A DNA stretch of 64,000 nucleotides from an uncultured Candidatus Saccharibacteria bacterium. GTDB lineage: Bacteria > Patescibacteriota > Minisyncoccia > Phycocordibacterales > UBA2100. The stretch's first letter is position 1; each line of letters starts with the position of its first letter. The notes beneath the pieces were generated by a model. That model searched no databases and had not been told where the DNA came from. It was given only the letters and a program-made list of their open reading frames with translations. The translations under genes and the position numbers were made by a program. Below are positions 1-64,000 of this stretch, piece by piece. The stretch spans positions 19,150 to 83,149 of the forward strand of contig CAZQMS010000005.1 of the NCBI GenBank assembly GCA_964594735.1, in the 5' to 3' direction.

Positions 1-32
1 CCGAATGGTTCTGGGGACTTGGCATCGTCGCA

Positions 33-404
33 GTGTGTGTCGCGGTGACGAGTATCCTCTTTGGGGATTTCCTTTTTGCGCTTGTCATACTCATGGCAGC
101 GGTCACGCTCGCGCTTCTCGCGAGGAGGCCGCCGCACCTTTCAGAATTTGAGATATCAGAAAAAGGTATTCGCATCGACGACGTCCTGCACCGCTACGAA
201 ACCATTCTCGCCTTCTGGGTCACCGACGAGCACGAGGGTGCAGAGCTCCTCATCGATACGACAAAGTGGCTCTCTCCGAACCTCGTTATTCCGATAGAGG
301 GCGTCGACGCGGCTGCTGTCCGCGCGTACCTCAAGGAACGCGTCGAGGAGCGCGTGATGAAAGAGTCGCCTGCGCACCGCATTCTTGAATTTTTCGGGCT
401 CTAA
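33..404 (+). CDS. hypothetical protein (hydrophobic N-terminus; may be clipped by the window edge)
   Basis: ORF from the track; no recognisable motif; the 3' end overlaps the stop of the convergent gene by 4 nt. Confidence 0.3.
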   Translation: MCVAVTSILFGDFLFALVILMAAVTLALLARRPPHLSEFEISEKGIRIDDVLHRYETILAFWVTDEHEGAELLIDTTKWLSPNLVIPIEGVDAAAVRAYLKERVEERVMKESPAHRILEFFGL

Positions 405-2881
405 TTCGAAATCTTGAACGCGGTCGCGGTGAGCGCGTCGTCTACGTATCCACCTGTGGGCGTCCAGAGCGATGCCTGAATTCGGTACGATTTACCGACA
501 ATGAGGTCTTGGTGACAGACGTCCGAAGAGTTTGGATTACAGCTGCCAGCGGATGTCGGCAACACCCAGGTGAAAGATCCCTCCGTATCCAACTCATCCT
601 CGATAAGCGCGGTGAAGTGTCCGCTCGCGACATCGACGAGCCAGAGTTCGACGACAGAACCACTCGGCACAGTGCCCGCGTCCCACGAGACAGTGGCGGT
701 GTCGCCGTGCTTCACATTGGTCTTACCGTCGATAGACGAAGAGACGGTCATCGCTGACGTCGAGGTCCCGTTGCCGACAATGATTTCTATGGCGGTTTCC
801 TTTTCCGCGCCACCTATCGTCTCGCATGTGAGCAGCACGGTCGTATCCCGACTTATCGGCGATGTCGTTGCGGTACCATTGATGCTCGTATTATTTTCAT
901 TCGCGAGACTAAAGCCTGGCATCTGCGGACTCCAGACCTGACAGGATTTCATTCCGCTTGTCACCCATCCAATGCGCGATGATTCACCCGCTTGCACGGT
1001 GCGCGGATTCGCGATGAGGACAATGGTCGGCCTCGCAATCTGCACCGAGCACTCAGCGCGCGCCGTGAGATTCTCGTTGCGGCATGTGAGGGCAAAGTTT
1101 ACTGCGCTTGCGCTTTCGGGTGCCTCCGTCACCGCCACGGTGGAAGTGCCGGAGGTCTTGTTGTCGGTCGAGAAACCGGGCCCCGCCCCCGTGCTACCCG
1201 TGGCACCCCCACACGAATACGATATGGCGACCGACATCCCGACGTCTATAACTTTCGGTTGGCACGACATCTGCGCACTCGGTGGCGTTGCGTTGCTCGG
1301 TACGCACTGCCAATTCGATGTGCACTGCCTGCCGTTTTGCGCCTGTGTCGTCACCGGACGCCACGAACCATTGCATCCGCTGGTCGGTTGTGGCGGCGCT
1401 GCTGGGCACGTGTTTTGATTCTGATTCGGCGTACATGGCGTCGGCGGCACGGGTGCTGGCGGCGGCGTGATGCCAAATGCGGCGGCTCGTTGCCGATCAT
1501 AATTGTGCTGCTGGAGCTGGTAGTTGTACTGCTGGAGTTGTATCTGGTACTGCTGCTGTTGCTGCTGGTACGCATTCGGGTCCGACGCGCACTGCTGCGC
1601 AGGCGCCGCTGCCGCACCGGTAAGACCCTTCATGAGCCCCTGCAAGAAATTGCCGAGTGCACCCATTGCATTACCCCCTCCACTTGGTGATTGTGCTCCA
1701 GGATTTCCTGAAGAACTTCCGTCATTCTGTTTGCAGTTCTTCAATACCTCACATCCGGGTTGCCGGGTGAACGTATCCTGCTGACGACTGCATGTGGCAC
1801 CTCCGTCAACGGGTGTGCAAGCGAATCCGCTACGCTGGAGGGCTTCTCGCTCAGTTTGATTTTGCGCAGCTGCAGTACACACTCCATTTACACAGCGGAC
1901 GTCTATATTGTCTATATTGTCCGCTGATGTCGGCAGTATGCCACTAGCCTGCGACTCTCGAAGTTCATTGAGTTGCTGTGACAGTTCTTGCTGACGCGTT
2001 TCATTTGCGGCGATTGTGCGCTTAAGCTCATCTGCTTCCGTACATGCGGGAGAACCCGACTCGAAACACTGGCTCGTCAATTGATCTACCCGTGCATTGA
2101 TGCGTTCCGTGTCATTGCCCAAATTGTCGAGGTCCTTGCGAATCCTTTGCTCTTCCGCACGATACGCGTCGTTCAGAGTACCTCCACCCGTTACACCCCC
2201 TTGCGTCTGTGCTCCAGGGACCACGTCCGCGCCGGGCAGTGCTGAACCGCTCTGCGACGCAAATGCGGGTGCTTGCGCAGATAATACTTGACCATTCTCA
2301 AACACCTTCGGTTCGGTACATTTCGGGTCTGGTCGCGCACCCTCAACAAGCGGCTGCTCATTACATATGGTGATTTTGCACTTGCCCGGCGTTGGCACGT
2401 CTACGCTCGCGGTTGTTGTCATCCGCACGGATCCGTCGAGATTGATGGTGGCCGTACCTGCTCTCCCTGTGCACATGAAGTCATTCTCTGTCTTCGGTGT
2501 CTTGCCTACTGACTCCGGTTTGGCCACCGCGCCGAAACAGCTGTCCACGACACCACTTTTTGCAGCCTCGCCACCTCGGGCGGTAGAAACAACTTCGCCA
2601 GGTTCTCCGTTATTTTTTACCGCCTGTGATATCGCCTCCGAACAACTCTTAGGTGCGGCATCATTTAAATAGGTGGTCGCTTCAGTACTTGCCAATTGCG
2701 AGCGCACCGACGCAACAGGTCCGCCTGGTACCACGTATTTCGCGAGTACCATCGCGGAGCTAAGTACCGCCACGAATACAAGAGCGGCCAAGATTGAATA
2801 GCCCGCCTGACTGCACAGCCGAGGCAGGCCGCGACTGGTGAAGCGCCTTGTCATATCGCAATCATGCGCCCCAGGAGGCAT
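401..2881 (-). CDS. large secreted or surface protein, Cys-rich with poly-Gln/Tyr and Pro-rich low-complexity segments
   Basis: 826 aa. N-terminal hydrophobic anchor (ILAALVFVAVLSSAMVLA), many Cys, a QQQQQQYQIQLQQYNYQLQQ tract and a PPAPVPPTP segment. Alternative start at M10 (2854). Confidence 0.55.
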   Translation of the reverse strand: MPPGAHDCDMTRRFTSRGLPRLCSQAGYSILAALVFVAVLSSAMVLAKYVVPGGPVASVRSQLASTEATTYLNDAAPKSCSEAISQAVKNNGEPGEVVSTARGGEAAKSGVVDSCFGAVAKPESVGKTPKTENDFMCTGRAGTATINLDGSVRMTTTASVDVPTPGKCKITICNEQPLVEGARPDPKCTEPKVFENGQVLSAQAPAFASQSGSALPGADVVPGAQTQGGVTGGGTLNDAYRAEEQRIRKDLDNLGNDTERINARVDQLTSQCFESGSPACTEADELKRTIAANETRQQELSQQLNELRESQASGILPTSADNIDNIDVRCVNGVCTAAAQNQTEREALQRSGFACTPVDGGATCSRQQDTFTRQPGCEVLKNCKQNDGSSSGNPGAQSPSGGGNAMGALGNFLQGLMKGLTGAAAAPAQQCASDPNAYQQQQQQYQIQLQQYNYQLQQHNYDRQRAAAFGITPPPAPVPPTPCTPNQNQNTCPAAPPQPTSGCNGSWRPVTTQAQNGRQCTSNWQCVPSNATPPSAQMSCQPKVIDVGMSVAISYSCGGATGSTGAGPGFSTDNKTSGTSTVAVTEAPESASAVNFALTCRNENLTARAECSVQIARPTIVLIANPRTVQAGESSRIGWVTSGMKSCQVWSPQMPGFSLANENNTSINGTATTSPISRDTTVLLTCETIGGAEKETAIEIIVGNGTSTSAMTVSSSIDGKTNVKHGDTATVSWDAGTVPSGSVVELWLVDVASGHFTALIEDELDTEGSFTWVLPTSAGSCNPNSSDVCHQDLIVGKSYRIQASLWTPTGGYVDDALTATAFKISN

Positions 2882-2953
2882 AACAGCAATGAGAACATGG
2901 CAGAAAGATGTGGAAAAAGCGCGAAATAGTGGTACATTTCCTCTGTTCTAGAC

Positions 2954-3025
2954 GCTCTCGTCGTTCAATGGATAGGACGCATCCTTGCGGAGGATGTAAT
3001 GTAGGTTCGATTCCTACCGAGAGCA
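2954..3025 (+). tRNA. tRNA-Arg, anticodon GCG (unusual; A34 would normally be expected)
   Basis: Hand-folded cloverleaf: acceptor GCTCTCG/CGAGAGC (7/7), D-stem GTTC/GGAC with loop AATGGATA (A20 present), anticodon stem CATCC/GGATG with loop TTGCGGA, T-arm GTAGG-TTCGATT-CCTAC, discriminator A. Followed directly by a terminator. Confidence 0.7.
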
Positions 3026-3035
3026 CACGTCAAAA

Positions 3036-3068
3036 AGAAACAGCCCCGTTCGGGGCCGTTTCTTTTTG
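3036..3068. terminator. bidirectional rho-independent terminator shared by the tRNA-Arg (+) and rpsT (-)
   Basis: GAAACAGCCCCG-TT-CGGGGCCGTTTC hairpin flanked by AAAAAG on the 5' side and TTTTT on the 3' side. Confidence 0.8.
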
Positions 3069-3074
3069 AGGGGT

Positions 3075-3341
3075 TTATTTCGTGAGGGCACCCACTCGCT
3101 TCGAAACGCGAGATTTCATCCGCGCTGCGGTGTTGGGTTTGATGGTTCCGTTTTTGGCGGCCTTATCTATCGCCTGGTAGAGGTCGGGCAGCGCCTTTGC
3201 TGCCTCGGCTCCGTTTTTGGCGGCGACCATTTTCTCCACCTGCTTGAGGGTGTCTTTCATCGCCTTTTTGAGGCGCGCATTGAAAACGCGGCGCTTCTCC
3301 GCCACGCGCTGTGCCTTTTTAGCTGAGCTCGTATTTGCCAT
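3075..3341 (-). CDS. rpsT: 30S ribosomal protein S20
   Basis: MANTSSAKKAQRV...ARLKKAMK... gives the typical S20 N-terminus and length (88 aa). Confidence 0.9.
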   Translation of the reverse strand: MANTSSAKKAQRVAEKRRVFNARLKKAMKDTLKQVEKMVAAKNGAEAAKALPDLYQAIDKAAKNGTIKPNTAARMKSRVSKRVGALTK

Positions 3342-3405
3342 GTCACGAGATACTACGATACTTCCCCGCTCTTAGCAAGATTCGGCCAGTGCTATGATTG
3401 AAGCC

Positions 3406-3972
3406 ATGATTGGCTACATCCGCGGTACCGTGCACGCCGTCCGTCCTGCCTTTCTCATCGTGGATGCCCAGGGTGTCGGGTACAAGGTCTTCACGCTCAA
3501 GGAGACGCTCGCCCGGGCCAAGGAGGGCACCTGGGGTTTCTGGACACACCTGGCTGTCCGCGAAGACGCGCTCGATCTCTATGGCTTCACCGACGAGGAG
3601 GAGCTCCGCTTCTTCGAGCTACTTCTCACGGTCTCCGGTATCGGCCCTCGCTCGGCGCTCGGAATACTCGACATCGCGTCCGTCGAGACGCTCAAATCAG
3701 CCATAGGTGCTGGCAACGCCGGGTACCTCACCAATGTCTCGGGTATCGGCAAGAAGACGGCAGAAAAAATCGTGCTCGAACTCAAAGACAAAGTAAAAGG
3801 CGGCGAGTTCTCCTCGGCAGGCGCGCTCAAGGGCGACGAAGAAGCACTCGAAGCGATGCGCAGCCTCGGATACAGCGCCGCAGAGGCGCGCGATGTGCTG
3901 CGCAAAGTCCCGCCCGAAGTCGAAAGTGGAAGCGCCCGATTGCGTGAGGCACTCAAGCTGCTCGGGCGGTAA
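3406..3972 (+). CDS. ruvA: Holliday junction DNA helicase RuvA
   Basis: MIGYIRGTV...GVGYKVF...SGIGPRSALGIL match the RuvA family. The track start is 3394, but the second ATG at 3406 gives the canonical MIG-R/Y N-terminus and leaves TATGAT 7 nt upstream. Confidence 0.9.
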   Translation: MIGYIRGTVHAVRPAFLIVDAQGVGYKVFTLKETLARAKEGTWGFWTHLAVREDALDLYGFTDEEELRFFELLLTVSGIGPRSALGILDIASVETLKSAIGAGNAGYLTNVSGIGKKTAEKIVLELKDKVKGGEFSSAGALKGDEEALEAMRSLGYSAAEARDVLRKVPPEVESGSARLREALKLLGR

Positions 3973-3976
3973 TCCT

Positions 3977-5218
3977 ATGCTGAGAAAATTTATTCCTGAG
4001 TCGTTGCGCTCCACATACCATCTCGCACTCGCACTTCTGGGCGCAGCGCTCTACGGATTCCCCTCTCGTCGCATCCGCGTCATCGGCGTGACAGGTACCA
4101 AAGGCAAGACGAGTACAAGCGAGATGATATCCGCCATCTTCGAGGCGGCGGGTGAAAAGACCGCGCTCATCAATTCTATCCGCATCAAAGTCGACCAAAG
4201 AAAAGAGCGCAATACTGGCGGCAGGTCGATGCCTGGCCGCGCCCAGCTCCAGCGCTTTCTGCGCGCCGCGGTACGCGCGGGATGCACGGTCGCCATTATC
4301 GAAATGACATCTGAAGGTGCGCGGCAACACCGTCACCGCGGTATCGAACTCGACGGTCTCGCTTTTCTCAACCTTGCGCCTGAACACATCGAATCGCACG
4401 GCTCGTACGAAGCCTACTCCGACGCGAAATTCGAACTTGGGAAAGCTCTCGCCGCATCGCCGAAAAACCCGCGCGTCGTCATCGCCAATGCCGACGACAA
4501 AGAGTCCGCGCGCTACCTCGCGCTCCCCGTCGAGACGCGAATCGCTTTTTCTCTGACCAAACATGAACCGTGGCACGCGTCCGCTTCGATGGGCACGTTC
4601 ACCTACGAAGGGCGCACCATATCCGTGCCACTCCCGGGAGAATTCTCACTCAAGAATGCGCTGGCAGCCGCGGAGATGTGCTACGCATTCGGCGCAAGCC
4701 TCGATGCGATAGAGCGTGGCCTCGCTGCACTGACACGCATACCGGGACGTGCGGAAAAGATTGATGAGGGCCAGAACTTCGCTGTCGTCGTCGACTACGC
4801 GCATACGCCGGATTCGCTCAAAGCACTGTACGATGCATTTTCCGCGCAGCGCCGCATCTGTGTCGTGAGCGCCACGGGCGGTGGACGCGACACCTGGAAG
4901 CGCCCTGTCATGGGAAAAATTGCGGATGAGATGTGCGACGAGGTCATCGTGACTGATGAAGACCCGTACGATGAGAGCCCGGTCTCGATTATGGAAAGTG
5001 TCGCGCGCGGCATGGAGCGCAAGCCTCGCATCATTCCCGACCGCCGCGAAGCAATCGCGGCAGCTCTTAGTCTCGCAAAATCGGGCGATGCTGTACTCCT
5101 CACGGGCAAAGGGACTGACCAGTACATTCATCGTGCACACGGGTATGCGGAGCCATGGGACGACGCGCGCATCGCGCGAGAAGAATTGAAAAAATTGCTC
5201 GCTGCAAGACGGGTATAA
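3977..5218 (+). CDS. murE: Mur ligase family protein, MurE-like UDP-N-acetylmuramoyl-tripeptide synthetase
   Basis: GVTGTKGKTST P-loop and a DYAHTPD-type motif of Mur ligases. The start is trimmed to the first ATG after the ruvA stop. Confidence 0.75.
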   Translation: MLRKFIPESLRSTYHLALALLGAALYGFPSRRIRVIGVTGTKGKTSTSEMISAIFEAAGEKTALINSIRIKVDQRKERNTGGRSMPGRAQLQRFLRAAVRAGCTVAIIEMTSEGARQHRHRGIELDGLAFLNLAPEHIESHGSYEAYSDAKFELGKALAASPKNPRVVIANADDKESARYLALPVETRIAFSLTKHEPWHASASMGTFTYEGRTISVPLPGEFSLKNALAAAEMCYAFGASLDAIERGLAALTRIPGRAEKIDEGQNFAVVVDYAHTPDSLKALYDAFSAQRRICVVSATGGGRDTWKRPVMGKIADEMCDEVIVTDEDPYDESPVSIMESVARGMERKPRIIPDRREAIAAALSLAKSGDAVLLTGKGTDQYIHRAHGYAEPWDDARIAREELKKLLAARRV

Positions 5219-5300
5219 TCCCATGAGATAGACATACCGATGCGCGCACGCGCTCGAACATTTCGAATAAACGAAGTGCGTTGATACGAACGGTGCAAAT

Positions 5301-5316
5301 ATCTCACGGGGTATAA
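5301..5316 (+). promoter_or_regulatory. conserved motif ATCTCACGGGGTATAA (TATAAT 7 nt before the ATG)
   Basis: One of about 7 copies of a 16-nt motif in this window; probable -10 region of a leaderless transcript. Confidence 0.45.
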
Positions 5317-5323
5317 TAATCGA

Positions 5324-6301
5324 ATGCTCCGTACCGTCCTCAAGTATGTCCTTATCGGGATGGTGCTCCTCGTGATTATCGGGTGGCTCTGGAGCGGCGG
5401 GTGGCGCGGTGTCACGAGCTTCGTGCGCACCATACCCAACCCCCTCGACATTCTCTTCGGCACGAGCACGTCTACATACGAGGTGCGACTCCCGTGGGCC
5501 ATCGGAGTACCGCAGGGCCCAGACATCGAATTGTATTTGAACGAGGGCGCTGCGAGCTACGATGCAGGGACCCCGGAGGAGCAGCTCGCCGAGCTCGAGA
5601 GCGCGTACAAGACTCTACAAGAAGAAGTCGCGAAGCAAGCGCGCTCACCGCACGCGGGCAAAGTGAAACTCTATCGCGCAAGCGCGACCGAATCTTCGGC
5701 GAGCGACGAACATGTCGTACTCGAAGCACACAGTGGTGTATCACTTCAGGGCTGGTCGCTCGCGAGCATGGTAAGCGGCGTCCGCGTGATGCTCCCGTAT
5801 GCCACACCGCTCTATCGGCAAAATAGCGTCAACACCGCATACCCCGTCGTCATGGAGCCTGGCACGACAGCGATTGTCGCGACGGGCTTCTCTCCGGCAG
5901 GTGTGTCATTGCGTGAGAATCGTTGCATGGGCTACCTCTCCTCGTCGCTCAACTTCAGTCCGCGCATTGAGCACTCCTGCCCATCGCCGTCGGATGGCAT
6001 GGCTCTCACCGACCAAAACCTACAGCGCTACGGCGGCGAGTGCATCGACTACGTGCGCACCATGCCACAGTGCACGACTCCATCGACAATTCCAGCATCA
6101 CTCTCCGCAGCGTGTCGCATCTACGTCGCAAATACGTTTACTTACAACGGCTGCATCGACGCGCACCGCGCACAGAGCGGCTTTGAATCGGACACGTGGC
6201 GACTGTACATCGGCTCAGCTGGTGAGATATGGCGCAATGAGCACGACGCAATACGTCTTCTCGATGAGCGCGGACTCACTGTCGACGCTATTATCTACTG
6301 A
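5324..6301 (+). CDS. membrane-anchored protein with a lamin-tail-domain-like segment
   Basis: N-terminal TM (VLIGMVLLVIIGWLW); EHVVLEAHSGVSLQGWSL...VVMEPGTTAIV resembles PF00932 LTD. Confidence 0.45.
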   Translation: MLRTVLKYVLIGMVLLVIIGWLWSGGWRGVTSFVRTIPNPLDILFGTSTSTYEVRLPWAIGVPQGPDIELYLNEGAASYDAGTPEEQLAELESAYKTLQEEVAKQARSPHAGKVKLYRASATESSASDEHVVLEAHSGVSLQGWSLASMVSGVRVMLPYATPLYRQNSVNTAYPVVMEPGTTAIVATGFSPAGVSLRENRCMGYLSSSLNFSPRIEHSCPSPSDGMALTDQNLQRYGGECIDYVRTMPQCTTPSTIPASLSAACRIYVANTFTYNGCIDAHRAQSGFESDTWRLYIGSAGEIWRNEHDAIRLLDERGLTVDAIIY

Positions 6302-6789
6302 TTACTTAGCGCGAAGAGTGCCACGCCCGCAGCGACAGAGACGTTGAGAGATTCTTTTGTGCCGCGCATTGGTATTTCGATAATGTCATCGCACGCGCCA
6401 CGCAGGCTAGAAGACATGCCACGGACTTCGTTGCCGAGCACGAGCAACGTCTTTTCAGGTGCGCGGAAAGTGCGGTAGTCGACGGCGCGCTCGTCTTGTT
6501 CGAGCCCCACAATACCCCACCCCTCCTTCTTCAATCGACGCAGCACGCTTCCTGGCGTTTTCGAATACTCCCATCGGAGCGCCCCCTCGGCGCCGAGCGC
6601 CGTTTTAGCGATGTCTTTTTGCGGTCGGCCGAACCGGTCGAGCGGAGTGGGTGTGTAGCCCGAGAGGTAAACAGCCGAAGCGCCCGCCGCATCTGCGGTG
6701 CGAAATATGGAGCCGACGTTGTGCGCACTGCGTATGTTGTGCAAAAGGACGGCAATCTCATTCATAGCCATACCATATACCAGATACAA
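6295..6789 (-). CDS. SpoU/TrmH-family RNA 2'-O-methyltransferase
   Basis: LLHNIRSAHNVGSIFRTADAAG...LVLGNEVRG...NVSVAAGVALF are SpoU motifs. The track start is TTG; the likely true start is the ATG at M7 or M9. Confidence 0.8.
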   Translation of the reverse strand: MYLVYGMAMNEIAVLLHNIRSAHNVGSIFRTADAAGASAVYLSGYTPTPLDRFGRPQKDIAKTALGAEGALRWEYSKTPGSVLRRLKKEGWGIVGLEQDERAVDYRTFRAPEKTLLVLGNEVRGMSSSLRGACDDIIEIPMRGTKESLNVSVAAGVALFALSNQ

Positions 6790-6809
6790 AATACGATATA
6801 CTACCAGTC

Positions 6810-7154
6810 ATGCTTTCCCTCTTCCCCGACCTCCTCTTCCTCGCACCGTTTTCCGCACTCGCTCTGCGCGTTGCCCTCGCGGCACTTCTCGCGCTCACCG
6901 CCTGGAGACATGTCTCAGAGCCTCAGAACCTCGCGCGAGCGTGGGCGATTCTGGAGATCGCGGCGGCTGTTGCCATCTTCGTCGGCGCCTGGACGCAGGC
7001 AGCCGCGCTCGCGGCAGCGGTGTGGCTCTTCGCAAGCCTCTTTGTGAAAGAGATGCGCGCGTTCCCCAAGAGCACGGCCGTGCTCGCCATCATCATCGCG
7101 CTCTCACTCGTCGTCACAGGTCCTGGTCCGTTTTCTTTCGATTTACCACTCTAA
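6810..7154 (+). CDS. small DoxX-like membrane protein
   Basis: 114 aa with 3-4 hydrophobic helices; TATACT lies 7 nt upstream of the ATG. Confidence 0.45.
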   Translation: MLSLFPDLLFLAPFSALALRVALAALLALTAWRHVSEPQNLARAWAILEIAAAVAIFVGAWTQAAALAAAVWLFASLFVKEMRAFPKSTAVLAIIIALSLVVTGPGPFSFDLPL

Positions 7155-7194
7155 GTCTCGCGTTTCCAAGACTGAGTGTTATATTTCCGTCTAA

Positions 7195-7267
7195 CCGCCC
7201 GTAGCTCAGTCGGTAGAGCACCTGCCTTTTAAGCAGAGGGTCGTTGGTTCGATTCCAACCGGGCGGA
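7195..7267 (+). tRNA. tRNA-Lys (anticodon UUU)
   Basis: Cloverleaf: CCGCCCG acceptor, GCTC-AGTCGGTA-GAGC D-arm, anticodon loop CTTTTAA, T-arm GTTGG-TTCGATT-CCAAC; closely similar to E. coli tRNA-Lys. Confidence 0.9.
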
Positions 7268-7292
7268 CACGAGCAAAGCGAGAGCCGCCCGA

Positions 7293-7312
7293 GCAATGTG
7301 CCTGCGCACATT
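7293..7312 (+). terminator. hairpin CAATGTGC-CTGC-GCACATTG downstream of tRNA-Lys
   Basis: Perfect 8-bp stem; weak U-tract (CGTGTT). Confidence 0.35.
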
Positions 7313-7328
7313 GCGTGTTGGAATCGAA

Positions 7329-7399
7329 CGGCGGAGCGATGCCGAGCCAGTAGACGAGGCCGCGAGCCGGTGCCCAGCCCGAGTCGAGCGACGGCGAGG
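7329..7399. repeat. copy 1 of a dispersed ~70-nt intergenic repeat (second copy at 43026-43098)
   Basis: CGGCGGAGCGATGCCGAGCCAGTAGACGAGGCCGCGAGCCGGTGCCCAG...GCGACGGCGAGG is about 85% identical to the copy at 43 kb. Confidence 0.5.
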
Positions 7400-7435
7400 T
7401 GAGAGGCGCGGGCGATTCCTATATACTTAACAATT

Positions 7436-8200
7436 ATGGACATTCTCCAGGCAATACTACTCGGCATCATCGAAGGCCTCACGGAGTTCTTGCCCGTCTC
7501 TTCGACCGGTCACCTCATTCTCGCCACGGAACTCCTCGGCATCCCGCAGACTGACGTGGTCAAGAGTTTCAATATCGCCATCCAGCTCGGGGCGATTTGC
7601 GCCGTTGTCGCGCTCTATTTCAAATCATTCTTTGATATCGAACTTCTCAAGAAACTCTTCATCGGCTTTCTCCCCACGGGCATCTTGGGCTTTCTCCTCT
7701 ACCCTTTTATCAAGGGTTACTTGCTGGGCAACCCCATGATTGTGGTGGCCGCGCTCTTCGTCGGCGGCATCGCACTTCTCGTATTTGAATATTTTTACCG
7801 ATCCTCAGAAGTGCAATCGGGTATTTCAGACATCACGTACGGTCAAGCTGTGGTCGTCGGTCTTTTCCAATCTGTCGCGATGATTCCCGGCGTATCGCGC
7901 TCCGCGGCGACGATTGTCGGCGGCCTGCTCGCAGGGATTCCACGTGGAACAATCGTCGAATTCTCCTTTCTCCTCGCAGTACCTACCATGCTCGCCGCAA
8001 CTGGCTACGACATTATGAAAAGTGCCAATCTCTTTTCAGCATCAGATGCAGTGGTACTTTTCGTCGGCTTCATCGTCTCGTTTGCTGTTGCGCTCCTCTC
8101 GATGCACGCACTCATCAGCTTTGTGCGCTCGCACACATTTGTACCATTCGGCATCTACCGCATAGTCCTCGCCGCGGTATTTTTCCTCGTTGTACTCTAA
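7436..8200 (+). CDS. uppP: undecaprenyl-diphosphatase
   Basis: MDILQAILLGIIEGLTEFLPVSSTGHL is the canonical UppP/BacA N-terminus; TATACT lies 8 nt upstream. Confidence 0.9.
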   Translation: MDILQAILLGIIEGLTEFLPVSSTGHLILATELLGIPQTDVVKSFNIAIQLGAICAVVALYFKSFFDIELLKKLFIGFLPTGILGFLLYPFIKGYLLGNPMIVVAALFVGGIALLVFEYFYRSSEVQSGISDITYGQAVVVGLFQSVAMIPGVSRSAATIVGGLLAGIPRGTIVEFSFLLAVPTMLAATGYDIMKSANLFSASDAVVLFVGFIVSFAVALLSMHALISFVRSHTFVPFGIYRIVLAAVFFLVVL

Positions 8201-8209
8201 AACTCTCGA

Positions 8210-9958
8210 CTAGAGAGCGATGTTGACTGTCACGTAGTCCGTGACCGGTGTCCCATTTGGAGAGAGGCAGGAGATGGTAAAGGTCGTTGCACCGGTGAGC
8301 GCGACAGTGGACGCGCCGCCTGAGAGCGTCGTCTGCGAGAAGCTTCCGTCGGGGCTTGTTACGAGACAGCTCGCGACGCCCTGCGAAGTCCAGAATATAG
8401 ACGCGCGTGAGCCGAGCGGCACAGAGGCCGGTACCGACCAGATGCGCACTACCGCCGGGACCGATGGCACGGTCGTCGTACTTGCTGCGGGAGTCGTCTG
8501 CTGCTGCGGCGCGGGTTGCGATTGCGATTGTGTCACGGTCACCGTAGGTTGCTGCGCGGGCGGCGGGTTGCCCACCTGATAGCCACGCGCGATGCAGAGG
8601 CCGTCGAAGAAATTGGCCGGGAGTACGTACGAGAGCACACTCGTCGCCCACGGCCGCGCGCGACAGATGCTTGCCACGACGCCCTGCGGCTGACCGCTAA
8701 ATGTGTCCGAACCGAAGAAGCCGGCGACTTCCGTGTTGCCGGTCTGGTTGCGCGAACCGGCGATTATCGTGCCGCCGCTCGAGAATATTTGTATATCGCC
8801 GCGCAGACCGGGAATGAGGTATGCGGGATTTGCGAAAATAGCTGCTGTAGTGCTTGCGCCCTGCGAGACGACGACGGTCGCAGAGCCCAGCTGGATGCAG
8901 CCGCTCGTGCAGTTGGCCTGCGCACTCGCCGTGTGCCGCAAGAGTCGCACCGTGTATGTGCCCGCAGTAGTGTATGTGTGCGTATTCTGCCCTGGAGCAG
9001 TGCACGCGCCACCCGAGGTTGTGCAGGTGTTCGCCGCTTCTTTCGCGCCGTCGCCAAAGTCAATCGTCGCTGCGCCATTTGCACCATTTTCGTATGTGGA
9101 AAACACTACGGTGAGCGGCGATGCGCCACTGTTCGGCGACGCGATGATGCTCGCGGTCGGATTGGTGACTGTTGGCGTCGTCGTCGCCGGGGTCGTGGTC
9201 GGCGTGGGCGTCGTCGGGGTACTTGTGGTGTCGCACTGACTATAGAGTGCGGCGAATGGCCCCGTGCACGGATTGCCGCCCCCCGTGTCCCCCGAGCCAA
9301 TCACCGTGGTCGAGCAGTAATTCGTACCGCCCGGCCCATTGACCGTCATGGTGTACGCAGTAGTGCCTGACACAGTCACCGACTGCGAGCCAAACGCGTT
9401 GACCGCGCCGATTTCAGGAGCGATGGACGACGTGTTGACGGTGCCGCTCGTCGACCATGTGAGTGTGGCGGTGGTAGATGAAGCGGTGGAAGAGGTGTTG
9501 CTCGCAGAAATTGTGCACGACGGCAGCTGGTTGGCGAGCGGGTCGCCCACGCCACTTGTGGGAGGCGTCGCAGGTGGCTGCTGCCCACCGCCCTGCTGCA
9601 TGAGCTTGCCCATGAGATCGCCGAGAATCTTCGCCACCTGGTCGAGCCCAAAGCCGTCCTTTCCACTAGTTCCGGTCGCTTTGCATACACCAGGGGCACT
9701 GCTCACGCATTGACCTGTTGTTGAAAAATTACTCGTCAGGTCCTTACATGTAATGGTCATGCATGGGACGCATTTGGGGTCCTTAGGACTTGGTACGCAT
9801 TTTCCTGGGTAGCAATACTGAGCGGCACAAAATGCATCAGCCTCCGTTCCTAGCGCATGAGTACTCTGTGCTGCGAACAGCAGTAGAGCTACTGCAAAGA
9901 CAGCGACCGCTATGATTGTCGCCACAAGAGTTATCAGCGCCGACGCGCGTACCTTCAT
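8210..9958 (-). CDS. secreted Cys-rich surface protein with a Thr/Pro-rich linker
   Basis: Signal peptide (ITLVATIIAVAVFAVALLLFAAQSTHA), many Cys, and a TPTTPTPTTTPATTTPT tract. Confidence 0.5.
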   Translation of the reverse strand: MKVRASALITLVATIIAVAVFAVALLLFAAQSTHALGTEADAFCAAQYCYPGKCVPSPKDPKCVPCMTITCKDLTSNFSTTGQCVSSAPGVCKATGTSGKDGFGLDQVAKILGDLMGKLMQQGGGQQPPATPPTSGVGDPLANQLPSCTISASNTSSTASSTTATLTWSTSGTVNTSSIAPEIGAVNAFGSQSVTVSGTTAYTMTVNGPGGTNYCSTTVIGSGDTGGGNPCTGPFAALYSQCDTTSTPTTPTPTTTPATTTPTVTNPTASIIASPNSGASPLTVVFSTYENGANGAATIDFGDGAKEAANTCTTSGGACTAPGQNTHTYTTAGTYTVRLLRHTASAQANCTSGCIQLGSATVVVSQGASTTAAIFANPAYLIPGLRGDIQIFSSGGTIIAGSRNQTGNTEVAGFFGSDTFSGQPQGVVASICRARPWATSVLSYVLPANFFDGLCIARGYQVGNPPPAQQPTVTVTQSQSQPAPQQQTTPAASTTTVPSVPAVVRIWSVPASVPLGSRASIFWTSQGVASCLVTSPDGSFSQTTLSGGASTVALTGATTFTISCLSPNGTPVTDYVTVNIAL

Positions 9959-9971
9959 TGCTCAAATAATA

Positions 9972-10595
9972 TCACGCAATCGAGAGCACAAATCGCTCAA
10001 GTGCATATTCGAGCTCTTCACCCCGCCGCCTCGCTTCATGCGGAAGTTCGGCAAGCTCGGCGACGAGCTTGCGAGCCTTCTCTGACCCTCCGCGCAGATA
10101 GTATTGCTTCGCCGCCCAAAAAAGGACGCCATGAATAGCTTCGGGCGCTTTCCCTGCTATAAGCTCGCGCTGATAGCCCACCCACAGGTCTTTCTTCTTT
10201 CCATTTTGAAGCGCGTTGGCGAGTGCAAAAATCGTTTCCTGTTTTTTTGTCGCTTTCGTATCGAAGTGCTCAAAGACTTCCGCGTACTTCTCTATACTTT
10301 TGCGCGTCGCGGCATCGAGCGCGCCCTCGAGCATGAAAAAGATCTCGGCAGATTTTGCGAGTCGTGAGAGCTCTGCTTGGAGAACCACTCGCATCTCGTC
10401 GTTCTGGTACACGTGCTCCAATACGACGACCCTCTTCTCGTCGAACATGCCCGGGCCACGCAGTGCCGCATCGAGGTCGGCGAGCGGGTGCGCGTCGGTG
10501 ATGCGCAGCACGCTCATACCTTTCTGTTTTTCCACAGCTGCATTCAGCGCCGCGCGCGCTTTTTCCGTATCGGTACCGCTAAAGAAATACAACAT
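9972..10595 (-). CDS. holA: DNA polymerase III delta subunit-like (short HolA)
   Basis: MLYFFSGTDTEKARAAL has the HolA-type N-terminus; 207 aa. Confidence 0.5.
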   Translation of the reverse strand: MLYFFSGTDTEKARAALNAAVEKQKGMSVLRITDAHPLADLDAALRGPGMFDEKRVVVLEHVYQNDEMRVVLQAELSRLAKSAEIFFMLEGALDAATRKSIEKYAEVFEHFDTKATKKQETIFALANALQNGKKKDLWVGYQRELIAGKAPEAIHGVLFWAAKQYYLRGGSEKARKLVAELAELPHEARRRGEELEYALERFVLSIA

Positions 10596-10659
10596 GTGCA
10601 GGAGGTATTTAGTATGTGGTATTTAGTATGCGGTATCGGCTCATACGATATACCAGGTA

Positions 10660-13080
10660 CTATGCACGAGGCACTTTTTTTACGGAGCCCCAGTCCTTGC
10701 CGAGTGAAATCTCGGCAATTATCGGCACGCCCGAGAGCAATTTTGGGTCGACCACACTCTCCATCACATCCCGGAGCGTGCGCGCTATCGTCTCTGCCTC
10801 TTTTTCGTCGACTTCATAGACAAGTTCGTCGTGCACCTGCAGGAGGAGCCGCGCCTTATCCACCCACCCTTTTTTCTGTATGAGTTCTTCCGCCTCTACC
10901 ATCGCGCGCTTGATGATGTCGGATTGGGTACCCTGCATCGGCGCGTTGACCGCCATGCGCTCGGCCTGTGCGCGGAGTCCTGGGAGCGCTGATTTGAGCC
11001 CGGGGTAATATCTTCGCCTCCCGAAAAGGGTCTCGGTGTACCCTTGCCGTGCAGCATCCGCTTTCGTCTTCTCGATGTACCGTGCGATGCCAGCAAAGTT
11101 TTTGAAGTAGTCGTCGAGAAACTTCGCGGCTTCTTCGCGCGAGATGCCTGCACCGAGATTCTGCCGGAGCGCGTTGACTCCCATGCCATAGAGAATGCCG
11201 AAATTGATGACCTTGGCTCTCCGGCGCATTTCCCTATCCACGTGCTCCGGTGGCACGCCAAAGACCTGCGCGGCGGTCGCCGTGTGCACGTCTTCGCCGC
11301 GCTGGAAAATCCCGACGAGCTTTTCGTCGCCCGAAAGCCCTGCAGCAATGCGGAGCTCTATCTGCGAATAGTCTATCGCCGCGAGCAGGTAGCCCTTCTC
11401 AGCCACGAATGCGTTGCGAATGCGCTTGCCGTACTCCGTGCGAATCGGAATGTTCTGGAGATTCGGCCCCTCGCTCGCCATGCGCCCGGTCGCAGCACCC
11501 GCCTGGAGAAATTGGGCATGGAGCCGACCGTCTTTTGCGACGAGCGCCGGAATCTTGTCTATATATGTAGAGAGAAGCTTCTGGAGTTCGCGGTACGCAA
11601 GGATGTCGCCAATCACGGGGTGGAGGTCCGCCATTTTCGAGAGCTCTTCTTCGCGTGTCGTGCGTGCTCCTGTCGCGGTCTTCTTTTGCTTGCCGCTCCC
11701 TATTTTTAGCTCGTCGTAGAGTACGCTCCCGAGTTGCTTCGGGGAATTTATGTTGAACTCATGCCCCACATGCTGGTAGATGCGCCCCGCAATCTCGCCG
11801 AGCCCCTTTGTGTACTCTTTTGAGAGCGACTTGAGATACGCGGTGTCGACTTTGATGCCGACCTCGTGCATCTTTTTCACGATTGGTATGAGCGGCTTTT
11901 CTATCGACTCATATATGCCCACGAGCTTCCCTGTCTCGCGCAGTTGCGCGAATATTTTTTCGCGCGCCTTTTCGAAGTCGTCGGTATTCGCGAAGTCGAG
12001 AATGTCTTGCACATCCGGCGTGGTGAGATCGCTGCGCAAGAGCCAGAGCGCAAGCGCCGTCTCTTCGAGCGCCACCGCGTCGACTTGCTTGCCCGAAAAA
12101 TCTGCATGCTTCTCTGCAGCCTCGATTTTCAGAGCATCTTTGAGACGCTCTTTGAGCGAGCGGAATTCATACGCGTCGAGAAGCGGCACGATGCTCCCCG
12201 CATGGTCCTCGATGTGCCAGTGACGCTCAGGTAGCTTGAATTCTATCGGTACATCTGGATGAATCGTGGCGAGCTGTTTGGAAAAAGCGGCATCGGATTT
12301 ACCGGCAAGAAGCAGCTCGATGGTGCGCGCCTTTACGCCGCGCTTCGCGAGCCGGTCGGCGCCCTTCTCGAGCTCTTTGTAGATTGCGTCGACACTGCCA
12401 AACTCTTGGATGAGCTCTGTCGCCGTCTTCTCCCCGATACCGCGAATCCCGGGAATGTTGTCCGACGGGTCTCCGCGGAGCGCTTTGTAATCCACCATCT
12501 GCGCTGCAGAAAATCCGTAGCGCTCTTCGACGGCTTTCTCGTCGTACATCACCGTGTCGGAGAGTCCCTTGCGGAGCGTGAACACGCGCACGCGCGGCGC
12601 CACAAGCTGAAGCGTGTCCATATCCCCCGTCGCAATAATCGTCTCGATATCAGAGCGACCGCCGAGCTGCTTGACCATCGTGCCGAGCACGTCGTCGGCC
12701 TCGTATCCAGGGCACGCGTACACCGGCACGCCAAAAGCTTCGAGCACTTCGGGTGCTTTGCCGAGCTGGTCGATGAGCTCGTCGTCGGCTTTCACACGCT
12801 TTGCCTTGTACGCTTCGAATGCATCATGCCGGTGCGTCTTTCCCGGCAGATCGCGCGCCGCGACGATGTAGTCGGGCTTGAGGTCGGACACTATTTTGAG
12901 AAGCATGATGATGAGCCCGTAGAGTGCACCGGTAGGCTCGCCCTTGCTGTTGGAAAAATCGGGAATCGCGTGGTACGCGCGATGCAGTATCGCGTGCGAA
13001 TCAAGAATCACGAGCCGCTCGGTATCCTTACCCTCCGGCGCCGCATTATGAGATGTCTTTTTCGACGCTTTTTTGGCCAT
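10660..13080 (-). CDS. polA: DNA polymerase I
   Basis: 5'-3' exonuclease N-terminus, RRAKVINFGILYGMG and LLQVHDELVYEV polymerase motifs. The start is trimmed to the ATG at 13080; TAGAAT lies 8 nt upstream. Confidence 0.9.
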   Translation of the reverse strand: MAKKASKKTSHNAAPEGKDTERLVILDSHAILHRAYHAIPDFSNSKGEPTGALYGLIIMLLKIVSDLKPDYIVAARDLPGKTHRHDAFEAYKAKRVKADDELIDQLGKAPEVLEAFGVPVYACPGYEADDVLGTMVKQLGGRSDIETIIATGDMDTLQLVAPRVRVFTLRKGLSDTVMYDEKAVEERYGFSAAQMVDYKALRGDPSDNIPGIRGIGEKTATELIQEFGSVDAIYKELEKGADRLAKRGVKARTIELLLAGKSDAAFSKQLATIHPDVPIEFKLPERHWHIEDHAGSIVPLLDAYEFRSLKERLKDALKIEAAEKHADFSGKQVDAVALEETALALWLLRSDLTTPDVQDILDFANTDDFEKAREKIFAQLRETGKLVGIYESIEKPLIPIVKKMHEVGIKVDTAYLKSLSKEYTKGLGEIAGRIYQHVGHEFNINSPKQLGSVLYDELKIGSGKQKKTATGARTTREEELSKMADLHPVIGDILAYRELQKLLSTYIDKIPALVAKDGRLHAQFLQAGAATGRMASEGPNLQNIPIRTEYGKRIRNAFVAEKGYLLAAIDYSQIELRIAAGLSGDEKLVGIFQRGEDVHTATAAQVFGVPPEHVDREMRRRAKVINFGILYGMGVNALRQNLGAGISREEAAKFLDDYFKNFAGIARYIEKTKADAARQGYTETLFGRRRYYPGLKSALPGLRAQAERMAVNAPMQGTQSDIIKRAMVEAEELIQKKGWVDKARLLLQVHDELVYEVDEKEAETIARTLRDVMESVVDPKLLSGVPIIAEISLGKDWGSVKKVPRA

Positions 13081-13504
13081 CAATCGTGATTCTACGCCCA
13101 TCCCCATCAATGTCGAAGCGTATCCGTATCGCATCCGTCGGAATGCACCCCGGGACACGTTCAGGCCATTCAATAAGTATGAGATTGCCGGAATCTGCGA
13201 GAAGCTCGTCCCAGCCGATAGCGCGGAGCTCATCGCCACCTTTCAAACGGTACGCATCTATATGTATGAGCTTCTGAAAAGACTGCGCCTCGAGGGCGTA
13301 GACTTTTTCGAGCACAAACGTCGGACTCTGCACGGACTCGGTCACCCCAAGAGCGCGCGCAATCCCTTGCGCAAACGTCGTTTTCCCGGCGCCGAGTTCC
13401 CCCGAGAGAGTGACCACACGCGCCCCACTTCGCGACTGGAGGGTGCGCGCGAAGTCCGCCGCACGTGACTGCATCTCTTCGCCTGTGCGTGCCGTGAGTT
13501 CCAT
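13046..13504 (-). CDS. tsaE: tRNA threonylcarbamoyladenosine biosynthesis protein TsaE
   Basis: GELGAGKTTFAQGIARALGV...SPTFVL...IDAYRL; overlaps the polA start by 35 nt. Confidence 0.8.
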   Translation of the reverse strand: MELTARTGEEMQSRAADFARTLQSRSGARVVTLSGELGAGKTTFAQGIARALGVTESVQSPTFVLEKVYALEAQSFQKLIHIDAYRLKGGDELRAIGWDELLADSGNLILIEWPERVPGCIPTDAIRIRFDIDGDGRRITIDGQKSVEKDIS

Positions 13505-13526
13505 GCAGCCAGTGTACAATGACTGA

Positions 13527-15221
13527 ATGGCGACACAATTCAACGACAAAAAGGCCGAGGAGCGGCTTGGTGAACTTCACAAGAAAGAAGAGGAACAGCT
13601 CGCCGAGATGCTCTCGCACAAGTACGGTATCGAGTACGTCGACCTCACGAGCAAATCCATCGACACCGACGCACTCCGACTCGTGCCCGAGAACGAAGCA
13701 CGCGCGACGGAAGTCGCCCCGTTCCGTAAGGTCAACAAAATCATCTTCATCGGTATGCGCTCACCCGAGCGGCCGGATTCGCTGAAGACGGTGCAGGCGG
13801 TCGAGCGGCTCGGCTACGAGGTGCGCCGCTTCATGGTCTCGCAGGCATCTCTCGAACATGCGTGGGACCGCTACCACGACCTCTCGTACGCGACCGAGAC
13901 AGAGGCCGGCATCCTCACGCTCTCGAGCGAGACCATCCAGCAGATGCTCGACAAGCTCAAGACACTGCAGGATGTAAAGGCTGAAATCAATTCCCACGCG
14001 GGGAGCAAGGACACGCACCGCATCTCGCGCGTGCTCGAGGTCATCATGGCAGGCGCGATGAGCCTGGGAGCTTCCGATGTGCACCTCGAACCGGAAGACG
14101 GCGGTGTGCGCATGCGCTACCGCCTCGACGGCGTCCTCGTGGAAGTCCTTATGTTCGACCTGCCGACGTACGCACTTATCTCGAGCCGCCTCAAGCTCCT
14201 CTCCGGCCTCAAGCTCAACATAAAGAACGCTGCGCAAGACGGCCGCTTCTCTATCGTGGTCGGCGGCAAGGAAGTCGAGATACGCGCCTCCGTGCTTCCG
14301 GGCTCGATAGCAGAGACGATAGTGATGCGTATTCTCGACCCGCAGACCATCGCGCTCCCTATGGAAGCGCTCGGTTTCGACAAATACCTCATGGATATTT
14401 TCAATCACGAGATTCAAAAGCCCAACGGCATGATTCTCAACACGGGACCGACCGGAAGCGGTAAGACGACGACGCTCTACGCATTTCTCAAGCAGGTACA
14501 CAAACCCGAAATAAAAATCGTCACCATCGAAGACCCGGTCGAGTACCACCTGCCCGGCATCGTGCAGACGCAGGTATCAAAAGAGTACACATTTGCCCAG
14601 GGGCTCCGCTCCGTCCTGCGCCAAGACCCCGACATCATCATGGTCGGCGAAATCCGCGATGCGGAAGTCGCCTCGACGGCGGTGCACGCCTCGCTCACCG
14701 GTCACCTCGTCTTCTCCACACTGCACACCAACGATGCCGCGGGCACGTTCCCCCGCCTCGTCGACATGGGTGTCGCGCCCGACATCTTGGGCGCAGCGGT
14801 CACCACCGCGATGGCACAGCGTCTCGTGCGCCGACTGTGCCCCGCGTGCCGTCAGGAAGCGCCGATAACGGGTGAGATAAAGGCGAAAATGGACCAGTTG
14901 CTCGCGAAAGTCCCGCACGCAGATGAAATACCGCAAACGCGCGACAAGATGTACCTCCCCAAAGGCTGCGATAAGTGCGGAGGCCTCGGCTACAAGGGCC
15001 GCATCGCGGTCGTCGAGGTGATTCTGATGGATAGAGAGATAGAAGCGTGCGTGCGCACATCATCGAGCGAGCGCGACATCTGGGCGGCGGCCAAACACCA
15101 AAACATCCGACGCATGGCGCAAGATGGCGCGGTAAAAATCTTGCAGGGCGTCACATCCTTCGACGAACTCTCCCGTGTCGTCGACCTCAACGACGAAGTG
15201 ATGCTCGGAATGATTTCGTAA
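13527..15221 (+). CDS. pilB: type IV pilus / type II secretion assembly ATPase (PilB/GspE family)
   Basis: GPTGSGKTTT Walker A, a tetracysteine CPACRQE...CDKCGG and a GspE-type N-terminus; TACAAT lies 6 nt upstream. Confidence 0.9.
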   Translation: MATQFNDKKAEERLGELHKKEEEQLAEMLSHKYGIEYVDLTSKSIDTDALRLVPENEARATEVAPFRKVNKIIFIGMRSPERPDSLKTVQAVERLGYEVRRFMVSQASLEHAWDRYHDLSYATETEAGILTLSSETIQQMLDKLKTLQDVKAEINSHAGSKDTHRISRVLEVIMAGAMSLGASDVHLEPEDGGVRMRYRLDGVLVEVLMFDLPTYALISSRLKLLSGLKLNIKNAAQDGRFSIVVGGKEVEIRASVLPGSIAETIVMRILDPQTIALPMEALGFDKYLMDIFNHEIQKPNGMILNTGPTGSGKTTTLYAFLKQVHKPEIKIVTIEDPVEYHLPGIVQTQVSKEYTFAQGLRSVLRQDPDIIMVGEIRDAEVASTAVHASLTGHLVFSTLHTNDAAGTFPRLVDMGVAPDILGAAVTTAMAQRLVRRLCPACRQEAPITGEIKAKMDQLLAKVPHADEIPQTRDKMYLPKGCDKCGGLGYKGRIAVVEVILMDREIEACVRTSSSERDIWAAAKHQNIRRMAQDGAVKILQGVTSFDELSRVVDLNDEVMLGMIS

Positions 15222-15241
15222 CTTTACAACATATCGGTGGT

Positions 15242-15691
15242 ATGGCATGGTACCTCCCAGCCACAGGAGGTCCCATGGTCAGCATGATCAGAGCACGTTC
15301 GCGCGACGAGACGGTCGCCGACGAGCGCATTGTGAAGCGCGGCATCCCCTTCTTCGACACAGCATACCCCGGATGGCGGCGCATTCTCTACTTCTCGCCT
15401 GTCGAGATCGCGCATCCGAATCGGTGTCCGCTATCAATTCTCGAAACGGTGTCGCGCATTGCGCACCAGGAGAATTTCACACTGCGCAACCTGAACGACG
15501 AGCGCATCAAGTCGCTGGTGCGCATGAAGAACACGATTTCGTACAAAAGAGCACTGCAGGCACGGGGCATGTCGCTCGCCGACGGTGTCGCATGCGGCCT
15601 CGCTCGCGCAGACGACGATCCGAAGACGTTCTACGCGACACTGCGCGACCGGTGGAAACTCCACTACAGTCCCGACAACTGGATGTTCTGA
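15242..15691 (+). CDS. hypothetical protein
   Basis: The ORF is trimmed to begin after the pilB stop. Alternative ATG at 15275 with AGGAGG 4 nt upstream. Confidence 0.35.
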   Translation: MAWYLPATGGPMVSMIRARSRDETVADERIVKRGIPFFDTAYPGWRRILYFSPVEIAHPNRCPLSILETVSRIAHQENFTLRNLNDERIKSLVRMKNTISYKRALQARGMSLADGVACGLARADDDPKTFYATLRDRWKLHYSPDNWMF

Positions 15692-15754
15692 CGTTCCAAC
15701 TCGTGTCGAAATGCAGAGGGCGTCGCTCCTATCGGAGCGGCGCCTGAAACTTTT

Positions 15755-16219
15755 TTACTGAGAAGCGCGGATGAATTTTCTCGCCGCGAGGTTGATGATG
15801 TAGATGTTGGCCATGGTCGAGAGGAGACCAAGACCCGTCCCGAGTGTGAGAAACATTCCCGAGCCGTACGCCTGGTACGCGACGATGCTCCACGTGAGGA
15901 GTGAGAAGAAAATGTTGTAGGCAAGTACGTACATCACCACAGCTCGCGCGTCGCGGATGGCGTACGTCTTGCTTACGTAGTTGCCCGCGTATCTCCCCAG
16001 AAAATACAGGGCCGGAATCCAGAGCACGTACGTAAACATTTCATACGCGAGGCCGGAGAATTTGAGGACGAATTGCGTGAGCCCGAGAAATGTCAGCGAG
16101 AAGAGCACCATGAGGATGCCGAGCGTGAGCGTGAATGTCGCGCCGATGTACCAGCTTCCCGACTGCTTCTTCGTGAGCATGTTGCGTATCGTAGCAGCGT
16201 CGGCGCGCTTCGCGCCCAC
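15755..16219 (-). CDS. polytopic membrane protein, hypothetical
   Basis: 4-5 hydrophobic helices. Confidence 0.4.
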   Translation of the reverse strand: MGAKRADAATIRNMLTKKQSGSWYIGATFTLTLGILMVLFSLTFLGLTQFVLKFSGLAYEMFTYVLWIPALYFLGRYAGNYVSKTYAIRDARAVVMYVLAYNIFFSLLTWSIVAYQAYGSGMFLTLGTGLGLLSTMANIYIINLAARKFIRASQ

Positions 16220-16536
16220 ACACTGTGCACAGCTTTTTACACCATAAAACCCCGTTGCCTGCTGGCAGCGGGGTGTTATGTTTCCTCGTAGAGGAAATCA
16301 TTTGGAGATGCACACTATCGGGTGATGCTTTTGTAGGAAAAGTTGCAGCTGGAACCTGAGGATAGTGGCAGCGGCGCCACCACGTCCTCGGCAAAGCCAC
16401 CATCACCCGATGCTATGCGTCTCCAAAAGAGAAAAGCCCTCACAAAGGGCTTCTACCCTCTAATATAGCATATTAGAAATATTTGTCAATCCCGGCCTCA
16501 TCTCGCCCGCCTTGCGGTCCAGAAGAGCCCACCGAT

Positions 16537-17550
16537 ATGACCGACACTCCCGATACTCCCCAAAAGTCCCCCCGCAGCCTCGACCAGGCACTTCGCCCTG
16601 AGTCGTGGAAGGAATACATTGGCCAAGAGGCCATCAAGGAAAATCTCCGCATCCTCCTCACCGCCGCCAAGAGCCGCAACCATCAGCCCGAGCACGTCCT
16701 CCTCTATGGCCCGCCGGGCCTCGGCAAGACGACGCTCTCACACCTCATGGCCAAAGAGATAGGCGCGAGCCTCAAAAGCACGTCGGGACCCGCTATCGAG
16801 CGCGTGGGCGACCTCGCCTCCATCCTCACCAATCTCTCACCGGGTGACGTCCTCTTTATAGATGAAATTCACCGCCTCAATCGCACGATTGAAGAAGTCC
16901 TCTACCCCGCCATGGAAGCGGGCGTGCTCGATATCGTCATCGGCAAAGGTCCGGCAGCGCGCACGGTGCAGCTCGAGCTGCCTCCATTCACGCTCATCGC
17001 CGCGACGACGCGCATCTCGATGCTCTCCGCGCCGCTTCGCTCGCGCTTCTCAGGCGGCACATTCCGCCTCCAGTACTACACCGATGCGGCGATAGCAGAA
17101 ATCCTCCGCCGCTCGGCAAAAATTCTCGGCATCGAGATAGACGCGGATTCGCTCATGGAAATTGCACGGCGCTCTCGCGCGACGCCGCGCACCGCCAACT
17201 ATCTTTTGAAGCGCGCACGCGACTTCGCGTCGGTAAACGAAGAAACATTACACCTCAAGACCGTGAAGAAAGCGCTCGCGCTGCTCGAGATAGATGAAAT
17301 GGGACTCAACCAAACCGACCGCGACATCCTCACGCTCCTATGCGAGAAGTTCAACGGTGGCCCGGTGGGCCTGAAAACAATTGCAGCCGCGCTTTCCGAA
17401 GAAGAAGCGACGATAGAAGAGGTCAACGAGCCCTACCTCATGCAAACGGGCCTCATCGAGCGGACTCCGCGCGGCCGAACGGTCACGAAGAAGGGCTACG
17501 CACACTTGGGCTTCGACAAATCGGGCTCTTCGCAAGCAAAGCTCATGTAG
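16537..17550 (+). CDS. ruvB: Holliday junction DNA helicase RuvB
   Basis: LLYGPPGLGKTTL Walker A, FIDEIHRL, and a RuvB C-terminal winged-helix domain; the start is trimmed to the ATG at 16537. Confidence 0.9.
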   Translation: MTDTPDTPQKSPRSLDQALRPESWKEYIGQEAIKENLRILLTAAKSRNHQPEHVLLYGPPGLGKTTLSHLMAKEIGASLKSTSGPAIERVGDLASILTNLSPGDVLFIDEIHRLNRTIEEVLYPAMEAGVLDIVIGKGPAARTVQLELPPFTLIAATTRISMLSAPLRSRFSGGTFRLQYYTDAAIAEILRRSAKILGIEIDADSLMEIARRSRATPRTANYLLKRARDFASVNEETLHLKTVKKALALLEIDEMGLNQTDRDILTLLCEKFNGGPVGLKTIAAALSEEEATIEEVNEPYLMQTGLIERTPRGRTVTKKGYAHLGFDKSGSSQAKLM

Positions 17551-17667
17551 TTGCGGCTTCATTTGCCAAGGAGTAGTGTTGCATCGGACAATAGTGTCCG
17601 AGAGGGTTCAAGGACCCGCGCCCCAAGGGGCTAGGAGCCAAGGCTCCGAAACTCAGAGGAGGTTACA

Positions 17668-18240
17668 GTGGCATCAGACTTCCGCGTCAATTCAATTCAC
17701 GAGGATAGAATCAAGAATCTTGGCCAGCAAATGGACTCGCTGCGCGAAGCTTTCTGGACTGCCGCCCGAGAGAAAAACGACGCCGTGGCCGCAGCTCTGT
17801 TGGAGGGCTTGTTGCAGAAGTGCCAAGAGTTCTCTGACGATCCGCTGGTACGTATCTATTGCAGGGGGGACACTGCGAAGAAACTGTTGCTTGAATTCAT
17901 AGAAAAAAGCGGTTACGACCCGATGGTCGTGCCAATCACCGCCCAAAAACTCTGCGACGCCGTCGTGTCATGCTGGATCGAAGTGGCGGGCACCTACGAT
18001 CATGATTTTCACGGCGCAATCGCATGCGCGGGATTGACCGCAAGTGAGGTTGCATTGCTCATGGCGAAGTCCGTCAGGGCGCACGTCGGCAAATACACAC
18101 ACGCTATACGTGAATGGCGGTTCGTCCGCCACTACAAGGGAACGGTACCCGATGCCGTCATACGCGTACTCGCACATTCCATCGTGCGGAAGAGTGACGG
18201 CGCAGAGGTACTCGCCATGTTAAAGGCACACGCGGCATAG
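17668..18240 (+). CDS. hypothetical protein (cassette A downstream of ruvB)
   Basis: 190 aa with no known motif. GTG start with GAGGAGG 5 nt upstream, which is unlike most genes here. Confidence 0.5.
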   Translation: MASDFRVNSIHEDRIKNLGQQMDSLREAFWTAAREKNDAVAAALLEGLLQKCQEFSDDPLVRIYCRGDTAKKLLLEFIEKSGYDPMVVPITAQKLCDAVVSCWIEVAGTYDHDFHGAIACAGLTASEVALLMAKSVRAHVGKYTHAIREWRFVRHYKGTVPDAVIRVLAHSIVRKSDGAEVLAMLKAHAA

Positions 18241-18256
18241 ACTGGTGCGGATGCAA

Positions 18257-18293
18257 CGGCCGGTGGGAGCAATCCCCCCGGCCGTGACTTTTT
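18257..18293 (+). terminator. rho-independent terminator ending cassette A
   Basis: CGGCCGGTGGGA-GCAA-TCCCCCCGGCCG (12 bp with 1 mismatch) followed by TGACTTTTTAT. Confidence 0.65.
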
Positions 18294-18295
18294 AT

Positions 18296-18372
18296 GCGGC
18301 CGCACCGTGACCGACAAGGGCTATAAGCACTTGGGTTTTGAGAAACCAGGGCAACAAAAGATCATCGATTGA
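18296..18372 (+). repeat. decayed copy of the ruvB 3' end (remnant 1)
   Basis: Translates in frame as RTVTDKGYKHLGFEKPGQQKIID*, compared with the RuvB C-terminus RTVTKKGYAHLGFDKSGSSQAKLM*. Confidence 0.65.
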
Positions 18373-18425
18373 CGCGAGCCTCCTGCTTGCGCAGAATGCC
18401 GCGAGTTCATAGAAGGGAGGCTTCC

Positions 18426-19316
18426 ATGGCCGCAACATACGCGCGGGACATGCGACTGATTCAGGCGGCCGTCGAAGCAATCGACAAGGCACAGCTCACG
18501 GAATCCATACGGCATGTACTGGGGAAATTCCGTGTCGAATCGATTCAGCTTCAGCTCCGCAAGTTGCCCGTAATTCACGTGAGCAACGAAGTGGTGTACG
18601 GGAGAGAGCACCCGATCTCTGTCGTGTCGGGAGAAGCGAGCATCTACACGCATAGCTGCACGGTCTTCGCGCCGGGGCTCGCACGGCGCCGTTCGCACGG
18701 CTTCGGACTCAACCTGTCAGTGCTCGAAGTGGTGGTGCATGAAGTCACGCACCGCATCTCGGGAGAACGCGTGGCAAAGGGTACGCATATCGACGGTGGC
18801 GCTCAGTACAAAACCACGCGCTACCACAATGGTCTTCGTGAATCGCTGATCGTGGATGGTATGGAGGCTATCGAAAACAACATCATGCTCAACGAGGGGG
18901 TGACGCAGTATTTTGCACTCGAAGTCATGCGTGAGTACCTGCGTCGCGGCTGGTACATGCAGGTCTCAAAGCCGGAAGTCGGTATGTACTTCGAGCAGGT
19001 TGAGCGCGGCGTCCGCGGCGCGTTTTATCCGGCAGCAGTCACCTACGTGGAGGCTCTCGCGAAACGTCTCGCACAGCCACTTGGATCGCGAGAAAAGGCG
19101 TACCACCGCCTTTTGCGCGCATACTTCCGTGCGGAACCAATCCTGCACGACAAGGAGTGGCGTGAGCTGTTGGTAGCGTCGGGAGTCTACGGCATCCTCA
19201 AGAGGGCACGCGGCGCAAGACACCGCGACCTTGCAGGCTTCACCACCCAGATCGCCAGCGGCATGATTGACCGCGGCGTGTGGGAAAGCATCGAGACCGA
19301 AGAAGTGCCGGTTTGA
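18426..19316 (+). CDS. putative HExxH zinc metallopeptidase (cassette B)
   Basis: VVHEVTHRI (HExxH) followed by IMLNEGVTQYFA, which resembles the gluzincin WLNEG third-ligand motif. GGGAGG lies 5 nt upstream of the ATG. Confidence 0.5.
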   Translation: MAATYARDMRLIQAAVEAIDKAQLTESIRHVLGKFRVESIQLQLRKLPVIHVSNEVVYGREHPISVVSGEASIYTHSCTVFAPGLARRRSHGFGLNLSVLEVVVHEVTHRISGERVAKGTHIDGGAQYKTTRYHNGLRESLIVDGMEAIENNIMLNEGVTQYFALEVMREYLRRGWYMQVSKPEVGMYFEQVERGVRGAFYPAAVTYVEALAKRLAQPLGSREKAYHRLLRAYFRAEPILHDKEWRELLVASGVYGILKRARGARHRDLAGFTTQIASGMIDRGVWESIETEEVPV

Positions 19317-19337
19317 AGCGCGTTCTTTCACCGAAAG

Positions 19338-19375
19338 CGGCCGGCGGGAGCAATCCCACCGGCCGTGACTTTTTA
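19338..19375 (+). terminator. rho-independent terminator ending cassette B
   Basis: CGGCCGGCGGGA-GCAA-TCCCACCGGCCG followed by TGACTTTTTAT; a near-identical copy of the element at 18257. Confidence 0.65.
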
Positions 19376-19376
19376 T

Positions 19377-19450
19377 GCGGCCGCACCGTGACCGACAAAG
19401 GCTACGCCCACCTTGGTATAGAGCACCAGCGGAACAATAGTTTATTTTGA
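19377..19450 (+). repeat. decayed copy of the ruvB 3' end (remnant 2)
   Basis: Translates as RTVTDKGYAHLGIEHQRNNSLF*; the 70 nt 19335-19404 are about 94% identical to 18254-18323. Confidence 0.65.
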
Positions 19451-19645
19451 ACTTAAGAATTCCTTTTAAAAGCTTATAAATTCTACTTTGTTATGGGTCT
19501 TAAAAAAACTCTACTTAAGCCATTATATGAGCTTCTTGAGTTTGCTTCTAACGGGAGCTGGGCGCGGGCGGGGCGAGATGGCGGTGGGGATAAGAGGAGG
19601 GCCCGCGGTGAAGAGGCGCGTACAATAGGTGCACACGCACGGTAG

Positions 19646-19677
19646 CGAAAGAGGTCTCCTTTCGGAGACCTCTTTCG
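19646..19677 (+). other. perfect 14-bp inverted repeat (CGAAAGAGGTCTCC-TTTC-GGAGACCTCTTTCG) in a 600-nt non-coding stretch
   Basis: Seen directly; followed by a U-rich stretch TTCTCGG. Possible sRNA terminator or structured RNA. Confidence 0.4.
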
Positions 19678-20059
19678 TTCTCGGCCATTTCGGATTGATG
19701 GTGGGCAAAGTCCGCCTTGATACGATCTCCACGTACTTCCCCCAACACCTCAATGCTCTGACCGACTGTTCCCGCATTAGTCGCAAACTTGCGCATGGAC
19801 TCATCCGGGGAACTTGCTCCCTCGGGCAGACACGTTTCCGTGGGACCCGGGGAACCGACCGACGCACGGTAAGGCGCATCGATAAGAGAAATGTACATCA
19901 CGAAAAAATGCGCAATTTTAATGAAAAGGACAACTTCGGGGGAATACGAGTGGACAAGTATGTGGATATGGCTGTGCACAAACCCTGCTTTACGCTGGGG
20001 ATAGGCGTGATTCACTGAAACAAGTGAGGGGTAGAGCCCCCAATGGAGGAGGTGCTGCG

Positions 20060-20338
20060 ATGCCAGCGAACGCGTCAGAAGATTTCCACAAGCAGCTCGA
20101 GGGGTACGGGCTGACCACCGCGAGCATTCTCTATCGGATGCCCGACCATCGTGCCCTCCTCCAGACGTACATCTGGCAAGAATACGACCTCTTCCCAAAA
20201 TTCCCGGAGCTGAAGAAGTTCCTCGAGTTCTGGCGGGCGAACCTCGACGGGCCGCTCCACTCGGTGCAAGTCGCGCACACCAAGCTCATCAAACCCGTGG
20301 AGCTCAAGCTCGTCGGCAGCGAATTCCGATTGCACTGA
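20060..20338 (+). CDS. Usg-like family protein (PF06233-like, recalled from memory)
   Basis: LEGYGLTTASILYRMPDHRALLQTYIWQEYDLFPKFPELKKFLEFWRANLDGPLHSV matches my memory of Usg proteins. GGAGGAGG lies 7 nt upstream. Confidence 0.5.
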   Translation: MPANASEDFHKQLEGYGLTTASILYRMPDHRALLQTYIWQEYDLFPKFPELKKFLEFWRANLDGPLHSVQVAHTKLIKPVELKLVGSEFRLH

Positions 20339-20361
20339 CCGCACGATGTTCCCCAGAATTC

Positions 20362-20388
20362 GCAGCGCCACGTTGGCGCTGCTTTTTT
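20362..20388 (+). terminator. rho-independent terminator of the Usg-like gene
   Basis: GCAGCGCCA-CGT-TGGCGCTGC followed by TTTTTTG. Confidence 0.85.
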
Positions 20389-20418
20389 GCAATCTCTTGC
20401 TATTCCCTACCCGCCCGA

Positions 20419-20491
20419 CCGAATGACATCGGTCATTCGGGCTGGTACCCTAACTGAGTTCATCGTTATTCGTACTTCGCGATTCGTACTT
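20419..20491 (+). promoter_or_regulatory. perfect 9-bp hairpin plus tandem 12-nt direct repeat upstream of yebC
   Basis: CCGAATGAC-ATCG-GTCATTCGG, then ATTCGTACTTCG-CG-ATTCGTACTTCG, ending 9 nt before the ATG. Confidence 0.3.
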
Positions 20492-20499
20492 CGACTTCT

Positions 20500-21030
20500 A
20501 TGGCCGGTCACAACAAGTGGGCGCAGATAAAAAGGCAAAAGGGCGCGGCCGACAAAGCCAAGAGCAACCTCTGGGGAAAGCTCGGTAAGCGTATCGCGGT
20601 GGAGAGCAAACTCGCCAAGGGTGATGTCGACGCACCGGGTCTGCGCGCGGCGATTGAGCGCGGCAAAAAGGCCAACATGCCGAAAGACACGATAGACCGC
20701 GCGGTTGCCAAAGGTACTGCCGCCGACGCAGCGCAGATGGAAAGCATTCTCTACGAAGCGTACGGGCCGGGCGGCGCGGCTATTCTGATACAAGTCCTCA
20801 CCGATTCGCGCAATCGCGCCGCGCAAGAGATAAAACATCTTTTGAGCAAAAACGGTATCGCGCTCGCCTCGCCGGGGAGTGCCGCTTGGGCATTTGAGAA
20901 AACCGCAGAGGGCTACGAGCCCAAGACCACGGTGCAGCTGAGCGAATCCGACGATGCGCAGCTGATGAAAATCATGGGAGAGATAGACGACTACGACGAC
21001 GTTGAAGACGTGTACACCAACGCCGTCTAG
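20500..21030 (+). CDS. yebC: YebC/PmpR family transcriptional regulator (short, 176 aa)
   Basis: MAGHNKWAQIKRQKGAADKAK is the YebC N-terminus. Confidence 0.85.
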   Translation: MAGHNKWAQIKRQKGAADKAKSNLWGKLGKRIAVESKLAKGDVDAPGLRAAIERGKKANMPKDTIDRAVAKGTAADAAQMESILYEAYGPGGAAILIQVLTDSRNRAAQEIKHLLSKNGIALASPGSAAWAFEKTAEGYEPKTTVQLSESDDAQLMKIMGEIDDYDDVEDVYTNAV

Positions 21031-21605
21031 CCGAGAAGGAAGCCAGCGGTCGCGCCGACGAGGACCGCGAGTCCGCCGACGATGCTCATGCGAAGCGCAG
21101 AGCGCACGACACCTGCGCGCGAGAGCCTCCCGCTCCACGCACCGAGGACAAAGAGCGCGATGATGGATACATATATGGAATATTGAAATGCGCTGTCACC
21201 GAGCCAGATGTACGGCGCGAGCGGGATGAGTCCCGCGACAAAGTACGAGGCAAACATTGTGCTTCCTGCCTTGAATGATTCCCCGGGACTCGTACGCTTG
21301 CGCGTCTCAAGTTCCTCAACCGAGGCTTCCGAGAGGAAGCTCCCCGCCGCCATCGACACAGCCTCGACGAAAATAAGGACAACGCCCGTGAGGATTATCG
21401 TTTCGCGTGGGACTTCCGCTATCGCAATACCGGAGAGGAGGCCCACCGTCGAGACGAGTCCGTCCTCCACGCCGAAAATGAGGTTGCGGAAATATATTGA
21501 AGTCCACTCGCGAGCTGCGCGCATCTCTCGTATCGTAACACCTACACGAGGCACACCCCGTGAGATACGAACTTCCGGGGAATATACAGAATGGTGCGTA
21601 CTCAT
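21027..21605 (-). CDS. VIT1/CCC1 family membrane protein (putative Fe/Mn transporter)
   Basis: FGVEDGLVSTVGLLSGIAIA and TM helices typical of PF01988. Confidence 0.65.
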   Translation of the reverse strand: MSTHHSVYSPEVRISRGVPRVGVTIREMRAAREWTSIYFRNLIFGVEDGLVSTVGLLSGIAIAEVPRETIILTGVVLIFVEAVSMAAGSFLSEASVEELETRKRTSPGESFKAGSTMFASYFVAGLIPLAPYIWLGDSAFQYSIYVSIIALFVLGAWSGRLSRAGVVRSALRMSIVGGLAVLVGATAGFLLG

Positions 21606-21640
21606 ATCGCACTCACGGAGGGGAAAAATCGGATAGGGTT

Positions 21641-21656
21641 ATCTCACGGGGTATAC
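21641..21656 (+). promoter_or_regulatory. conserved motif ATCTCACGGGGTATAC (7 nt before the ruvC ATG)
   Basis: Motif copy; a degenerate half copy ACTCACGGAGGGG sits 30 nt upstream. Confidence 0.45.
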
Positions 21657-21663
21657 TTTTGGC

Positions 21664-22176
21664 ATGAGAGTGCTCGCTATCGACCCTGGGTATGGGCGCT
21701 GCGGCGTCGCGCTCCTCGAGAGGCAGGGCGGCAAAGATGTACTGCTCTACTCCGACTGTATTGAGACCCATTCGAGTGAAGAATTCACCCAGCGCCTGAA
21801 TACAGTCGCTTCGGAGTGTCGGCGGCTTATGCGCGAACACGCGCCCGATTGTCTCGCGATGGAGAAGCTGTATTTTGCAAAGAGCCGCACGACAGGACTG
21901 CGCGTCGCGGAGGTGCGGGGCGCCCTCCTCGCCCTTGCCGGAGAGCACGCACTCCCCGTCTTTGAGTACTCACCATCGGAGGTCAAGAGCGCTGCCGCGG
22001 GGCACGGGGGCGCGGACAAGAAGCACGTCATCAAAATGATTCATGCGCTTGTAAAAATCATGAAGCCCATACGTCTAGATGACGAATATGACGCTATTGC
22101 TGTCGGGGTTACTCATTTGGCGATGCATCGCTCGCTTGCGGCGCGTGCACTTCAATCGGAGCCCGAAAAACGATAG
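21664..22176 (+). CDS. ruvC: crossover junction endodeoxyribonuclease RuvC
   Basis: MRVLAIDPGYGRCGVAL...DAIAVGVTH. Confidence 0.85.
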   Translation: MRVLAIDPGYGRCGVALLERQGGKDVLLYSDCIETHSSEEFTQRLNTVASECRRLMREHAPDCLAMEKLYFAKSRTTGLRVAEVRGALLALAGEHALPVFEYSPSEVKSAAAGHGGADKKHVIKMIHALVKIMKPIRLDDEYDAIAVGVTHLAMHRSLAARALQSEPEKR

Positions 22177-22191
22177 AATGAGCAGTACTGT

Positions 22192-24600
22192 ATGACTGCC
22201 CGAATTTTTAGGCGTACGAGGCGCCTTTTCTCTCATCTCCCCGAGTGGCTACGCCTCGCTGTTGTCGGTCTCGTCGCACTCGGATTCTTCACGCTTGCGA
22301 GCGTCACCGCATGGGCAGCTTTTACCCCTATCCCTTCGATAGACAACTTCGAGAATCGCGCGGTCTCGCAGTCGACCAAAATATTCGACCGCACCGGCAA
22401 CATCGTACTTTTCGACGTTCACGGCAGCATGCGCCGTACGGCCATCCCCCTCGACGACATCTCGCCCAATATCCAGAAAGCGACCATCGCTATCGAAGAC
22501 GCGACATTTTATACGCACTACGGCTTCCGCCCTCTCGCATTTATGCGCGCGGTGTGGGTCAACCTCACCACCGGCGACCTGCTCGGCGGCCAGGGCGGCT
22601 CGACGATTACGCAGCAGGTGGTAAAAAACGCGCTACTCACGCAGGACAAAAAAATAACCCGCAAGATAAAAGAAATCATTCTCGCCATCAGGCTCGAGCG
22701 TGTCTACACCAAAGACCAGATTCTCACGACGTACCTCAACGAAAATCCGTACGGCGGGACAATCTACGGCGTCCAGGAAGCGAGTCAGTATTTCTTTGGC
22801 GTCGACGCGAGCGACGTGACGCTCGCACAATCGGCGTACCTCGCCGCGCTGCCCCAGGCACCCACGCGCTACTCCCCCTATGGCAACAATCGCGACCTCC
22901 TCGAACGCCGCAAGGACCTCGTGCTCGACAGGATGCTCGAGCACCAGTTCATCACCGCGGATGAGCACGAGCAAGCGAAAGCGGAGATTGTGCAGTTTAA
23001 AGACGAGGCCGATGCGGGCATCAAGGCACCACACTTTGTCTTCTACATACGCGAGTACCTCGAGAGCAAGTACGGCGTCGACGCAGTGAATCGTGAGGGG
23101 CTTCGCGCCATCACGACACTCGACTACGACCTGCAGAAAAAAGCAGAGGAAATCGTCGCTCAGTATGCGCCAGGTATGGAGGCCAACTTCAACGCAAGCA
23201 ACCAAGGCATGGTCGCCATCGAGCCCACGTCTGGACAAGTGCTCGCCATGGTGGGCTCGCGCGGCTACTTCGACGACCGCATCGACGGCAAGGTCAACGT
23301 GACCACCTCGTACCAACAGCCGGGCTCGGCGTTCAAGCCATTCGTCTACGCCGCGGCACTCGAAAAAGGTTACACACCCGACACGATTCTCTTCGACCTT
23401 CCAACACAATTCTCGACGAGGTGCCAGCCATACGAAGTCACCAACTCGACACCGCCGTGCTACGCACCGACAAGTTTCGATGGACAGTTTAAAGGTCCGG
23501 TAACGATTCGTCAGGCGCTCGCGATGTCGCTCAACGTGCCAGCGGTGAAAGCCATGTACCTCGTGGGCATGGATGGTGCGCTCAATATGGCTGGGCGCGT
23601 CGGGCTCACGACACTCACCGCTGCGCGCGACTACGGACTCTCGCTCGTTCTCGGAGGTGGCGATGTGACACTGCTAGAGCTCACAAGTGCATACGGCGTC
23701 TTCGCCAACGACGGCGCGCGCAACCCGCACACCGCAATCCTGCGCGTGGAGGACATGAACGGCAACGTGCTTGAGGAATACAAAAAGGAGGAGGCGCGCG
23801 TCGTCGACCAGCAAGTAGCGCGCCAGATAAGCGACATCCTCTCCGACAACGAGGCACGCACACCGGAATTCGGCGCCAATTCCCCGCTCTACTTCCCCGG
23901 CAAAGATGTCGCTGCGAAGACCGGTACGACCAACGATTACTGGGATGTGTGGATTATGGGCTACACCCCGGGCATCGCTGCAGGTGCGTGGGCCGGCAAC
24001 AACGACAACGAGCCGCTCGAAAAGCGTATCGCCGCATTTATCATCGCGCCGATGTGGCACGATTTCATGGAGTACGCGATGGAGAAGTATCCCGCCGGAG
24101 ATTTCGTCGAGCCATCTCCCGACGCGGAGGCAGATTCACTCCACCCAGTGCTACGCGGCCAGTGGAACTCGTCGCCGGGCGAAGGTGTACACGAAATACT
24201 CTACTGGGTGAGTAAGGACAATCCGCGCGGAGGAGGCACTTCTCGCGGTGACGGACAGATGCCGTATTGGGATTTACCCGTACAGGCCTGGGCCACTGGT
24301 CAGTTCCTCGGCGGTGCGACGACACCAGGCCAAGGCAGTGGCTTCCGCATCCTCTCTCCAACACCGGGAAGCTTTACACCACTCTTACAACCGCTTTCCA
24401 TAACCGCGTTCTACCCGTTCCCCCAAAACGTCGTGCAGGTATCGTACTACCTCAACGGCCAGCCTATTGGGGCTTCCAGCCAGCCGCCGTACGCGATTAC
24501 CTTTGTGCCTACCCTCCCGGGCCCTGCCACTCTCCAGGCAGCTGTGCAGACGATTCTCGGCGGCACCGAAGTCACGAGTGTCCCCATCACGATTCAATAG
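22192..24600 (+). CDS. class A penicillin-binding protein (transglycosylase plus transpeptidase)
   Basis: N-terminal TM, GT51 motifs (GGSTITQQVVKN, RKIKE) and the SxxK motif SAFKPFVYAAAL. Confidence 0.85.
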   Translation: MTARIFRRTRRLFSHLPEWLRLAVVGLVALGFFTLASVTAWAAFTPIPSIDNFENRAVSQSTKIFDRTGNIVLFDVHGSMRRTAIPLDDISPNIQKATIAIEDATFYTHYGFRPLAFMRAVWVNLTTGDLLGGQGGSTITQQVVKNALLTQDKKITRKIKEIILAIRLERVYTKDQILTTYLNENPYGGTIYGVQEASQYFFGVDASDVTLAQSAYLAALPQAPTRYSPYGNNRDLLERRKDLVLDRMLEHQFITADEHEQAKAEIVQFKDEADAGIKAPHFVFYIREYLESKYGVDAVNREGLRAITTLDYDLQKKAEEIVAQYAPGMEANFNASNQGMVAIEPTSGQVLAMVGSRGYFDDRIDGKVNVTTSYQQPGSAFKPFVYAAALEKGYTPDTILFDLPTQFSTRCQPYEVTNSTPPCYAPTSFDGQFKGPVTIRQALAMSLNVPAVKAMYLVGMDGALNMAGRVGLTTLTAARDYGLSLVLGGGDVTLLELTSAYGVFANDGARNPHTAILRVEDMNGNVLEEYKKEEARVVDQQVARQISDILSDNEARTPEFGANSPLYFPGKDVAAKTGTTNDYWDVWIMGYTPGIAAGAWAGNNDNEPLEKRIAAFIIAPMWHDFMEYAMEKYPAGDFVEPSPDAEADSLHPVLRGQWNSSPGEGVHEILYWVSKDNPRGGGTSRGDGQMPYWDLPVQAWATGQFLGGATTPGQGSGFRILSPTPGSFTPLLQPLSITAFYPFPQNVVQVSYYLNGQPIGASSQPPYAITFVPTLPGPATLQAAVQTILGGTEVTSVPITIQ

Positions 24601-24607
24601 GAAACAG

Positions 24608-24997
24608 TCAACGTAAAACGGCCGACGACCAACACGAGTGCTTGGATGCAGATTTTAGATGTTTGCTGAAACCACCAAGTTGTCGCGATAATTCCTCACA
24701 ATCTGCTCGAATTTCACCGAGCTGCTCGTCCGTTATCAAATTCTCGCGTCGAGCGATCTCGCACGCTGCCATGGACTCGTTAATGGAGCCCAATGCAATG
24801 GTGACGTACCGATTGAAATCCTTATCAGAGCTCTTTGCTGAGCCCTCGGCAATGTTTAAAGCCACGGACAGGGAGCTTCGTCGCACTTGATCGGTAAGAT
24901 ACTGAAATTCGCGGGGGAATGATCTGGTTACAGCAACGATTTTCGAATGGAAACGAATACCATCCTGGTAGATCTTCACTTCTCGAAACCGAAACAT
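24608..24997 (-). CDS. four-helix-bundle protein (TIGR02436; the so-called 23S rRNA intervening-sequence protein family)
   Basis: FRFREVKIYQ...F.SKIV.VTRSFP...LTDQVRRSSLSVALNIAEGSAK...F.RYVTIALGSINE. Confidence 0.7.
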   Translation of the reverse strand: MFRFREVKIYQDGIRFHSKIVAVTRSFPREFQYLTDQVRRSSLSVALNIAEGSAKSSDKDFNRYVTIALGSINESMAACEIARRENLITDEQLGEIRADCEELSRQLGGFSKHLKSASKHSCWSSAVLR

Positions 24998-25033
24998 ACG
25001 GCTTGTTGAAAGTTGAATGTTTGATGTTGGTAG

Positions 25034-26131
25034 TTATCTATTCAGTGGCATCACGAGGTACGTGAAGCTGCTATCGGAGACGCCGCGGATAACGAGCGGT
25101 CTACCGGGGCCGGAGAATCCGAGCACGACGGAATCTGATTGTATTGTCGCCAGACAATCTGATATGTACCCGATATGGAAGTTGATATCGAGATCGTCCC
25201 CCGCGAGCGCCGCATCAATACTGTCGGACATCTCACCCACATCTGCACTACGTGCCGTGGCAGTGAAAATCTTCTTCTTTGGGTAGATGTGTAGGCCGAC
25301 GTGCATCTCCTGACCAGAGAAGACGCGTGCCTTGCGGAGCATTTCGGCAAGATCATTCTTAAGTACCGTCGCTTCCGAGGTGAACTTCTTGGGGATAATT
25401 TCTTTGTAGTTAGGAAATGTCGCATCGACGACACGAGATACGAACCTTGTTCCACTCCCAATGACCACCAATTGCGCATCATCCGTCGAAAGCGCGACAG
25501 TGTCGTCACTGAGCCTCTCGAGCACATGGACGAGCTCTAGGGCGTGTTTAAGCGGAATGAGAAGCTCTCCCGATGTGCGCGCACCTGTCTCCGAAACCAT
25601 TTTCTCCGCAAGTCGGAATGAATCAGTGGCAACGCACACCATCGAACCATCCTGCATTGAGATGTAGATACTTCCGAGATCGGGTCGAATCATCGACGGC
25701 GAAGCTGCGTATGCGACCGATTGAATACCGTGGATAAGTCTCTCACGCGCGAGTGTAATCTCTTTTTTCCCACTCTCGCTCGAGAGCACTGGAAATTCTT
25801 CATGGGGGACAGCTTTGATAAGGGTCTTTGTCCCTCTTGATTCGATGAGGAGGTTACCATCTTCAGTCGAAAGCGTCACTTTGTCGCCTCCAATAGCGCG
25901 GATTGTTTGGGAGAGGATTGCTGCGGATACTGCTACCGTACCTTTTTCTTCAACATCACCTGCGACAGATATTTCTATCCCCGCCTCAAGATTGGTCGCT
26001 TTTAAATTTATATCCTTTGCTCCCTCGATGAGTACACACGAAAGAATAGGAAGTGACTCTTTTTTTCCTGTAATGCGTTCTGCCATGAGAATCGCATTAA
26101 GAATCTTTTCTTTTGTTGTTGTGAGTTTCAT
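25034..26131 (-). CDS. dnaN: DNA polymerase III beta sliding clamp
   Basis: 365 aa in three-domain clamp layout, located downstream of dnaA. Confidence 0.85.
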   Translation of the reverse strand: MKLTTTKEKILNAILMAERITGKKESLPILSCVLIEGAKDINLKATNLEAGIEISVAGDVEEKGTVAVSAAILSQTIRAIGGDKVTLSTEDGNLLIESRGTKTLIKAVPHEEFPVLSSESGKKEITLARERLIHGIQSVAYAASPSMIRPDLGSIYISMQDGSMVCVATDSFRLAEKMVSETGARTSGELLIPLKHALELVHVLERLSDDTVALSTDDAQLVVIGSGTRFVSRVVDATFPNYKEIIPKKFTSEATVLKNDLAEMLRKARVFSGQEMHVGLHIYPKKKIFTATARSADVGEMSDSIDAALAGDDLDINFHIGYISDCLATIQSDSVVLGFSGPGRPLVIRGVSDSSFTYLVMPLNR

Positions 26132-26442
26132 ATTCTTTTCATTCTTTAAATAACTATTACTACTATTAGTACTGTGTACAGCGGGGATAACCGTAAAAAA
26201 TGGCGGAGTGGAGAGATGAAATAGTGCAACGGAGGGTGTTGAAAACTTCTGCGCGAACTAGGAACAAGGTGTGTGTAAGTGGTGTTGGTGAAGAAACGCT
26301 GAAGTTGTACGCATGTTGTCCCACCCACTGTTCGAGTAGTTGTACAGCGTTCTCCACAGGATATACCACCATGTTGTGCACAACAGTAGAGCCGCCGATT
26401 GCGTGGGAAGCGGCGGGTGTGTGAGGAGAAAATCGCATAGGC
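26132..26442. other. candidate oriC (dnaA-dnaN spacer with an AT-rich DNA-unwinding element and DnaA-box-like sites)
   Basis: A 44-nt AT-rich stretch (26132-26175) in a 60% GC genome; TTCTCCACA (1 mismatch to TTATCCACA) and TGTGCACAA / TGTGTACAG repeats. Confidence 0.45.
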
Positions 26443-27795
26443 CTACGCGTGGATGAGGGTGCGGATGTGGTCGAGTTCTTGCTCAAGTGAGTTGTTGCTC
26501 TTTATCTCCTCTTTGATTTTTTCGCACGAGTGGATGACTGTGGTGTGGTCGCGGCCGCCGAGCTTCTCCCCTATTGAAGGGTATGAGACGCTAAATTCTT
26601 CACGAAGGACGTACATGATGATCTGTCTCGGCTTGACCACCTCCTTTTTGCGCGTCTTTTCGTAGATGCTTTTCTCGGGGACTTCGTAATACTGCGCGAT
26701 GCGGCGCACCACCTCATCTATAGAGACGCCACGATTCGGCTTCACATTGTGTTTGATGAGGGCGCGTACGTCGGCGTGCGATATCGCTTTGCCCTTGAGC
26801 TGCGATTTGCACACAATCATATTGAGAACACCTTCAAGTTCGCGGATGTTGCCGCGCACGTTCTCAGCGATGTACTGGATGATGTCTTCCGGTATGGAAA
26901 AACCGTGCTGCTCTATTTTTGCCTTGATGATGGCGATGCGGCTCTCTACATCGGGCTCCGGTATCTCCGCGATGACACCGGCGGCGAAGCGGCCTTTGAG
27001 GCGCTCCTCAAAGCCCGGGAGGAGCGATGGGTGTTTATCTGACGAGAAGACAATTTGTTTGTTGTTGTCGTGAAGTGCGTTGAAGAGGTGGAAGAGTTCT
27101 TCCTGGGTCTTCTCTGTGTTTGCGATGAACTGGATGTCGTCCATGATGAGGACATCGTACTGACGGTACTGGTCTTTGAAGTTGTTGGCGCGTCCCGCAC
27201 GCACGGCGTTGATGTAATCAATCGCGAAGCGCTCCGATGTGACGTAGAGCACTTTTTTGTTCGCGTGCTGTTTCTTGAAATGATTGCCAACCGCTTGGAT
27301 GAGGTGGGTCTTGCCGTGACCTGTCGAGCCGTAGATGAAAAGCGGATTGTACGTGAGGCCCGGGCGATCTATCACCGCCTTTGCTGCCGCGTGGGCAAGC
27401 TGATTGAAGGGGCCGACGACAAATGTCTCAAATGTGTAGCGTGGGTTGAGGTTGTCGCGCTTGTCTATATAGAGAGACTGGAGGTCGAACGACGCGTTCT
27501 CCTGGGGCTTTTCAGCGCGCGGCGCCCTGCGCTCGGCACTCGGGGCACTGCGATGAACGACGTACTCGACGGTGCGAATAGTGTTGTCGAGGCTACGGAG
27601 TGCCTTGAGGATGAGCTTGTGGTGTTTCTCGAGCAGCCACTCTTTCACAATCTTCGACGGCACGGCCACCTGCACTGTCCCCGACTCGCGGTTTGCGATG
27701 TCAGTATTGCGAAACCAAGTGCGGAAGGAGGCTTGTGATGTTCCTAATTCTATTTGGACCAATGCGTTCTGCCATAGTTCTCGATTGGTCATCAT
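26443..27795 (-). CDS. dnaA: chromosomal replication initiator DnaA
   Basis: GSTGHGKTHL Walker A, AAA+ sensor motifs and a C-terminal DNA-binding domain. The track start is TTG at 27804; the ATG at 27795 is likelier. Confidence 0.9.
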   Translation of the reverse strand: MMTNRELWQNALVQIELGTSQASFRTWFRNTDIANRESGTVQVAVPSKIVKEWLLEKHHKLILKALRSLDNTIRTVEYVVHRSAPSAERRAPRAEKPQENASFDLQSLYIDKRDNLNPRYTFETFVVGPFNQLAHAAAKAVIDRPGLTYNPLFIYGSTGHGKTHLIQAVGNHFKKQHANKKVLYVTSERFAIDYINAVRAGRANNFKDQYRQYDVLIMDDIQFIANTEKTQEELFHLFNALHDNNKQIVFSSDKHPSLLPGFEERLKGRFAAGVIAEIPEPDVESRIAIIKAKIEQHGFSIPEDIIQYIAENVRGNIRELEGVLNMIVCKSQLKGKAISHADVRALIKHNVKPNRGVSIDEVVRRIAQYYEVPEKSIYEKTRKKEVVKPRQIIMYVLREEFSVSYPSIGEKLGGRDHTTVIHSCEKIKEEIKSNNSLEQELDHIRTLIHA

Positions 27796-27962
27796 AGATA
27801 TCAACAGCGAATGAAGCTCACGTATTATACGCGTGCAGCTTTCGCTGGGAAGCGCCGCGGGAGTGTTACGACATGTTCACAACCTGTGTACAACCTGTTG
27901 ATTACTTTTTCGCCCACCATCGCTGTTGCCATGTGCCAGATTTTGCCGTATAGTCCGAAGTC

Positions 27963-28097
27963 ATGAGACGAACCTATCAGCCGAAGAAGCGCAAGCGAGC
28001 GAAAACACATGGTTTCCGCTCCCGCACGACGACTACCAAGGGGCAAAAGGTGCTCCGCAGGCGTCGTCAGAAGGGACGCAAGCGCCTCTCCGCATAG
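27963..28097 (+). CDS. rpmH: 50S ribosomal protein L34
   Basis: [44 protein letters not shown] (44 aa, translated by hand; below the ORF-track size cutoff). TATAGT lies 8 nt upstream. Confidence 0.9.
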
Positions 28098-28099
28098 CG

Positions 28100-28426
28100 A
28101 TGCCCAAAAAGAACCGCCTCAGCGGTGCCGAAATACGGCGGATACGCTCCCCTCGCCGCTCCCACGGCGAACTTTTCTCACTGTCCGTCTCCCCCTCGGA
28201 TGGTGCGGAGGCTAAGTTCGCATGCGTGGTATCCAAGAAGGTTGCGAGTTCGGCCGTGCGGCGCAATACGATAAAGCGCAGGTGCCGCGACATATTTCGC
28301 GGCAGCCTCGTAAGCCTCCCCGCAGGTTCCTACATACTCTATGCCAAGAAGGGTGCCGCCGAGGCATCGTACGCGGCGATGGCCGAGGATCTTGCGAAGC
28401 TCCTGCGGGGGCTGCGTAGCGCATAA
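28100..28426 (+). CDS. rnpA: ribonuclease P protein component
   Basis: MPKKNRLSGAEIRRI...IKRRCRDIFR; starts 3 nt after the rpmH stop. Confidence 0.85.
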   Translation: MPKKNRLSGAEIRRIRSPRRSHGELFSLSVSPSDGAEAKFACVVSKKVASSAVRRNTIKRRCRDIFRGSLVSLPAGSYILYAKKGAAEASYAAMAEDLAKLLRGLRSA

Positions 28427-28465
28427 GGAGAAGCGGCGGTACAATACGCCCCAACATCCCCGGCC

Positions 28466-29206
28466 ATGATTAGCTCCATTTTCCATACACTCGTCTACGA
28501 CCCGATATACAACGCGCTCGTATTCTTCGTCGATGTCGTACCAGGGCACGATGTCGGGCTCGCGGTCATCATTGTGACCATCATTGTGCGCGTCATTCTC
28601 TACCCGCTTTCGAAGAAGGCCATCAAAGCGCAGATGGACATGAAGCGCATTGCGCCGGAGATTGAGGAGATAAAGAAGAAGTTCAAAGACAAGCCCGAAG
28701 AGCAAGGTCGCGCGATATTCGCGCTCTATCGAGAGCGTGGCGTAAGTCCTTTCGCCGGTCTCTTTCTCCTCCTCATTCAGCTTCCGATTCTGCTCGGGCT
28801 CTATTTTGTCTTTGCGCAGGGCGGCTTGCCGAGCATCAACGCCGACCTTTTGTACTCTTTCGTGCCGACGCCGCCGTCAGTGGACATGGAGTTTCTCGGC
28901 CTTATCGACATGGCCGGCAAGAGCCTCGTCCTTGCCCTGCTCGCGGGCGTGACGCAATTTATCTATACACGTCTATCTATGGGGCCGCGCGGCTCGGCGG
29001 TAGCCGCGGAAGCGTCGTTCTCCGCGGAAATGGCGCGCACTTTCGACTTGCAGGCGCGCTACGCACTGCCCCTCATCGTCGCGGGCATCGCCTACTTCAT
29101 TGCGGCAGCGGCCCCCCTCTACTGGCTGACGAGTAACCTGTTCATGATAGGCCAAGAGCTCCTCTCCGGTCGCCGGTTCAACCCCAAGACCGAAAAGGAC
29201 TCGTAG
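28466..29206 (+). CDS. yidC: membrane protein insertase YidC (short, monoderm type)
   Basis: 246 aa; YidC/Oxa1 core TM helices with a conserved RVILYPL-like segment. Confidence 0.85.
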   Translation: MISSIFHTLVYDPIYNALVFFVDVVPGHDVGLAVIIVTIIVRVILYPLSKKAIKAQMDMKRIAPEIEEIKKKFKDKPEEQGRAIFALYRERGVSPFAGLFLLLIQLPILLGLYFVFAQGGLPSINADLLYSFVPTPPSVDMEFLGLIDMAGKSLVLALLAGVTQFIYTRLSMGPRGSAVAAEASFSAEMARTFDLQARYALPLIVAGIAYFIAAAAPLYWLTSNLFMIGQELLSGRRFNPKTEKDS

Positions 29207-29296
29207 CCGTACTCCCACAGACGACCTATACTCAGGGGGCAAACGCGCCCGATATTAGAACACGCGCCCCATGGCCTCCGTATTGCCGAGAGTCTA

Positions 29297-29311
29297 CCTC
29301 ACGGGGTCTAC
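29297..29311 (+). promoter_or_regulatory. degenerate motif copy CCTCACGGGGTCTAC followed by a 26-codon mini-ORF starting ATGAGAT
   Basis: Seen directly; pairs with the full motif 100 nt downstream. Confidence 0.35.
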
Positions 29312-29397
29312 CCCATGAGATGTCCGCCGCCTGCCCACCGCATCGCTAGTTTTCGCATTACGACATATGTTTTCAGCTCAGGTATTGCCGATTAACT

Positions 29398-29413
29398 ATC
29401 TCACGGGGTATAG
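29398..29413 (+). promoter_or_regulatory. conserved motif ATCTCACGGGGTATAG (9 nt before the jag ATG)
   Basis: Motif copy. Confidence 0.45.
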
Positions 29414-29421
29414 TGCCCTCC

Positions 29422-29892
29422 ATGGATTACGCTCCCGAAGTCGAAAAAACTATTAAAGAGATGCTCGACACGCTCGGCGCGTCGTACTCAGCGGTGACGA
29501 AATCCGAAGTTGCTGGGCAAACGATTTTCACCATCGAGACGGAGGATGCCCGCAAGCTTATCGGCATGCACGGCGACACTATCCATGCCATAGACATGCT
29601 CGTGAAGAAAATACTCGAAAAGCGCATGCCGCTTCCTGAGGGTGAGGAGGCGCCGATGTTCCTCGTCGATGTCAACGACTACCGTGCGAAACAAATACGC
29701 GACTTGCAGACAAAGGCTCTCATGATGGCCGAGCGCGCGCGTTCATTCCAATACGATGTGGAACTCTCACCCATGAGCGCGTACGAACGCCTCATTGTGC
29801 ACACAGCACTCCAAGACGCTCCCAATGTGAAGACAGAGTCTCAAGGCGAAGGGAGAAATCGGAGGGTGGTAATCAAATACGCGGCAGATTAG
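29422..29892 (+). CDS. jag: Jag/KhpB R3H-domain RNA-binding protein
   Basis: C-terminal R3H-like segment (YERLIVHTALQD) in the rpmH-rnpA-yidC-jag context. The track start is GTG at 29413; the ATG at 29422 is preferred. Confidence 0.7.
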   Translation: MDYAPEVEKTIKEMLDTLGASYSAVTKSEVAGQTIFTIETEDARKLIGMHGDTIHAIDMLVKKILEKRMPLPEGEEAPMFLVDVNDYRAKQIRDLQTKALMMAERARSFQYDVELSPMSAYERLIVHTALQDAPNVKTESQGEGRNRRVVIKYAAD

Positions 29893-29899
29893 CACTGCC

Positions 29900-30460
29900 C
29901 TACCATCCGCTTCCACCACCCCCGCTAGAGCCGGCCCCACTTGAACCGGTGCCGGTACTGCCGGGCGCTGTTGCTGGCGCAGCAGGTAGAGAGTTTGCGG
30001 GTGCTTGATTGGTCGCAGCTGGGCGTGTGGGCGTCACGATTTGCACCTTGTTGGCGTTTCGGAACACATTTAGATCCAGTAAATTCGGATTAATCTGGCG
30101 CAGAATGAGCCATATTGAAAGCAGCAGCAAAAGACCGAGAATCACATCGCCGATGACCTGCTTCGCGTGTGACTTCTGGTGGAATGCATCGGTGGTCATG
30201 TACAGGTAGCCTGCAAAGGCGAGCCGGAGTACGCCAAGAATTGCGCCCACCGCAATCATCGCAACGAACACCTTGTTGAAAAAGTCCGCAAGAGACCCAT
30301 TCGTTCCATACAGATCTCCGAGGCGAGTGCCACCGGGAGCGGGGGCGAGCGGTACGAAAGTCTGGGCGGTTGCCATGCTCGCGCTAATGACGAATAACGT
30401 TCCCGCTATTGTAATCGCGAGCAGGAGGTGGGGTATGTACTCGGTTCGTCTCATAATCAT
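29900..30460 (-). CDS. small membrane protein, candidate VirB2/TrbC-like pilin
   Basis: Signal peptide followed by two hydrophobic helices and a Gly/Ser-rich tail; last gene of the secretion cluster. The start is trimmed to the ATG at 30460. Confidence 0.35.
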   Translation of the reverse strand: MIMRRTEYIPHLLLAITIAGTLFVISASMATAQTFVPLAPAPGGTRLGDLYGTNGSLADFFNKVFVAMIAVGAILGVLRLAFAGYLYMTTDAFHQKSHAKQVIGDVILGLLLLLSIWLILRQINPNLLDLNVFRNANKVQIVTPTRPAATNQAPANSLPAAPATAPGSTGTGSSGAGSSGGGGSGW

Positions 30461-31698
30461 CGGTCTAGCGTGAGCATCCACAGTGTTTTGTCTGTCTTGT
30501 TGCTGAAGGCGATGTGCGTGCCGGCGCTGTTGATGCGCGGCTCTTCCACATCGAGCGGCGTGCCGAAGTCTGGCGTGAAAATTTGCTCGGCGGTGTTGGC
30601 AGAGACGTCGATGCGCCACCATGCATCCGCAGTGTGCACCGAGCCATCGTACCAGCCGCGTACAAACGCACCCGTCGGCCGTGTCTGGGGTACTGCACAG
30701 TACAGAATGAGTCGCGAGTCGGGTGCCCACACACATTTTTCCACTACCGTGCGCACGGGTAGCGCTATGTCCGCACTCGCAGCGCTTACGCGCGCAAAGA
30801 GCGCGAGCGAGCCACCAGAGGAGCTGCTGAAAGCTACGGCGCTCGAGTTGGTGCGCGGGAGGAACATGAGGCCAGGGATATTCCCTACGACGCGTTCGAG
30901 TGCGCCGGATGGGAGCACGCGGAACGCGAATCCTGCGACGTCATCCGACGCCTTCTGTACAACGTACCGCGTACCGTCTGGGAGCACGAGTGCTCGCCAG
31001 TCGGAGAGCGCCGACGTGAGGATGCGCTTTTGGCCTGCTGCCTTCCAGTCGGCAGTAATACCGGCGGATCCATCAGACTCACGCACGATGAAGAATATCT
31101 CTCCAGCATCGTCGCGGACTGCAACCGATACCACACCAGTTGGGAGGAATACACCCTCGAGCTTGTTCGGAGTGTCCCCCGCTGCCGGAGACGTGCTCGT
31201 CCCTATACGCGCAGCGAAAGCCGTACTTCCCCCCGCGTCGTCGAGTGCGCGCAGCACGACAGAGCCATCAGAGGCAAAATGTGCCTCGAGAACCTTCGGA
31301 ATGAGTGTATTCGTGAGGCGCTCTATCTTGGTCTCGTTGGGGTCAGCGACGAGGATGTTGCCGGAGGCGCGTTCCGCGAAGTAGAGGCGCGGACTCGAGC
31401 TCGCGAACCCGAGACCAGCAACGGGTGTGCGAGTTATCTGCCAGAGCTGCGGAGCCTCGGAAGACGCCGATGATTCATTCTGAACGATAGACCCGACGAT
31501 GCCACTGACAAGGTTTGAAATTCCGCTCCCGATACCGGCGCCAAAAGTCTCGCTCGCGCCAAATCCACGTGCCGCGTCTTGCGACTCCGTCGTCGAGATT
31601 TGTTGATTGACGAAGATGTACCACCCCGCGAGGCCGCCAAGCGCCGTGACGACGATGCCAGCGACTACGAAGCGGATGAGGGTCATGTTCATTTTCAT
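30457..31698 (-). CDS. membrane-anchored protein with a probable beta-propeller ectodomain
   Basis: N-terminal TM; stop overlaps the next start by 4 nt. Confidence 0.4.
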   Translation of the reverse strand: MKMNMTLIRFVVAGIVVTALGGLAGWYIFVNQQISTTESQDAARGFGASETFGAGIGSGISNLVSGIVGSIVQNESSASSEAPQLWQITRTPVAGLGFASSSPRLYFAERASGNILVADPNETKIERLTNTLIPKVLEAHFASDGSVVLRALDDAGGSTAFAARIGTSTSPAAGDTPNKLEGVFLPTGVVSVAVRDDAGEIFFIVRESDGSAGITADWKAAGQKRILTSALSDWRALVLPDGTRYVVQKASDDVAGFAFRVLPSGALERVVGNIPGLMFLPRTNSSAVAFSSSSGGSLALFARVSAASADIALPVRTVVEKCVWAPDSRLILYCAVPQTRPTGAFVRGWYDGSVHTADAWWRIDVSANTAEQIFTPDFGTPLDVEEPRINSAGTHIAFSNKTDKTLWMLTLDR

Positions 31699-31704
31699 AC
31701 TGAT

Positions 31705-32742
31705 TTATTGCTGTGGTGCGAAAGGATTTGTTCCCTCCACGCCGCCGGCGCGGGAGAATGTGACCTGCCACGCCGCATTGGTGCCGAAAAAGAAGTTGCT
31801 TATATGTGTAACCTCCAGCTCGACGGTAGCGACCCCTGTCGACCCCTGTGAATTGATGGTGATTTGAGACGGTAATTCCTTGTGACTTGCGATGTCCTGC
31901 TGATTTACGCGCCAGGCGTACGAAAGACGCGAGTCATTTTCTGATGTTGCAGGGGCAAAATATGGTATCGCAAGAAACGTCAGCTCCGTCTCCGGCGTAA
32001 ACGCGCTCGCGCCAAACGCCCTGTGGTAGAGGGGGCCGAAGAGCGGGTGATTCTCGTAGAGCTGGATGTGTGTGTCGGGACTCGGTATACGTGTGCTCGC
32101 GCGCGCAGATATGGCACCGTCAGGAGTGCGCGCTTCTACGGAGAATGTGTCGTCGCTGAAGAGCGTCCTGCCGTCGACTACGAGTGTCGAGCGCCCCTTA
32201 CCTGAGAACGAGCCGAGCACGATGTTTCCTTTGCGCCAGGTGTAGATGAGGTCCTTTTCTGCGATTCGCGTCCCATTCTGTACAAACGTGGGGTATGCGA
32301 CAAATGTGATGTTTGCACCCGGAGATGGTAGCGTGCGTCCCCCATAAAAGGCGGGAGTAAACCCGTCGGCTTCCCACAGAAGGTCGAGGGATGCGGGGGT
32401 AATCGTGAGAAAGGCGAGCGCATCCTCATCGCCCGAAATGACCGATGCAGAGACATCGACCGACTCGCCCGCACTTCCGACCTCTATAGAAACGCTCGTG
32501 ACCCCTTCGCCCTCGGTGAGGAGCTCTCCATCGACGCGCCATGAGATAAGACTTTGAGCGAGATCATAGATGGGGCTTTGCAGTGTGAGTCGCACCGTGC
32601 TGTTCGGTACAGGCTGCGCGGGGCTCATCGCGATTGTTACTGCACTTGATGCTCCCGGAATACCCGACTGCGCGCTGACCATCATTGGTACGACGACAGG
32701 CATCGCGAAAATGAACATCAATACTACCGAGACGCGCTTCAT
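31705..32742 (-). CDS. secreted protein, hypothetical
   Basis: Signal peptide MKRVSVVLMFIFAMPVVVPMMVSAQS. Confidence 0.4.
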   Translation of the reverse strand: MKRVSVVLMFIFAMPVVVPMMVSAQSGIPGASSAVTIAMSPAQPVPNSTVRLTLQSPIYDLAQSLISWRVDGELLTEGEGVTSVSIEVGSAGESVDVSASVISGDEDALAFLTITPASLDLLWEADGFTPAFYGGRTLPSPGANITFVAYPTFVQNGTRIAEKDLIYTWRKGNIVLGSFSGKGRSTLVVDGRTLFSDDTFSVEARTPDGAISARASTRIPSPDTHIQLYENHPLFGPLYHRAFGASAFTPETELTFLAIPYFAPATSENDSRLSYAWRVNQQDIASHKELPSQITINSQGSTGVATVELEVTHISNFFFGTNAAWQVTFSRAGGVEGTNPFAPQQ

Positions 32743-34718
32743 ACTTCCTTGAGATCAGAGCTGCTGAGTGATTTCCCGACAGGTGCCGTGTCGGCGCCCG
32801 GTACAGCGGGTGCAGGTATGCTTGCGGCGGCTGGCGGCGGTGCCGTCGGCGACACGGGGCGGATTGATGCAGCTGCGGCTGCGCCCGCGCTCGCTGGTGT
32901 ATCGACCGCATCGAGCTCCTGCTTTGCTTTCTTGATTGCCAGAATCTGCGACGGGTCCGATGTGATGATTTGGTCTTCGGTGTACGAAGCGATGACCTTG
33001 ATAGCGACGTGCTTGAGGCCGGCGAAGAATATACCCTCCCCCACGTCGGACTCGAGCAAGAGGTACTTCTCTTCATCCGAGAGTTTGAACGTCTGCTGCA
33101 CGAGGTCGACCGATGTTGGTGACTGACGCAAGAGGAGTTGAATGGACGAGTTGGTAATCATCGGAATGCCGTAGGGCGAATTGAGGAAGTCGGAGACGTC
33201 CTGCGTGATGGTGGAAATGCCCAGGTAGTATTTTCGACCGCGTTTTGCAATCGAGAAGAGGAAGGATGCGGTGTCCTCGCTGCGCATCATCCACCACGCC
33301 TCGTCGATGACGAGCAGTCGCTTGCGGAGCTCTTTGCGCACCGTATTCCAGATGTGGTGCGTGATGATGTACATAGCGACCGGCTTGAGGTCGTCTTCCA
33401 TGTCGCGCACCGAGAACACCACAAGTTTTTTATTCATGTCGACGTTGGTCGGCCTATTCATAAAGCCGGACCAGGTGCCCTTGGTGTACTTGGAGAGGCG
33501 CTGCACGAGGCTCTCGGAGCCCTCCATGCCCGAGAGGACGAGCTCGAAGTCGGAAAGAAGCGGCGGCTCAACCGCGGCGAAGTTCGCCTCTGGCGTAATG
33601 TCCTTGAGTGCGTATGTCTCCGTGATTGCCTTGTCGATGATGGCGTCCTCCTCCGGCGTCAGGCCGCCGAGCATGATGCGGAAAAGCCCCACGAGGGTGA
33701 TGATGTTGTTGCGCAGCACGTCCGACGGATTTTCATCTTCGCGCGGAATTGCGAGGTCGAAGGGGTTGATGTGGTGTTCGGAGGAAAGTGAAATGTTGAA
33801 GTAGCGGCCGCCGACCGTCTCCGCGAGGTACTCGTATTCCCTCTCAGGGTCGATGACGATGACTTCTGTATCGAACATGAGCGAACGCAGAATCTCAAGC
33901 TTCGTTGTGTACGATTTGCCTGCGCCTGACTTTGCGAATGTGACGCTGTTGTAGTTTTCGAGTGAGAAACGGTCAAACAATATGAGCGATGAATTGTGCC
34001 TGTTGATGCCGTAGAGAATGCCTCTATCTGATGTGAGGTCGAATGAGATGAATGGAAATATCGACGAGAGCGGCGCGGAATTGAGCTTGGTGTGCACATC
34101 GAGCTCATCGGTCGCGAGCGGCAGGACCGAGCGGAATCCCTGCTCCTGCTGGAACAGTGCCGGTCGTATGTACACAAGCCGGGACTCCAAGATGGAGCGC
34201 ACCTCGCTCTCTACCTTGTCGATTTCTTCGCGGGTCGAGCCGTAGATGGTGAGGTACAGACCAACATCGAAGATGCGCTCTTGCGCCTGCTGGAGACTGT
34301 CGCGGAGCTGTTCAAGGTCGGCGTACGCAGTGTCGAGCATGGGGTCGCGGACCATGCCCTTCGCTTCACGCGTCGAAATCTGGCTCTGCACCTCGGCTAC
34401 TTTCTTTTGGAATTTGCGGAGCATCTCGTTGGTATCCATGGGGTGGATGAAAATCGAGATGTCGAGCACCTTGTCCATGTTGATGATAGGCGCGAACCAG
34501 CCCGTCGTGAGAAAGCGCGGGTACGAAATGACAAAGAACGTGCGCGCAATCTTCTCGCCGAGGTCGAGTTCGCGCGAATTGACCTTGAGTGCATGCGGTG
34601 CGATGACGTCCTGCAGGTCGAGGACGCCGCTTTGGTAAATCTCACGCGGAAGCACCGGGAGGATATCCGGAGACTCATCCTTTTTCTTGCCAAATGGAAG
34701 CAGGTCAGTGAGTGCCAT
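32739..34718 (-). CDS. VirB4/TraC/CagE-family type IV secretion ATPase
   Basis: Walker A FAKSGAGKSYTT and Walker B LLVIDEAWWMM; 659 aa. Confidence 0.85.
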   Translation of the reverse strand: MALTDLLPFGKKKDESPDILPVLPREIYQSGVLDLQDVIAPHALKVNSRELDLGEKIARTFFVISYPRFLTTGWFAPIINMDKVLDISIFIHPMDTNEMLRKFQKKVAEVQSQISTREAKGMVRDPMLDTAYADLEQLRDSLQQAQERIFDVGLYLTIYGSTREEIDKVESEVRSILESRLVYIRPALFQQEQGFRSVLPLATDELDVHTKLNSAPLSSIFPFISFDLTSDRGILYGINRHNSSLILFDRFSLENYNSVTFAKSGAGKSYTTKLEILRSLMFDTEVIVIDPEREYEYLAETVGGRYFNISLSSEHHINPFDLAIPREDENPSDVLRNNIITLVGLFRIMLGGLTPEEDAIIDKAITETYALKDITPEANFAAVEPPLLSDFELVLSGMEGSESLVQRLSKYTKGTWSGFMNRPTNVDMNKKLVVFSVRDMEDDLKPVAMYIITHHIWNTVRKELRKRLLVIDEAWWMMRSEDTASFLFSIAKRGRKYYLGISTITQDVSDFLNSPYGIPMITNSSIQLLLRQSPTSVDLVQQTFKLSDEEKYLLLESDVGEGIFFAGLKHVAIKVIASYTEDQIITSDPSQILAIKKAKQELDAVDTPASAGAAAAASIRPVSPTAPPPAAASIPAPAVPGADTAPVGKSLSSSDLKEV

Positions 34719-34801
34719 AGGAATAGTTTACAGGTGACAGTCTACAGTTAACAGTAAAGTATGCATGCGCGTATTGGTTGTTCCTGTCATCTGTAAACTG
34801 T

Positions 34802-35464
34802 TCACTGTGAACTGGGTACTGGCATGGGTTTCCCCTCCTCGCCCGGGTTGAACATCTTGTAGAGAAGCTCTATCGCCTCCTCGGTGCCGAGCTGGACGGT
34901 GCGCACGCCCGTGCGGACCAATCCCTGCTGGACGATGGAAATGCGCTGCTCGAGTTGTGACACCTGTTCTTCAAATGTCCTGTTCTCTGCGGCGGGGTCG
35001 GATTTACCCTTGCCAAATGGCAGGTAGGACGCGGGTCCGGATTTCTTGGTAATAACTGCCGGGTCGTACGGCACGACGACGAAGAAATTTTTCGTCATTA
35101 TGTTGGCCGCCTCGGTGAAACTCTTGATGAACTCGATGTACTCACGAATCTGAATGCGCATGAGGTCGTCGAGTTGCTGCTTGTACTGTGCTTCAAGTGT
35201 CGCGACATACGGGCGGATGTCGAGCATGCGCGACTGGACGAATATCTGTACTGAAAAGTCGAGTGAATTGAGGAAATTTTGGAATTGAACGATGAATGCG
35301 GTCTGCTCGTCTTCGCTCTTGAGCGCGAAATTGATGGACGAGGCGAGGAGCACTGCGCGCAGACCCCCGCTCTTGAGCGACACGACGCCGTCGCGTACCT
35401 CTTGAATCGGCACAAAATCCTGTGTCGATCGAGAGATGGTGCGCTTGTTGGTGGTTTCAGGCAT
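34802..35464 (-). CDS. hypothetical protein of the secretion cluster
   Basis: 220 aa, soluble, no motif. Confidence 0.4.
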   Translation of the reverse strand: MPETTNKRTISRSTQDFVPIQEVRDGVVSLKSGGLRAVLLASSINFALKSEDEQTAFIVQFQNFLNSLDFSVQIFVQSRMLDIRPYVATLEAQYKQQLDDLMRIQIREYIEFIKSFTEAANIMTKNFFVVVPYDPAVITKKSGPASYLPFGKGKSDPAAENRTFEEQVSQLEQRISIVQQGLVRTGVRTVQLGTEEAIELLYKMFNPGEEGKPMPVPSSQ

Positions 35465-35467
35465 GGT

Positions 35468-35983
35468 CTATTGGCGCGGGGCGCTTCTGCGCAGCTGGGT
35501 GACAATGTCTTCGGGTACGCGCAGGCCCCGTACGGGGTCTGAGTCGCTTCTGTCGCGCTCGTCGGTCGTGCCCGCAGCGATGCGTTCGTTGATGTCGAGG
35601 CTCCAGGCAAGCTCGTGGAGCTTGCTGTCGGAGAGTTTGGGCACGTAGACGCTTGCGCTCCCCCGACTCGGCTCTGCCGCCTTTTTAACCTGTGGCTTTT
35701 TCGAGCGCTCGTTGTTCCAGAGGTACAGCTTGGGGTGGAGCATGTAGTAGAAGCTGTTTTCGAGCGCGAGGAGGAACGGGCGGCCGTTGACCTGCATGAA
35801 GGCAAGCGCCGCGGCAAGCCCGAGGACGCCGATGATGAGTGGTGCAGCAGCAAAAAGCGGGAGGATGCGCCACACGACGTATGCAAGACCGAGTCCTCCG
35901 GCGATGAAGACGAATTGCTTAAAGGTGAGAGGCCCCACAATCTTGTCCTCTACCTCGATGAATTGAGGTACTTGGAACTGCAT
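35468..35983 (-). CDS. PrgI-family (VirB3-like) small membrane protein
   Basis: MQFQVPQFIEVEDKIVGPLTFKQFVFIAGGLGLAYVVW is the characteristic PrgI-type N-terminus (from memory), with two TM helices. Confidence 0.55.
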   Translation of the reverse strand: MQFQVPQFIEVEDKIVGPLTFKQFVFIAGGLGLAYVVWRILPLFAAAPLIIGVLGLAAALAFMQVNGRPFLLALENSFYYMLHPKLYLWNNERSKKPQVKKAAEPSRGSASVYVPKLSDSKLHELAWSLDINERIAAGTTDERDRSDSDPVRGLRVPEDIVTQLRRSAPRQ

Positions 35984-36043
35984 GACTCAATTATTATAAC
36001 AGCCCGCACGATGTGTGCGGGCTGTTTAAACGCATATCACTAC

Positions 36044-36628
36044 TTAGATGAGTTGCTCGCGGTACGGGTCGCCCTCTATTGCTTTGCGTTCGTGACTCGC
36101 TACTTGTGGTGCGTACGTAGCGGGGAGCTGTGCGCGCTCAACTTTCTGAGTAGGCGGTGCTGGTGGCGGTGTCGCGGGTGCTATCGGCGCTGCTGCAGGT
36201 GCCGCAGGAGCCTGCACGGGCGCCGTAGGAGCTTCTGAACTACCAAGAACCTGCGTGCGCATCTGCTCTACCCCCGTTTCCTCCGTAGCCTCAGCGTCGG
36301 GGTGTTCCAACTGTCTTTCTAGTTCCTGACGAATGGGCTCGAAGACGAGAGCCGATATCTCCGCAGCGAGGGCTGTTGCCTCTTCTGGAGAGAGTCCGAT
36401 AGACTCTGCTATGTTTTCAGGCAAATTCTCCGAATGGTGAACCCCCAGCAAGGTGAGCTGGACTTCATTTTCTAGTGCCTCCCATTGGTCCAAGTGTAGG
36501 TTGCGTTTTTTGGCCAGTTCTCGCATGTGTGACTGTACGTCGGCAGAAAGAATCGCATCTCGCACGACTTTCGGGAGACTTTCGAAGCGCTCCTGTATCA
36601 GCTGCTTGAATTCGGTGTTCTCGTCCAT
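36044..36628 (-). CDS. hypothetical protein with a Pro/Ala-rich C-terminus
   Basis: ORF only. Confidence 0.35.
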   Translation of the reverse strand: MDENTEFKQLIQERFESLPKVVRDAILSADVQSHMRELAKKRNLHLDQWEALENEVQLTLLGVHHSENLPENIAESIGLSPEEATALAAEISALVFEPIRQELERQLEHPDAEATEETGVEQMRTQVLGSSEAPTAPVQAPAAPAAAPIAPATPPPAPPTQKVERAQLPATYAPQVASHERKAIEGDPYREQLI

Positions 36629-36631
36629 AAT

Positions 36632-39052
36632 TTAGTGATGTGCGGCTCCGCCTCCATGGTCGTCGTGTCCGCCGCCGTGGCTCTCTTGTTTAGGTGTTGT
36701 CGCTGGCTTGGCTTGCGTCTGTGACGAAGGTGCGTGTTCATCGTGGCCATGACCAGCGCCACTCTTCTCCTTTAAGTACTCAGCAATCTTTTTGGCTTCT
36801 TTCTTCTCATGATGTTCCCCGACTTCTTTCTTTGCAAGCTGTGCAAGACGGTCTGACTTCTCGTCGTTCCACTTCGTCACACGCGCAAGGGTATTCGTAA
36901 AGCGTGAATTCGCGAGCGTTGCCGCGAGGTCTGCCTCGCTCTTGAATTCCTTGAGATCGCCTTTTTTGATTGCGCTTGTTTTTGCCTCCGTTTCGATGTT
37001 CTCAATGACCTTGCTGGCCTCTTTGATTCGTTTATCGGCTGCTTCAATACGGCTTTTCTGCTCATTAAGAGTTTTCTCTGCTTCAGCCCGATTAAATCGG
37101 GCGTTGTTCGCGCCCTCTGCGTCGTTAGCTTTTTCAGCGCGTGCGATGTCGAGCTCGGCCTTGACTTTCTTTTCCTGCGCCACTTTATGTTCATTTTCTG
37201 CAGAATCCTTTTCGTTCTTATGTGCGTCAGCCGCCTGAGTTGCCGCGGCGTGCCGTTCATTCAGACTCGGGTTTTTGGCTATTTCCGCCTTGATAGCATC
37301 GACTTCGATAGCCGCCTTTTTCTTGGCGTCAACATGCAGTGCGTCTGCGTCCTCGGCATACTTCTTAGCCCGTTCTTTCAGAGAGCCTTCGAAGCCCTTG
37401 ATTTCTTTCCCTGCAAGTTTTTTTGCATCAATACCAGCCATGCCGCCCACCATACCTCCGAGAGGCGTGCGCATAACGTTCATGTCTGACTTTGCAACAC
37501 CCTTGAATCGGTTAGAGCCGAATTTATAGAGGGATTGTGTCAGACTGCCGTCTGTGGCCTTTGCGGCACGCATTTTCAAAGCGTCACTTGCAGCGAGGCT
37601 GGCGCGTCCGATTGTTTGTCTTCCGGCAAACGCCGCGACGCGGGCGCCGGCAGCGATGCCAAGCGCCGGTATCATTGCTGCCATACTGAAGCCGCTGATG
37701 CCGGAGGAGAACGAGCTCGCGAGCTTAAAGGATGCGAAGAGCATTCCGAGTAGGATGACGTAGTTGAAAAGCGCTCCGACACCGGCATTGCCCTCGTTGG
37801 AAGTCATGAGGCCGCCCAGCGTACTGCCCTGTGTGCTCATCGCTTGCGCCAGACTGAGTGTAACCCATAGCAGTATCATCAAGAGGGGCCCGAAAACAGC
37901 GACATTGATGAGTGATTTCCACCAGGTAGACCATCCGTACTGACTCTCCGCTGCTTTGGGTATCAGGTACGTCGCAAATGCGAGTGATGATGTAATCATC
38001 AGAAATATGAGTAGCACCGCGCGACTGATGATGAGGAGGCACCCGTAGAGCATCACTATTGCGACGCCGAGTAGAAACGTTGCGCTCAATACTCCGTGCA
38101 GAAGGGCGAGCATGCCATCTTTCTTGTCCTCTGCGTTTTTTCGAATGTTGGTGTACACGTCTCCGATGCTCGTGACACCCATCGTGCGTATGAACTGACC
38201 CGCGATGCCATCCTGTTGCTGCGTTGTCGCGACCGATGTTCCGGCGCCCACGAGCGTATTGATTGGTTTTGGAACGACCGAACCACCTGCCGCCACGTAA
38301 AACTGGTACGAGACGAAGTTGGACCCGTCGATGATGAGTTTTGTAAAGAGAAGGCTAAAGTTCATGAGAACCGCGATGACGAGCACGCGGGCTATCATTT
38401 TCTTCTGCCCGAAACTTTCGAGACCGAGAATAATGGAGATCGCGATAAAGACGAATAAGCCGATGATGAGAATGTTGGAAAGGTCGCGGAAGACTGTCCA
38501 TGCGGTGTCTATTGCACCCCGCACGCTCGTCGTGAGGAAGCCGTTGGTCTGATCACCAAAGGCGACGATGGTGTAGTACACGAGCCAATTGAAGAGAAGC
38601 CCGACGACTTCGAGTAGCTTTGCGGACAGGGTGACGAGTATGGTCGCGATGAGCGCACCGAGTGTTCGCCCGAAACACACTATTGGACTCTTGAAGTAGT
38701 CTGTCCAGCTTTCGCAACTCGTAGCGCCTTTGTTGGCCGAGTAATTCTCGGCGTGAGTCCCGGCACCTGTTGGCACTGGGTCTATTCTCTGGGTCTCACT
38801 GGGTTCGCACTCCTGTCCTTCGGAGTCTACGTAGATATATCGCGGCGACTCGGGTGACGAGTTGCTGTCATAAACTGCGCTGGTCGCTCCCACGCACGCC
38901 GCAGCAGATGCGGTTCGTGGTAAAACCGATGCGGTTATCAGAAGGGCCGGAATGATTGCGGCAACGATGCTTGCAGCTGAAAGAGTTCTAGCAAATGTAC
39001 CTGTAGGTTTAATGCGCATACTATTGTCTCCATTCGTTCTTCCAGACATCAA
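36632..39052 (-). CDS. VirB6/TrbL-like polytopic membrane protein with a long Lys/Glu/Ala-rich coiled-coil C-terminus and a His-rich tail
   Basis: Signal or TM followed by 6 or more TM helices, then about 250 aa of a charged helical region ending HGGGHDDHGGGAAHH. Confidence 0.5.
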   Translation of the reverse strand: MMSGRTNGDNSMRIKPTGTFARTLSAASIVAAIIPALLITASVLPRTASAAACVGATSAVYDSNSSPESPRYIYVDSEGQECEPSETQRIDPVPTGAGTHAENYSANKGATSCESWTDYFKSPIVCFGRTLGALIATILVTLSAKLLEVVGLLFNWLVYYTIVAFGDQTNGFLTTSVRGAIDTAWTVFRDLSNILIIGLFVFIAISIILGLESFGQKKMIARVLVIAVLMNFSLLFTKLIIDGSNFVSYQFYVAAGGSVVPKPINTLVGAGTSVATTQQQDGIAGQFIRTMGVTSIGDVYTNIRKNAEDKKDGMLALLHGVLSATFLLGVAIVMLYGCLLIISRAVLLIFLMITSSLAFATYLIPKAAESQYGWSTWWKSLINVAVFGPLLMILLWVTLSLAQAMSTQGSTLGGLMTSNEGNAGVGALFNYVILLGMLFASFKLASSFSSGISGFSMAAMIPALGIAAGARVAAFAGRQTIGRASLAASDALKMRAAKATDGSLTQSLYKFGSNRFKGVAKSDMNVMRTPLGGMVGGMAGIDAKKLAGKEIKGFEGSLKERAKKYAEDADALHVDAKKKAAIEVDAIKAEIAKNPSLNERHAAATQAADAHKNEKDSAENEHKVAQEKKVKAELDIARAEKANDAEGANNARFNRAEAEKTLNEQKSRIEAADKRIKEASKVIENIETEAKTSAIKKGDLKEFKSEADLAATLANSRFTNTLARVTKWNDEKSDRLAQLAKKEVGEHHEKKEAKKIAEYLKEKSGAGHGHDEHAPSSQTQAKPATTPKQESHGGGHDDHGGGAAHH

Positions 39053-40760
39053 GTGTCGCTTGATTGTTCACATTGCACCAGCCGTTTCCCTCTTTCCATG
39101 CCTGCTCCGTATTTGTGCGGAACGTCTCTTGAGTGGCTTGTACGTCGTCTTTGACTTTCTGATCTGCCTGCAATTGCGACTCGTTGTTGCGGATGAGACC
39201 GCGGGCTACCTGGTCGTCGAGTTGCTGGAGCGCGACACGCTGGGCTTCTAGAGATGTGGTGTTTGTGATACCTGCGATGAGTCTGTCGACGCGCTCCACC
39301 GCTTGGTTGGCGCGCAAGACGGCCGCTTCGGTCGAACTCGCCTGAGAACCGAGTGAACTGTTTCTCACGGCTTGAGTAGAAAATGCGGTGGAGGTCGCAA
39401 TTTTCAATTTACCCCCTGTGCCGCAGTTGCCTCCCTCTGTGCATGCTGTTGACTCCGTGCAAGTCTTGTCAGCAGCGAGGGGACCAGCGCAAACCTTTTG
39501 AATGATTGCTTCCCAGCATCCGGCTTCTTTGCTGCGCAGGTCGGTTATCGTCGCCGCAAGAATGGATAGAATGGTTTCTGAAAGCTGTTTGTAGCCGAGT
39601 TCGACGCGTTTTGCGGCGGTGAGGATCTGGAGAGCTGCGTTGGTCGCTGCGTCGCGTAGCCCCGCGTTTGCCTCGCGTACCACCTGGTCCAGATATGAAG
39701 GCTGACTCCCTGTCTGCTGCATGAGTCCTTGGATACCTCGGCTGTCACCGACGACCTGCGCAATCATGCCGGAGAAAAGCGAACCTACCATCTGGTCGAT
39801 GTCGTTGGAATTCTCAAGTTGCCTGTAGCCGCTCTGCAGAAGCTGTGTGATGTTGTCACAGACGATAGAGCCCGGGCTTACCGTGATGCGGTTACCGTAC
39901 TCATCAATGCGCTCCACCGGATGACAGCCCTGCCCCATCTGTACCTGCGTAAGCAAATTATTGGCGGAACTGTTCGCAACGCTGTTGAGTCGTTCGCTCG
40001 CAAGCGTGTACGCGAGTATGGGATCACAGCCTGGTGTCCCGATTGCGCTGAGCGCAGACCATACCGATTTGTCTGGATTCCCCCGGTGGACGGTTGTAAT
40101 ATCGCCAGCGTAGCCACAGTCCAGTATGGAATTCGGCTGGTTGCGGGCGGTAAGATAACTCTGGACAGTTGCACGCCCGACAGGGCCGCGTAGTTCCGGT
40201 TTCAGCGCATTGAAGAAACCGCCATTGACGAGCACTCCGACGACACGATCGCGCTCCACTTGCATCTCCGCTTCAATATCCTGTGGAAAGAATGGATTTC
40301 CGTCCCTCCCTGTGAGGAATGTGGCGAGCCCCTGCTTTGCAAGACCTGCTGTTGCCGCCTCGCGCTGTCTGTTGACCACGCCGCGGAGCACGCACTCCTT
40401 GTATACGAGATAGCCAGTGTTGAGCGTGACAGCCGCGTCGTTGACGGGCACGTACACACCGCCGACAGCAGCGAGCGCGCCGACGCTCATCGAGTGCGAG
40501 CCTTGGAGCGAGCAGCCAAAGACTCCCTGTCGTTTGAATGCGTACGTATCGGAGAAACTAATAGTCGCGTTGATTGCATTCGGGTCTTGCGAGCCCGAAC
40601 CATCGGTAGAAGGGTCGGTGGTCGTACACGTGCCGATGACGATGCCGTTCTCGTTTACTTCCTGTCCGTTGACACACGCTGCAGCGGCGTACTGCGGCAG
40701 CGCAAAAAACATGGCAACGATACCTAGTGCAAGGATGAGTATGTCGCGGCGCAACGTCAT
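39021..40760 (-). CDS. secreted Cys-containing protein, hypothetical
   Basis: Signal peptide ILILALGIVAMFFALPQYAAA; overlaps the downstream gene by 32 nt. Confidence 0.45.
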   Translation of the reverse strand: MTLRRDILILALGIVAMFFALPQYAAAACVNGQEVNENGIVIGTCTTTDPSTDGSGSQDPNAINATISFSDTYAFKRQGVFGCSLQGSHSMSVGALAAVGGVYVPVNDAAVTLNTGYLVYKECVLRGVVNRQREAATAGLAKQGLATFLTGRDGNPFFPQDIEAEMQVERDRVVGVLVNGGFFNALKPELRGPVGRATVQSYLTARNQPNSILDCGYAGDITTVHRGNPDKSVWSALSAIGTPGCDPILAYTLASERLNSVANSSANNLLTQVQMGQGCHPVERIDEYGNRITVSPGSIVCDNITQLLQSGYRQLENSNDIDQMVGSLFSGMIAQVVGDSRGIQGLMQQTGSQPSYLDQVVREANAGLRDAATNAALQILTAAKRVELGYKQLSETILSILAATITDLRSKEAGCWEAIIQKVCAGPLAADKTCTESTACTEGGNCGTGGKLKIATSTAFSTQAVRNSSLGSQASSTEAAVLRANQAVERVDRLIAGITNTTSLEAQRVALQQLDDQVARGLIRNNESQLQADQKVKDDVQATQETFRTNTEQAWKEGNGWCNVNNQATLDVWKNEWRQ

Positions 40761-41668
40761 GGTGTTTTTTGGCCGTAGTAATTGCCGAGTGCATCGAAAG
40801 CGTAGAACATCTTTTGCTCAGCGGTGTTGTAACTGCGCAGGAGGGCGACGGTCGCGAATTCGTCGAGAGTATTCCCTGCCATCGCGTCGAGCGTTGCGTC
40901 GAATAGCGAAAGTGCGTTGAGCACATCGAGGTGGTAGTTGATTGCGTCGCGAGGGGCGACGACTGCCGCCGCGTTCGTGAGCGCTTTGTCGTAGTTGGCA
41001 GCGGCCTCTGCGAGTGTCTTGAGGTGCGCCTCATCGCTCGTCTCGACGTACCGAGCGAAAATATCGAGCTCCGACTCTGTGTTCTCAAGGAGTGGTGCGA
41101 GCGCATCACGCAAATCGCTTCGGTACTCAAGCATCCGATTGTAGGAAATATCGGTGTCTGTCCGCACATCCGCGGAGGTATAGGTTTTGTATGAGATGAC
41201 GGCTTTCACGTTGCGCGCAATACTCTCCGCGACCGCGTCGCCCGCCGCCTCTGAGTACGTACCGCTTTCGACGAGTCCCGCATACTGGCCAACGAGCTGT
41301 GCGACCACGATAGGACCAATCATGGCGATAGGGTCTTCGCCGGATGCATTACTCGTCTCGGATGTAGTCGCGAGACCGAGCAGTACGAGTTCTTGCTGCC
41401 ATGACGCATCGGTGGCAGGAATAGCGGCGCCAGATACAGTGTCGACTTCTGCGACAGCAGGCTGCACTATGTCGGAGACGAGAAGGCGTAGCTGGAAGAG
41501 AAGTGCACCGAGGAGCACCACGACGGCGAGTGCCGCCGTAGCTGTGATTCGTGAGCGGAAAAGAAAATGGAATACACGCACAATATAAGTATACCCCGTT
41601 AGATCGTCGCACCTCTGTGTTTTACCCAGAAAACTAAGGACATTTTGCCTGCATGTGCTTGCACGCAT
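40757..41668 (-). CDS. membrane-anchored protein (the true start is probably near 41585, after the motif)
   Basis: Single TM; distantly similar to the next gene (41750-42625). The 5' part of the track ORF is overlapped by a motif copy. Confidence 0.4.
   Translation of the reverse strand: MRASTCRQNVLSFLGKTQRCDDLTGYTYIVRVFHFLFRSRITATAALAVVVLLGALLFQLRLLVSDIVQPAVAEVDTVSGAAIPATDASWQQELVLLGLATTSETSNASGEDPIAMIGPIVVAQLVGQYAGLVESGTYSEAAGDAVAESIARNVKAVISYKTYTSADVRTDTDISYNRMLEYRSDLRDALAPLLENTESELDIFARYVETSDEAHLKTLAEAAANYDKALTNAAAVVAPRDAINYHLDVLNALSLFDATLDAMAGNTLDEFATVALLRSYNTAEQKMFYAFDALGNYYGQKTP
41589..41604 (-). promoter_or_regulatory. conserved motif ATCTAACGGGGTATAC (minus strand)
   Basis: Inverted partner of the plus-strand copy 77 nt away. 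Confidence 0.4.
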
Positions 41669-41681
41669 GCGACGCGAGGAT

Positions 41682-41697
41682 ATCTAACGGGGTATAC
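41682..41697 (+). promoter_or_regulatory. conserved motif ATCTAACGGGGTATAC (plus strand, with no plus-strand gene downstream)
   Basis: Seen directly. Confidence 0.35.
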
Positions 41698-41749
41698 CGC
41701 GCTCAAAGACGCAAAAGTGTAGATATTCCACCGAATTGCGCGGTTTTTT

Positions 41750-42625
41750 CTACAACCCTCCCCCGCCCGAGAATGTAAAGATGCTGCCCGGGTCACCGGT
41801 CGTGAATTTGACCCCGGCGAGTGCAAGTGTGGTCGCGAGATCATTGAAATGTGACACGAGTGTGTCTGCTTCGACATTGTACGCAGTTATCGCTGCAATG
41901 AATGCGTCGTCACCGTTTGCGTCTGGGACTTTTTCTAGCGCCCTGCCGACCGCGATGTAGCTCTCTGCAAGCGATTTGTGCGGTGAAGCGATGGCACTGG
42001 GCACTTCCTCCATCCCCAGAAGGCTCTCGCCCGCGGTGCGCAGTCCCATTGCGACAAGCTTGACCGACTGCTTCTTCTGCGGATCCTGCCTGTCCTCGGC
42101 CTGGTCGCGCAGCGCGATGGGCGCGTTCCTGTTGGAATCCTCGTAGGTCTGTATGTATGAGGCAGCGTCGTTGCCGTAGGTGAAGAGTGCCTGCTGTTCG
42201 GGTGTGCGAGAAACGGCCGGTGTGTTTGTGGCGATGAGTCCGCGTGGGATAAATGCATACGCGAGGTCGATGTCGGTGGATGCGGTCGTGCTCTTGGTGC
42301 CGGATGGCTCGGCAAGTGAGCTGAGGAGCGACTGGAAGTCGTAGTCTTCAGCAGTCTCGGAATCGGCGGTCGCACCTTGAGTCGGCGGTATATAGATGGG
42401 CGCTCCCCCGCTTCCGCCGCCGGTATTTTGCGTGGCCTGCTGAATGTTTTGTGGCGTGTATGACGTGGGATTCAAAAGCGGCGCACCCGTGCCACCCCAC
42501 ACCGAGAGTGTCCCCGGCGAGACGCTCGCGCGATTCTCCACGACAATGACACCGATGACTATGAGGAGCCCGATAGCGGCGCTCGCGGCGGCATACGGAT
42601 GGCTCGCGAACCACAACATGCGCAC
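41750..42625 (-). CDS. membrane-anchored protein, first gene of the secretion cluster
   Basis: Single TM. The likely ATG is at 42619, with TATTAT 6 nt upstream. Confidence 0.4.
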   Translation of the reverse strand: MRMLWFASHPYAAASAAIGLLIVIGVIVVENRASVSPGTLSVWGGTGAPLLNPTSYTPQNIQQATQNTGGGSGGAPIYIPPTQGATADSETAEDYDFQSLLSSLAEPSGTKSTTASTDIDLAYAFIPRGLIATNTPAVSRTPEQQALFTYGNDAASYIQTYEDSNRNAPIALRDQAEDRQDPQKKQSVKLVAMGLRTAGESLLGMEEVPSAIASPHKSLAESYIAVGRALEKVPDANGDDAFIAAITAYNVEADTLVSHFNDLATTLALAGVKFTTGDPGSIFTFSGGGGL

Positions 42626-42666
42626 ATAATAGCACTCGCTGGGTAGCGCAGTGATACAATGCGCTC

Positions 42667-42987
42667 ATGCTCGCGCGTTCGGTCGCCGCACTCGTGCTCT
42701 CGATTGCACTACTCGCTCCGTCGATTGCCGCGGCGTTTCCCTTTGGTGGACAGGCGTTCATCGTGCGACCCTGCTACAACAACGCCATCTACATCGGGCT
42801 CGGTCCCCCGCGCGGCGGTCCCTTTGTCTGGACGCCGGGCACGCGCACGTACATGTTTGGCCCACCTACGCACGCAGGACAGTGGTTTCTCGGCCTCGCC
42901 GGGATTCCCTACTACTGCATCGTCTCGATTCAACCAGTCATCGTTTGGTCAGGTACCTACATCAACATGATGGGGAGTTCGCGCTAA
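42667..42987 (+). CDS. small secreted protein
   Basis: Signal peptide LVLSIALLAPSIAAA; TGATACAAT lies 6 nt upstream of the ATG. Confidence 0.45.
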   Translation: MLARSVAALVLSIALLAPSIAAAFPFGGQAFIVRPCYNNAIYIGLGPPRGGPFVWTPGTRTYMFGPPTHAGQWFLGLAGIPYYCIVSIQPVIVWSGTYINMMGSSR

Positions 42988-43013
42988 GGAAACAGTGCCT
43001 TCGCACTGTTTCC
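42988..43013 (+). terminator. perfect 10-bp hairpin GGAAACAGTG-CCTTCG-CACTGTTTCC after the small secreted gene (no U-tract)
   Basis: Seen directly. Confidence 0.4.
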
Positions 43014-43025
43014 TAGACGCGAACT

Positions 43026-43098
43026 CGGGCGGAGCGTTGCCGAGCCACCAGGCGAGGCAGCGAGCCGTGGCCAGAAAATTTTGCTCGCGACGGCGAGC
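43026..43098. repeat. copy 2 of the dispersed ~70-nt repeat (see 7329-7399)
   Basis: CGGGCGGAGCGTTGCCGAGCCACCAGGCGAGGCAGCGAGCCGTGGCCAG...GCGACGGCGAGC; it ends in an 8-bp hairpin TTGCTCGC-GACG-GCGAGCAA that could terminate rsmA. Confidence 0.5.
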
Positions 43099-43136
43099 AA
43101 AATAATTGTGGCCGAGTAGGTAGAAAACCGAAGTGT

Positions 43137-43919
43137 TCAAGATAGCGCCTTCGCCACCTCCTTCCACTGCGCAAGCGACATATCTTCCGCGCGTGCTTTC
43201 TCGGGCACGTGTGCGGATTCAAACGCCGAGAGTACCTTTTCCTTGTCGAACATTGTTGCGAGATTGTTCGCAACAAACTTTCTTTTGGAAGCGAAACCGG
43301 CTTTCACGACGCGGAAGAATTGTGCTTCGTCGACATCACGGAAGAAATCTTTAGATATATGTTCCACTGCAAGAATCGCCGAGTCCACGCTCGGTGGTGG
43401 TGAAAAATGTTTCTTTGGGACTTTTTCCACGATGCGCGGCTCTCCGTACGCGCGCACGGAGATGGAGAGAATGCTCCCCTTCTCGCTCACGATGCGCTGG
43501 GCAACTTCTTTTTGAATAAGGAGTGCCATAGTGCGCGGAGGCCTTTGCGCAGTGAGGAATTGTCGAATTATCTCTCCCGTAATGTAGTACGGGATGTTGG
43601 CTGCGAGCACGTAGTTTTCGAGACCGAGACTCTCTGGCGTGACATCGCGCACATCCTCTTGCACGATGCGCAGCCGCCCCTTTGCAATGTCGTTCGGGAA
43701 ATTCTCGCGGAGTATCTGCACGAGCGCGTCATCTTTCTCGACAGCGACGACCGTGCCACCTGCCTGCGCAGGCAGGAGGGCGAGCAGCTCTTTCGTGAGC
43801 GCCCCTTTGCCAGGCCCGATTTCGAGAATCGTCTCGCCCTCATGTGGTACTGCGGCGTGCGCGAGGGCCCGCGCTGCCCACGAGTGAATGAGGAAATGCT
43901 GCCCGAGTCGCTCTCCCAT
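43137..43919 (-). CDS. rsmA: 16S rRNA (adenine1518/1519-N6)-dimethyltransferase
   Basis: GQHFLIH...ILEIGPGKGALT...NIPYYIT. Confidence 0.9.
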   Translation of the reverse strand: MGERLGQHFLIHSWAARALAHAAVPHEGETILEIGPGKGALTKELLALLPAQAGGTVVAVEKDDALVQILRENFPNDIAKGRLRIVQEDVRDVTPESLGLENYVLAANIPYYITGEIIRQFLTAQRPPRTMALLIQKEVAQRIVSEKGSILSISVRAYGEPRIVEKVPKKHFSPPPSVDSAILAVEHISKDFFRDVDEAQFFRVVKAGFASKRKFVANNLATMFDKEKVLSAFESAHVPEKARAEDMSLAQWKEVAKALS

Positions 43920-43928
43920 GTGTGTACC

Positions 43929-45866
43929 CTAGCGAATGGTATCGATATCGTCGAGGAGCGAGCGTTTTTGCGGTGTAACCTGCGCCACGAGCCTCGCATC
44001 GATGTCGTCGATGAATTCCGACGGTATGGTGTACTCGCGCGAGCCGTATTTCATGCGTTCGAGCGCGTACGAGAGAAAAAGGCGCTTCTTTGCACGCGTA
44101 AGGGCAACGTAAAAGAGTCGTCTGTCTTCCTCTGGGTCGCGCTTCTCATCTTCTCGTGTCGAGGGAAAGAGTCCTTGCTCCATGCCGGTGATGAAGACGG
44201 CGTCGAACTCAAGACCTTTCGATGCGTGCACGGTCATCAGTGACACCGCTGGCTTCTCTTCTGCGAGTTCATCTTGGTCGCTCTGGAGCGCCGCTTCTTC
44301 GAGTAGTTTTTCAACGCCCTCCGGTGGGGCAGCATTGTCGTACTTCGTCGAGACGTTGATAAGCTCCTGGATGTTGCCCAGCCGCTCTTCTCCGTCGTCA
44401 CGGCCCTCGTACATTTTTTTCATACCGCTCGCTTCGACTGTGTACCGCACTGCCTCCGACGCGGGGAGTGTATCGATCGCGTGTTTGATGCGCGCGAGTG
44501 TGTCACGGAAGGCCGCGATTTTCGCTTGCGCGGCGCGCGGGAGCTCTGCGTCTTTTCCGGCGAGCACTTTGTCGAGCGTCACTTTGCCGATGCCGCGTGG
44601 CGGGACGGCGATGACGCGAGAGATGTCGATTCTGTTGTGCGGATTCATCGCGGCACGCAGGTACGAGAGGATATCCTTCACCTCCTTTCTTTCGAAAAAG
44701 CGTGTGCCGAGGACGCGGTAGGGAACGGAGAGGTGTAGCATTGCTTCCTCTATCGCGCGCGACTGGAAATTCTCTCGATAGAGCACTGCTATTTCTCCCG
44801 CCGGCGTGCCGCGCTCGATGAGCTCCATCGCCTGGCTCGCGATAAACCACGCTTCGTCGATTTCGTTGCGCGCACCAAAGAGTACGATGGCCTCGCCGGT
44901 CTCTTTGTCAGTGAAAAGCTTTTTCGGGCGCCGCCGTACGTTCTTCTCGATGACCGAGTTTGCCGCAGTGAGAATTGTGTTGGTCGAACGGTAGTTCTGC
45001 TCGAGTAGTACGACTTTTGCGCCGGGAAAGTTGTCCTCGAATCCCAAAAGGTGCTCGATGTCTGCGCCGCGCCAGCTATAAATGTTCTGGTCGGTGTCAC
45101 CGACGACGCAGATGTTACGCTTCTCACCCGCGAGGAGGCGCGCTATTTCATACTGGGCACGATTCGTGTCTTGGTACTCATCGATAGTGAGGTGGGACCA
45201 GCGGTTGGTGAGAAGCGAACGGATACGCTCGGAATTTCGCAGGAGCCGGAGTGTGCGGAAGAGGAGGTCGTCGAAATCGAGTGCACCCTCTTCCAGAAGC
45301 GCCTTCTCGTACACGGGCCAGACTTGCGCGACGGCACGTTCACGGAATGTGCGCGCCTTTGCGGCGAACTCTTCCGGCGAAACGCCGTCGCCTTTCTCGC
45401 GCGATATCGCAGATAGGAATGCGCGTGGTGGCCAGTTTTCAATACCGAGACGCTCCACTTCTGCCTTCACCGCGCGGAGGCTGTCGTCCCTGTCCCAGAT
45501 GGTAAAGCCGCGCGGGAGCCCCGCCTCTTGGTGGAACTCGCGCAGCAGCCTCACGCCGAGCGCATGGAACGTCGTCATGAGCGGCATCCCGCCGCCTTCC
45601 GGCAGGAGCGCGCGCACGCGCTCGCGCATTTCCCCCGCTGCCTTATTGGTAAACGTGACCGCCAGTATCTTGTGGGCAGGTGTCCCGTTCTCTATTAAAT
45701 GAGCGATGCGGTGCGTGATGGTCTTGGTCTTGCCCGCCCCGGCTCCGGCGACGATAAGAATGGGCCCGTCGGTGTGGAGGACCGCCTCTTTCTGACGGTC
45801 GTTCAGGCCTTCGAGACTTGTCCCATTAGATAAGGAGTCGGATTTCTTTGGTTCGTCATGGGTCAT
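43929..45866 (-). CDS. pcrA: ATP-dependent DNA helicase PcrA/UvrD family
   Basis: AGAGAGKTKTITHRIA Walker A, and TFTNKAAGEMRERV. Confidence 0.85.
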   Translation of the reverse strand: MTHDEPKKSDSLSNGTSLEGLNDRQKEAVLHTDGPILIVAGAGAGKTKTITHRIAHLIENGTPAHKILAVTFTNKAAGEMRERVRALLPEGGGMPLMTTFHALGVRLLREFHQEAGLPRGFTIWDRDDSLRAVKAEVERLGIENWPPRAFLSAISREKGDGVSPEEFAAKARTFRERAVAQVWPVYEKALLEEGALDFDDLLFRTLRLLRNSERIRSLLTNRWSHLTIDEYQDTNRAQYEIARLLAGEKRNICVVGDTDQNIYSWRGADIEHLLGFEDNFPGAKVVLLEQNYRSTNTILTAANSVIEKNVRRRPKKLFTDKETGEAIVLFGARNEIDEAWFIASQAMELIERGTPAGEIAVLYRENFQSRAIEEAMLHLSVPYRVLGTRFFERKEVKDILSYLRAAMNPHNRIDISRVIAVPPRGIGKVTLDKVLAGKDAELPRAAQAKIAAFRDTLARIKHAIDTLPASEAVRYTVEASGMKKMYEGRDDGEERLGNIQELINVSTKYDNAAPPEGVEKLLEEAALQSDQDELAEEKPAVSLMTVHASKGLEFDAVFITGMEQGLFPSTREDEKRDPEEDRRLFYVALTRAKKRLFLSYALERMKYGSREYTIPSEFIDDIDARLVAQVTPQKRSLLDDIDTIR

Positions 45867-45905
45867 AAAAGGACAATAGTCTCCGTATCGGCGTTAGATG
45901 TGCCT

Positions 45906-45921
45906 ATCTAACGGGGTAGAC
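45906..45921 (+). promoter_or_regulatory. motif variant ATCTAACGGGGTAGAC followed by a 4-codon mini-ORF (ATGGGGCGACTATAG)
   Basis: Preceded by the inverted half-site CGTTAGAT. Confidence 0.35.
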
Positions 45922-46320
45922 ATGGGGCGACTATAGCACGGTGCCACGCCTCATATTGAGAATGGCTCAACAGAGCCATATAATCGCTTGACTTTCGTGT
46001 TATCCACCGCCCCGCTCGATTATGAATTGACGCTGAACACCCCCCACAGGTATTGTTTATACCAACGGTGGCACATACCGACACTACAGTTCTGGCTCTC
46101 TCTGCAATAGCGAGGTTCTAAGCCAAAGGGAAGCTCATCCGCCCGTGCCGTCGCCAAAATTAGGCTTATTTCGGGCATACAACGTGACTTCCCGGGGGGT
46201 CGAAAGACTTCGCCGGGGAAGAAATATCGCTCAGCAAGGCTCGTCGCGACGGCAGTTTCACTCATTTCGCTCATATTTGTTGTCGGCAGTCTCTACCCCG
46301 CGGTTGCGCGGGCGTCTGTT

Positions 46321-47259
46321 TTGAGTGCGATTCTCGCTTCAATAAAAGGCAGCTTCGCGAGTGCGGGTACCGTACCGCAAAGCGGCAATCTGCAGACCAT
46401 GGGCTTCCTTAAGCCCGCTATGAATATCGATCCGGCGCCGGCACGCGGAGGTGGTGACATACAGATTATTGATGATTCCGCACTGCTTCCCGAGGAGGGT
46501 CCAGCGGGCACCATCGCAGACATTGAGAAGCCAAAGAATTCGACCATCAGCACGTATACGGTGCGCGAGGGAGACACGCTCTCCGGTATCGCACTTATGT
46601 TCGACGTCTCACCCAACACCATCAAGTGGGCAAATGACATTCCGACCAGTGGGACCATACGCGTAGGTCAGCAGCTCACCATTCTCCCAGTCACGGGTGT
46701 ACGGTACACGGTGAAAAAGGGCGACACGCTTGCGGCGATTGCAAAGAAGTACAGTGCAGATGCCACCGATGTCGCCAACTACAACGGTATCGAAGGCGCA
46801 CTCGCCGTGGGCGACGTCATCATAATCCCCAATGGCGAAATGCGTATCGAGACGCCGGCACGCGCTGTCGCGAAAGCTACGGGGCCCGTGACGTACACGA
46901 CGGGTACGCAGGTGGGTTACTACGCTTCACCCATCGCACGGTACGTAAAAACACAGGGCATACACGGGTACAACGGCATCGATCTCGGTGCGGCTGCAGG
47001 CACGCCCGTCATGGCTTCTGCCGCGGGCGAAGTTATCGTCGCCAAGGGCAGCGGGTACAACGGTGGATACGGCCTCTACGTCGTTATCCAGCACGGCAAC
47101 GGCTCACAGACACTCTACTCGCACCTCTCGCGTCTTGGCACGAGCGCTGGTGAATTCGTCGAGCAAGGTCAGGTCATCGGCTATGTCGGCTCGACTGGCC
47201 GCTCCACCGGTCCGCACCTCCACTTTGAGATACGCAACGGCATCCGAAATCCTTTATAA
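46321..47259 (+). CDS. LysM-domain (x2) M23 family peptidoglycan peptidase. The N-terminus probably extends upstream
   Basis: Two LysM repeats (TYTVREGDTLSGIA, RYTVKKGDTLAAIA) and M23 motifs (HGYNGIDLGA...GYVGSTGRSTGPHLHFE). The track start is TTG. Confidence 0.8.
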   Translation: MSAILASIKGSFASAGTVPQSGNLQTMGFLKPAMNIDPAPARGGGDIQIIDDSALLPEEGPAGTIADIEKPKNSTISTYTVREGDTLSGIALMFDVSPNTIKWANDIPTSGTIRVGQQLTILPVTGVRYTVKKGDTLAAIAKKYSADATDVANYNGIEGALAVGDVIIIPNGEMRIETPARAVAKATGPVTYTTGTQVGYYASPIARYVKTQGIHGYNGIDLGAAAGTPVMASAAGEVIVAKGSGYNGGYGLYVVIQHGNGSQTLYSHLSRLGTSAGEFVEQGQVIGYVGSTGRSTGPHLHFEIRNGIRNPL

Positions 47260-47381
47260 CGTACGCCCAGTATGCACTCTTTTTTAAGCGCAGCGTTTAA
47301 TTTCCTTCGATTTCTGATGTAAGCCGCCCCTGCCTTCGAGAAGGTTTGGCGCATTCGCTTCTGCAGTGTATCCTAAGGTAC

Positions 47382-48389
47382 GTGTCAAAACTGACCGTAG
47401 ACGTAATTGTCGACCTCCAGTACGGAGACTGCGGCAAAGGTAAAATCTCCCACTATTTAAGTCATAAGAATTCATACACCCACGTACTCCGCTACAACGG
47501 CGGGTGCAACGCGGGGCACACGATATTCCACAAGGGGAAGAAATTCGTGACGCACCACATCCCTGCGGGCGTGTTCTTTGGGGTACGTTCCGTGATAGGC
47601 AACGGGTGCGTGCTCGACCCGGAACAGTTTTTCCGCGAAATCGAGATGCTCGAGGAGGGCGGCGTGCGCACCAAAAATAAGATTTTCATCGCGGGCAATA
47701 CGCATGTCATCACGAACGCGCACAAGACGGAAGACAGAAAGAAGGGCGGCAAGATAGGCACGACTGGTCGGGGTAATGGTCCCGCGTACCGCGACAAGTA
47801 CGGCCGCACTGGTGTACATGCGGCGAGTGTCGCGAGGCTTAAGCCCTATATCATCGACCTATACGCAGAGTGGCATGCCGCAAAGAAGCCCGTCACGATT
47901 CTCGCTGAAGGTGCGCAGGGATTCGGGCTCGACATCGATTGGGGCGACTACCCCTTCGTCACTTCGAGCCACTGCACGACAGCGGGCGCGCTCCTCAACG
48001 GACTTCCTGCGACAGCGGTGCGCGACGTATGGGGCGTAGCAAAAATCTACGAGACGTATGTAGGCAGCAAGAAATTTCAGCCGAAGGGCGACGTGTTCGA
48101 CAAAATTGGCGACATTGGCGAAGAGTTTGGCTCGACAACGGGCCGCAGAAGGCAGTGCAATTGGATGAACATGCAGACTCTGGAGCGTGCCGTGCGCGTC
48201 AACGGTGTGACGCATCTCGTTTTCAACAAAATGGACGTACTCCGAGAAGTGGGACAATGGGCAGTGATAGACGGCGGTAAGGTTCGAAAGTTTGGCTCAG
48301 AGAACGCGATGAAGCAGTTCGTCACGAAACGGCTGAAGCCACTCGGACTCAAAAGGCTCTATTTTTCAGAGCACAAAGATCGCATTTAG
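47382..48389 (+). CDS. purA: adenylosuccinate synthetase
   Basis: QYGDCGKGK P-loop, and GGCNAGHT. The start is trimmed to the GTG that gives MSKLTVDVIVDLQYGD, with TATCCT 7 nt upstream. Confidence 0.85.
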   Translation: MSKLTVDVIVDLQYGDCGKGKISHYLSHKNSYTHVLRYNGGCNAGHTIFHKGKKFVTHHIPAGVFFGVRSVIGNGCVLDPEQFFREIEMLEEGGVRTKNKIFIAGNTHVITNAHKTEDRKKGGKIGTTGRGNGPAYRDKYGRTGVHAASVARLKPYIIDLYAEWHAAKKPVTILAEGAQGFGLDIDWGDYPFVTSSHCTTAGALLNGLPATAVRDVWGVAKIYETYVGSKKFQPKGDVFDKIGDIGEEFGSTTGRRRQCNWMNMQTLERAVRVNGVTHLVFNKMDVLREVGQWAVIDGGKVRKFGSENAMKQFVTKRLKPLGLKRLYFSEHKDRI

Positions 48390-49180
48390 CGCGAGACGTG
48401 CGTGCGGAAGAGGTGCGCCGCGACGGGCATGGCGACGACGATAATGCCGATGCACCACACTACCGCAAGCCAGCCGTGATTTTCTATCGGTACGCCGACC
48501 ATGAGCGCGCGCAGGGCTTCAATCACATGGGTCACAGGCTGATTTTCAGCGAAAAGGCGGAGTGCCCAGGGCATGCTCTCTGTCGGGACGAATGCTGCAC
48601 TCGCAAAAGTGAGCGGGAAAATGACGAAGAACCCCATCCACTGCACCGCCTCGACGGTGCGCGCGAGGAGTCCCATAATGGCGGCAATCCAAGAGATTGC
48701 GAAGCTAAAGAGCAGGATGAGACCCACAATGAGAAGCCAGTCTGTAGCCGATGCTTCCGGCCTAAAGCCGACGAGGAATGCGACGATGAGCATCACGCAG
48801 GATTGAATCATGTTGCGGAAAAGGTCTGCGACGACATGTCCCGTAATCACGGCTCCGCCGAAAATGGGAAGTGACTTGATACGGTCGATGATGCCGCGCT
48901 GGAGATCTGCCGCGACGGAGAGCGACGTCGTGAGTGATCCGAATGCTACGCTCTGCACGAGAATACCCGCCACCAGGAAGTTGACGTATGAGATACCGCC
49001 GGTTTCTATGGCACCGCCGAACACGTAGCGAAAGAGCAGCATGAACATAATCGGCTGAATGGTGAGCCCGAGTATCTGGTCTTTGTTTTTCAGAATGTGT
49101 CGCAAGCTGCGCTTGATAAGCACCCCCGAGTCGGCGAGTAGCCAATAGAGTTTCGAATGCTGCTGTGTGAGGTGGTTCAT
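48386..49180 (-). CDS. ABC-2 type transporter permease
   Basis: 6 TM helices in the ABC-2 pattern; 4-nt overlap with the ATPase gene. Confidence 0.7.
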   Translation of the reverse strand: MNHLTQQHSKLYWLLADSGVLIKRSLRHILKNKDQILGLTIQPIMFMLLFRYVFGGAIETGGISYVNFLVAGILVQSVAFGSLTTSLSVAADLQRGIIDRIKSLPIFGGAVITGHVVADLFRNMIQSCVMLIVAFLVGFRPEASATDWLLIVGLILLFSFAISWIAAIMGLLARTVEAVQWMGFFVIFPLTFASAAFVPTESMPWALRLFAENQPVTHVIEALRALMVGVPIENHGWLAVVWCIGIIVVAMPVAAHLFRTHVSR

Positions 49181-50130
49181 ATGGTTGGTTCTTCTTTCTG
49201 TGCCTCATGACCGGTAAGTCGGAGGAATACGTCGTCGAGCGTTGGTTTGTGTACCGACATGCTATCGAGTTCGATGTGCTCTGCCGCGAGTGCATCAAGG
49301 ATTGCTTTTACAGAGCGGACGCTTCCGTCGGTAGAGACGCTAATCAGGCGCTCATCTTCAATCACCTTGATACCCTCTCCTTTTACAACCGACGTCGCTT
49401 TCGCAAAATCACTCTCTTGCGCGATGACGAGCTCGACACGTTCGTCCCCCACTTGCTTCTTCAGCTCGTCCGCGGTGCCGTGTGCGATGACTCTCCCGCC
49501 GTCGATGACCGCAATTTTATCCGCGAGTCTATCAGCCTCTTCGAGATACTGAGTAGTGAGGAGAATGGTTGTGCCACCACGCATCAGCTCTTCGATGACG
49601 TCCCACATGGCGATTCTGCTGCGTGGGTCGAGCCCTGTCGTCGGCTCGTCGAGGAAGATTATGGGAGGTGTTGCGACGAGCGAGAGTGCGAGGTCGAGAC
49701 GTCGGCGCATGCCGCCAGAGTACGTCTTTGCGTCGCGCTCGGCCGCATCAGCGAGATTGAATTGCTCGAGGAGTTCCTGAGCGCGTCGTTTGCTCGCCTC
49801 GCGGCCGAGGTGGTAGAGCTCGCCCATCATCTCGAGGTTCTGCCGGCCGGTGAGGTATTCGTCGACGGCCGCATATTGACCCGTGAGTCCGATGACGCGA
49901 CGCACACTCTCGGGGTCGGTGCGTACATTGTGCCCCTCGACGAGCGCGTCGCCGGAATCCGCCTGCAGGAGCGTGCTCAATATCTTTACTGTGGTCGTCT
50001 TGCCTGCGCCGTTGGGTCCCAGAAGCGCGAGCATTGTTCCTCGCTCCACGGTGAGGTCAATGCCCTTGAGGACTTCTACGCTCTTAAAATTTTTGTGAAG
50101 GTCGCGTATTTCGATCGCTGCAGTACTCAT
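49177..50130 (-). CDS. ABC transporter ATP-binding protein (DrrA-like)
   Basis: GPNGAGKTTT Walker A, the LSGGMRRRL signature, and ILLDEPT. Confidence 0.85.
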   Translation of the reverse strand: MSTAAIEIRDLHKNFKSVEVLKGIDLTVERGTMLALLGPNGAGKTTTVKILSTLLQADSGDALVEGHNVRTDPESVRRVIGLTGQYAAVDEYLTGRQNLEMMGELYHLGREASKRRAQELLEQFNLADAAERDAKTYSGGMRRRLDLALSLVATPPIIFLDEPTTGLDPRSRIAMWDVIEELMRGGTTILLTTQYLEEADRLADKIAVIDGGRVIAHGTADELKKQVGDERVELVIAQESDFAKATSVVKGEGIKVIEDERLISVSTDGSVRSVKAILDALAAEHIELDSMSVHKPTLDDVFLRLTGHEAQKEEPTI

Positions 50131-50178
50131 ATGTGGCTCGCATCATACGCGTATTTCAAGAAAATACACGTGAATATC

Positions 50179-50763
50179 TTACTGCTGTGAAGGTGTAAGA
50201 TTTGTCGCCTGCCCGTTGAGGTAGATTTGCACCCGCTGTACGCTTGCGAATTGTAGTACGGTCTCCTCTATCTGTATCTGAGCTCTCGGGTCATCACACA
50301 CGCCAGCGAGCCCGGAGAGCGAGCCTGTGAGATAGATGTTGGCAGTGCCGTTTACAACGGTCGCGCGGTCAAATTTGAGTGTCTCATTTGTGCGGTCAAT
50401 AAAATTGAAGAATCTCCCGACGCTCGTCGTGGAATACCCGAAGAGTCGCTGCATGGCGGCTGTAAGTGGCGCTGTGGTCGGCGTGATATCAACGGGGACG
50501 AGTACCACCCTGTCACACCCGCGCTGTTTTCCTGCTGTCGTGCCCTCAGTATCGAGCATCGCAATCTGCACGCGCGATACGGTACTCGGCGTCGACGTAG
50601 CAGGCGTGCTCGTCGGTGTCGTGGTGGGAGTGGTCGTGCTTGGTGTCGATGTTGGCGTGGTCGTGGCGACAGAGCCCCCACCGCTCGTGAGTAGGTACCA
50701 GCTCCCGAACACAACGATTAATCCGACTACACCTATAGTCGCGATGAGTGTATGTTGATTCAT
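50179..50763 (-). CDS. membrane-anchored protein with a Thr/Pro-rich linker
   Basis: The start is trimmed to MNQHTLIATIGVVGLIVVF; a TTTPTSTPSTTTPTTTPTSTP linker follows. Confidence 0.4.
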   Translation of the reverse strand: MNQHTLIATIGVVGLIVVFGSWYLLTSGGGSVATTTPTSTPSTTTPTTTPTSTPATSTPSTVSRVQIAMLDTEGTTAGKQRGCDRVVLVPVDITPTTAPLTAAMQRLFGYSTTSVGRFFNFIDRTNETLKFDRATVVNGTANIYLTGSLSGLAGVCDDPRAQIQIEETVLQFASVQRVQIYLNGQATNLTPSQQ

Positions 50764-50803
50764 CCAACGACTGTACGCTCTGCAGATGAAAATTGAAAGA
50801 AGC

Positions 50804-52372
50804 TCAGATTTCGCGCTGGCGGTACTGGAGCGCTTCGAGCATATGGATGGATTCGATGGTCTCGCTTCCTGCGAGGTCGGCAATCGTACGAGCGAGCTTT
50901 ATCGTGCGGTGGTAACCGCGCGCGGACAGTTTCATCTGCCGCGCTGCATGCATGAGCGTGTCCTCGGCTTTAGCCGTGAGGCCTGCGAGCGATTCGATTT
51001 CTTTCGGTCCCATGTCAGCATTGGTCGACACATCTCGCAGTCCCTTAAATCGTTCACGCTGTTTCATCCGCGCTTTCGCGATGCGTTCGCGCACCATCCT
51101 GGTCTGGTCGTCAGTCTGTTTCTTTTTGATGGCAAGACTCTCGGGCGGCATTTCGCCGACTTGCACCCACATATCGATGCGGTCTGCTACAGGTCCCGAG
51201 ATTTTTCGCTTGTACTTTTCGATGACGTGCGGCATGCAGCGGCAATCGCCCTGGCCGGTCAGGCGCGAACCACTCTTGCCGCACGGGCACGGGTTGAGCG
51301 CGGCGACGAGCATGAAGTTCGCGGGGAACGTCGCTGAGCCGCGCGCGCGTGCAACCGAGACCTGTGCGTCTTCGAGCGGTTCGCGTAGTGCGTTGACGAC
51401 GTCGCGGTGAAACTCAGGGAATTCATCGAGGAACAGTAATCCGCGATGTGCGAGCGTCACTTCTCCCGGGCGCGGTATCGTGCCGCCGCCGATGAGCGAT
51501 GCATAGCTCGACGTGTGGTGCGGTGCTCGGAAAGGTGGCCGGCGCACAGGCTTCTCCGTGGCTCCGGCGAGTGAGTGAATCGCCGTGACCTCGATGACCT
51601 CGTCCTCGGTGAGGTCTGGGAGGAGCGATGAAGCCGTGCGCGCGAGCATTGTCTTCCCTGTACCGGGCGGACCCCACAGAGCGATGTTGTGTCTGCCCGC
51701 CGCAGCAATTTCGAGCCCGCGTTTGGCGCCCTCTTGTCCGCGGATGTCACTCAGTGAAACGTCCTCGACTATTTCTTGTGCATCGAATGGCGTGGCGACA
51801 TACGGTGAGAGCGTAAATTGTGCGTGCTCATCCAAGTGTGCGACGAGGTCAAGGAGGGACCGGACGGGATAGACGGTGATGGCAGAGACGAGTGCCGCTT
51901 CAGCGGCGTTCTCCTCGGGTATATACAGTTCAGATATCCCGCTCTCGCGCGCGAGCAGCGCTATCGAGAGTGCTCCTCGAATAGGTCTCACTGTGCCGTC
52001 GAGCGCAAGTTCGCCGGCGAACAGTTTTCCTTCTCTTGAGAAATTAATTTGTTCAGATGCAAGTAGAAACGAGAGTGCGAGCGGCAAGTCGAAAGCGGAA
52101 CCCTCCTTTTTTAGATCTGCGGGAGCAAGTGAAAGAACGATTTTCTTGTTACTCCTCTTTGGCGACTCGAATTCTTCGTCGGTGTTTTTGATTGCTGCCG
52201 CAAGTCTGTCTTTCGCTTCATCTACTGCTTTATCTGCGAGTCCAACTATGGTGAACGCGTGCAATCCTTTCACAATGTCGCACTCAACAGTTATGAGATG
52301 CGCGTGGGGTAGCGCAGGCTGCGCGCCGAGCACTCTCGCGAATCCGGACTCGATTGACTGTCGTGCGGACAC
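50804..52372 (-). CDS. comM: YifB/ComM family Mg-chelatase-like AAA+ ATPase
   Basis: N-terminal Lon-like domain, WGPPGTGKTMLA, and a C-terminal ComM domain. Confidence 0.85.
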   Translation of the reverse strand: MSARQSIESGFARVLGAQPALPHAHLITVECDIVKGLHAFTIVGLADKAVDEAKDRLAAAIKNTDEEFESPKRSNKKIVLSLAPADLKKEGSAFDLPLALSFLLASEQINFSREGKLFAGELALDGTVRPIRGALSIALLARESGISELYIPEENAAEAALVSAITVYPVRSLLDLVAHLDEHAQFTLSPYVATPFDAQEIVEDVSLSDIRGQEGAKRGLEIAAAGRHNIALWGPPGTGKTMLARTASSLLPDLTEDEVIEVTAIHSLAGATEKPVRRPPFRAPHHTSSYASLIGGGTIPRPGEVTLAHRGLLFLDEFPEFHRDVVNALREPLEDAQVSVARARGSATFPANFMLVAALNPCPCGKSGSRLTGQGDCRCMPHVIEKYKRKISGPVADRIDMWVQVGEMPPESLAIKKKQTDDQTRMVRERIAKARMKQRERFKGLRDVSTNADMGPKEIESLAGLTAKAEDTLMHAARQMKLSARGYHRTIKLARTIADLAGSETIESIHMLEALQYRQREI

Positions 52373-52435
52373 GCCGTCATTGTAGCAAGCGGTACACCAA
52401 CAAAGTGCGCCGCTTTGTGCACATGTTGTACTGCG

Positions 52436-52819
52436 TCAAATTTCTTCTGCGTGTTCGACGAGTGTGCGTGCAGCCGGATTGGCTTTGAGGCGCTCCAGTG
52501 GAATCGGTTCGCTGCTCACCTCGCAAATACCGTAGACTCCCTCATCCATTTTCTCGAGAGCATCGACGATATCGCGATGGCGTGTTTCTAGTTCTTCTAC
52601 GAGCGGTACATTTGTTGCGAGTTCCTCTATCTGGTCAGCGACGTCGTTGGGATCGGCCTCCATGCCCTCGAAGCCGCTACTCGCGCCCACCCAATCTCCC
52701 GTCTCATCGAGGACGCGTCCATGACTCGACAGTTCTTCTTCGAGCTCTTCTTTCTCCGCCTCCATGCGGGCGCGCAATTCCTCTAAATCTACCTGTGCAA
52801 TTTTTGGTACGTGAGCCAT
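52436..52819 (-). CDS. DksA/TraR-family protein (Cys-poor variant)
   Basis: Coiled-coil N-terminus and a C-terminal CEVSSEPIPLERLKANPAARTLVEH that aligns with the DksA zinc-finger region but keeps only 1 of the 4 Cys. Confidence 0.55.
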   Translation of the reverse strand: MAHVPKIAQVDLEELRARMEAEKEELEEELSSHGRVLDETGDWVGASSGFEGMEADPNDVADQIEELATNVPLVEELETRHRDIVDALEKMDEGVYGICEVSSEPIPLERLKANPAARTLVEHAEEI

Positions 52820-52907
52820 GGTGCGATGCAGATTAAAAATAGTACGTGTTAAAGATGTGCATTCGATGAACGAATGTGGGCATGATACATGAGGGAATCG
52901 GCGCGTG

Positions 52908-54089
52908 CTAGAGCTGGCGCTGTGCCTGAAGTCGCGAGAGGAGTTCTGTAAATGTGTACGGGCTCTCTGCGATGATGAGGAGTCCGCGGGTCGGGAAAGA
53001 ATAGTAGAGTGCGACGGCTCCGCTGTCGTCGGTGAGGGCGCGCACATCATAATTGCGCATCACAACATCGCCGAACGTCCTTTTTTGCACGAGCCCGTCG
53101 GCTCCGGCGGTGAGGTCTGGGACGCGCACAAAGGCGGGTGCGAGGTCTGCATTGATTGTCCCCTCCCACGCGAGCATGCCCGCGAACGCGCGGTCGTACG
53201 ACGTGACCGGGACGACGAGAAGCGGAGCATTCTTGTCGACGGTGTGAAGTCCGAAGAAGAAATCTTGCGAGAGTGCGCGCATAAGTTCTTCCGGCGGGTG
53301 CGCGCCGAGCGCCGCGAGAAATTCGGAGAGCGTCGCGAGCCGCGTCACTTCTCCCTCTGTCGTGAGACTTGTCGATAGGGGTGCAATGCGCGTGATTGAG
53401 CCGAGGGATGCACTGGAGGCGCCGCGCGCATCCGCGAGAAGGTTTTTCAGCTGCGTGGGGGATTGGCCGGCGAGCGCGAGTGACACGGTCTGTTCCGCAA
53501 AAACGAGCGAACTGGTCGGCTGCTCGGGAAGCGGCGCTGTACTCCCCTGCACGACGAAGTACACACCGCCGAGCGCTGCGGCTCCGAGAAAAAGAAGCAG
53601 CGCACCAGCAAAGAGAGAATTTTTTACACTGCTCGAGCGTTTCGTTGTGGCAAACACGGGAGGCTTCGCCTTCTCTTGTTCAAGCGCCGCTGCTCTCACG
53701 ACCGATATTTTTTGGTCGTGCACGACCTGCTGCAGGTCATGCTTGAGCGTGTGGACGCTCTGGACGGCATCGTTCGACGCAGGTGCCGCTCCCGATGGAG
53801 TTTGCTGCGGCGGCTCCGCCTGCTCCGCGGGTGCAGCGCCAGAGAGAAGTGTATCGATGTCTTTCGCCGGTACAGCTGCACGTTTCCCTTGGCCGGCCGC
53901 TGGGTCGCGGCGCTCGGGCAGCTTCACGTCCTGCAAAATCTTCTTCATGTCCGCCTGTATAGAAAGCGGCGCGGGCGCACCCTCAGAGGGTGCGCCCGTA
54001 GGAATCGCCGAAGAATCCGCCTGCGGCTGAGCGTTAGAAGCGTCTGCGTGGTCTGTCTTCCCCTGAGTCTCGTCTACCATGATTTTCAC
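52908..54089 (-). CDS. hypothetical protein with a central TM helix
   Basis: ORF only. Confidence 0.35.
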   Translation of the reverse strand: MKIMVDETQGKTDHADASNAQPQADSSAIPTGAPSEGAPAPLSIQADMKKILQDVKLPERRDPAAGQGKRAAVPAKDIDTLLSGAAPAEQAEPPQQTPSGAAPASNDAVQSVHTLKHDLQQVVHDQKISVVRAAALEQEKAKPPVFATTKRSSSVKNSLFAGALLLFLGAAALGGVYFVVQGSTAPLPEQPTSSLVFAEQTVSLALAGQSPTQLKNLLADARGASSASLGSITRIAPLSTSLTTEGEVTRLATLSEFLAALGAHPPEELMRALSQDFFFGLHTVDKNAPLLVVPVTSYDRAFAGMLAWEGTINADLAPAFVRVPDLTAGADGLVQKRTFGDVVMRNYDVRALTDDSGAVALYYSFPTRGLLIIAESPYTFTELLSRLQAQRQL

Positions 54090-56298
54090 CGCCCTGCGCC
54101 GGCTGGAGCCCCTTTTTCGAAGCCCATTCCGGATCAGCTGCTTTGATAGAGAGATTATACCGTCCTTTCTCGTCGATTTCTTTCAAGACCACAGGGACGA
54201 TGTCGCCGATTTTTACCGCTTCGGCAATAGATGCGATGCGGAACGGTGCAACTTCTGACACGTGCACGAGACCATCGGTGTTGGGGCCGATTTTCACGAA
54301 CGCCCCGAAGTCCATCATGCGCACGACCTCGCCTTCAAACCTGTCGCCGACCATGTATTCGCGCGTGAGGTCGACAATTTCCTTCATCGCCGCCTCTGCC
54401 GCGCCGTTTTTACCGGTGACGTATACCGTACCGTCATCTTCAATCGTGATGTCGTCGCAGAGTGTGCGTTCACGGATGCCATTGATTGTTTTGCCGCCGG
54501 GGCCGATGACGAGGCCGATTTGGTCGACCTTGACCTTGGTGGTCAGAATTTTCGGAGCGCGCACGCTGATGTCCGCGCGCGGCTCAGGAATTGCTTTGCG
54601 GATGACGTCGAGAATCTGGAGGCGCGCCTTTTTCGCCTGCTCGAAAGCTTGCGCGAGCACCTTGAGCGGTACGCCTTCGACTTTGACGTCCATTTGCACC
54701 GCGGTCACACCTTCGGATGTACCGGCCACCTTGAAGTCCATGTCGCCATGGTGGTCTTCCGGACCCTGGATATCGGTCAGCACTGCATACTGAAACTTCC
54801 GACTACCAACTTCCAACTCTCGAACTCCAGTACCAAGCTTGTTGTCAGTTCCCTGTTGGCTGTTGCTCGTTGAAACCGACATCATACCCATCGCGATGCC
54901 CGCGACGGGGCGCGTGATAGGCACGCCCGCGTCCATGAGCGCGAGCGTCCCTGCGCACACCGTCCCCATGGATGTTGAGCCGTTGGAGGCGAGGCACTCG
55001 GATACGATGCGCACCGTGTACGGGAAGACTTCTTTGCTCGGTTGTACTGCGCGGAGCGCTTTTTCTGCGAGCGCACCGTGGCCTGTCATGCGACGGTTCA
55101 TGCCACCCACGCGCCCTGTCTCTCCGACACTAAACGGCGGGAAGTTGTAGTGGAGCATGAACGCTTTCTTGGTGTCCTGGTACTCGATGGTGTCGATGAG
55201 CTGCGCATCGCCCGGGCCGCCGAGCGTGAGCGCCGCGAGCACGTGTGTCTCGCCGCGGTAAAAGAGACCGCTGCCGTGAATTACGGGCGAGAGGCCGCCT
55301 GCCTGCGCATAGAGCGGGCGTATTTCATCGAGTGCGCGACCGTCCACGCGCTTGCCCTCCTGTATTGCGAGGTTGTGGACGAATTCGTCGACCGTGTGCT
55401 CGAAGTGTGCGTCGAAGCGCGCTGGCTGCACATCGGGAAGGCGCTCTTTCGCGGCCTTCATCCACTCTGATTTGAATTCATTGATGTGGTGCTTGGTGAG
55501 TGCGCCCTTAGTCTCGAGGAGTTTCGGTGTGACGGTCTCCTCGAAGAGTGCGACGACTTCGGCCGGCGTCTCTGGTGGCGTGTATGGCATTTTCTCCTTG
55601 CCGATTTCAGACGCAATCTGCTTCTGCCATGCCTGTATTTTCTCGATCTCTTCTGAAGCCTTCGCGAGCGCTTTCTCGAGTGTGCTTTCGCTCACTTCAT
55701 TGGCACCCACTTCGATCATGTTGATGAGGCCGTCCTTACCGCACGCGAGGAGATCCATGCGCATTCCTTCAGCCTCGCGCTCTTTGTACGTCGGATTCAC
55801 GATGAAGTCCGCGCCGTTTACCCCGAGCTCTGTCGAGGGGAGCTCGATGCGCACCGCCGATGCCGGACCGTTCCACGGAATGTCCGAGCACGCGAGCGCG
55901 AGCGACGCTGCGTTGATGGCAAGAACGTCTGTGTCGTAATCCTCTATGGAGAGCACTGTGATGATGACCTGCACCTCGCGCTTCATCCCCTTGGGGAAGA
56001 GCGGACGAATCGTGCGGTCCACCATGCGGCCTGAGAGAATCGCCTCGTCGGAGGGCCTCCCCTCGCGGCGCATAAAGCGGCTGCCCAAAATGGCGCCCGC
56101 GGCGTAGAACTTCTCTTCGTACTCGACGGAGAGCGGGAAATAGTCCTTGTCGCTCTCGCGGCCGAGGACCACCGTCGCGAGGACGGTGCTGTTGCCGAGG
56201 CGCATGAGAACCGAGCCGTTGGCCTGGTTGGCCCAGTCGTTGAACTCTGCTGATAAAGTCTGCCCCCCGATGGAGAGCGAATACTCTTTTTTCTGCAT
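54034..56298 (-). CDS. pnp: polyribonucleotide nucleotidyltransferase
   Basis: Two RNase PH domains plus KH and S1 domains; 754 aa. Confidence 0.9.
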   Translation of the reverse strand: MQKKEYSLSIGGQTLSAEFNDWANQANGSVLMRLGNSTVLATVVLGRESDKDYFPLSVEYEEKFYAAGAILGSRFMRREGRPSDEAILSGRMVDRTIRPLFPKGMKREVQVIITVLSIEDYDTDVLAINAASLALACSDIPWNGPASAVRIELPSTELGVNGADFIVNPTYKEREAEGMRMDLLACGKDGLINMIEVGANEVSESTLEKALAKASEEIEKIQAWQKQIASEIGKEKMPYTPPETPAEVVALFEETVTPKLLETKGALTKHHINEFKSEWMKAAKERLPDVQPARFDAHFEHTVDEFVHNLAIQEGKRVDGRALDEIRPLYAQAGGLSPVIHGSGLFYRGETHVLAALTLGGPGDAQLIDTIEYQDTKKAFMLHYNFPPFSVGETGRVGGMNRRMTGHGALAEKALRAVQPSKEVFPYTVRIVSECLASNGSTSMGTVCAGTLALMDAGVPITRPVAGIAMGMMSVSTSNSQQGTDNKLGTGVRELEVGSRKFQYAVLTDIQGPEDHHGDMDFKVAGTSEGVTAVQMDVKVEGVPLKVLAQAFEQAKKARLQILDVIRKAIPEPRADISVRAPKILTTKVKVDQIGLVIGPGGKTINGIRERTLCDDITIEDDGTVYVTGKNGAAEAAMKEIVDLTREYMVGDRFEGEVVRMMDFGAFVKIGPNTDGLVHVSEVAPFRIASIAEAVKIGDIVPVVLKEIDEKGRYNLSIKAADPEWASKKGLQPAQGGENHGRRDSGEDRPRRRF

Positions 56299-56534
56299 TT
56301 TCTTGGGTGACGAACGGACCTGCCCCGCTGTGAGTCCAGCATTTCCCGGAAGTGTCTCAATTCCTGATTACGTTGTCCGGCGAATGCAGACGACAGAATC
56401 AAAAATTGAGGACTCTACTACGGGGTTTCAGTGAACTACCTCGGAACCAATCTACTCGTCACAACTACTACTAAGAACTCCACTATGCCATATACGTACG
56501 GATATGGCCATGAAGAGCGCTCCCGCTAAACGGC

Positions 56535-57542
56535 GTGGTAGGATGGCGCATCATGATGCGGCTTTTCGCCATTCCCTCGATCGTGACGCTCGCGGTCTTT
56601 GCGGCCGCATTCTACTGGGGTGGCCTCTCTGCACTCTTTCTGGTGGCGCTCCTCGCGATACTCGAAACGACGCTTTCTTTCGACAATGCGGTCGTCAACG
56701 CAAAGGTACTGCAGCGCATGACGCCAGAGTGGCAAGCTCGGTTTCTCACCTGGGGAATCATCATTGCGGTGTTCGGGACGAGATTCGTCTTCCCTATCCT
56801 CATCGTCGCAGCAGCAGCTGCACTATCTCCCGTCGCCGTGACGCTTCTCGCGTTCAATGACCCGGTCGCGTACGGTGCGCACCTCGCCGCATCGCATGTC
56901 GCTATCGCGGCGTTTGGTGCAGCATTCCTCCTCCTCGTTTCTCTGAAATATTTTTTCAATCAGAGGAAGACAGTGCACTGGATAAAGGTGGTGGAAAAGC
57001 ATCTCTCGCGCTGGGGCGGTATCGAAGCCATAGAAATAGCGCTCGTGCTGGCGACGCTTGCGGTGTGTTCGTACTTCATTCCGCATGAAGCCGCGACGCT
57101 CCTTCTCTCCGGCATTATCGGTGTGATTGTATTCGTGTTCGTCGAAGGTATCGCCCAATCGTTTGAAGTCGAAGGCGCTTCCGCTGCAGCTGCAGGCGGG
57201 CTCGCGCTCTTTATCTATCTCAACGTGCTCGACTCCGCATTCTCCCTCGACGGCGTCATTGGCGCTTTTGCCGTGACCAACAATCTGCCCGTCATCATCG
57301 CAGGTCTCGGCATTGGCGCACTCTTCGTCCGCACATTTACCATCGCGCTCGTCCGTGCCAAGACTCTCGAAGCGCTTCCCTACCTCGAGCACGGCGCACA
57401 CTGGGCGATTTTTGGTCTCGCACTCGCCATGCTCGCCAATATGTTTGTCCACGTGCCCGAAGTCATTACGGGTCTCGTCGGACTCGTTTTCGTCGCGCTT
57501 GCCTACTACTCCAGCCGCCGCGAGATGCGCGCCGCATGGTGA
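56535..57542 (+). CDS. TerC-family integral membrane protein
   Basis: LETTLSFDNAVVNA-type motif, repeated in the second half of the protein. The true start is possibly the ATG at 56553. Confidence 0.55.
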   Translation: MVGWRIMMRLFAIPSIVTLAVFAAAFYWGGLSALFLVALLAILETTLSFDNAVVNAKVLQRMTPEWQARFLTWGIIIAVFGTRFVFPILIVAAAAALSPVAVTLLAFNDPVAYGAHLAASHVAIAAFGAAFLLLVSLKYFFNQRKTVHWIKVVEKHLSRWGGIEAIEIALVLATLAVCSYFIPHEAATLLLSGIIGVIVFVFVEGIAQSFEVEGASAAAAGGLALFIYLNVLDSAFSLDGVIGAFAVTNNLPVIIAGLGIGALFVRTFTIALVRAKTLEALPYLEHGAHWAIFGLALAMLANMFVHVPEVITGLVGLVFVALAYYSSRREMRAAW

Positions 57543-57571
57543 GTAGCTGATACTGCTCTATACGTGACGCT

Positions 57572-59278
57572 TCAATCGAGGAGCAGACGCGCGAGGCGGA
57601 TGTCTTCGAAGGAGTGCGCGCCTCTCAGTGCTTTGAATATTGGAGTGAGCTGCATCGTCTTACTTTTTTTGAACGCCGCGTGAATAGTAGCGATTTTTTT
57701 CGCGTCTTTCTTTGGCACAAGCTTTTCTATCTCGGCGAGACTGAGCGTGCCGCGTTCTTTGAGCTCTTCGAGGTGCGAAATGATGGTCTCGGGTTTGAGG
57801 CTGCGCGCCTTCGCAATATCTTGGATAGATTTTTCGGTGCGTGCGAGTGCGAGCGTGGCCTCATAGGTATCGACTTTCTCCGTCTGTTTCTTTCGTGCAC
57901 CTCCGCGTGGATTTCCCCCGACCGCCGTGACGAACGCATCCGCGTAAGAAGTGTGCTCGGCTTTCGCCATCTCTTCAAATCGTTTGCGCGCTGCGGCGGA
58001 GGCCCACTTGAAGTCGCGGTCGCGCTTCACGATGTCCGGATGCACGAGGAGTGCGCGGTCGTTGTAGCCGACGAGGTGGAGTGATTGGAGGGTGCGTACG
58101 CGCGAGAGTGCGACGTACCCTTGCCCGTATTCAAATGCCGATGCGAGGTCGACCGCTGCGGCGTCGAGCGTCATGCCTTGGCTTTTGTGCACCGTGATTG
58201 CCCACGCGAGTCGAAGCGGTACCTGCGTAATGCGCGCGAGCACCTTCCCGCCGTCGGTCACGGACCATTCTGCGGGCTCGACCTCGAGTGTGCGCCCCGT
58301 ATTCGTTCTCACGATGGGTCCGAGTGCGCCGAAGCCCGTCACTTCGCCAAGCGTGCCGTTGGCGTAGAGGCCATCCATGCTGTTTTTCGTGAACATGACC
58401 CGTGCACCGACTTTCAGCGTGAGTGTCTCGGGAGAAAGGCAGCCGCGCTTCAGTGTCTCGACGAGGTGTGCGCTGCCTTTGGCGAGCATGGCGTACGAGC
58501 GCGATGTGCCGTCGATGCGCGCGAGTCGCTGGTCGTTCTCGCGATCCGCATTGGCATTGTGTGTGTAGAGCCGCGCCACATGCTCGGGCACGTCGCCCTC
58601 GTCGGTGGCACGCGATGAGAGCATCTCGTGGTGCGCGTCTTCTATGGAGCCGCTTCGAATCGCGTCGAGAAGGTGCAGGAACTCCTGGTCACTTTGCCGG
58701 TGTTGTTCCGAGAGGTAACACACGAGCGGATTCGCTGCTTCCCAGGCGCTCGATGTGAAAGCAAAGAGCGCGCTGGGCTTCGGCGCGGGCGCCTCACGCC
58801 CCGTCTCGAAATCAATCGACGGGCTCGCTGCGATGTCTTTCGAGACGGGCGGCAACTGGAAAAAATCGCCGACAAAGACGACCTGCATCCCGCCCCAGGG
58901 CTTTTCGCTACTTTTGAGTGCGCGGATGGCGGTCTCGACCATCGAGAGCGTGCGCGCATCTATCATCGAGATTTCGTCGAGAATGAGTACGCGCGCACTC
59001 TGCGCGCGCCGCACGAGTCGCTCACGCGTCAGCATCTCGTCGAGATCGTACTTCGTGAGTTCGCGCCTCACCCCGATGCCCGACCACGCGTGAATCGTCA
59101 TGCCACCGACATGCGTCGCGGCGATACCCGTCGATGCGGTCACTGCAGGCTCGATGCCGCGTTCGCGGAGCCACTCGATGTACGCATTGATCGTGTGCGT
59201 CTTCCCGCTCCCCGGCTTGCCTGTGAGAAACACATTGGCGCCGGTTTGAAGGATGGAAAGAGCGGTCGCCTGCTTCAT
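57572..59278 (-). CDS. Pif1/RecD2-like SF1 DNA helicase with a C-terminal helix-turn-helix-like extension
   Basis: LTGKPGSGKTH, LILDEISM, VFVGDFFQLPPV, and VHKSQGMTLD. Confidence 0.75.
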   Translation of the reverse strand: MKQATALSILQTGANVFLTGKPGSGKTHTINAYIEWLRERGIEPAVTASTGIAATHVGGMTIHAWSGIGVRRELTKYDLDEMLTRERLVRRAQSARVLILDEISMIDARTLSMVETAIRALKSSEKPWGGMQVVFVGDFFQLPPVSKDIAASPSIDFETGREAPAPKPSALFAFTSSAWEAANPLVCYLSEQHRQSDQEFLHLLDAIRSGSIEDAHHEMLSSRATDEGDVPEHVARLYTHNANADRENDQRLARIDGTSRSYAMLAKGSAHLVETLKRGCLSPETLTLKVGARVMFTKNSMDGLYANGTLGEVTGFGALGPIVRTNTGRTLEVEPAEWSVTDGGKVLARITQVPLRLAWAITVHKSQGMTLDAAAVDLASAFEYGQGYVALSRVRTLQSLHLVGYNDRALLVHPDIVKRDRDFKWASAAARKRFEEMAKAEHTSYADAFVTAVGGNPRGGARKKQTEKVDTYEATLALARTEKSIQDIAKARSLKPETIISHLEELKERGTLSLAEIEKLVPKKDAKKIATIHAAFKKSKTMQLTPIFKALRGAHSFEDIRLARLLLD

Positions 59279-59309
59279 GCCGCGAATTCTATCAAAAGCT
59301 GCAGTGCAA

Positions 59310-59337
59310 AACGGCTCGACCGATAGGTCGAGCCGTT
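59310..59337 (-). terminator. perfect 12-bp hairpin AACGGCTCGACC-(4 nt)-GGTCGAGCCGTT between the NYN and helicase genes
   Basis: On the minus strand it is followed by TTGCACTGCAGCTTTTG and then by TAGAAT 7 nt before the helicase ATG. Confidence 0.45.
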
Positions 59338-59355
59338 GTCCCGCTGCACCGGAGA

Positions 59356-59970
59356 TTATTCAACTCCGGTAATTTTTGAGATGTCGCGAATCTGATTCTG
59401 CACATCCTTTTCAGATGTGTCTTCGGGCGCTGCCATGGCGCGCGGGCGGCGCATGCCGGCTCGGTAGTTGAGGAGGTAGCGCTTCGGGTCTTGGTCGAGG
59501 TCGAGGAAGTGGTCGGTGTGCTCTTTGAGTTTGCCCGATGTCGAGCGGCCAAAAGAGACTACTTCCACCTGGCATCCGCCGTGTGTGCGGAGGTACTCGA
59601 CGAGTGGAATGAAGTCGCCGTCGCCGGTGAAAAGTATCACCGTGTCGAGCTTGGGCGCCATGGTAATCGCGTCGACAGCCATGCCGACGTCCCAATCGGC
59701 TTTCTTCGCACCACCGAAGAAGACCTGGAGGTCCTTGGTGCGGGTCTCGATGCCGATTTTGGCGAGGGCTTCGAAGAAGCCCTTCTCTTCACCGCTCTCC
59801 GTGGTGACCACGTACGCGCGGGCGCGAATGAGTCGGCGTCCTGCGACGGCATCTTTGAGAAGATTGCCGAAATTTACGCGCGCATGATACAGATTCTTCG
59901 CGCTGTGATAGAGGTTTTGCGTGTCGATAAAGACGCCGACGCGCTGCTCTGGGTGTTTAATAATAGCCAT
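59356..59970 (-). CDS. NYN-domain (LabA-like, PF01936) protein, putative ribonuclease
   Basis: VFIDTQNLYHS...DVGMAVDAI...ILFTGDGDFIPLV. Confidence 0.75.
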   Translation of the reverse strand: MAIIKHPEQRVGVFIDTQNLYHSAKNLYHARVNFGNLLKDAVAGRRLIRARAYVVTTESGEEKGFFEALAKIGIETRTKDLQVFFGGAKKADWDVGMAVDAITMAPKLDTVILFTGDGDFIPLVEYLRTHGGCQVEVVSFGRSTSGKLKEHTDHFLDLDQDPKRYLLNYRAGMRRPRAMAAPEDTSEKDVQNQIRDISKITGVE

Positions 59971-60095
59971 AAAGAATAGCTTGTAGCTGTTAGCTTATAG
60001 AAAAATGCTCAAACTTTGTAAAAGACTTCGACCAGTCTAGCTCCGAAGCGATACGCAGGCAAAACCCCTGCAAGCTTTCAGCTTCAAGCTGATAG

Positions 60096-60362
60096 CTACT
60101 TTTTGAGGCCGAGTTTCTTGACGAGCGTGCCGTATGCGCGCTTGTTCGTCTCCTCAAGATACTTGAGGTGCCTGCGGCGGTCTGCAACGAGACCCAAAAG
60201 CCCGCGGCGAGAGTGCGTATCCTTGCGATTCTTATCCAAATGAGCGGACAGCTCTTCAATGCGGCGTGTCAAAATAGCCACCTGCACCTCCGGAGAACCA
60301 GTGTCCGTATCGTGCCGGCGTGTTTTGCCTATCTCATTCTGCTTCTTGCGCTTCGTGAGCAT
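60096..60362 (-). CDS. rpsO: 30S ribosomal protein S15
   Basis: MLTKRKKQNEI...GSPEVQVAILTRRI...HSRRGLL; the start is trimmed to M10 of the track ORF. Confidence 0.9.
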   Translation of the reverse strand: MLTKRKKQNEIGKTRRHDTDTGSPEVQVAILTRRIEELSAHLDKNRKDTHSRRGLLGLVADRRRHLKYLEETNKRAYGTLVKKLGLKK

Positions 60363-60433
60363 GGATAAAGGATAGCACAACAAAGCCATATTAGCAAGGT
60401 GCCGGCGTATGAAGGGCTCCTCATAGAACGCAC

Positions 60434-60455
60434 CACACCCCCTCGCGGGGGTGTG
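60434..60455 (-). promoter_or_regulatory. 9-bp perfect hairpin CACACCCCC-TCGC-GGGGGTGTG in the rpsO 5' region
   Basis: No U-tract on either strand; candidate S15 autoregulatory structure. Confidence 0.3.
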
Positions 60456-60476
60456 AAAAAGCGCTCAAAATATGGC

Positions 60477-60971
60477 TTATTCCGTCGTGGTCGCTGCAGG
60501 CTGCTTCACGGATACGAGCCGGACATTGAAGATTATCGTCGAGTTGGCGGGGATGATGATGTTGCCTGATGCATCTTTTACGTCTTGAGCGCCGTAGCCG
60601 AGGGATGGCGGGATGGCGATGAGGCGCTCTCCGCCCTCTTTCATGCCGTTGACGCCGATTTGGAAGCCCGGAATCATGCCTTCATTGCCCAAAATAAAGG
60701 TGAGCGGCTCGTTGCCGTGTGCGGCAGAGCTGTCGAAGACCGTGCCGTCGGTCAGCTGGCCGACGTAGAGCACCGAGACTTCAGAGCCCGGGACTGCCTG
60801 TGCGCCGGTGCCTTCAGTCACCTCCTGCGCCTGGACCTGGTCCGACGTCTCTAGATTCTGCTGCGCCGTTTGGTCAGTCGATGCCGCGCCCGTCCCCATA
60901 GATGTGTATATAAAGTATCCTCCAACCGCGACTGCGAGAATCACAACCGCGCCGATTATGTATTTAATCAT
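60477..60971 (-). CDS. membrane-anchored FKBP-type peptidyl-prolyl isomerase
   Basis: TM MIKYIIGAVVILAVAVGGYFI followed by an FKBP domain (GYGAQDVKDASGNIIIPANSTIIFNVRLV). Confidence 0.75.
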   Translation of the reverse strand: MIKYIIGAVVILAVAVGGYFIYTSMGTGAASTDQTAQQNLETSDQVQAQEVTEGTGAQAVPGSEVSVLYVGQLTDGTVFDSSAAHGNEPLTFILGNEGMIPGFQIGVNGMKEGGERLIAIPPSLGYGAQDVKDASGNIIIPANSTIIFNVRLVSVKQPAATTTE

Positions 60972-61039
60972 ACGAGTAGGATACAGCCTGCTGGCGAGGC
61001 TGCAAGCCCGCGAGTGTGCCTTTTTGGTACAGTGCATAC

Positions 61040-62200
61040 ATGGAACCGCTCGCTTCGCAGATACGCCCGCAAACACTCGACGAGTTCGTGGGGCAAGAGC
61101 ACGTGACTGGCGCGGGTAAGCCACTGCGCGTCGCAATAGAAAAGAAAGAACTGTTCTCTTTTATATTGTGGGGACCTCCCGGCAGCGGCAAGACGACGCT
61201 CGCGCGTATCTACGCGACTGCACTCGATGCCGAATTCCACGAAATCTCCGCTGTGGAGGCGGGCAAAGATGACATCAAGCGCGTACTTCCACGGCGTGGC
61301 ACACTCGCGATACGAAAGCCCGTGATCCTTTTCGTCGACGAAATTCATCGTTTCAACAAAGCGCAGCAAGACTTCCTGCTCCCCTTTGTTGAGCGCGGCG
61401 ACATCACACTTATCGGTGCGACTACCGAGAACCCGAGCTTCGAAATTATTTCTCCGCTCCTCTCGCGTTGCCGCGTCTTCGTCCTTGCGGAGCATTCGGA
61501 AAAAGAAATGGAGAAAATCCTCAAGCGGACAAAAATCAAGCTGCCAAAAGATGCCCGTGCGTGGCTCATCCAGATGGCCGGCGGTGATGCGCGCGCGGCG
61601 ATAACGGCGCTCGAGACCGCAAGCAAGCTGTACGGAGAGATAACAGTGAGTGCATTGAAAGAAGCGATCCAATCGAAGCACCTGCGCTACGATAAAAAAG
61701 GCGAAGAGCATTACAACACTATCTCCGCTTTCATTAAATCGATGCGCGCGGGGCAGCCCGACGCCGCGCTCTACTATCTCGCGCGCATGGTCGATGCGGG
61801 AGAAGATCCGAAGTTTATTGCGAGGCGCATGGTGGTCTTCGCGAGCGAAGACATCGGGCTCGCACAACCCACCGCGCTCGTGGTTGCCAACGCCGTGTTT
61901 GAGGCGGTCAACAAAATCGGTTACCCGGAGGCGACGATTACGCTTGCGCACGGCGTCGCGTACCTGTCGCTCTGCAAAAAAGACCGACGCGCGTACGATG
62001 CGATCTTCGCCGCGCTCGACGATGTGAAAAAGCTCGGCAACCTTCCCATCCCACTGCGCGTGCGCAACGCGTCGACAAAATTGATGAAAGAGCTCGGCTA
62101 CCACAAAGGCTACAAGCTGTACGATAAGGAAATTTATCTCCCCGACCAGCTCAAAAAGAGAAAGTATCTCGAAGATGATAAAAAAAGTGGGGAGGCCTGA
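61040..62200 (+). CDS. rarA: replication-associated recombination protein A (AAA+ ATPase)
   Basis: LWGPPGSGKTTLA, FVDEIHRFNK and the MgsA C-terminal domain; the start is trimmed to MEPLASQIRPQTLDEFVGQ. Confidence 0.9.
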   Translation: MEPLASQIRPQTLDEFVGQEHVTGAGKPLRVAIEKKELFSFILWGPPGSGKTTLARIYATALDAEFHEISAVEAGKDDIKRVLPRRGTLAIRKPVILFVDEIHRFNKAQQDFLLPFVERGDITLIGATTENPSFEIISPLLSRCRVFVLAEHSEKEMEKILKRTKIKLPKDARAWLIQMAGGDARAAITALETASKLYGEITVSALKEAIQSKHLRYDKKGEEHYNTISAFIKSMRAGQPDAALYYLARMVDAGEDPKFIARRMVVFASEDIGLAQPTALVVANAVFEAVNKIGYPEATITLAHGVAYLSLCKKDRRAYDAIFAALDDVKKLGNLPIPLRVRNASTKLMKELGYHKGYKLYDKEIYLPDQLKKRKYLEDDKKSGEA

Positions 62201-62216
62201 GGCCTCCCCTTTCGCC
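62189..62216 (+). terminator. rho-independent terminator with the rarA stop codon in the loop
   Basis: GGGGAGGCC-TGA-GGCCTCCCC followed by TTTCGCC. Confidence 0.75.
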
Positions 62217-62542
62217 GCTGATGTTGCGGCATTACGCGTGTTGCTGCGTCGAGTCCGACGCGCTGCGGCCGGCGGATTGCTGGCCAGTGGACTCGGGAAT
62301 TGCGCCCGTGTCCATGTGCGCATCGCGCTGTGCTGACAACTCAGACTGCCGCACTTTCGTACGCACTGTGTTCCCCGCTTGTGCTCGCTGCCTTGCCGCC
62401 GCAACGTGTCTCATGATTCTGCGCTTCATGGCTCACCCCAAATCAAGTCCGCCGTCATTGGCTGCGGCCAGTATAGTTCATACATTATTTCTTTTCGCGG
62501 CGCGAGTGGCGCGATTCTGTGGATTGGCGGTGCACAAGTGCG

Positions 62543-63949
62543 CTAGCGCGAAGGGAGGATGATGTTTCGCAAGAATGAGAACAGGTTCCTAAGTTCTTTT
62601 GCGCCATTGGTCACGACGAGCTCGAGGAACGATGGCGAAGTGGACCCCATCTTTTTCGGTTCGGGTACAGGCACGACGCTCGGGTACACCTCTGCACTAT
62701 CTATAGTGGCAGCGCGCCCACGCGGTACCGTATTTTCGGAAACCCATGCCGCTTTTTCGCGCCCCACGTCGGCGAATATCTGCGGACTTTGTACCGGCTT
62801 GGTTGCTGAATCTGCGACGCGCGCGCCTGGCTGTGCGGCCGGCGCAGCAGGACGTGCGGGTGCTAGCGGTGTCTCCGTATTTTGCGCTACGCCATCGCTG
62901 AAAGGCGGATTCGCAACCGCGGGCATAGGCACGATGCGCTCGGCTGGCTCACGTGTCTCGACGACGTACCTATCCGGCTGGATGCGCGCGAGGAAGCTGC
63001 GGATAGCATCGAGTGACCCCTGCCCTATTGCTTCGAGCAGCTCCGGAATTGGCACAGCGAAGAAGCTGTCGACGATGGAGATGCTTCGCGCGCTTGTTGA
63101 TGCTGCGCGGAAGTTGGCAGTCGTCTCGACAGAAAGCGTCGGGCGCAATACAAAAGTCTGCTTGGCGAGATTGGGCGCTGTGCTCGTCGCGTCTCGCAGT
63201 TGTCCAAAATTCGGCTGTGCCTGCTGTGGCAATTCTCGCGGCCTCTCTACGCCGCCCAGATTCGCGCCCGCGAGTTCCGCAGGAGTCTCGATAGATGCAG
63301 CGGTGCCGACTTCCGCCGCGAGCATGCGCAGCACATCGGTGCGCACGAGGCTGCCGATAGCGGGGCGCTCATCTGCGCCAAGCGGAAAGCTTATGAAACG
63401 CGCGCTCGTACTCGCAGCGAGGACGTAGCTCTGAGGAAGTGAGGGGACGAACACGAGCTGGGGCTGCGCCTGAGGCAGTGGCGTCTGCAGGACGACCGTG
63501 ACGGGACGCGGCACTTGCTGCACAATCTGCACCACTGTGTTTTGCACCGGCGCGGGTTGCACGACACGCGTGACGACGCTCGTCATAGAAGAGACAAAAG
63601 AATTGAAGAACGATTCTGCGCCGAACGCGCGGTTGACGGTGCTTCGGATGAGCGACGGACGCGGTGCCGTCGGAGATGATGGCTGCTGTGAAACCGGTCC
63701 TGTCGGTCGGGGTCCGCCGAACCCGCCGCTCTGAAACGTCTGCTGCATCGTCGGGGCTGGCGCCGGAGCCGCAATGCCGCCGGTGGGAAACGTTTGACTT
63801 GGTGCCGGTGATGTCGGCCGAATTCCTACGAATGTTCCTTGGTTCAATGCTGGTCCCGTAACGGGTTGCGCGGTAGAGACTTCAGCATACGTCGCAGGCT
63901 GACGAATAGTCGGCATGGGTGCTTGTCCGGTGCTGTTTCCGCTTTGCAA
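62543..63949 (-). CDS. Pro/Gln-rich hypothetical protein (the 5' end may lie beyond the window)
   Basis: 468-aa low-complexity ORF that runs up to the right edge of the window. Confidence 0.35.
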   Translation of the reverse strand: MQSGNSTGQAPMPTIRQPATYAEVSTAQPVTGPALNQGTFVGIRPTSPAPSQTFPTGGIAAPAPAPTMQQTFQSGGFGGPRPTGPVSQQPSSPTAPRPSLIRSTVNRAFGAESFFNSFVSSMTSVVTRVVQPAPVQNTVVQIVQQVPRPVTVVLQTPLPQAQPQLVFVPSLPQSYVLAASTSARFISFPLGADERPAIGSLVRTDVLRMLAAEVGTAASIETPAELAGANLGGVERPRELPQQAQPNFGQLRDATSTAPNLAKQTFVLRPTLSVETTANFRAASTSARSISIVDSFFAVPIPELLEAIGQGSLDAIRSFLARIQPDRYVVETREPAERIVPMPAVANPPFSDGVAQNTETPLAPARPAAPAAQPGARVADSATKPVQSPQIFADVGREKAAWVSENTVPRGRAATIDSAEVYPSVVPVPEPKKMGSTSPSFLELVVTNGAKELRNLFSFLRNIILPSR

Positions 63950-64000
63950 CGGGACATTGGGAACTGATCCGCTGGTTTGGCCGGGTGAGACTGGTGCTGT

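Follow-up and report, generated by a model that had tools for sequence, protein, structure and literature searches.

Correia elements, the MITEs of Neisseria, are inverted-repeat sequences of ~100–155 bp that insert at TA-rich intergenic targets; they have 26-bp terminal inverted repeats (TIRs), conserved cores and a TA duplication, and they occur in one genus. Their ends contribute to −10 boxes beside genes, and the transcribed hairpins can be processed. REPINs are REP doublets which form hairpins and are mobilised by RAYT Y1 transposases (Bertels & Rainey 2011, PMC3116915). TIRtron/TIRYT (Di Nocera et al. 2013, PMC3733652) and TnpA-Y1 subclass 2.1 (Quentin et al. 2018, PMC6006769) are RAYT-like Y1 transposases with TIRs instead of REPs. 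In the literature that we searched we found no description of a TIRtron/TIRYT-type family in Patescibacteria, and searches on the sequence itself, on MITEs in candidate phyla and on leaderless genes combined with Patescibacteria returned nothing relevant. Here we analyze a short motif which is repeated in the 64-kb window, i.e. the whole stretch of DNA under study. We estimate at about 75% the probability that this motif is the TIR (hairpin arm) of a non-autonomous mobile element, REPIN- or MITE-like, which inserts at −10 boxes, and that it is not a regulatory switch.

Searching the window for ATCTMACGGGGTATA with at most 2 mismatches, we found 9 matches, compared to 0.07 expected from 100 dinucleotide shuffles, and all copies located in the first-pass annotation are present. 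The forward copies run into TATAAT, TATACT, TATAGT or TATACT, followed by 6–7 nt and then by ATG or GTG (starts at 5324, 21664 and 29422, and at 41581 on the minus strand); the hexamer ends 6–7 nt before the start and not 7–9 nt as first noted. Its assignment to the −10 position agrees with a −10 element placed for leaderless transcripts: TANNNT lies 5–8 nt upstream of the first start in 16 of the 56 crude gene calls of the window (background 2.6%), and SD-like sequences were observed at 3 of the 56 genes. A sigma-70-type promoter of a leaderless mRNA should have a TAnnnT hexamer which ends ~6–8 nt before the start, and no Shine–Dalgarno sequence; the motif-bearing genes agree with this, and their −10 hexamers are conserved in relatives. 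Judged by sequence and position, TATA(A/C/G)T is the predicted ordinary −10 box of leaderless genes, a type common in this Patescibacteria window. A supposed mini-ORF beginning with ATGAGA/ATGAGAT is merely the reverse complement of the arm variant ATCTCAT, and the ATGAGA at ruvC and rpmH, which had been tied to the motif, is unrelated to it and encodes Met-Arg (ruvC of the relative L203 keeps ATGAGA without the motif, and L201 has ATGAAA there). A protein identical to the RuvC of the window is P0001 in the protein collection.

Each copy in the window is paired with an inverted partner, CCCCRTKAGAT, 71–77 nt upstream. What had been read as degenerate copies followed by CCCATGAGAT are in fact these partner arms, at 5220–5229, 21556–21566, 29311–29321 and 41682–41692 (the last one for the minus-strand gene). 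The element consists of CCCCRTKAGAT, an unconserved core of 71–77 nt and ATCTMAYGGGG; it measures ~96–103 bp, has TIRs of 10–16 nt and is usually flanked by T-R-W-A. The parts of the window elements, named A to E, are as follows.

5213–5219, plus strand: element A, left copy of the duplicated target GTATAAT, holding the TAA stop (5216–5218) of the upstream Mur-ligase gene; from comparison with the empty sites of L213–L215
5220–5229, plus strand: element A, left (distal) arm CCCATGAGAT, inverse of ATCTCATGGG; the supposed mini-ORF ATGAGA begins here
5230–5300, unstranded: element A, unconserved 71-nt core; no similarity to other cores or loci by BLAST
5301–5311, plus strand: element A, right (proximal) arm ATCTCACGGGG, from the motif search
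5312–5317, plus strand: predicted −10 box TATAAT, which is the right target copy, 6 nt before the ATG at 5324 of the LTD-domain gene
21524, minus strand: start of VIT1, annotated as 165 aa in L201
21556–21566, plus strand: element B, distal arm CCCCGTGAGAT, lying upstream of divergent VIT1 at a distance of 16 nt from its TACGAT −10
21567–21640, unstranded: element B, 74-nt core
21641–21657, plus strand: element B, proximal arm ATCTCACGGGG and −10 box TATACT, 6 nt before the ruvC ATG at 21664
29296–29321, unstranded: element C, 26-bp palindrome ACCTCACGGG-GTCTAC-CCCATGAGAT, composed of an older arm-like flank, TCTA and the distal arm (29311–29321); 26 of 26 positions identical in L201
29322–29397, unstranded: element C, 76-nt core, 68% identical to L201, the last 17 nt 100%
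29398–29414, plus strand: element C, proximal arm ATCTCACGGGG and −10 box TATAGT, 7 nt before the jag/KhpB ATG at 29422
41588–41604, minus strand: element D, proximal arm ATCTAACGGGG and −10 box TATACT, 6 nt before the GTG at 41581
41605–41681, unstranded: element D, 77-nt core, of which 34 nt are 94% identical in L207
41682–41698, plus strand: element D, distal arm ATCTAACGGGG and TATACC, a dead target copy with no gene after it
45822–45831, minus strand: element E, right arm ATCTAATGGG, translated in the predicted new uvrD N-terminus (..LSNGT..)
45832–45905, minus strand: element E, 74-nt core with a partial third arm (45892–45899), the predicted new −10 TATTGT (45873–45878) and the new uvrD ATG (45864–45866)
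45906–45916, minus strand: element E, left arm CCCCGTTAGAT, after ATG-TCTA, the ancestral uvrD start (45921–45923), with the old −10 TATAGT at 45930–45935

Elements A, C and D sit between co-directional genes, just upstream of a leaderless promoter. At 45.9 kb the inverted repeat noted as a half-site is real, but it belongs to a full minus-strand element with arms at 45906–45916 and 45822–45831 and a 74-nt core. The suggestion that the motif forms hairpins also holds: as in REPINs, a short conserved sequence occurs in inverted pairs around a less conserved spacer of constrained length, and the pairs can form a hairpin. In metagenome contigs, where a gap of 60–90 nt was allowed, the distances between paired arms peak at 70–79 nt, and the A/C position co-varies between paired arms (137 matched versus 8 mismatched). 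By BLAST against the window and all loci we found no similarity among the five window cores or to any fetched locus, and no donor of the cores was found. The dissimilarity of these cores speaks against a mobile element; a classical MITE burst would give similar ones.

The co-variation of the arms would also be expected if the pair were mainly a structure selected by the host, i.e. a long-range RNA or DNA stem, a terminator or insulator, or a processing site, with mobility only as the route of arrival. The single-strand folding of elements B and D (z = −4.8 and −8.6), the position of A, C and D described above and the arms of C conserved in place point the same way, as do the tRNA genes which lie exactly within the arms in three contigs. 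However, shuffled sequence folds as well as A, C and E do (z = −1.2 to −1.6), and on the gene strand of A and C the pairing contains an A·C mismatch and not a G·U pair. The left arm of element D is decayed in L207 while the gene pair is retained, the relatives manage without the element, and the arm sequence itself, not just its pairing, is conserved across genomes of 31–60% GC. We consider a mainly structural role quite improbable.

Evidence for the mobile element also comes from comparing filled and empty sites. In close relatives the same genes with the same −10 boxes were observed, and at four of the five loci the element is missing. Locus A is empty in L213, L214 and L215, where the gap between the Mur-ligase and LTD genes is 7 nt and reads GG(G)TATAAT+6+ATG; these three relatives have GGGTATAAT+6+ATG, while in the window 98 nt are inserted between two copies of GTATAAT. 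Upstream of ruvC, element B is absent in L201, L203 and L205, and L201 keeps GGGGTATACT+6+ATG. Element C was found only in L201 and L202 among the relatives; it is absent upstream of jag in L203 and L205, and in L205 the upstream sequence is GGGGTATAGT+7+ATG. At locus D the secretion gene of L208–L210 has no motif upstream, and the empty sites read GCGCGG-TATA-CT (L209) and GCAGGG-TATA-CT (L210), compared to GCGCGG-TATA-[element]-TATA-CT in the window. The insertion at locus E (~96–99 nt) occurs in the window only, directly after the ancestral uvrD ATG, and from this arrangement element E is predicted to cut off the old start of uvrD and to supply a new promoter, start codon and N-terminus. 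In being a palindromic repeat translated inside a reading frame, element E resembles the Rickettsia palindromic elements and intragenic REPs; unlike these, it is not a simple in-frame insertion, the old start being lost and the new promoter and start lying in the core.

The empty sites share GG(G)TATA(C/G/A)T, and the elements of this lineage are located within or next to leaderless-gene −10 boxes of the form G-TATA-nT. Each side of an element carries a copy of the target: the gene-side copy is an intact −10 box 6–7 nt from the start codon, and the far copy has become TATACC or TCTA or retains the stop codon of the upstream gene. The GGGG end of the element takes the place of the G-rich bases that natively precede the −10 box. 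More generally, an ORF usually begins 12–16 nt past GGGG where the arm runs into TATACT, TATAGT or TATAAT, and almost never where a partner arm runs into TATACC. Relative to the empty sites, the duplications are GTATAAT at locus A and GTATAC or TATA at locus D, those at loci B, C and E being imperfect; TATA being palindromic, real target-site duplications cannot be told apart from a terminal TATA that the element itself carries, which counts against the mobile reading. We propose that an insertion at the TATA of the −10 box would leave promoter function intact, that it would be tolerated because the promoter survives, and that the conserved 11 nt would consequently mark insertion sites rather than a regulatory signal.

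The ten fixed bases had previously been suggested to be part of an extended promoter for a special sigma or transcription factor, whose target genes might form a regulon. In its full form this explanation makes ATCTMACGGGG plus TATAnT the extended promoter or operator of a dedicated factor, with the upstream inverted copy as a second operator acting through DNA looping. The motif does adjoin the −10 box in a fixed register at four genes, the spacing of the paired sites is fairly constant (71–77 nt), and in element C the arms of the window and of L201 agree at 100% despite a diverged core. However, the orthologous promoters of ruvC, jag, the LTD gene and the secretion cluster keep their −10 boxes, and the relatives their genes, without ATCTMAC and without the ~100-nt block; one copy lies within the uvrD coding sequence, and elsewhere transposase genes are split by copies, tRNA genes are enclosed by them, and copies are arranged in nested or tandem arrays, on contigs among which we found no common gene set. 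A dedicated factor is therefore very improbable. Two signs that had been named as speaking against a regulon, membership in a longer, probably mobile repeat and absence from orthologous promoters, were both observed; the third, random placement relative to genes, was not, as the elements lie exactly at −10 boxes. In element C, all 53 of 53 bases of the arms and promoter are identical in L201, compared to 79–87% in the flanking sequence. This arm conservation goes beyond what neutral decay would leave; it suggests a function in place or homogenisation and counts against the mobile reading.

Beyond the window, at least 120 metagenome contigs carry the arm pair; there it forms hairpins and arrays, the latter nested, tandem or built of short-loop hairpins. 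Within single contigs one core can be repeated at 89–96% identity, and the longest cores of the metagenome loci reach ~260–280 nt. The distribution is patchy: as a negative control, 1.3 Mb around uvrD from 80 species representatives contained no copy. ARAGORN identified a real tRNA enclosed by the arms in 3 of the first 60 metagenome loci. In an Rfam search only tRNAs reached the gathering score, and at the elements themselves there was no match even at E ≤ 5. We considered and rejected several other identities. The cores are not tRNA-like, as neither ARAGORN nor Rfam finds a tRNA in those of the window, and an intron-bearing tRNA assembled from outer tRNA halves is not called by ARAGORN with introns allowed. 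A CRISPR-like array is contradicted by half-repeats at the ends, only 1–3 units and identical ‘spacers’ within tandem arrays, and a DNA uptake sequence by the low density (about one pair per 7–13 kb) and the fixed pairing geometry. The arms presumably resemble half-sites of ParS/Noc-like sites, but orientation and spacing do not fit such sites near oriC. Against an invertible promoter stand the position of the −10 box, outside the repeats, and the shortness of the cores (~75 bp). A phage origin was rejected since, in viral contigs, the 10-6-10 palindrome described below is missing and the arm pair occurs in only 2.

Wherever two arms are neighbours, they make a 26-bp palindrome of 10-6-10 organization, ATCTMAYGGG-GTRWAY-CCCRTKAGAT, including the one at 29296–29321 of the window. 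This invites the explanation that the element is the same but moved by another enzyme, either a tyrosine or serine recombinase acting on the palindrome as an att/dif-like core, or a DDE transposase with a 4–7-bp target duplication. Filled and empty pairs indeed resemble attL/attR in sharing GTATAC or GTATAAT with the empty site, and GG(G)TATA(C/G/A)T of the empty sites resembles the centre of the palindrome. On the other hand, the shared core varies by locus (GTATAAT, GTATAC, GTATAG), a variation at odds with conservative recombination that uses one attP, and the 4-mers on the two sides of the element in AT-rich contigs form no direct repeats and no perfect inverted ones. Genes for recombinases or DDE transposases are not enriched near the elements and none was found in the window, Y1_Tnp being the only linked enzyme family. 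We therefore regard such an enzyme as unlikely.

Y1_Tnp proteins (Pfam PF01797) are encoded on 4 of the 120 element-bearing contigs, and the best NCBIfam match of all four is the model for REP-associated tyrosine transposases. The element lies inside three of these genes and does not flank them. That the Y1 link comes from four contigs, three of them with an interrupted gene, is a point against the mobile reading. In none of the 120 loci does a transposase ORF lie between paired arms, and no parent IS with the same TIRs was found. A further point against the mobile reading is that in the 64-kb window and the loci of the relatives we found no transposase or integrase gene apart from one Y1-like ORF in L205, which has Thr at the position expected for the catalytic Tyr. 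The mobilising enzyme of the proposed element is most likely a REP-associated-type Y1 (HUH, IS200-like) transposase. It would act on the single-stranded hairpin, as in the REPIN/RAYT and TIR/TIRYT systems. Excision may be seamless, so that gain or loss could explain any single difference in presence or absence.

Compared to the Correia elements, the TIR sequence is unrelated, and the −10 box is already present in the empty sites; the element would therefore preserve a promoter, unlike the promoter-creating Correia elements. With REPINs (PMC3116915) the elements share a hairpin of ~100 nt, an extragenic location, singly or in clusters, and a candidate enzyme of the same Y1/HUH family. They differ from REPINs in having arms that are not palindromic REPs in themselves, in interrupting the Y1 genes instead of flanking them, and in inserting at −10 boxes. 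The GTAG/GTGG guide tetranucleotide of REPINs is absent from the 5′ foot of the hairpin, where the flanks are T-R-W-A (TATA, TGAA, TAAA, TTTA) or CAAG. REPs are species-specific, whereas the arm sequence here is common to genomes of 31–60% GC. With TIRtron/TIRYT the elements share repeats that form dimers or clusters, and GGGGTGAA agrees with the published TIR motif GGGGWSAS at 7 of 8 positions, in a comparison of the letters only. The intact Y1 protein of L152 carries a Bac_DnaA_C HTH domain, which is typical of TnpA-Y1 subclass 2.1.2 (PMC6006769). The published TIRs flank the transposase gene, unlike those of the elements here.

A bolder version of the mobile-element explanation, which we put forward as doubtful, is that these repeats form an undescribed Y1-mobilised family of hairpin repeats which is widespread in Patescibacteria, occurs in certain other lineages as well, and is specifically directed to the part of a leaderless promoter that is melted. 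The landing sites would be 3′ of the −10 TATA (A–D) and just after the +1 ATG (E, in uvrD), both being DNA which RNA polymerase opens to single strands and thus what an HUH enzyme requires as substrate. Since insertion would restore the −10 box together with the G-rich sequence preceding it, the host would tolerate the element and might even have exapted it, and the element could donate new promoters and start codons as in uvrD. Conservation of the arms in place would then reflect a host function.

Our analysis removes a tempting but wrong inference of a regulon or sigma factor from the annotation of candidate phyla, and documents a repeat family in organisms that are usually called streamlined and repeat-poor. 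Conservation of the arms across very different genomes is unusual, because REP-type sequences are normally species-specific. The clean pairs of filled and empty sites indicate that what is probably a mobile element lands precisely in −10 boxes which survive, and uvrD provides one predicted case of an element replacing the promoter, start codon and N-terminus of a gene. If both the Y1 link and promoter targeting are true, the family would be a tractable case of single-strand transposition aimed at transcription bubbles.

Searching the window for ATCTMACGGGGTATA with at most two mismatches, we found nine matches where dinucleotide shuffles predict 0.07, which bears out the presence of the motif described in the first-pass annotation. 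The best four forward copies are followed by a -10 hexamer (TATAAT, TATACT, TATAGT and TATACT), by 6–7 nt and then by ATG or GTG. This leaderless-type layout is general in the window: TANNNT lies 5–8 nt before the first start in 16 of 56 crude gene calls, compared with 2.6% of all start-like triplets, and only 3 of the 56 have a Shine–Dalgarno-like sequence. By eye the same layout was recognized in about 20 window genes, most of them with a TGn-type extended -10 and without ATCTMAC. Across the whole window gene starts are mostly of the leaderless type, and many promoters lack a clear -35 and have an extended -10 of the TGn type. Judged by uvrD neighbourhoods and protein names, the host belongs to the Patescibacteria (Paceibacteria, Kaiserbacteria-like).

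Each forward copy in the window has an inverted partner 71–77 nt upstream. We call the paired sequences (ATCTMAYGGGG and its inverted partner CCCCRTKAGAT) arms and the stretch between them the core, which gives five units, A to E:

5220-5229, partner arm of element A (LTD gene)
21556-21566, partner arm of element B (ruvC)
29311-29321, partner arm of element C (jag)
41682-41692, partner arm of element D (minus-strand secretion-cluster gene)
45906-45916 and 45822-45831, minus strand, arms of the fifth complete unit, element E (uvrD, at 45.9 kb), with a 74-nt core

The supposed degenerate copy with CCCATGAGAT and a mini-ORF after it is the inverted partner arm: reverse-complementing the arm variant ATCTCAT gives ATGAGAT. 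The five cores resemble neither one another nor any fetched sequence, and Rfam gave no family match at the elements even at E <= 5. Single-strand folding was clearly better than that of shuffled sequence for B (z = -4.8) and D (z = -8.6) only, and not clearly so for A, C and E. CCGCGC...GCGCGG followed by T6 (41697-41746), which adjoins element D on its distal side and lies past the end of the upstream secretion-cluster gene, looks like a terminator; the distal arm, previously listed as a plus-strand copy without a gene, faces into it. A further inverted repeat of 30 nt (16298-16327 / 16401-16430, 83% complementary, 73 nt apart) lies upstream of ruvB and is unrelated in sequence to the motif.

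The decisive evidence is the comparison with syntenic relatives, whose loci we fetched via RuvC, UvrD and the LTD-domain protein. At locus A, the site listed in the first-pass annotation for the finding itself, three relatives (protein identity 79%, 61% and 55%) have 7 nt from the Mur-ligase stop to the LTD-gene ATG, and in these empty sites (cggcGGGTATAATagtgtgATG, ggaaGGTATAATgcccgcATG, cgagGGTATAATgccaccATG) the -10 box contains the stop TAA. The window reads gacGG-GTATAAT, then CCCATGAGAT, 71 nt and ATCTCACGGG, then GTATAAT-aatcgaATG: an insert of 98 nt that has the 7-bp target at both ends, the stop codon lying in the left copy and the -10 box in the right. At locus D the empty sites are GAGCGCGG-TATA-CTTGTATCGTG (L209) and GCAGGG-TATA-CTTATATCGTG (L210), and the window has GAGCGCGG-TATA-element-TATA-CTTATATTGTG; in the nearest genome (L207) the element is present and its left arm has decayed. 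At ruvC the nearest genome is without the element (GGGGTATACT, 6 nt, ATG), and two other relatives have GTATACT (L203) and TACAAT (L205). At jag the element is present among the relatives in L201 and L202 only, L205 having GGGGTATAGT, 7 nt and ATG. Counted over the same syntenic stretches of roughly 55–65 kb each, the window holds five elements, the nearest genome (L201/L207/L213) two, and the L203/L210 genome and L205 none.

As relatives keep the -10 boxes where the element is absent, these boxes and the G-rich bases upstream of them must predate the ATCTMAC part, and as relatives occur with and without it, the block of about 100 nt has been gained or lost over time. The fixed register to the start codon follows from the position of the element at the TATA of a -10 box that itself lies 6–7 nt from a leaderless start. 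The presence/absence pattern fits a mobile element rather than a conserved regulatory system. In the first-pass annotation the motif was read as an extended promoter for a special sigma factor or transcription factor with its regulon; the -10 box and the hairpins stand, and this main point does not, since orthologous promoters in relatives have the -10 box and no motif. Among the findings that would count against its own reading the annotation had named absence of the motif from orthologous promoters in relatives, which is what we found. Any one empty site may have been never inserted or seamlessly excised. The Pif1-like helicase gene at 57572-59278 (minus; C-terminal HTH_40 domain, flanked by NYN and TerC genes) is possibly another lineage-specific insertion, no gene being present at its position in the syntenic relatives L207, L209 and L210.

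At uvrD, relatives have TATAGT, 6–7 nt and ATG AAG/CAG TAT CTC, and the window carries about 96–99 additional nt straight after the ancestral ATG, which now begins a 9-codon ORF. A TATTGT -10 box and an ATG, both new, lie in the core of element E, whose right arm is translated. The UvrD N-terminus (45822-45935, minus) accordingly reads MTHDEPKKSDSLSNGT.. as against MKYLDGLN../MQYL.. in all relatives, the element having severed the ancestral start and supplied 16 new residues from core and right arm.

Element C can be compared between the window and L201: the palindrome is identical at 26/26 positions and the right arm with promoter at 27/27, the core at 68% and the flanking genes at 79–83%, which suggests constraint in place or homogenisation. 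The 89 nt from the yidC stop to the palindrome (29207-29295) are 87% identical to L201, above the adjacent coding DNA (79–83%) and far above the core. Nearby, 24000-28500 is an origin-type region (dnaN 25034-26131, minus; dnaA 26443-27804, minus; rpmH 27963, plus; yidC; jag), in which GC dips to 0.52 and the GC skew changes sign. The PBP gene and dnaN are separated by a 23S_rRNA_IVP-family gene (24608-24997, minus), which L205 shares and L201 lacks.

Scanning metagenome contigs for TACCCCGTKAGAT-N60-90-ATCTMAYGGG, we observed the arm pair in at least 120 contigs of 31–60% GC from many environments. Among the matches listed, the arm-to-arm gap peaks sharply at 70–79 nt, and the consensus, beyond which there is no conservation, reads T-ATCT-M-A-Y-GGGG-T-R-W-A. 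The arms are complementary as hairpins: in the same matches the two arms co-vary at the A/C position, with 137 matched and 8 mismatched cases, and at the C/T position 94 pairs are G-C, 51 have one substitution and none has the double change to A-T. The arm sequence is conserved across very different genomes. Its occurrence is patchy, with zero copies of the 11-mer in 1.3 Mb around uvrD from 80 species representatives, of which some 30 are Patescibacteria, and almost none in viral contigs. In metagenome relatives from the GC-rich clade, arms with TATACT/TATAGT/TATAAT usually have an ORF start 12–16 nt past GGGG; next to partner arms the hexamer is TATACC and an ORF almost never follows, TATACC being the other-strand reading of a duplicated TATA and then the ancestral upstream GG. 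These arms additionally occur in AT-rich contigs as simple hairpins with loops of 6–50 nt, in arrays that are nested or tandem, and in units some 260–280 nt long; their order is invariably CCCC..AGAT, loop, ATCT..GGGG. Some contigs hold one core in two copies a few kb apart, 89–96% identical. In nine contigs (L088, L092, L135, L153, L168, L184, L186, L189, L192) the element is embedded in a conserved module, about 300 nt long and highly structured (TAAAGGGCTTTGTC..., hairpin, ...AAAACCTT-element-GTGCTCAATGTTGTAGCTAAATTT...AAATTTAGACAACATTGGCATG), which lies upstream of different genes and in L135 occurs twice, 1.5 kb apart.

The best reading is a new REPIN/MITE-like family of hairpin repeats. 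REPINs, which are mobilised by RAYTs, pair two conserved 16-mers in inverted orientation at a distance of 71 bp, and the length of the spacer and its capacity to form a hairpin are constrained (PMC3116915). RAYT-like 'TIRYT' genes are accompanied by inverted repeats with a common GGGGWSAS, which form repeat families (PMC3733652, PMC6006769); GGGGTGAA of the present arms agrees with this motif at 7/8 positions. Four observations do not fit a simple selfish repeat. The lineage-specific insertions A, B and E have near-perfect arms and unrelated cores. The arms of element C are identical to those in L201, yet element D has a decayed left arm in L207. Folding clearly better than in shuffled sequence is limited to B and D. 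In three contigs (L101 7097-7202, L121 2108-2209, L139 1428-1536) a whole tRNA gene (for Val, Thr and Val, respectively) is bracketed exactly by the arms, and remnants of the 5' and 3' parts of a second, homologous tRNA lie immediately beyond; ARAGORN, with introns allowed, did not call this outer tRNA.

A Y1 HUH enzyme that takes the single-stranded hairpin as its substrate may mobilise the element. When all ORFs of the element-bearing contigs among the matches listed were clustered, no transposase or recombinase was enriched, with the single exception of a cluster of Y1_Tnp proteins in four contigs (PF01797, E from 1e-6 to 6e-13). In NCBIfam these proteins come closest to the REP-associated tyrosine transposase model, scoring under its cut-off, and one of them also has a DnaA_C HTH domain. 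An element splits the gene at the same codon in L129 and L141 (..EYPGAI(Y) | HVMNRG...) and another close to the 3' end in L171; in L152 the gene is intact with an element 1.6 kb away. The link to Y1 is one we infer, since neither the window nor the relatives' loci have such a gene except a probably inactive one in L205. This Y1_Tnp-like sequence (L205 1-570; RuvC 70% identical to the window's) keeps HYH and has Thr at the expected catalytic Tyr (LFQGRTK), and the 20-kb locus holds zero motif copies. A Candidatus Zambryskibacteria contig (L010 11948-12651) carries next to uvrD a Y1_Tnp-like gene, frameshifted or interrupted and flanked by different palindromic hairpins, GTTGACACTCGGTGTCAAC and GTTGACACCGAGTGTCAAC (GTTGACAC-N3-GTGTCAAC), which shows that REPtron-like units occur in the phylum Patescibacteria. 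The TATA or GTATAAT on both sides of the elements could be a genuine target duplication, as with DDE-type enzymes, or could combine a target tetranucleotide with a terminal TATA that belongs to the element (HUH-type). TATA reads the same on both strands, and in AT-rich contigs the flanking bases (TTTA...TGAA) form no direct repeat and no perfect inverted one.

The family occupies the -10 boxes of leaderless genes, a habit that is unusual and well documented here, and the -10 box is kept on insertion. Promoters would survive insertion, their activity resting on the -10 box and the GGGG end of the element mimicking the native upstream GG(G). The finding would gain in interest if promoter open-complex targeting and the Y1 link were confirmed.

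Follow-up and report, generated by a model that had tools for sequence, protein, structure and literature searches.

Downstream of the ruvB gene of an uncultured, Kaiserbacteria-like CPR bacterium we found two unrelated single genes, with a terminator hairpin and a remnant ruvB tail after each of them. On balance, we favor the view that the last 80 nt of ruvB, an essential repair gene, have served at least twice as the docking point for single-gene pieces of ~1 kb, with the old gene ends kept as a record of the events. The genomes of CPR bacteria (Patescibacteria) are very small, and the ways in which these bacteria acquire genes are poorly understood; should the mechanism prove general, it would represent a compact route for gene gain in streamlined, uncultured bacteria, and displaced ruvB tails would offer a practical marker for recent acquisitions. 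The weight of these points is limited in that this is so far a single case.

The order of elements in the window (the whole 64,000-nt stretch of DNA that was analyzed) is ruvB, ORF1, hairpin with T-tail, displaced ruvB tail copy 1, ORF2, hairpin with tail, and displaced ruvB tail copy 2, all on the forward strand, and then a spacer. The target gene is intact: ruvB (16537-17550) is full length, carries all three Pfam domains (RuvB_N, AAA_lid_4, and RuvB_C), ends in its current tail TKKGYAHLGFDKSGSSQAKLM before the stop codon, and is 84.5% identical at the nucleotide level to L165 and 88% identical at the amino acid level to L003. Within it, a 28-nt core (GCGGCCGAACGGTCACGAAGAAGGGCTA, 17471-17498) marks the left limit of homology with both displaced tails in the alignments and takes an attL-like position. 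The ORF1 leader (17551-17667) contains mini-hairpins at 17585-17600, 17621-17630, and 17634-17647 and the Shine-Dalgarno sequence GAGGAGG, after which ORF1 (17668-18240, 190 aa), a near-orphan, begins with GTG. Hairpin 1 (18257-18284) and its tail form the terminator-like right end of the ORF1 unit (18257-18295) and are followed by copy 1 (18296-18372, in frame from 18298 to 18372). ORF2 (18426-19316), a possible gluzincin-type metallopeptidase with an HExxH motif (HEVTH) and the motif NEGVTQYFALE, is terminated by hairpin 2 (19338-19365) and its tail (together 19338-19376), which share homology with the hairpin that follows the ORF2 homologs in L081 and L082. Copy 2 (19377-19450, in frame from 19379 to 19450) is apparently frameshifted near its end. 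All of the parts named in an earlier, sequence-only reading of this DNA (ruvB, two ORFs, two hairpins, and the tail copies) were recovered in place, including the HExxH motif of ORF2, the length of which is 296 aa and not the 297 aa given there.

To the right of copy 2, a spacer (19451-19584), the first ~100 nt of which are AT-rich, has no homolog in any fetched locus. This spacer occupies the place of genes for a 123-aa YggT-like protein and a 113-aa protein in relatives. It is followed by a conserved, structured-RNA-like block (19585-19965, forward strand) that marks the right border of a variable slot, is present in at least 10 relatives, and shows compensatory changes in 29 of 66 predicted pairs; an Rfam search of the islet and its flanks, this block included, resulted in no match.

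Comparison with related loci points to insertion at this position. The ruvB stop codon is separated from the conserved downstream block by 12 nt in L003 and by 7 nt in L085, which are the empty sites that the sequence-only reading had expected downstream of ruvB, and relative to these relatives the 2-kb islet is, as aligned, an insertion. The occupants of the slot differ in L001, L164, L165, L167, L168, L174, L176, L177, and L082, with close relatives (91-93% RuvB identity) each holding different genes. The anticipated variation in cassettes was therefore observed in every close relative examined, and an invariant two-gene content was not seen. The slot in relatives also holds TA-like genes (L001 has HTH plus Doc, and L165 has a SocA_Panacea protein). 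No displaced ruvB tail was detected by a regex scan of 167 loci outside the window and its own unitigs, no second instance emerged from ~180 ruvB loci or from junction-pattern scans, and no flanking direct repeats were present around the slot cargo of six relatives. In L081 and L082, ORF2 and the hairpin directly follow ruvB without a displaced tail, and by its gene order ORF2 in that lineage looks like an ordinary neighbor.

The two units of the islet share a junction; alignment of the sequences upstream of the hairpins showed no similarity between them. Both hairpins have the form CGGCCGG..CCGGCCG and each is followed by TGACTTTTTAT, with 37 of 39 positions of hairpin plus tail identical between units. 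The adjoining 28-nt core is identical at 27 of 28 positions between copy 1 and copy 2 vs. 21-22 of 28 (75-79%) in comparison with the working ruvB, and the three ruvB tails share this core as their one start (17471, 18296, and 19377). A 38-nt junction (GGCCGTGACTTTTTATGCGGCCGCACCGTGACCGACAA) spanning T-tail and core is the same in both units and occurs exactly twice in the window, where shuffles predict 0 occurrences; the tail peptide motif has three occurrences in the window, and 50 shuffles produced none. As delimited by these alignments, hairpin arm plus core is a sharply bounded 67-nt site. The sequence-only reading had taken the entire 70-nt unit as a copy of the ruvB end, ~94% identical between units and ~75% identical to ruvB. 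We found 65 of 70 positions (93%) identical between units, while the comparison with ruvB holds for the 28-nt core: the last 28 nt of the unit and the sequence beyond are ruvB-like, whereas the first 42 nt (hairpin and tail) have no ruvB counterpart.

Across 174 loci the hairpin was found solely after the ORF2 homologs (L081 and L082) and in the unitig L083 from the islet's own locus, in addition to a match in L036, a Clostridiales contig, that is likely due to chance. The junction pattern TTTTATGCGGCCGNACNGTNACNNNNAARGGNTA returned 0 matches in IMG/VR and 0 in JGI metagenome contigs, and the hairpin-tail pattern returned 0 in IMG/VR. A simple terminator scan left both hairpins uncalled because the T-run begins 5 nt past the stem. 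Two further candidates were rejected: an IS200/IS605-type hairpin element, as there is neither a left-end hairpin nor TnpA/TnpB, and joining via a restriction site (CGGCCG/GCGGCCGC), which had no predictive value for the junction.

The peptide of the genuine ruvB tail is GRTVTKKGYAHLGFDKSGSSQAKLM, that of copy 1 is GRTVTDKGYKHLGFEKPGQQKIID, and that of copy 2 is GRTVTDKGYAHLGIEHQRNNSLF, each ending at a stop codon, and beyond the shared core the three tails are only 55-63% alike. The current tail is nearest to L165 and copy 2 is nearest to L164; the first 46 nt of copy 2 match the end of the working L164 ruvB at 89% identity, and the cores of both copies are 93-96% identical to the core of that gene. 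That the tails are distinct and nearest to different relatives argues for separate origins; judged by these distances they are different alleles and not decayed copies of the resident tail, as the sequence-only reading had described them. The tails are also, on the same comparison, too short and too divergent for their donors to be firmly assigned. Two related ideas were rejected: a current tail foreign to its clade, since the 93%-identical relative P0012 likewise has a TKKGY-type tail, and a chimeric copy 1 made up of L164-like and L082-like parts, for which the divergence among the tails is too great.

Additionally, the working ruvB of L082 ends in TDKGYKHLGFDKPGSGQKKLID before its stop codon; the same spacer comes next and then an ORF2 homolog, an arrangement collinear with copy 1 and ORF2. 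By this alignment, copy 1 was once the end of a functional ruvB and goes with ORF2, the gene on its right. The earlier assignment of each tail copy to the unit on its left consequently falls, the units being out of phase with that division, while the L082 arrangement agrees with the proposal that each arriving piece supplies the gene with a new end and moves the previous end aside. Copy 1 also provides the -35 box of a promoter-like site for ORF2 (TTGACG-17-CAGAAT, 18369-18397), with the stop codon of copy 1 located inside the -35-like box, and the same hexamers and 17-nt spacing are readable in L082. Furthermore, RuvB tails vary freely after ...GY.H.G among 120 homologs, which suggests that replacement of the tail should be tolerated.

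Local tandem duplication could account for part of this picture. The T-tail after ORF2 would have been joined to the ruvB core by one illegitimate event and the segment ruvB tail-ORF2-hairpin duplicated and then triplicated, with the first cargo later swapped for ORF1 and the third copy cut down to a tail stump. Such a single origin would account for the identity of the 38-nt junction between the units, L082 (ruvB-ORF2-hairpin) would represent the presumed starting state, and tandem duplicates amplify readily through unequal crossing-over; however, at least four further events are required, ORF1 and ORF2 are unrelated to each other, and no ORF2 remnant was found upstream of hairpin 1 or past copy 2. 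Moreover, the tails diverge past the core and have different nearest relatives while hairpin plus core are 96% identical, a divergence more uneven than would be expected from simple decay of duplicates, and we regard this explanation as unlikely.

A second concern arises from the source of the sequence, a metagenome-assembled contig, in which strain variants or a free circle of ~1.08 kb might have been threaded into one tandem path via the 38-nt repeat. Two Logan unitigs from run SRR15237806 bear on this: L178 corresponds to window positions 17403-18307 (ruvB end, ORF1, hairpin, and junction) and L083 to positions 18288-19388 (junction, copy 1, ORF2, hairpin, and junction). Both unitigs end at the repeat, and the graph also fits a path of ruvB-ORF1-hairpin joined to copy 2 together with a separate circle of copy 1-ORF2-hairpin, but both junction sequences recur in this second, independent assembly, and typical reads, being longer than the exact 38-nt repeat, would be expected to resolve it. 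The junctions would be real even if the path were not, and the same recombination would be implied; an assembly or strain-mixture artefact is accordingly improbable in our judgment. The GC-rich, palindromic, repeated nature of the 70-nt unit and its terminator-like position after genes would speak for a generic intergenic repeat (a REP- or MITE-like element or a common terminator) that resembles ruvB by chance. This idea is largely refuted, given that only two copies exist in 64 kb, that the hairpin is confined to the few loci listed above, that the ruvB-like part keeps the reading frame until a stop codon is reached, and that copy 1 runs on into a spacer that also occurs at a real ruvB-ORF2 junction.

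Taken together, these results lead us to consider two successive recombinational insertions into the 28-bp core, 80 nt before the ruvB stop codon, somewhat the more probable origin of the islet. The incoming piece would consist of a ruvB tail allele, a short leader or promoter, one gene, the CGGCCGG hairpin, and TGACTTTTTAT, and its simplest form on entry would be circular, with the T-tail abutting the core. Crossover within the core would then give ruvB a new, functional tail, and the old tail would be displaced downstream, behind the terminator of the incoming gene. Two such rounds would yield ruvB with its current tail, ORF1 and hairpin, copy 1, ORF2 and hairpin, and copy 2; the second piece may have entered either the working ruvB or an already displaced tail, and the two events may have occurred in either order. 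A circle would be in keeping with the unitig graph, which does not demonstrate one. The mover may be a recombinase encoded elsewhere, or host homologous recombination with the ruvB body and a displaced tail as arms. By a rough split, we tentatively entertain a site-specific recombinase acting in trans, and still more tentatively homologous recombination after one founding junction.

The sequence-only reading had noted no recombinase in the islet, and partial tests (a motif scan, tblastn searches using XerD and a resolvase as queries, and Pfam analysis of 10 unassigned ORFs) detected no tyrosine or serine recombinase in the whole 64-kb window either. Similarly, no recombinase was detected beside ruvB in the fetched loci by partial tests (tblastn with XerD and a resolvase, and gene calls of close relatives); the sole tblastn match among these loci, L113, is unrelated. 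Nothing relevant on ruvB serving as an att site was found in a search of the literature. Of the serial site-specific insertion proposed initially, insertion is upheld by the empty sites and the variable slot, while site specificity is putative, given that these partial tests detected no recombinase in 64 kb and that no second instance emerged from the ~180 loci.

Among 5.8 billion proteins ORF1 matched only itself, and among 1.84 billion representatives it had one remote homolog, P0125 (E 6e-5). The leader of ORF1 and that of its sole remote homolog (L175) are conserved at ~75-85% of nucleotides and share two compensatory pairs, with the proteins 29% identical; no ruvB tail precedes the gene in L175. 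The codon-position GC pattern of ORF1 resembles that of host genes. ORF2 has two homologs of equal length at ~50% identity, and HE(V/T)TH and NEGVTQYFALE are invariant in the three sequences. Pfam gave a weak, sub-threshold Peptidase_M1 match (E 0.014) covering HExxH alone, a profile search with the ORF2 alignment gave no PDB match, tblastn gave no match in phage or plasmid records, and the AlphaFold2 model from the 3-sequence alignment (pLDDT 36) was unusable. From its motifs, ORF2 is a candidate soluble HExxH/NEG metallopeptidase. Neither ORF1 nor ORF2 had a significant match in Pfam, PHROGs, or NCBIfam, and PADLOC returned 0 hits; these results, together with the occurrence of ORF2 homologs without ORF1 in L081 and L082, speak against the suggestion that the pair forms an accessory, defense, or addiction module. 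By gene content, ORF1 and ORF2 are independent cassettes and not a module.

Several known systems resemble the ruvB islet in part. The tycheposons of Prochlorococcus reportedly have tRNA genes as their targets and code for tyrosine recombinases along with replicative modules. The ruvB islet is like them in having a streamlined genome, a variable island, and cargo segments divided by partial target-gene ends, and unlike them in that neither a tyrosine recombinase nor replicative modules were found at the islet. Integron cassettes (attI/attC) are promoter-poor, single-gene units that each end in an imperfect palindrome, are stacked beside a fixed site, and carry no piece of a target gene. The ruvB units are likewise single-gene, palindrome-ended, and stacked by one site, whereas their hairpin is 28 nt without R''/R' core sites and each cassette carries a target-gene piece. 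In the window there was no intI and no tyrosine recombinase signature, and no GTTRRRY (R''/R') cores were readable at the CGGCCGG...CCGGCCG hairpins. It is only a faint prospect that the ruvB 3' core is a fixed capture site and the hairpin with T-tail a cassette-borne recombination site, such that the hypervariable ruvB-yebC slot of Kaiserbacteria would be the array of an integron-like single-gene capture system in CPR, with a recombinase located elsewhere or of host Xer type.

A study of a small genomic island of E. coli describes RecA-independent movement between short direct repeats without a recombinase of its own (PMC5426353). To that extent the ruvB islet is similar, being small and bounded by short direct repeats with no site-specific recombinase; organism, repeat, and site differ, and what that study reports for the island is deletion and excision and not stacking (PMC5426353). 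In Dehalococcoides, a series of islands lies stacked behind a single essential gene, ssrA, with direct repeats of its 3' end between them and a conserved element-side motif just upstream of each repeat that is not alignable to the target; these islands are multi-gene, many have a serine recombinase (DsiB) module, and dozens of instances exist (PMC3146451). The ruvB islet represents one instance with a protein-gene target and no recombinase found, but it too has an element-side motif (hairpin plus tail) adjoining each target repeat.

Finally, the CIMEs (cis-mobilizable elements) related to ICESt1/ICESt3 at fda of Streptococcus thermophilus provide a case in which elements accrete in tandem at a protein gene's 3' end (reviewed in PMC5704250, citing Pavlovic 2004 and Bellanger 2011). 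CIMEs are without integration genes and are flanked by att-like direct repeats from the target 3' end, the target stays intact, and new pieces join in tandem at the att site that holds the gene end (PMC5704250). The ruvB units differ in being ~0.8-1.1 kb with one gene each, in having a conserved hairpin terminator within the repeat, and in their CPR host; no related integrase-bearing element was present at ruvB in any fetched locus, and the mobility of the ruvB units is putative. Like CIMEs, they are bounded by direct repeats of the target 3' end and arranged in tandem beside an intact target, and by this analogy the recombinase-free cassettes at ruvB resemble integrase-less, att-flanked islets of the CIME type.

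The host belongs to the Patescibacteria (CPR) and is Kaiserbacteria-like: its RuvB shares 88% identity with the protein of L003, a Candidatus Kaiserbacteria MAG, and 91-93% with several RuvBs from metagenomes. As the sequence-only reading had described, two stacked units, each with a hairpin and a ruvB-like tail, lie 3' of ruvB (16537-17550), with small corrections: the second gene, ORF2, is present with its HExxH motif but encodes 296 rather than 297 aa, and only the last 28 nt of the 70-nt unit, together with the sequence beyond it, resemble ruvB. A 117-nt leader separates ruvB from ORF1 (17668-18240), which is followed by the hairpin CGGCCGG...CCGGCCG (18257-18284), the tail TGACTTTTTAT and a 77-nt in-frame ruvB tail (copy 1, 18296-18372). 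A 53-nt spacer then leads to ORF2 (18426-19316), a second hairpin with its tail (19338-19376), a second ruvB tail (copy 2, 19377-19450), a mostly AT-rich 134-nt spacer (19451-19584) and a conserved block starting at 19585. The two hairpin-tail-core units, the core being the 28-nt start of each ruvB tail, are identical at 65 of 70 positions, and a 38-nt stretch over the tail/core junction is the same in both and absent elsewhere in the 64 kb (0 expected by chance). The junction itself is a perfect 10-bp palindrome, TGCGGCCGCA. At copy 1, GGTGCGG 5' of the hairpin can also pair with CCGCACC of the core, extending the stem over the junction (18244-18308; MFE -44.8 kcal/mol, z -3.9), a feature absent at copy 2.

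Within the core, the two displaced copies and the relative L164's working ruvB are mutually 93-96% identical, and the window's own working ruvB is 75-79% identical to these three and nearest to that of L165 (86%). Past the core all comparisons give 52-68%. Copy 2 matches the real ruvB end of L164 at 89% over its first 46 nt, and its last codons appear frameshifted relative to copy 1. Judged by sequence, then, the three tails are different alleles and not, as had been proposed, decayed copies of the resident ruvB end. Tail swapping should do no harm, because RuvB tails vary freely after GY.H.G across 120 homologs; TKKGY-type tails, resembling the window's current one, also occur in the 93%-identical relative P0012.

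Only two ORF2 homologs were found among 5.8 billion proteins, both of the same length and ~50% identical. One of the two, on contig L082, sits immediately 3' of a working ruvB ending ...RTVTDKGYKHLGFDKPGSGQKKLID*, and this stretch is collinear with the window from copy 1 through the spacer into ORF2: the stop codon, the CGC after it, the spacer sequence (TTGCGCAGAATGCCGCGAGT...) and a Shine-Dalgarno site all correspond. This collinearity makes copy 1 the end of a once functional ruvB, carried along with ORF2; it belongs with the gene on its right rather than closing the unit on its left as first read. A promoter-like TTGACG-17-CAGAAT lies 5' of ORF2 (18369-18397), and L082 reads the same at both hexamers and in the distance between them (275-303). 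The -35-like hexamer holds the copy 1 stop codon, which may be why the ruvB tail end stays with ORF2. In L081 and L082, as in the window, the hairpin and its tail come after ORF2; a convergent YggT-like gene stands immediately beyond them, with no displaced tail. In this lineage ORF2 looks like an ordinary ruvB neighbour. HE(V/T)TH and NEGVTQYFALE are invariant in ORF2 and its homologs, which suggests a putative gluzincin-type metallopeptidase; Pfam and PDB profile searches lent this no support.

ORF1 is a near-orphan with a host-like codon-position GC pattern and a strong Shine-Dalgarno site; its one remote homolog (P0125, 29-32% identity) came from 1.84 billion representatives. Its leader (17572-17660) holds three mini-hairpins, GGACA..TGTCC, CCCC-AA-GGGG and GGAGCC-AA-GGCTCC, and is 75-85% conserved, with two compensatory pairs, in the leader of that homolog (contig L175, 52-146), while the proteins behind the two leaders share only 29% identity; the leader may be a cis-regulatory RNA. 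L175 starts AAACTTTTTAT, the same tail as after the L081 hairpin. The idea that the two genes form a defence or addiction module gained no support, since family searches matched neither ORF to a defence or TA family and the two were not found together elsewhere.

We compared the surroundings of RuvB homologs at 80 genome and 80 metagenome loci, together with the contigs of the closest RuvBs. Both empty sites and different occupants, as had been anticipated, were found: the ruvB stop lies 12 nt from the conserved block in L003 and 7 nt in L085, and the remaining close relatives all differ from one another. L001 carries an HTH_17/excisionase-family protein and a Doc/Fic toxin (7067-7795); L165, 81-aa, 148-aa and SocA_Panacea proteins (the last beside the 148-aa gene, 2895-3948) and a 113-aa gene; L167, 206-aa and 115-aa genes; L168, YggT-like 123-aa, 113-aa and GIY-YIG genes; and L174, L176, L177 and L164, further combinations. 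It is notable that TA-like genes of relatives (L001, L165) occupy the same slot. Because these contents all differ, the ruvB-to-yebC interval is a hypervariable slot, with the window's 2 kb one among many occupants. The clade-common 123-aa and 113-aa genes are missing from the window. In most close relatives their place is the one taken here by the 19451-19584 spacer, which opens with ~100 nt of AT-rich sequence, has many 6-bp palindromes (CTTAAG twice, GAATTC, AAGCTT, TTTAAA) and lacks a homolog among the fetched loci. No displaced ruvB tail was seen at any other locus scanned, nor direct repeats flanking slot contents at the other loci examined; so far, the tandem arrangement has no second example.

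The conserved block begins GGGGATAA, or TGGGGATAAG in most relatives, with TACAAT ~26 nt further on. It spans ~300-380 nt (window 19585-19965, plus strand; L003 7002-7310; L165 4513-4890; L167 2927-3290; L168 3812-4190; others) and is conserved in 10 or more Kaiserbacteria-like relatives, in every case with the variable slot on one side and Usg/yebC on the other. RNAalifold on nine sequences predicted 66 pairs, 29 with compensatory changes, and Rfam gave no match even at E<=10; the block probably represents a structured RNA gene that has escaped annotation. Between it and yebC lies a Usg-like gene (PF06233, E 3e-40; 20024-20338, plus strand), present in L168, L174 and L177 and missing from L003 and L001, a second presence/absence polymorphism of the ruvB-yebC-ruvC cluster. 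Further along, between a PBP gene and dnaN, a 129-aa 23S_rRNA_IVP (four-helix-bundle) gene (24608-24997, minus strand) has GC clearly below its neighbours at all codon positions; it is likely one more small gene of acquired origin.

The anatomy reads ruvB 5' part-core-tail(current)-ORF1-hairpin-tail|core-tail(1)-ORF2-hairpin-tail|core-tail(2). Two Campbell-type insertions into the core, each by a circle [core-tail-gene-hairpin-T-tail], would produce it, the second circle entering either the working gene or a displaced copy; such serial insertion is the reading we favour, with modest confidence. Local amplification with later replacement of the cargo is unlikely, given unrelated cargos, tails that are distinct alleles and uneven divergence. 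Less probable still is an assembly or strain-mix effect: the unitig graph alone fits the tandem and a ruvB-ORF1-hairpin|copy 2 arrangement plus a 1.08-kb circle equally well, but the junction sequences are real, since two Logan unitigs of run SRR15237806 recover them independently of the window assembly, L178 reading ruvB end-ORF1-hairpin-junction and L083 junction-copy 1-ORF2-hairpin-junction, both ending at the shared repeat. That the 70-nt unit is a generic repeat is highly improbable, because in the loci scanned the hairpin is confined to the window and the 3' side of ORF2 homologs.

The islet is a real recombination scar, and a neatly legible one, carried by a CPR genome and known from a single instance. 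Several observations speak against a dedicated system: the islet has no recombinase, as first noted, and motif, tblastn and Pfam searches of the 64-kb window gave none; the other fetched loci have no integrase-bearing occupants at ruvB, IMG/VR and JGI contigs hold no further junctions of this pattern, and L081 and L082 lack a displaced tail. Alternatively, a single founding illegitimate junction would suffice, with arms for later homologous recombination between strains provided by the ruvB body, the displaced tail and the hairpin-tail of 39 nt. The junction details point to a defined recombination site, because the junction nucleotide is identical in both units and the 67-nt conserved stretch (96%) is sharply bounded, with similarity of ~63% to its right and none to its left. 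Known systems point, by analogy, the same way. A full-text literature search turned up no precedent for ruvB as a target, and the islet is best filed as a case of integrase-less islets accreting in tandem behind a protein gene, at its 3' end. Dehalococcoides ssrA islands have a conserved element-side motif adjoining each direct repeat (PMC3146451), the same kind of motif as beside the repeats at ruvB, and CIMEs, which are integrase-less att-flanked elements, are established to stack via integration into an attR containing the gene end (PMC5704250), much as the ruvB islet is stacked, integrase-less, at the 3' end of its gene.

Follow-up and report, generated by a model that had tools for sequence, protein, structure and literature searches.

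Some site-specific integrative elements insert at a gene's 3' end and rebuild the gene in doing so, and their integrase-less tandem remnants are cis-mobilizable elements; the streptococcal ICEs at fda are an example. The ribosomes of CPR/Patescibacteria are unusual and reduced, and to our knowledge almost nothing is known about translation start in these bacteria. Our literature searches yielded no paper on how CPR, Patescibacteria or Saccharibacteria use leaderless or Shine-Dalgarno (SD) initiation. Leaderless-rich genomes are placed in 'group C' by GeneMarkS-2, as in the case of Mycobacterium, Streptomyces, Corynebacterium and Deinococcus (PMC6028130, PMC3160421).

The window analysed here is a 64 kb stretch of a Candidatus Kaiserbacteria (Patescibacteria/CPR) chromosome. 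The whole picture, to which we give a probability of about 0.6, is that two translation-start modes are used, a leaderless mode in the core and an SD-led mode in accessory cassettes. The window was examined together with about 100 kb of related loci (L-numbered). The nearest species representatives are L001–L003, and the further related loci include L081, L082, L084 and L089–L094. Two sets of starts were used, an unselected set following the longest-ORF rule (n = 56) and hand-curated starts (n = 59 genes). The 16S 3' end was found neither in the window nor in any related locus. Therefore, the SD duplex energies were computed with an assumed generic bacterial anti-SD tail, which may not be the host's own.

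According to the sequence-only reading, ten genes carry a TAnnnT box shortly upstream of the start codon, and all ten boxes are present at the spacings claimed. They belong to ruvA (start at 3406; TATGAT, spacing 7 nt), uppP (7436; TATACT, 8), the gene at 6810 (TATACT, 7), pilB (13527; TACAAT, 6), polA (13080; TAGAAT, 8), rpmH (27963; TATAGT, 8), the gene at 42667 (TACAAT preceded by TGA, 6), Pif1 (59278; TAGAAT, 7), purA (47382, a GTG start; TATCCT, 7) and the gene at 42619 (TATTAT, 6). The gene names given at that stage agree with Pfam except for the gene at 6810, which gives no DoxX match at E < 1e-4. Using the longest-ORF starts, TAnnnT is located at a spacing of 5–9 nt, with a peak at 6–8 nt, in 17 of 56 cases, vs 19 of 765 internal in-frame start codons (Fisher p = 4e-12). 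In the curated set, the hexamer ends 6–9 nt upstream of the start in 30 of 59 genes (6 nt in 16 genes, 7 nt in eight, 8 nt in five and 9 nt in one). The share of boxed genes depends on the start set, being 30% by the strict rule and 51% after curation. Just 5' of the hexamer, G/T is enriched, the −35 signal is slight, and the start codon is ATG in 27 of the 30 boxed genes. The extended −10 element at 6–8 nt, the lack of an SD and the ATG starts agree with the claim that the TAnnnT spacing is that of leaderless genes. The leaderless status fits the position of the −10 box, from which it is deduced. About half of the core genes have an extended −10 element (tGgTAnnnT) ending 6–8 nt 5' of the start codon. 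Transcription of these genes would then start on the start codon or right beside it, giving a leaderless mRNA for translation. Each of the remaining core genes either touches or overlaps its upstream neighbour, or has a leader without an SD.

In L001–L003, the majority of the called genes are of the same leaderless type, and no convincing strong SD is present at any gene start. The strong-SD candidates from an automatic scan of these three loci were rejected. All but one are located at internal in-frame start codons at least 25 codons into the ORF, and the remaining candidate, at 4437 of L001, is a G-run with a leaderless-type box also present.

Three genes downstream of ruvB, namely P1, P2 and a usg-like gene, were claimed to form an islet with strong SDs, and each SD was read in the sequence of the plus strand. 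GAGGAGG at 17656–17662 is located 5 nt before the GTG at 17668 (P1, −13.4 kcal/mol), GGGAGG at 18415–18420 is located 5 nt before the ATG at 18426 (P2, −15.9 kcal/mol), and GGAGGAGG at 20045–20052 is located 7 nt before the ATG at 20060 (usg, −15.7 kcal/mol). These are the three strongest SDs of the 56 starts, and the chance of ranks 1–3 falling on this trio is 1 in 27,720 according to our post hoc arithmetic. The 56 starts and 3000 random positions show the same distribution of SD energy, with medians of −3.8 vs −3.7 kcal/mol and with 10.7% vs 10.8% at or below −8 kcal/mol. The claimed contrast between strong islet SDs and a core at the level of random positions is thereby borne out.

About 4.5% of the random positions reach −10 kcal/mol, and two starts compete for P1, since the NCBI record has a protein of 169 aa starting at ATG 17731. 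The purine-rich runs might then be coincidental, or the true starts might be elsewhere. Such an artefact of chance or annotation is hardly credible, because three adjacent genes occupy ranks 1–3 with a canonical spacing of 5–7 nt each, the SDs are kept across the P2 homologues, and the same pattern is observed in 17 further cassette genes. In these other assemblies, the 17 genes (from L081, L082, L084, L089, L090, L092/L093 and L094), which were picked after the pattern was seen, have a median of −9.5 kcal/mol vs −3.2 kcal/mol for the core (Mann-Whitney p = 2e-8). An equal frequency of strong SDs in core genes, which would have spoken against the contrast, was not seen in the window and related loci, where the cassettes are stronger. 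Weak SDs also exist among the cassette genes, at the 222-aa gene of L092 (−5.0 kcal/mol) and the P2-like gene of L094 (−6.4 kcal/mol). Leaderless-type boxes are found at some accessory genes, namely the gene at 15755–16180, the first gene of a pair in L001, and several minus-strand genes in L093/L094. A fourth SD-led gene of the window (15275–15691, plus strand) has AGGAGGT 3 nt before the ATG (−11.5 kcal/mol) and is an accessory gene located in the pilB–ruvB slot, outside the islet. It has no Pfam match and no homologue in L001–L003 or the other loci.

The islet genes all follow ruvB on the plus strand. Leaderless initiation is possible for the first cistron only, and the internal and leadered genes of group C use ribosome-binding sites (PMC6028130). 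Location alone might then explain why the three genes need an SD, and foreignness would be irrelevant. This position effect is quite improbable as the sole explanation. In ten tightly coupled internal core genes, no SD rises above background, and the same is true of about twelve core genes with leaders (ruvB, yebC, dnaA, dnaN, pnp and others). Thus, operon position fails to explain the contrast. Among the 16 leadered genes, a strong SD is present in 4 of 4 accessory genes vs 1 of 12 core genes (p = 0.003). P1 and P2 also have promoter-like sites of their own, that of P2 being conserved, and a terminator-like hairpin stands between the units. These results indicate that the SD contrast is genuine and is seen again in related genomes, and that what it distinguishes is a type of accessory cassette rather than a single island of recent import. 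In a genome that is otherwise leaderless and SD-poor, SD-led translation seems to be characteristic of self-contained accessory cassettes.

The core gene ruvB (16537–17550, plus strand) contains the Pfam domains RuvB_N, AAA_lid_4 and RuvB_C, and is 84–88% identical to ruvB of L001–L003. Its leader is about 55 nt or more and has no SD (−3.5 kcal/mol). The last 80 nt of ruvB (17471–17550, from GCGGCCG to the stop codon) recur twice downstream on the plus strand. Copy 1 (18296–18372) encodes GRTVTDKGYKHLGFEKPGQQKIID followed by a stop codon, and copy 2 (19377–19442) encodes GRTVTDKGYAHLGIEHQRNNS. Between the two repeat copies, the first 61 nt contain 2 mismatches and the last 25 nt contain 9. At 17471, 18296 and 19377, the junction is identical across 32 nt; the direct repeats bound the units, and the ruvB ORF is restored. 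Copy 1 nearly matches the genuine end of ruvB in L082, a tail that has a P2 homologue immediately downstream. One tail duplication is also found in L091, where it is independent and has other cargo. No ruvB-tail copies are present between the cassettes of L092–L094, and a pattern search for the ruvB tail in IMG/VR viral contigs gave no match. The unitig L083 starts and finishes in the repeat, as an excised circle would, and a chromosomal tandem repeat would look alike.

The first unit contains P1 (17668–18240, plus strand), a 190-aa orphan cassette gene. A consensus scan points to a promoter-like site at 17563–17592 of the plus strand (TTGCCA, 18 nt, GACAAT), from which the leader would be about 70 nt. 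A search among 5.8 billion proteins returned the self-match only, and P1 has no Pfam match and is missing from all related loci. The GC1/GC2/GC3 pattern of P1 is coding-like, and its synonymous codon fit is poor (z = −2.1). P1 shows no similarity to P2; thus, the cassettes are not tandem duplicates. Each cassette ends in a hairpin on the plus strand. The hairpin at 18257–18295, a member of repeat family D1, consists of CGGCCGGTGGG-AGCAAT-CCCCCCGGCCG followed by TGACTTTTTAT, and the second hairpin with the same TGACTTTTTAT is located at 19338–19376. This hairpin type is found only twice in the 64 kb window, each time at a cassette end, and therefore the idea of a generic genome-wide terminator was rejected. 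The hairpins are near-identical within an array, as observed for three in L092 and two in the window.

The second unit contains P2 (18426–19316, plus strand), a putative zincin-type metalloprotease of 296 aa belonging to a small family. P2 has just two close homologues, and 33 cluster representatives were found among 1.84 billion proteins. His105, Glu106, His109 and Glu157 are invariant in 25–26 sequences of the family, in agreement with an HExxH motif and a downstream Glu ligand. The AlphaFold2 model of P2, using 25 sequences in the alignment, has a pLDDT of 92. The best PDB entry in the Foldseek search of this model is 2ejq, which is not significant (E = 0.4, probability 0.87). The PDB profile search gave E = 0.59, and no Pfam match was obtained. 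According to the sequence features, the P2 family is a putative new family of metalloproteases. The P2 promoter is located at 18369–18397 of the plus strand (TTGACG, 17 nt, CAGAAT). Versions of it precede the P2-family genes in L082, L084, L089, L090 and L092, and only the −10 part is present in L081, where the contig begins. Promoter, leader and SD are kept in the P2 family within Kaiserbacteria down to 26% protein identity. Therefore, this SD has been kept as a trait and is not left over from a donor.

Downstream of copy 2, an AT-rich filler of about 110 nt (19443–19550; AT-richness judged by eye) is followed by a conserved structured RNA of about 275 nt (19631–19904, plus strand). The filler is absent from L084, which has a minus-strand gene in its place. 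The −10 box of the RNA (19621–19626, plus strand; TACAAT) is aligned with TACTAT or TACAAT in relatives. The RNA is present in six related genomes, including L003, L001, L002, L084 and L090 (nhmmer E 1e-43 to 1e-76), and thus belongs to the core, outside any insertion. Of its 57 pairs, 31 show compensatory changes, and 90% of cells are paired vs 34–46% with the partners slid. No Rfam match was obtained for this RNA at the gathering score (window) or at E ≤ 1 (19400–20100), and two tRNAs are the only Rfam matches at the gathering score in the whole window.

The third unit contains the usg-like gene (20060–20338, plus strand), which encodes 92 aa and matches Pfam PF06233 (137 bits vs a cut-off of 27, E = 1.8e-40). 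A terminator-like hairpin with a T-run is located 3' of usg at 20362–20392 of the plus strand. The closest organism-named homologues of usg are those of Alphaproteobacteria (72–75% protein identity), and the identity to alphaproteobacterial proteins overall is 72–78%. The search of plasmid records gave usg matches only, and that of phage records gave no nucleotide match. The 86 plasmid records are all from alphaproteobacterial genera, and they match the usg part of the region only, with 60–80% nucleotide identity; the feature under the listed plasmid matches is mostly usg or unannotated. Judging from these matches, usg is of alphaproteobacterial type, and an outside donor lineage is identifiable for usg alone and for neither P1 nor P2. 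At the SD position, the usg orthologue of L084 has only GGAGAG, in spite of flanking core proteins that are 89–94% identical. Thus, the SD changes in place.

The sequence-only reading took the 17.55–20.39 kb islet as foreign. In its full form, the entire stretch would be a single recent foreign island, and the SDs would be ribosome-binding sites still retained from the donor. The type of usg agrees with this explanation, since alphaproteobacterial usg genes carry SDs too. P1 is an orphan with atypical synonymous codons, P1, P2 and usg are all missing from L001–L003, and the duplicated ruvB tails flank the cassettes in an att-like manner. Nevertheless, we regard a single foreign island as unlikely. 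The conserved core RNA gene is located inside the stretch, and the same ruvB–yebC slot houses P2 relatives and usg in L084, L092/L093, L090, L094 and L081/L082. The slot of L084 contains a P2-like gene, another gene, the structured RNA and usg, and in L092/L093 a P2-like gene and usg are accompanied by genes of 233 and 252 aa. In L003 the slot is empty, and in L001 it contains two genes, the products of which resemble, by eye, an HTH protein and a toxin of the Doc type. Within the clade, P2-family genes at 26–50% protein identity still have the promoter, leader and SD, and the SD before usg is not the same in the window as in L084. Integrase, phage and plasmid matches were not found except for usg: no recombinase or integrase domain was detected by Pfam among about 58 window proteins, and queries of the IMG/VR viral contigs with P1, the gene at 15275 and the alignment of P2 revealed no relatives. 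The composition gives a mixed result for the islet. GC3 of usg is elevated (0.817, z = 2.5) and the codons of P1 are atypical, whereas P2 has typical codon usage and the GC content is uniform. The foreign origin thus holds in part: the SD-led genes are non-core, and usg is of outside type, but the RNA is core and P2 and usg reside in the slot of relatives. The 17.55–20.39 kb stretch is a composite of two cassettes, each with a ruvB 3' copy, the filler, the core RNA and usg.

For the two start modes, we propose the following arrangement. The pilB–ruvB and ruvB–yebC slots contain a variable series of small expression units, all on one strand and each self-contained, and P1, P2 and usg are three of them. 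A unit consists of a predicted −35/−10 promoter, a leader of about 25–80 nt, a strong SD and one ORF, and most units end in a GC-rich hairpin with a T-run, the sequence of which is array-specific. The SDs would be a feature that this cassette class maintains. With its own promoter, leader and SD, a unit may be expressed wherever it is inserted. The cassettes may come from distant sources, as usg from an alphaproteobacterial lineage, or circulate inside the clade, as the P2 family. P1 and P2 would have arrived by recombination at a single point in the ruvB 3' end (GCGGCCG...GTGAC), and every insertion would regenerate the RuvB C-terminus and displace the prior tail downstream. The motifs with their statistics, the occurrence in relatives, the tail duplications and the conserved layout of the cassettes were observed directly; we infer the use of the cassette SDs by ribosomes, the transcription starts and the recombination mechanism.

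The likeness to integrative elements at gene 3' ends consists of direct repeats of the target 3' end, tandem units, a regenerated ORF, and units without an integrase. The units of the window differ in being single-gene units of only 0.8–1.1 kb. Neither the window nor the phage and plasmid collections nor the viral contigs yielded a cognate integrase or a parent element, and the arrays of L092–L094 have no tail repeats. As in integron cassette arrays and integrase-less attC clusters, the one-gene units have one orientation and are anchored beside a fixed site, and the end hairpin is near-identical within an array and different between genomes. However, no IntI or tyrosine recombinase is encoded in the window, and the cassettes carry their own promoters. 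The hairpins are 27–28 nt with simple 10–11 bp GC stems and a T-run, and by inspection the R/L boxes and the GTTRRRY core are absent. The 'minimal mobile elements' of Neisseria resemble the ruvB–yebC slot in being empty or having varying cargo, which homologous recombination in the flanks would explain. Tail duplications that all start at the same nucleotide, and a cassette layout in common, do not belong to that model. A bolder reading, which we consider distinctly doubtful, is that the ruvB–yebC slot is a gene-cassette capture site not described before, at which a recombinase encoded elsewhere would insert one-gene units (promoter, SD and an array-specific hairpin with a GCGGCCG stem) site-specifically, always at one fixed point of the ruvB 3' end. 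If so, a reduced CPR genome would have an integron-like store of accessory genes, and SD-led cassette expression would use an initiation pathway apart from that of the leaderless core.

Returning to the two start modes, starts in such genomes will be called wrongly by gene finders that rely on SDs, and P1 is already called in two ways. SD strength could be a cheap marker of accessory cassettes. The analysis also revealed a hot spot next to ruvB in which gene tails are duplicated, a new family of putative metalloproteases and an unclassified structured RNA. As in group C genomes, a Pribnow-type box is located 6–8 nt from the start codons of first genes, no SD is present there, and the share of about half of the genes in the window falls within or exceeds the values reported for operons of group C. 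In group C, however, the leadered and internal genes bear SDs, whereas here the core has no SD signal and strong SDs are accessory only; Kaiserbacteria and CPR are not among the lineages named in PMC6028130. If the pattern is genome-wide, this Kaiserbacteria lineage would combine leaderless starts in about half of the genes, an SD-less core, and strong SDs in accessory cassettes only. In this it would differ from the leaderless-rich bacteria described so far, in which the remaining genes rely on the SD.

The three Shine-Dalgarno (SD) sites that the sequence-only reading described in the islet, the stretch of 17.55–20.39 kb between ruvB and yebC, are present exactly as described. They precede the genes P1 (17668–18240, +), P2 (18426–19316, +) and usg (20060–20338, +). 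The ten −10 boxes listed for other genes were likewise all found at the spacing given. In the first pass the longest ORF was taken for each of 56 genes, so the starts were not picked to suit the hypothesis. A TAnnnT hexamer ends 5–9 nt before 17 of these 56 starts, compared with 19 of 765 internal in-frame start codons (p = 4e-12), and the spacing shows a sharp peak at 6–8 nt. Using curated starts, which were partly set by hand, 30 of 59 genes are of the TAnnnT type, with a spacing of 6 nt (16 genes), 7 nt (8), 8 nt (5) or 9 nt (1); the start codon is ATG in 27 of the 30. The −35 signal of these genes is slight. G or T is enriched at the three positions preceding the hexamer, which suggests an extended −10 element. 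SD complementarity was calculated as the duplex energy against a generic 16S 3′ tail, the host anti-SD being assumed. The energies at the 56 starts show the same distribution as those at 3000 random positions (medians −3.8 and −3.7 kcal/mol). The strongest three are those of the islet genes (−15.9, −15.7 and −13.4 kcal/mol), followed by a doubtful start at 54080 and by the gene at 15275 (−11.5). According to the TAnnnT statistics and the ranks of the SD energies, the contrast between the islet SDs and the TAnnnT starts is real and far beyond chance. A motif, (A)TCT[CA]ACGGGGTATAnT, has six occurrences where 0.27 would be expected, at 5305, 21645, 29300, 29402, 41600 (−) and 41686. Four of the occurrences make up the −10 box of leaderless-type starts (gene 5324, ruvC at 21664, jag at 29422 and gene 41581), and the motif may represent a common operator or a distinct class of promoter.

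RuvB (16537–17550) shows 84–88% identity to its counterparts in metagenome-assembled genomes that carry the label Candidatus Kaiserbacteria or uncultured Saccharibacteria; the matches farther off are from other Patescibacteria. The window belongs to an 84-kb contig, and the sequencing run SRR15237806 contains this genome. The core genes identified with Pfam are rpsT, ruvA, Mur ligase, spoU, uppP, polA, tsaE, pilB, ruvB, yebC, ruvC, class A penicillin-binding protein, dnaN, dnaA, yidC, jag, ksgA, uvrD, purA, ABC transporter, pnp, pif1, rpsO and a type IV secretion-like cluster. This cluster is long and lies on one strand (29900–42619, −). It includes a pilin-like gene, a VirB4/TraG-like ATPase, a PrgI-like gene and several large genes with no Pfam match. 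Its internal genes mostly overlap by 4 nt or are separated by 3–6 nt, and no SD was found at them. The cumulative GC skew has its minimum near 25 kb, and the GC content falls to 49–51% in about 24600–28100. The genes dnaN (25034–26131, −) and dnaA (26443–27795, −) adjoin this minimum, and rpmH (27963–28097, a 44-codon ORF), rnpA, yidC and jag form a divergent group near it. The region of about 24600–28100 is probably the replication origin region.

The islet is a composite of two cassettes with duplicated ruvB tails, AT-rich filler, a conserved RNA and usg, which has its own terminator. A cassette here is an accessory unit with its own promoter, leader, SD and single ORF, mostly ending in a hairpin and T-run. 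A direct repeat of 86 nt (18257–18342 and 19338–19423, 87% identity) consists of a GC hairpin, then TGACTTTTTAT, then the ruvB 3′ end copied from GCGGCCGC onward, which encodes GRTVTDKGY.HLG. In order, ruvB and its own tail come first, then P1 followed by a hairpin and tail copy 1, then P2 followed by a hairpin and tail copy 2. At the two junctions 32 nt are identical, and tail copy 1 nearly equals the true ruvB tail of the related locus L082. The repeat copies are near-identical as far as ...GACCGACAA and diverge beyond. Insertion of each unit at a single point in the ruvB tail, pushing the earlier tail downstream, would produce this pattern. A second, independent instance of ruvB tail duplication is L091, the JGI metagenome contig Ga0209211_10002139 (35 kb). 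In this contig an intact ruvB is followed by an unrelated 220-aa gene and then by a displaced ruvB 3′ end (1150–1210, encoding GRTVTEKGYTH...) that begins from the same codon as in the window. ORFs judged by eye to be toxin-antitoxin-like come after it. The filler (19443–19550), some 110 nt of AT-rich sequence where the genome has 57% GC, contains many short palindromes (CTTAAG, GAATTC, TTTAAA, AAGCTT), and in the close relative L084 its place is taken by a minus-strand gene.

The islet had been proposed to be of foreign origin as a stretch. This does not hold for the RNA inside it (19631–19904, +, about 275 nt), which is a core structured RNA. It is conserved (nhmmer E 1e-43 to 1e-76) in the three nearest species representatives, L003 (11048–11320), L001 (11860–12137) and L002 (9354–9650), and in the related loci L084 (1838–2121) and L090 (5260–5535). 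A TACAAT box precedes it, and in the window, L001–L003 and L084 it lies 3′ of ruvB and directly 5′ of yebC or usg. The fold has 57 pairs, 31 of them with compensatory changes. In the alignment 90% of cells are paired, against 34–46% when partners are slid; the observed values were reached by none of 500 shuffles, and G-U pairs favour the plus strand. As this conserved RNA has no Rfam match, it is a candidate for a new RNA family, predicted in Kaiserbacteria.

The gene orders of relatives show that the ruvB–yebC interval is a variable accessory slot of the clade, in which P2 relatives and usg turn up repeatedly. The slot is empty in L003, where the RNA comes about 60 nt after ruvB and is followed by yebC, and in L001 it holds two genes resembling, by eye, an HTH protein and a Doc-type toxin. 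In L084, from the same sample (YebC 92%, VIT1 94% and RuvC 89% identical to those of the window), the order is ruvB, a P2-like gene (26% identical, with a HERTH motif), hairpin, minus-strand gene, RNA, usg and yebC. A P2 homologue of 50% identity lies immediately 3′ of ruvB in L081 and L082. L092/L093 show ruvB, a P2-like gene, a 233-aa gene, a 252-aa gene, usg and yebC, and L094 and L090 are further variants. The 233-aa and 252-aa genes of L092 are paralogues (26% identity). The pilB–ruvB interval (15275–16180) holds two more lineage-specific genes, an SD-led gene (15275–15691) and a gene that is hydrophobic by eye and has a leaderless-type box (15755–16180, −); no homologues of either were found in the related loci.

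P2 and its homologues (window 18426–19316 and proteins P0125–P0155) form a small, uncharacterised family; 1.84 billion proteins yielded 33 cluster representatives of it. The members are about 300 aa long, and HExxH and a Glu further along are invariant in them. AlphaFold2 gave a confident model (pLDDT 92), for which the PDB search found no significant neighbour, only a weak zincin-like match; P2 is a putative metalloprotease. Among Kaiserbacteria-like contigs with enough flank, a P2-family gene lies within one or two genes of ruvB in L082, L084, L090, L092/L093 and L094. P1 matched only itself among 5.8 billion proteins; its GC1/GC2/GC3 pattern is coding-like, yet its choice of synonymous codons is atypical (z = −2.1). 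The usg product is a clear PF06233 member. Its nearest organism-named homologues are from Alphaproteobacteria (72–75% protein identity), and the 86 nucleotide matches of the region in plasmids are, without exception, to its usg part and from alphaproteobacterial genera. The window copy is 77% identical to that of L084 (2286–2555), where the flanking YebC, VIT1 and RuvC are 89–94% identical. Since each copy resembles outside homologues at least as closely as it resembles the other, rapid change or replacement in place is suggested.

Recent import with donor signals fits usg, whose GC3 exceeds the core range, and perhaps P1, although GC is uniform at about 57% across the whole window, islet included. 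It does not fit P2, in whose family four features are kept across six members at 26–50% identity. The promoter of the family has −35 TTGAC(G/T/A), a spacer of 17–18 nt and −10 CA(G/C)AAT or CACTAT, and a leader of about 30–40 nt and an SD follow. Also against import, the usg SD changes between genomes (GGAGGAGG in the window, GGAGAG in L084). The explanation that SDs merely follow from gene position fails: no SD precedes ten internal core genes that are tightly coupled, nor about twelve core genes with leaders, such as ruvB, yebC, dnaA, dnaN and pnp. Of the 16 genes with a leader, all 4 accessory ones but just 1 of the 12 core ones have a strong SD (p = 0.003). The SD as a trait of the cassette class fits best. 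In 17 cassette genes, a set put together after the pattern was noticed, the median SD energy is −9.5 against −3.2 kcal/mol in core genes (p = 2e-8). These are same-strand accessory genes in the pilB–ruvB–yebC–ruvC slots of L081, L082, L084, L089, L090, L092/L093 and L094. At the same loci tsaE, pilB and yebC have a leaderless-type box, and ruvB has neither box nor SD. The intergenic regions of the arrays are built alike: a hairpin whose stem reads GCGGCCG(C/G), a T-run, a −35/−10 pair, a leader and an SD. Within one array the hairpins are near-identical, as seen for the three of L092 and the two of the window, and none was found elsewhere in the 64 kb. In L092 (6889–8714) the three are 37-nt units (GCGGCCGCTCC..GGGAGCGGCCGCGATTCTTT) between successive genes 3′ of ruvB, and two of them are followed by promoter-like sites (TTGCGG, 17 nt, TAGGAT).

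The ruvB-tail duplications resemble the att repeats of elements integrating into gene 3′ ends and their integrase-less remnants, and the array superficially resembles an integron. No recombinase domain was found by Pfam in any protein of the window, which argues against both; the hairpins, by inspection, also lack the attC structure of an integron. A dedicated cassette-capture site at ruvB is a less likely possibility. The literature searched held no papers on leaderless or SD use in CPR, which is absence of evidence only. Judged from sequence, the contrast is best read as one between a leaderless, SD-poor core and self-contained, SD-led accessory cassettes. Among possible hosts, Mycobacterium smegmatis copes well with leaderless mRNA and E. 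coli poorly. In "group C" of GeneMarkS-2, frequent in Actinobacteria and Deinococcus-Thermus, the Pribnow box lies 6–8 nt from the start and the remaining genes use SD (PMC6028130). The leaderless half of the window matches this pattern, whereas its core genes, unlike the other genes of group C, are without SD. On the 64 kb and the related loci, this reading makes the window a variant of a known leaderless-rich genome type.
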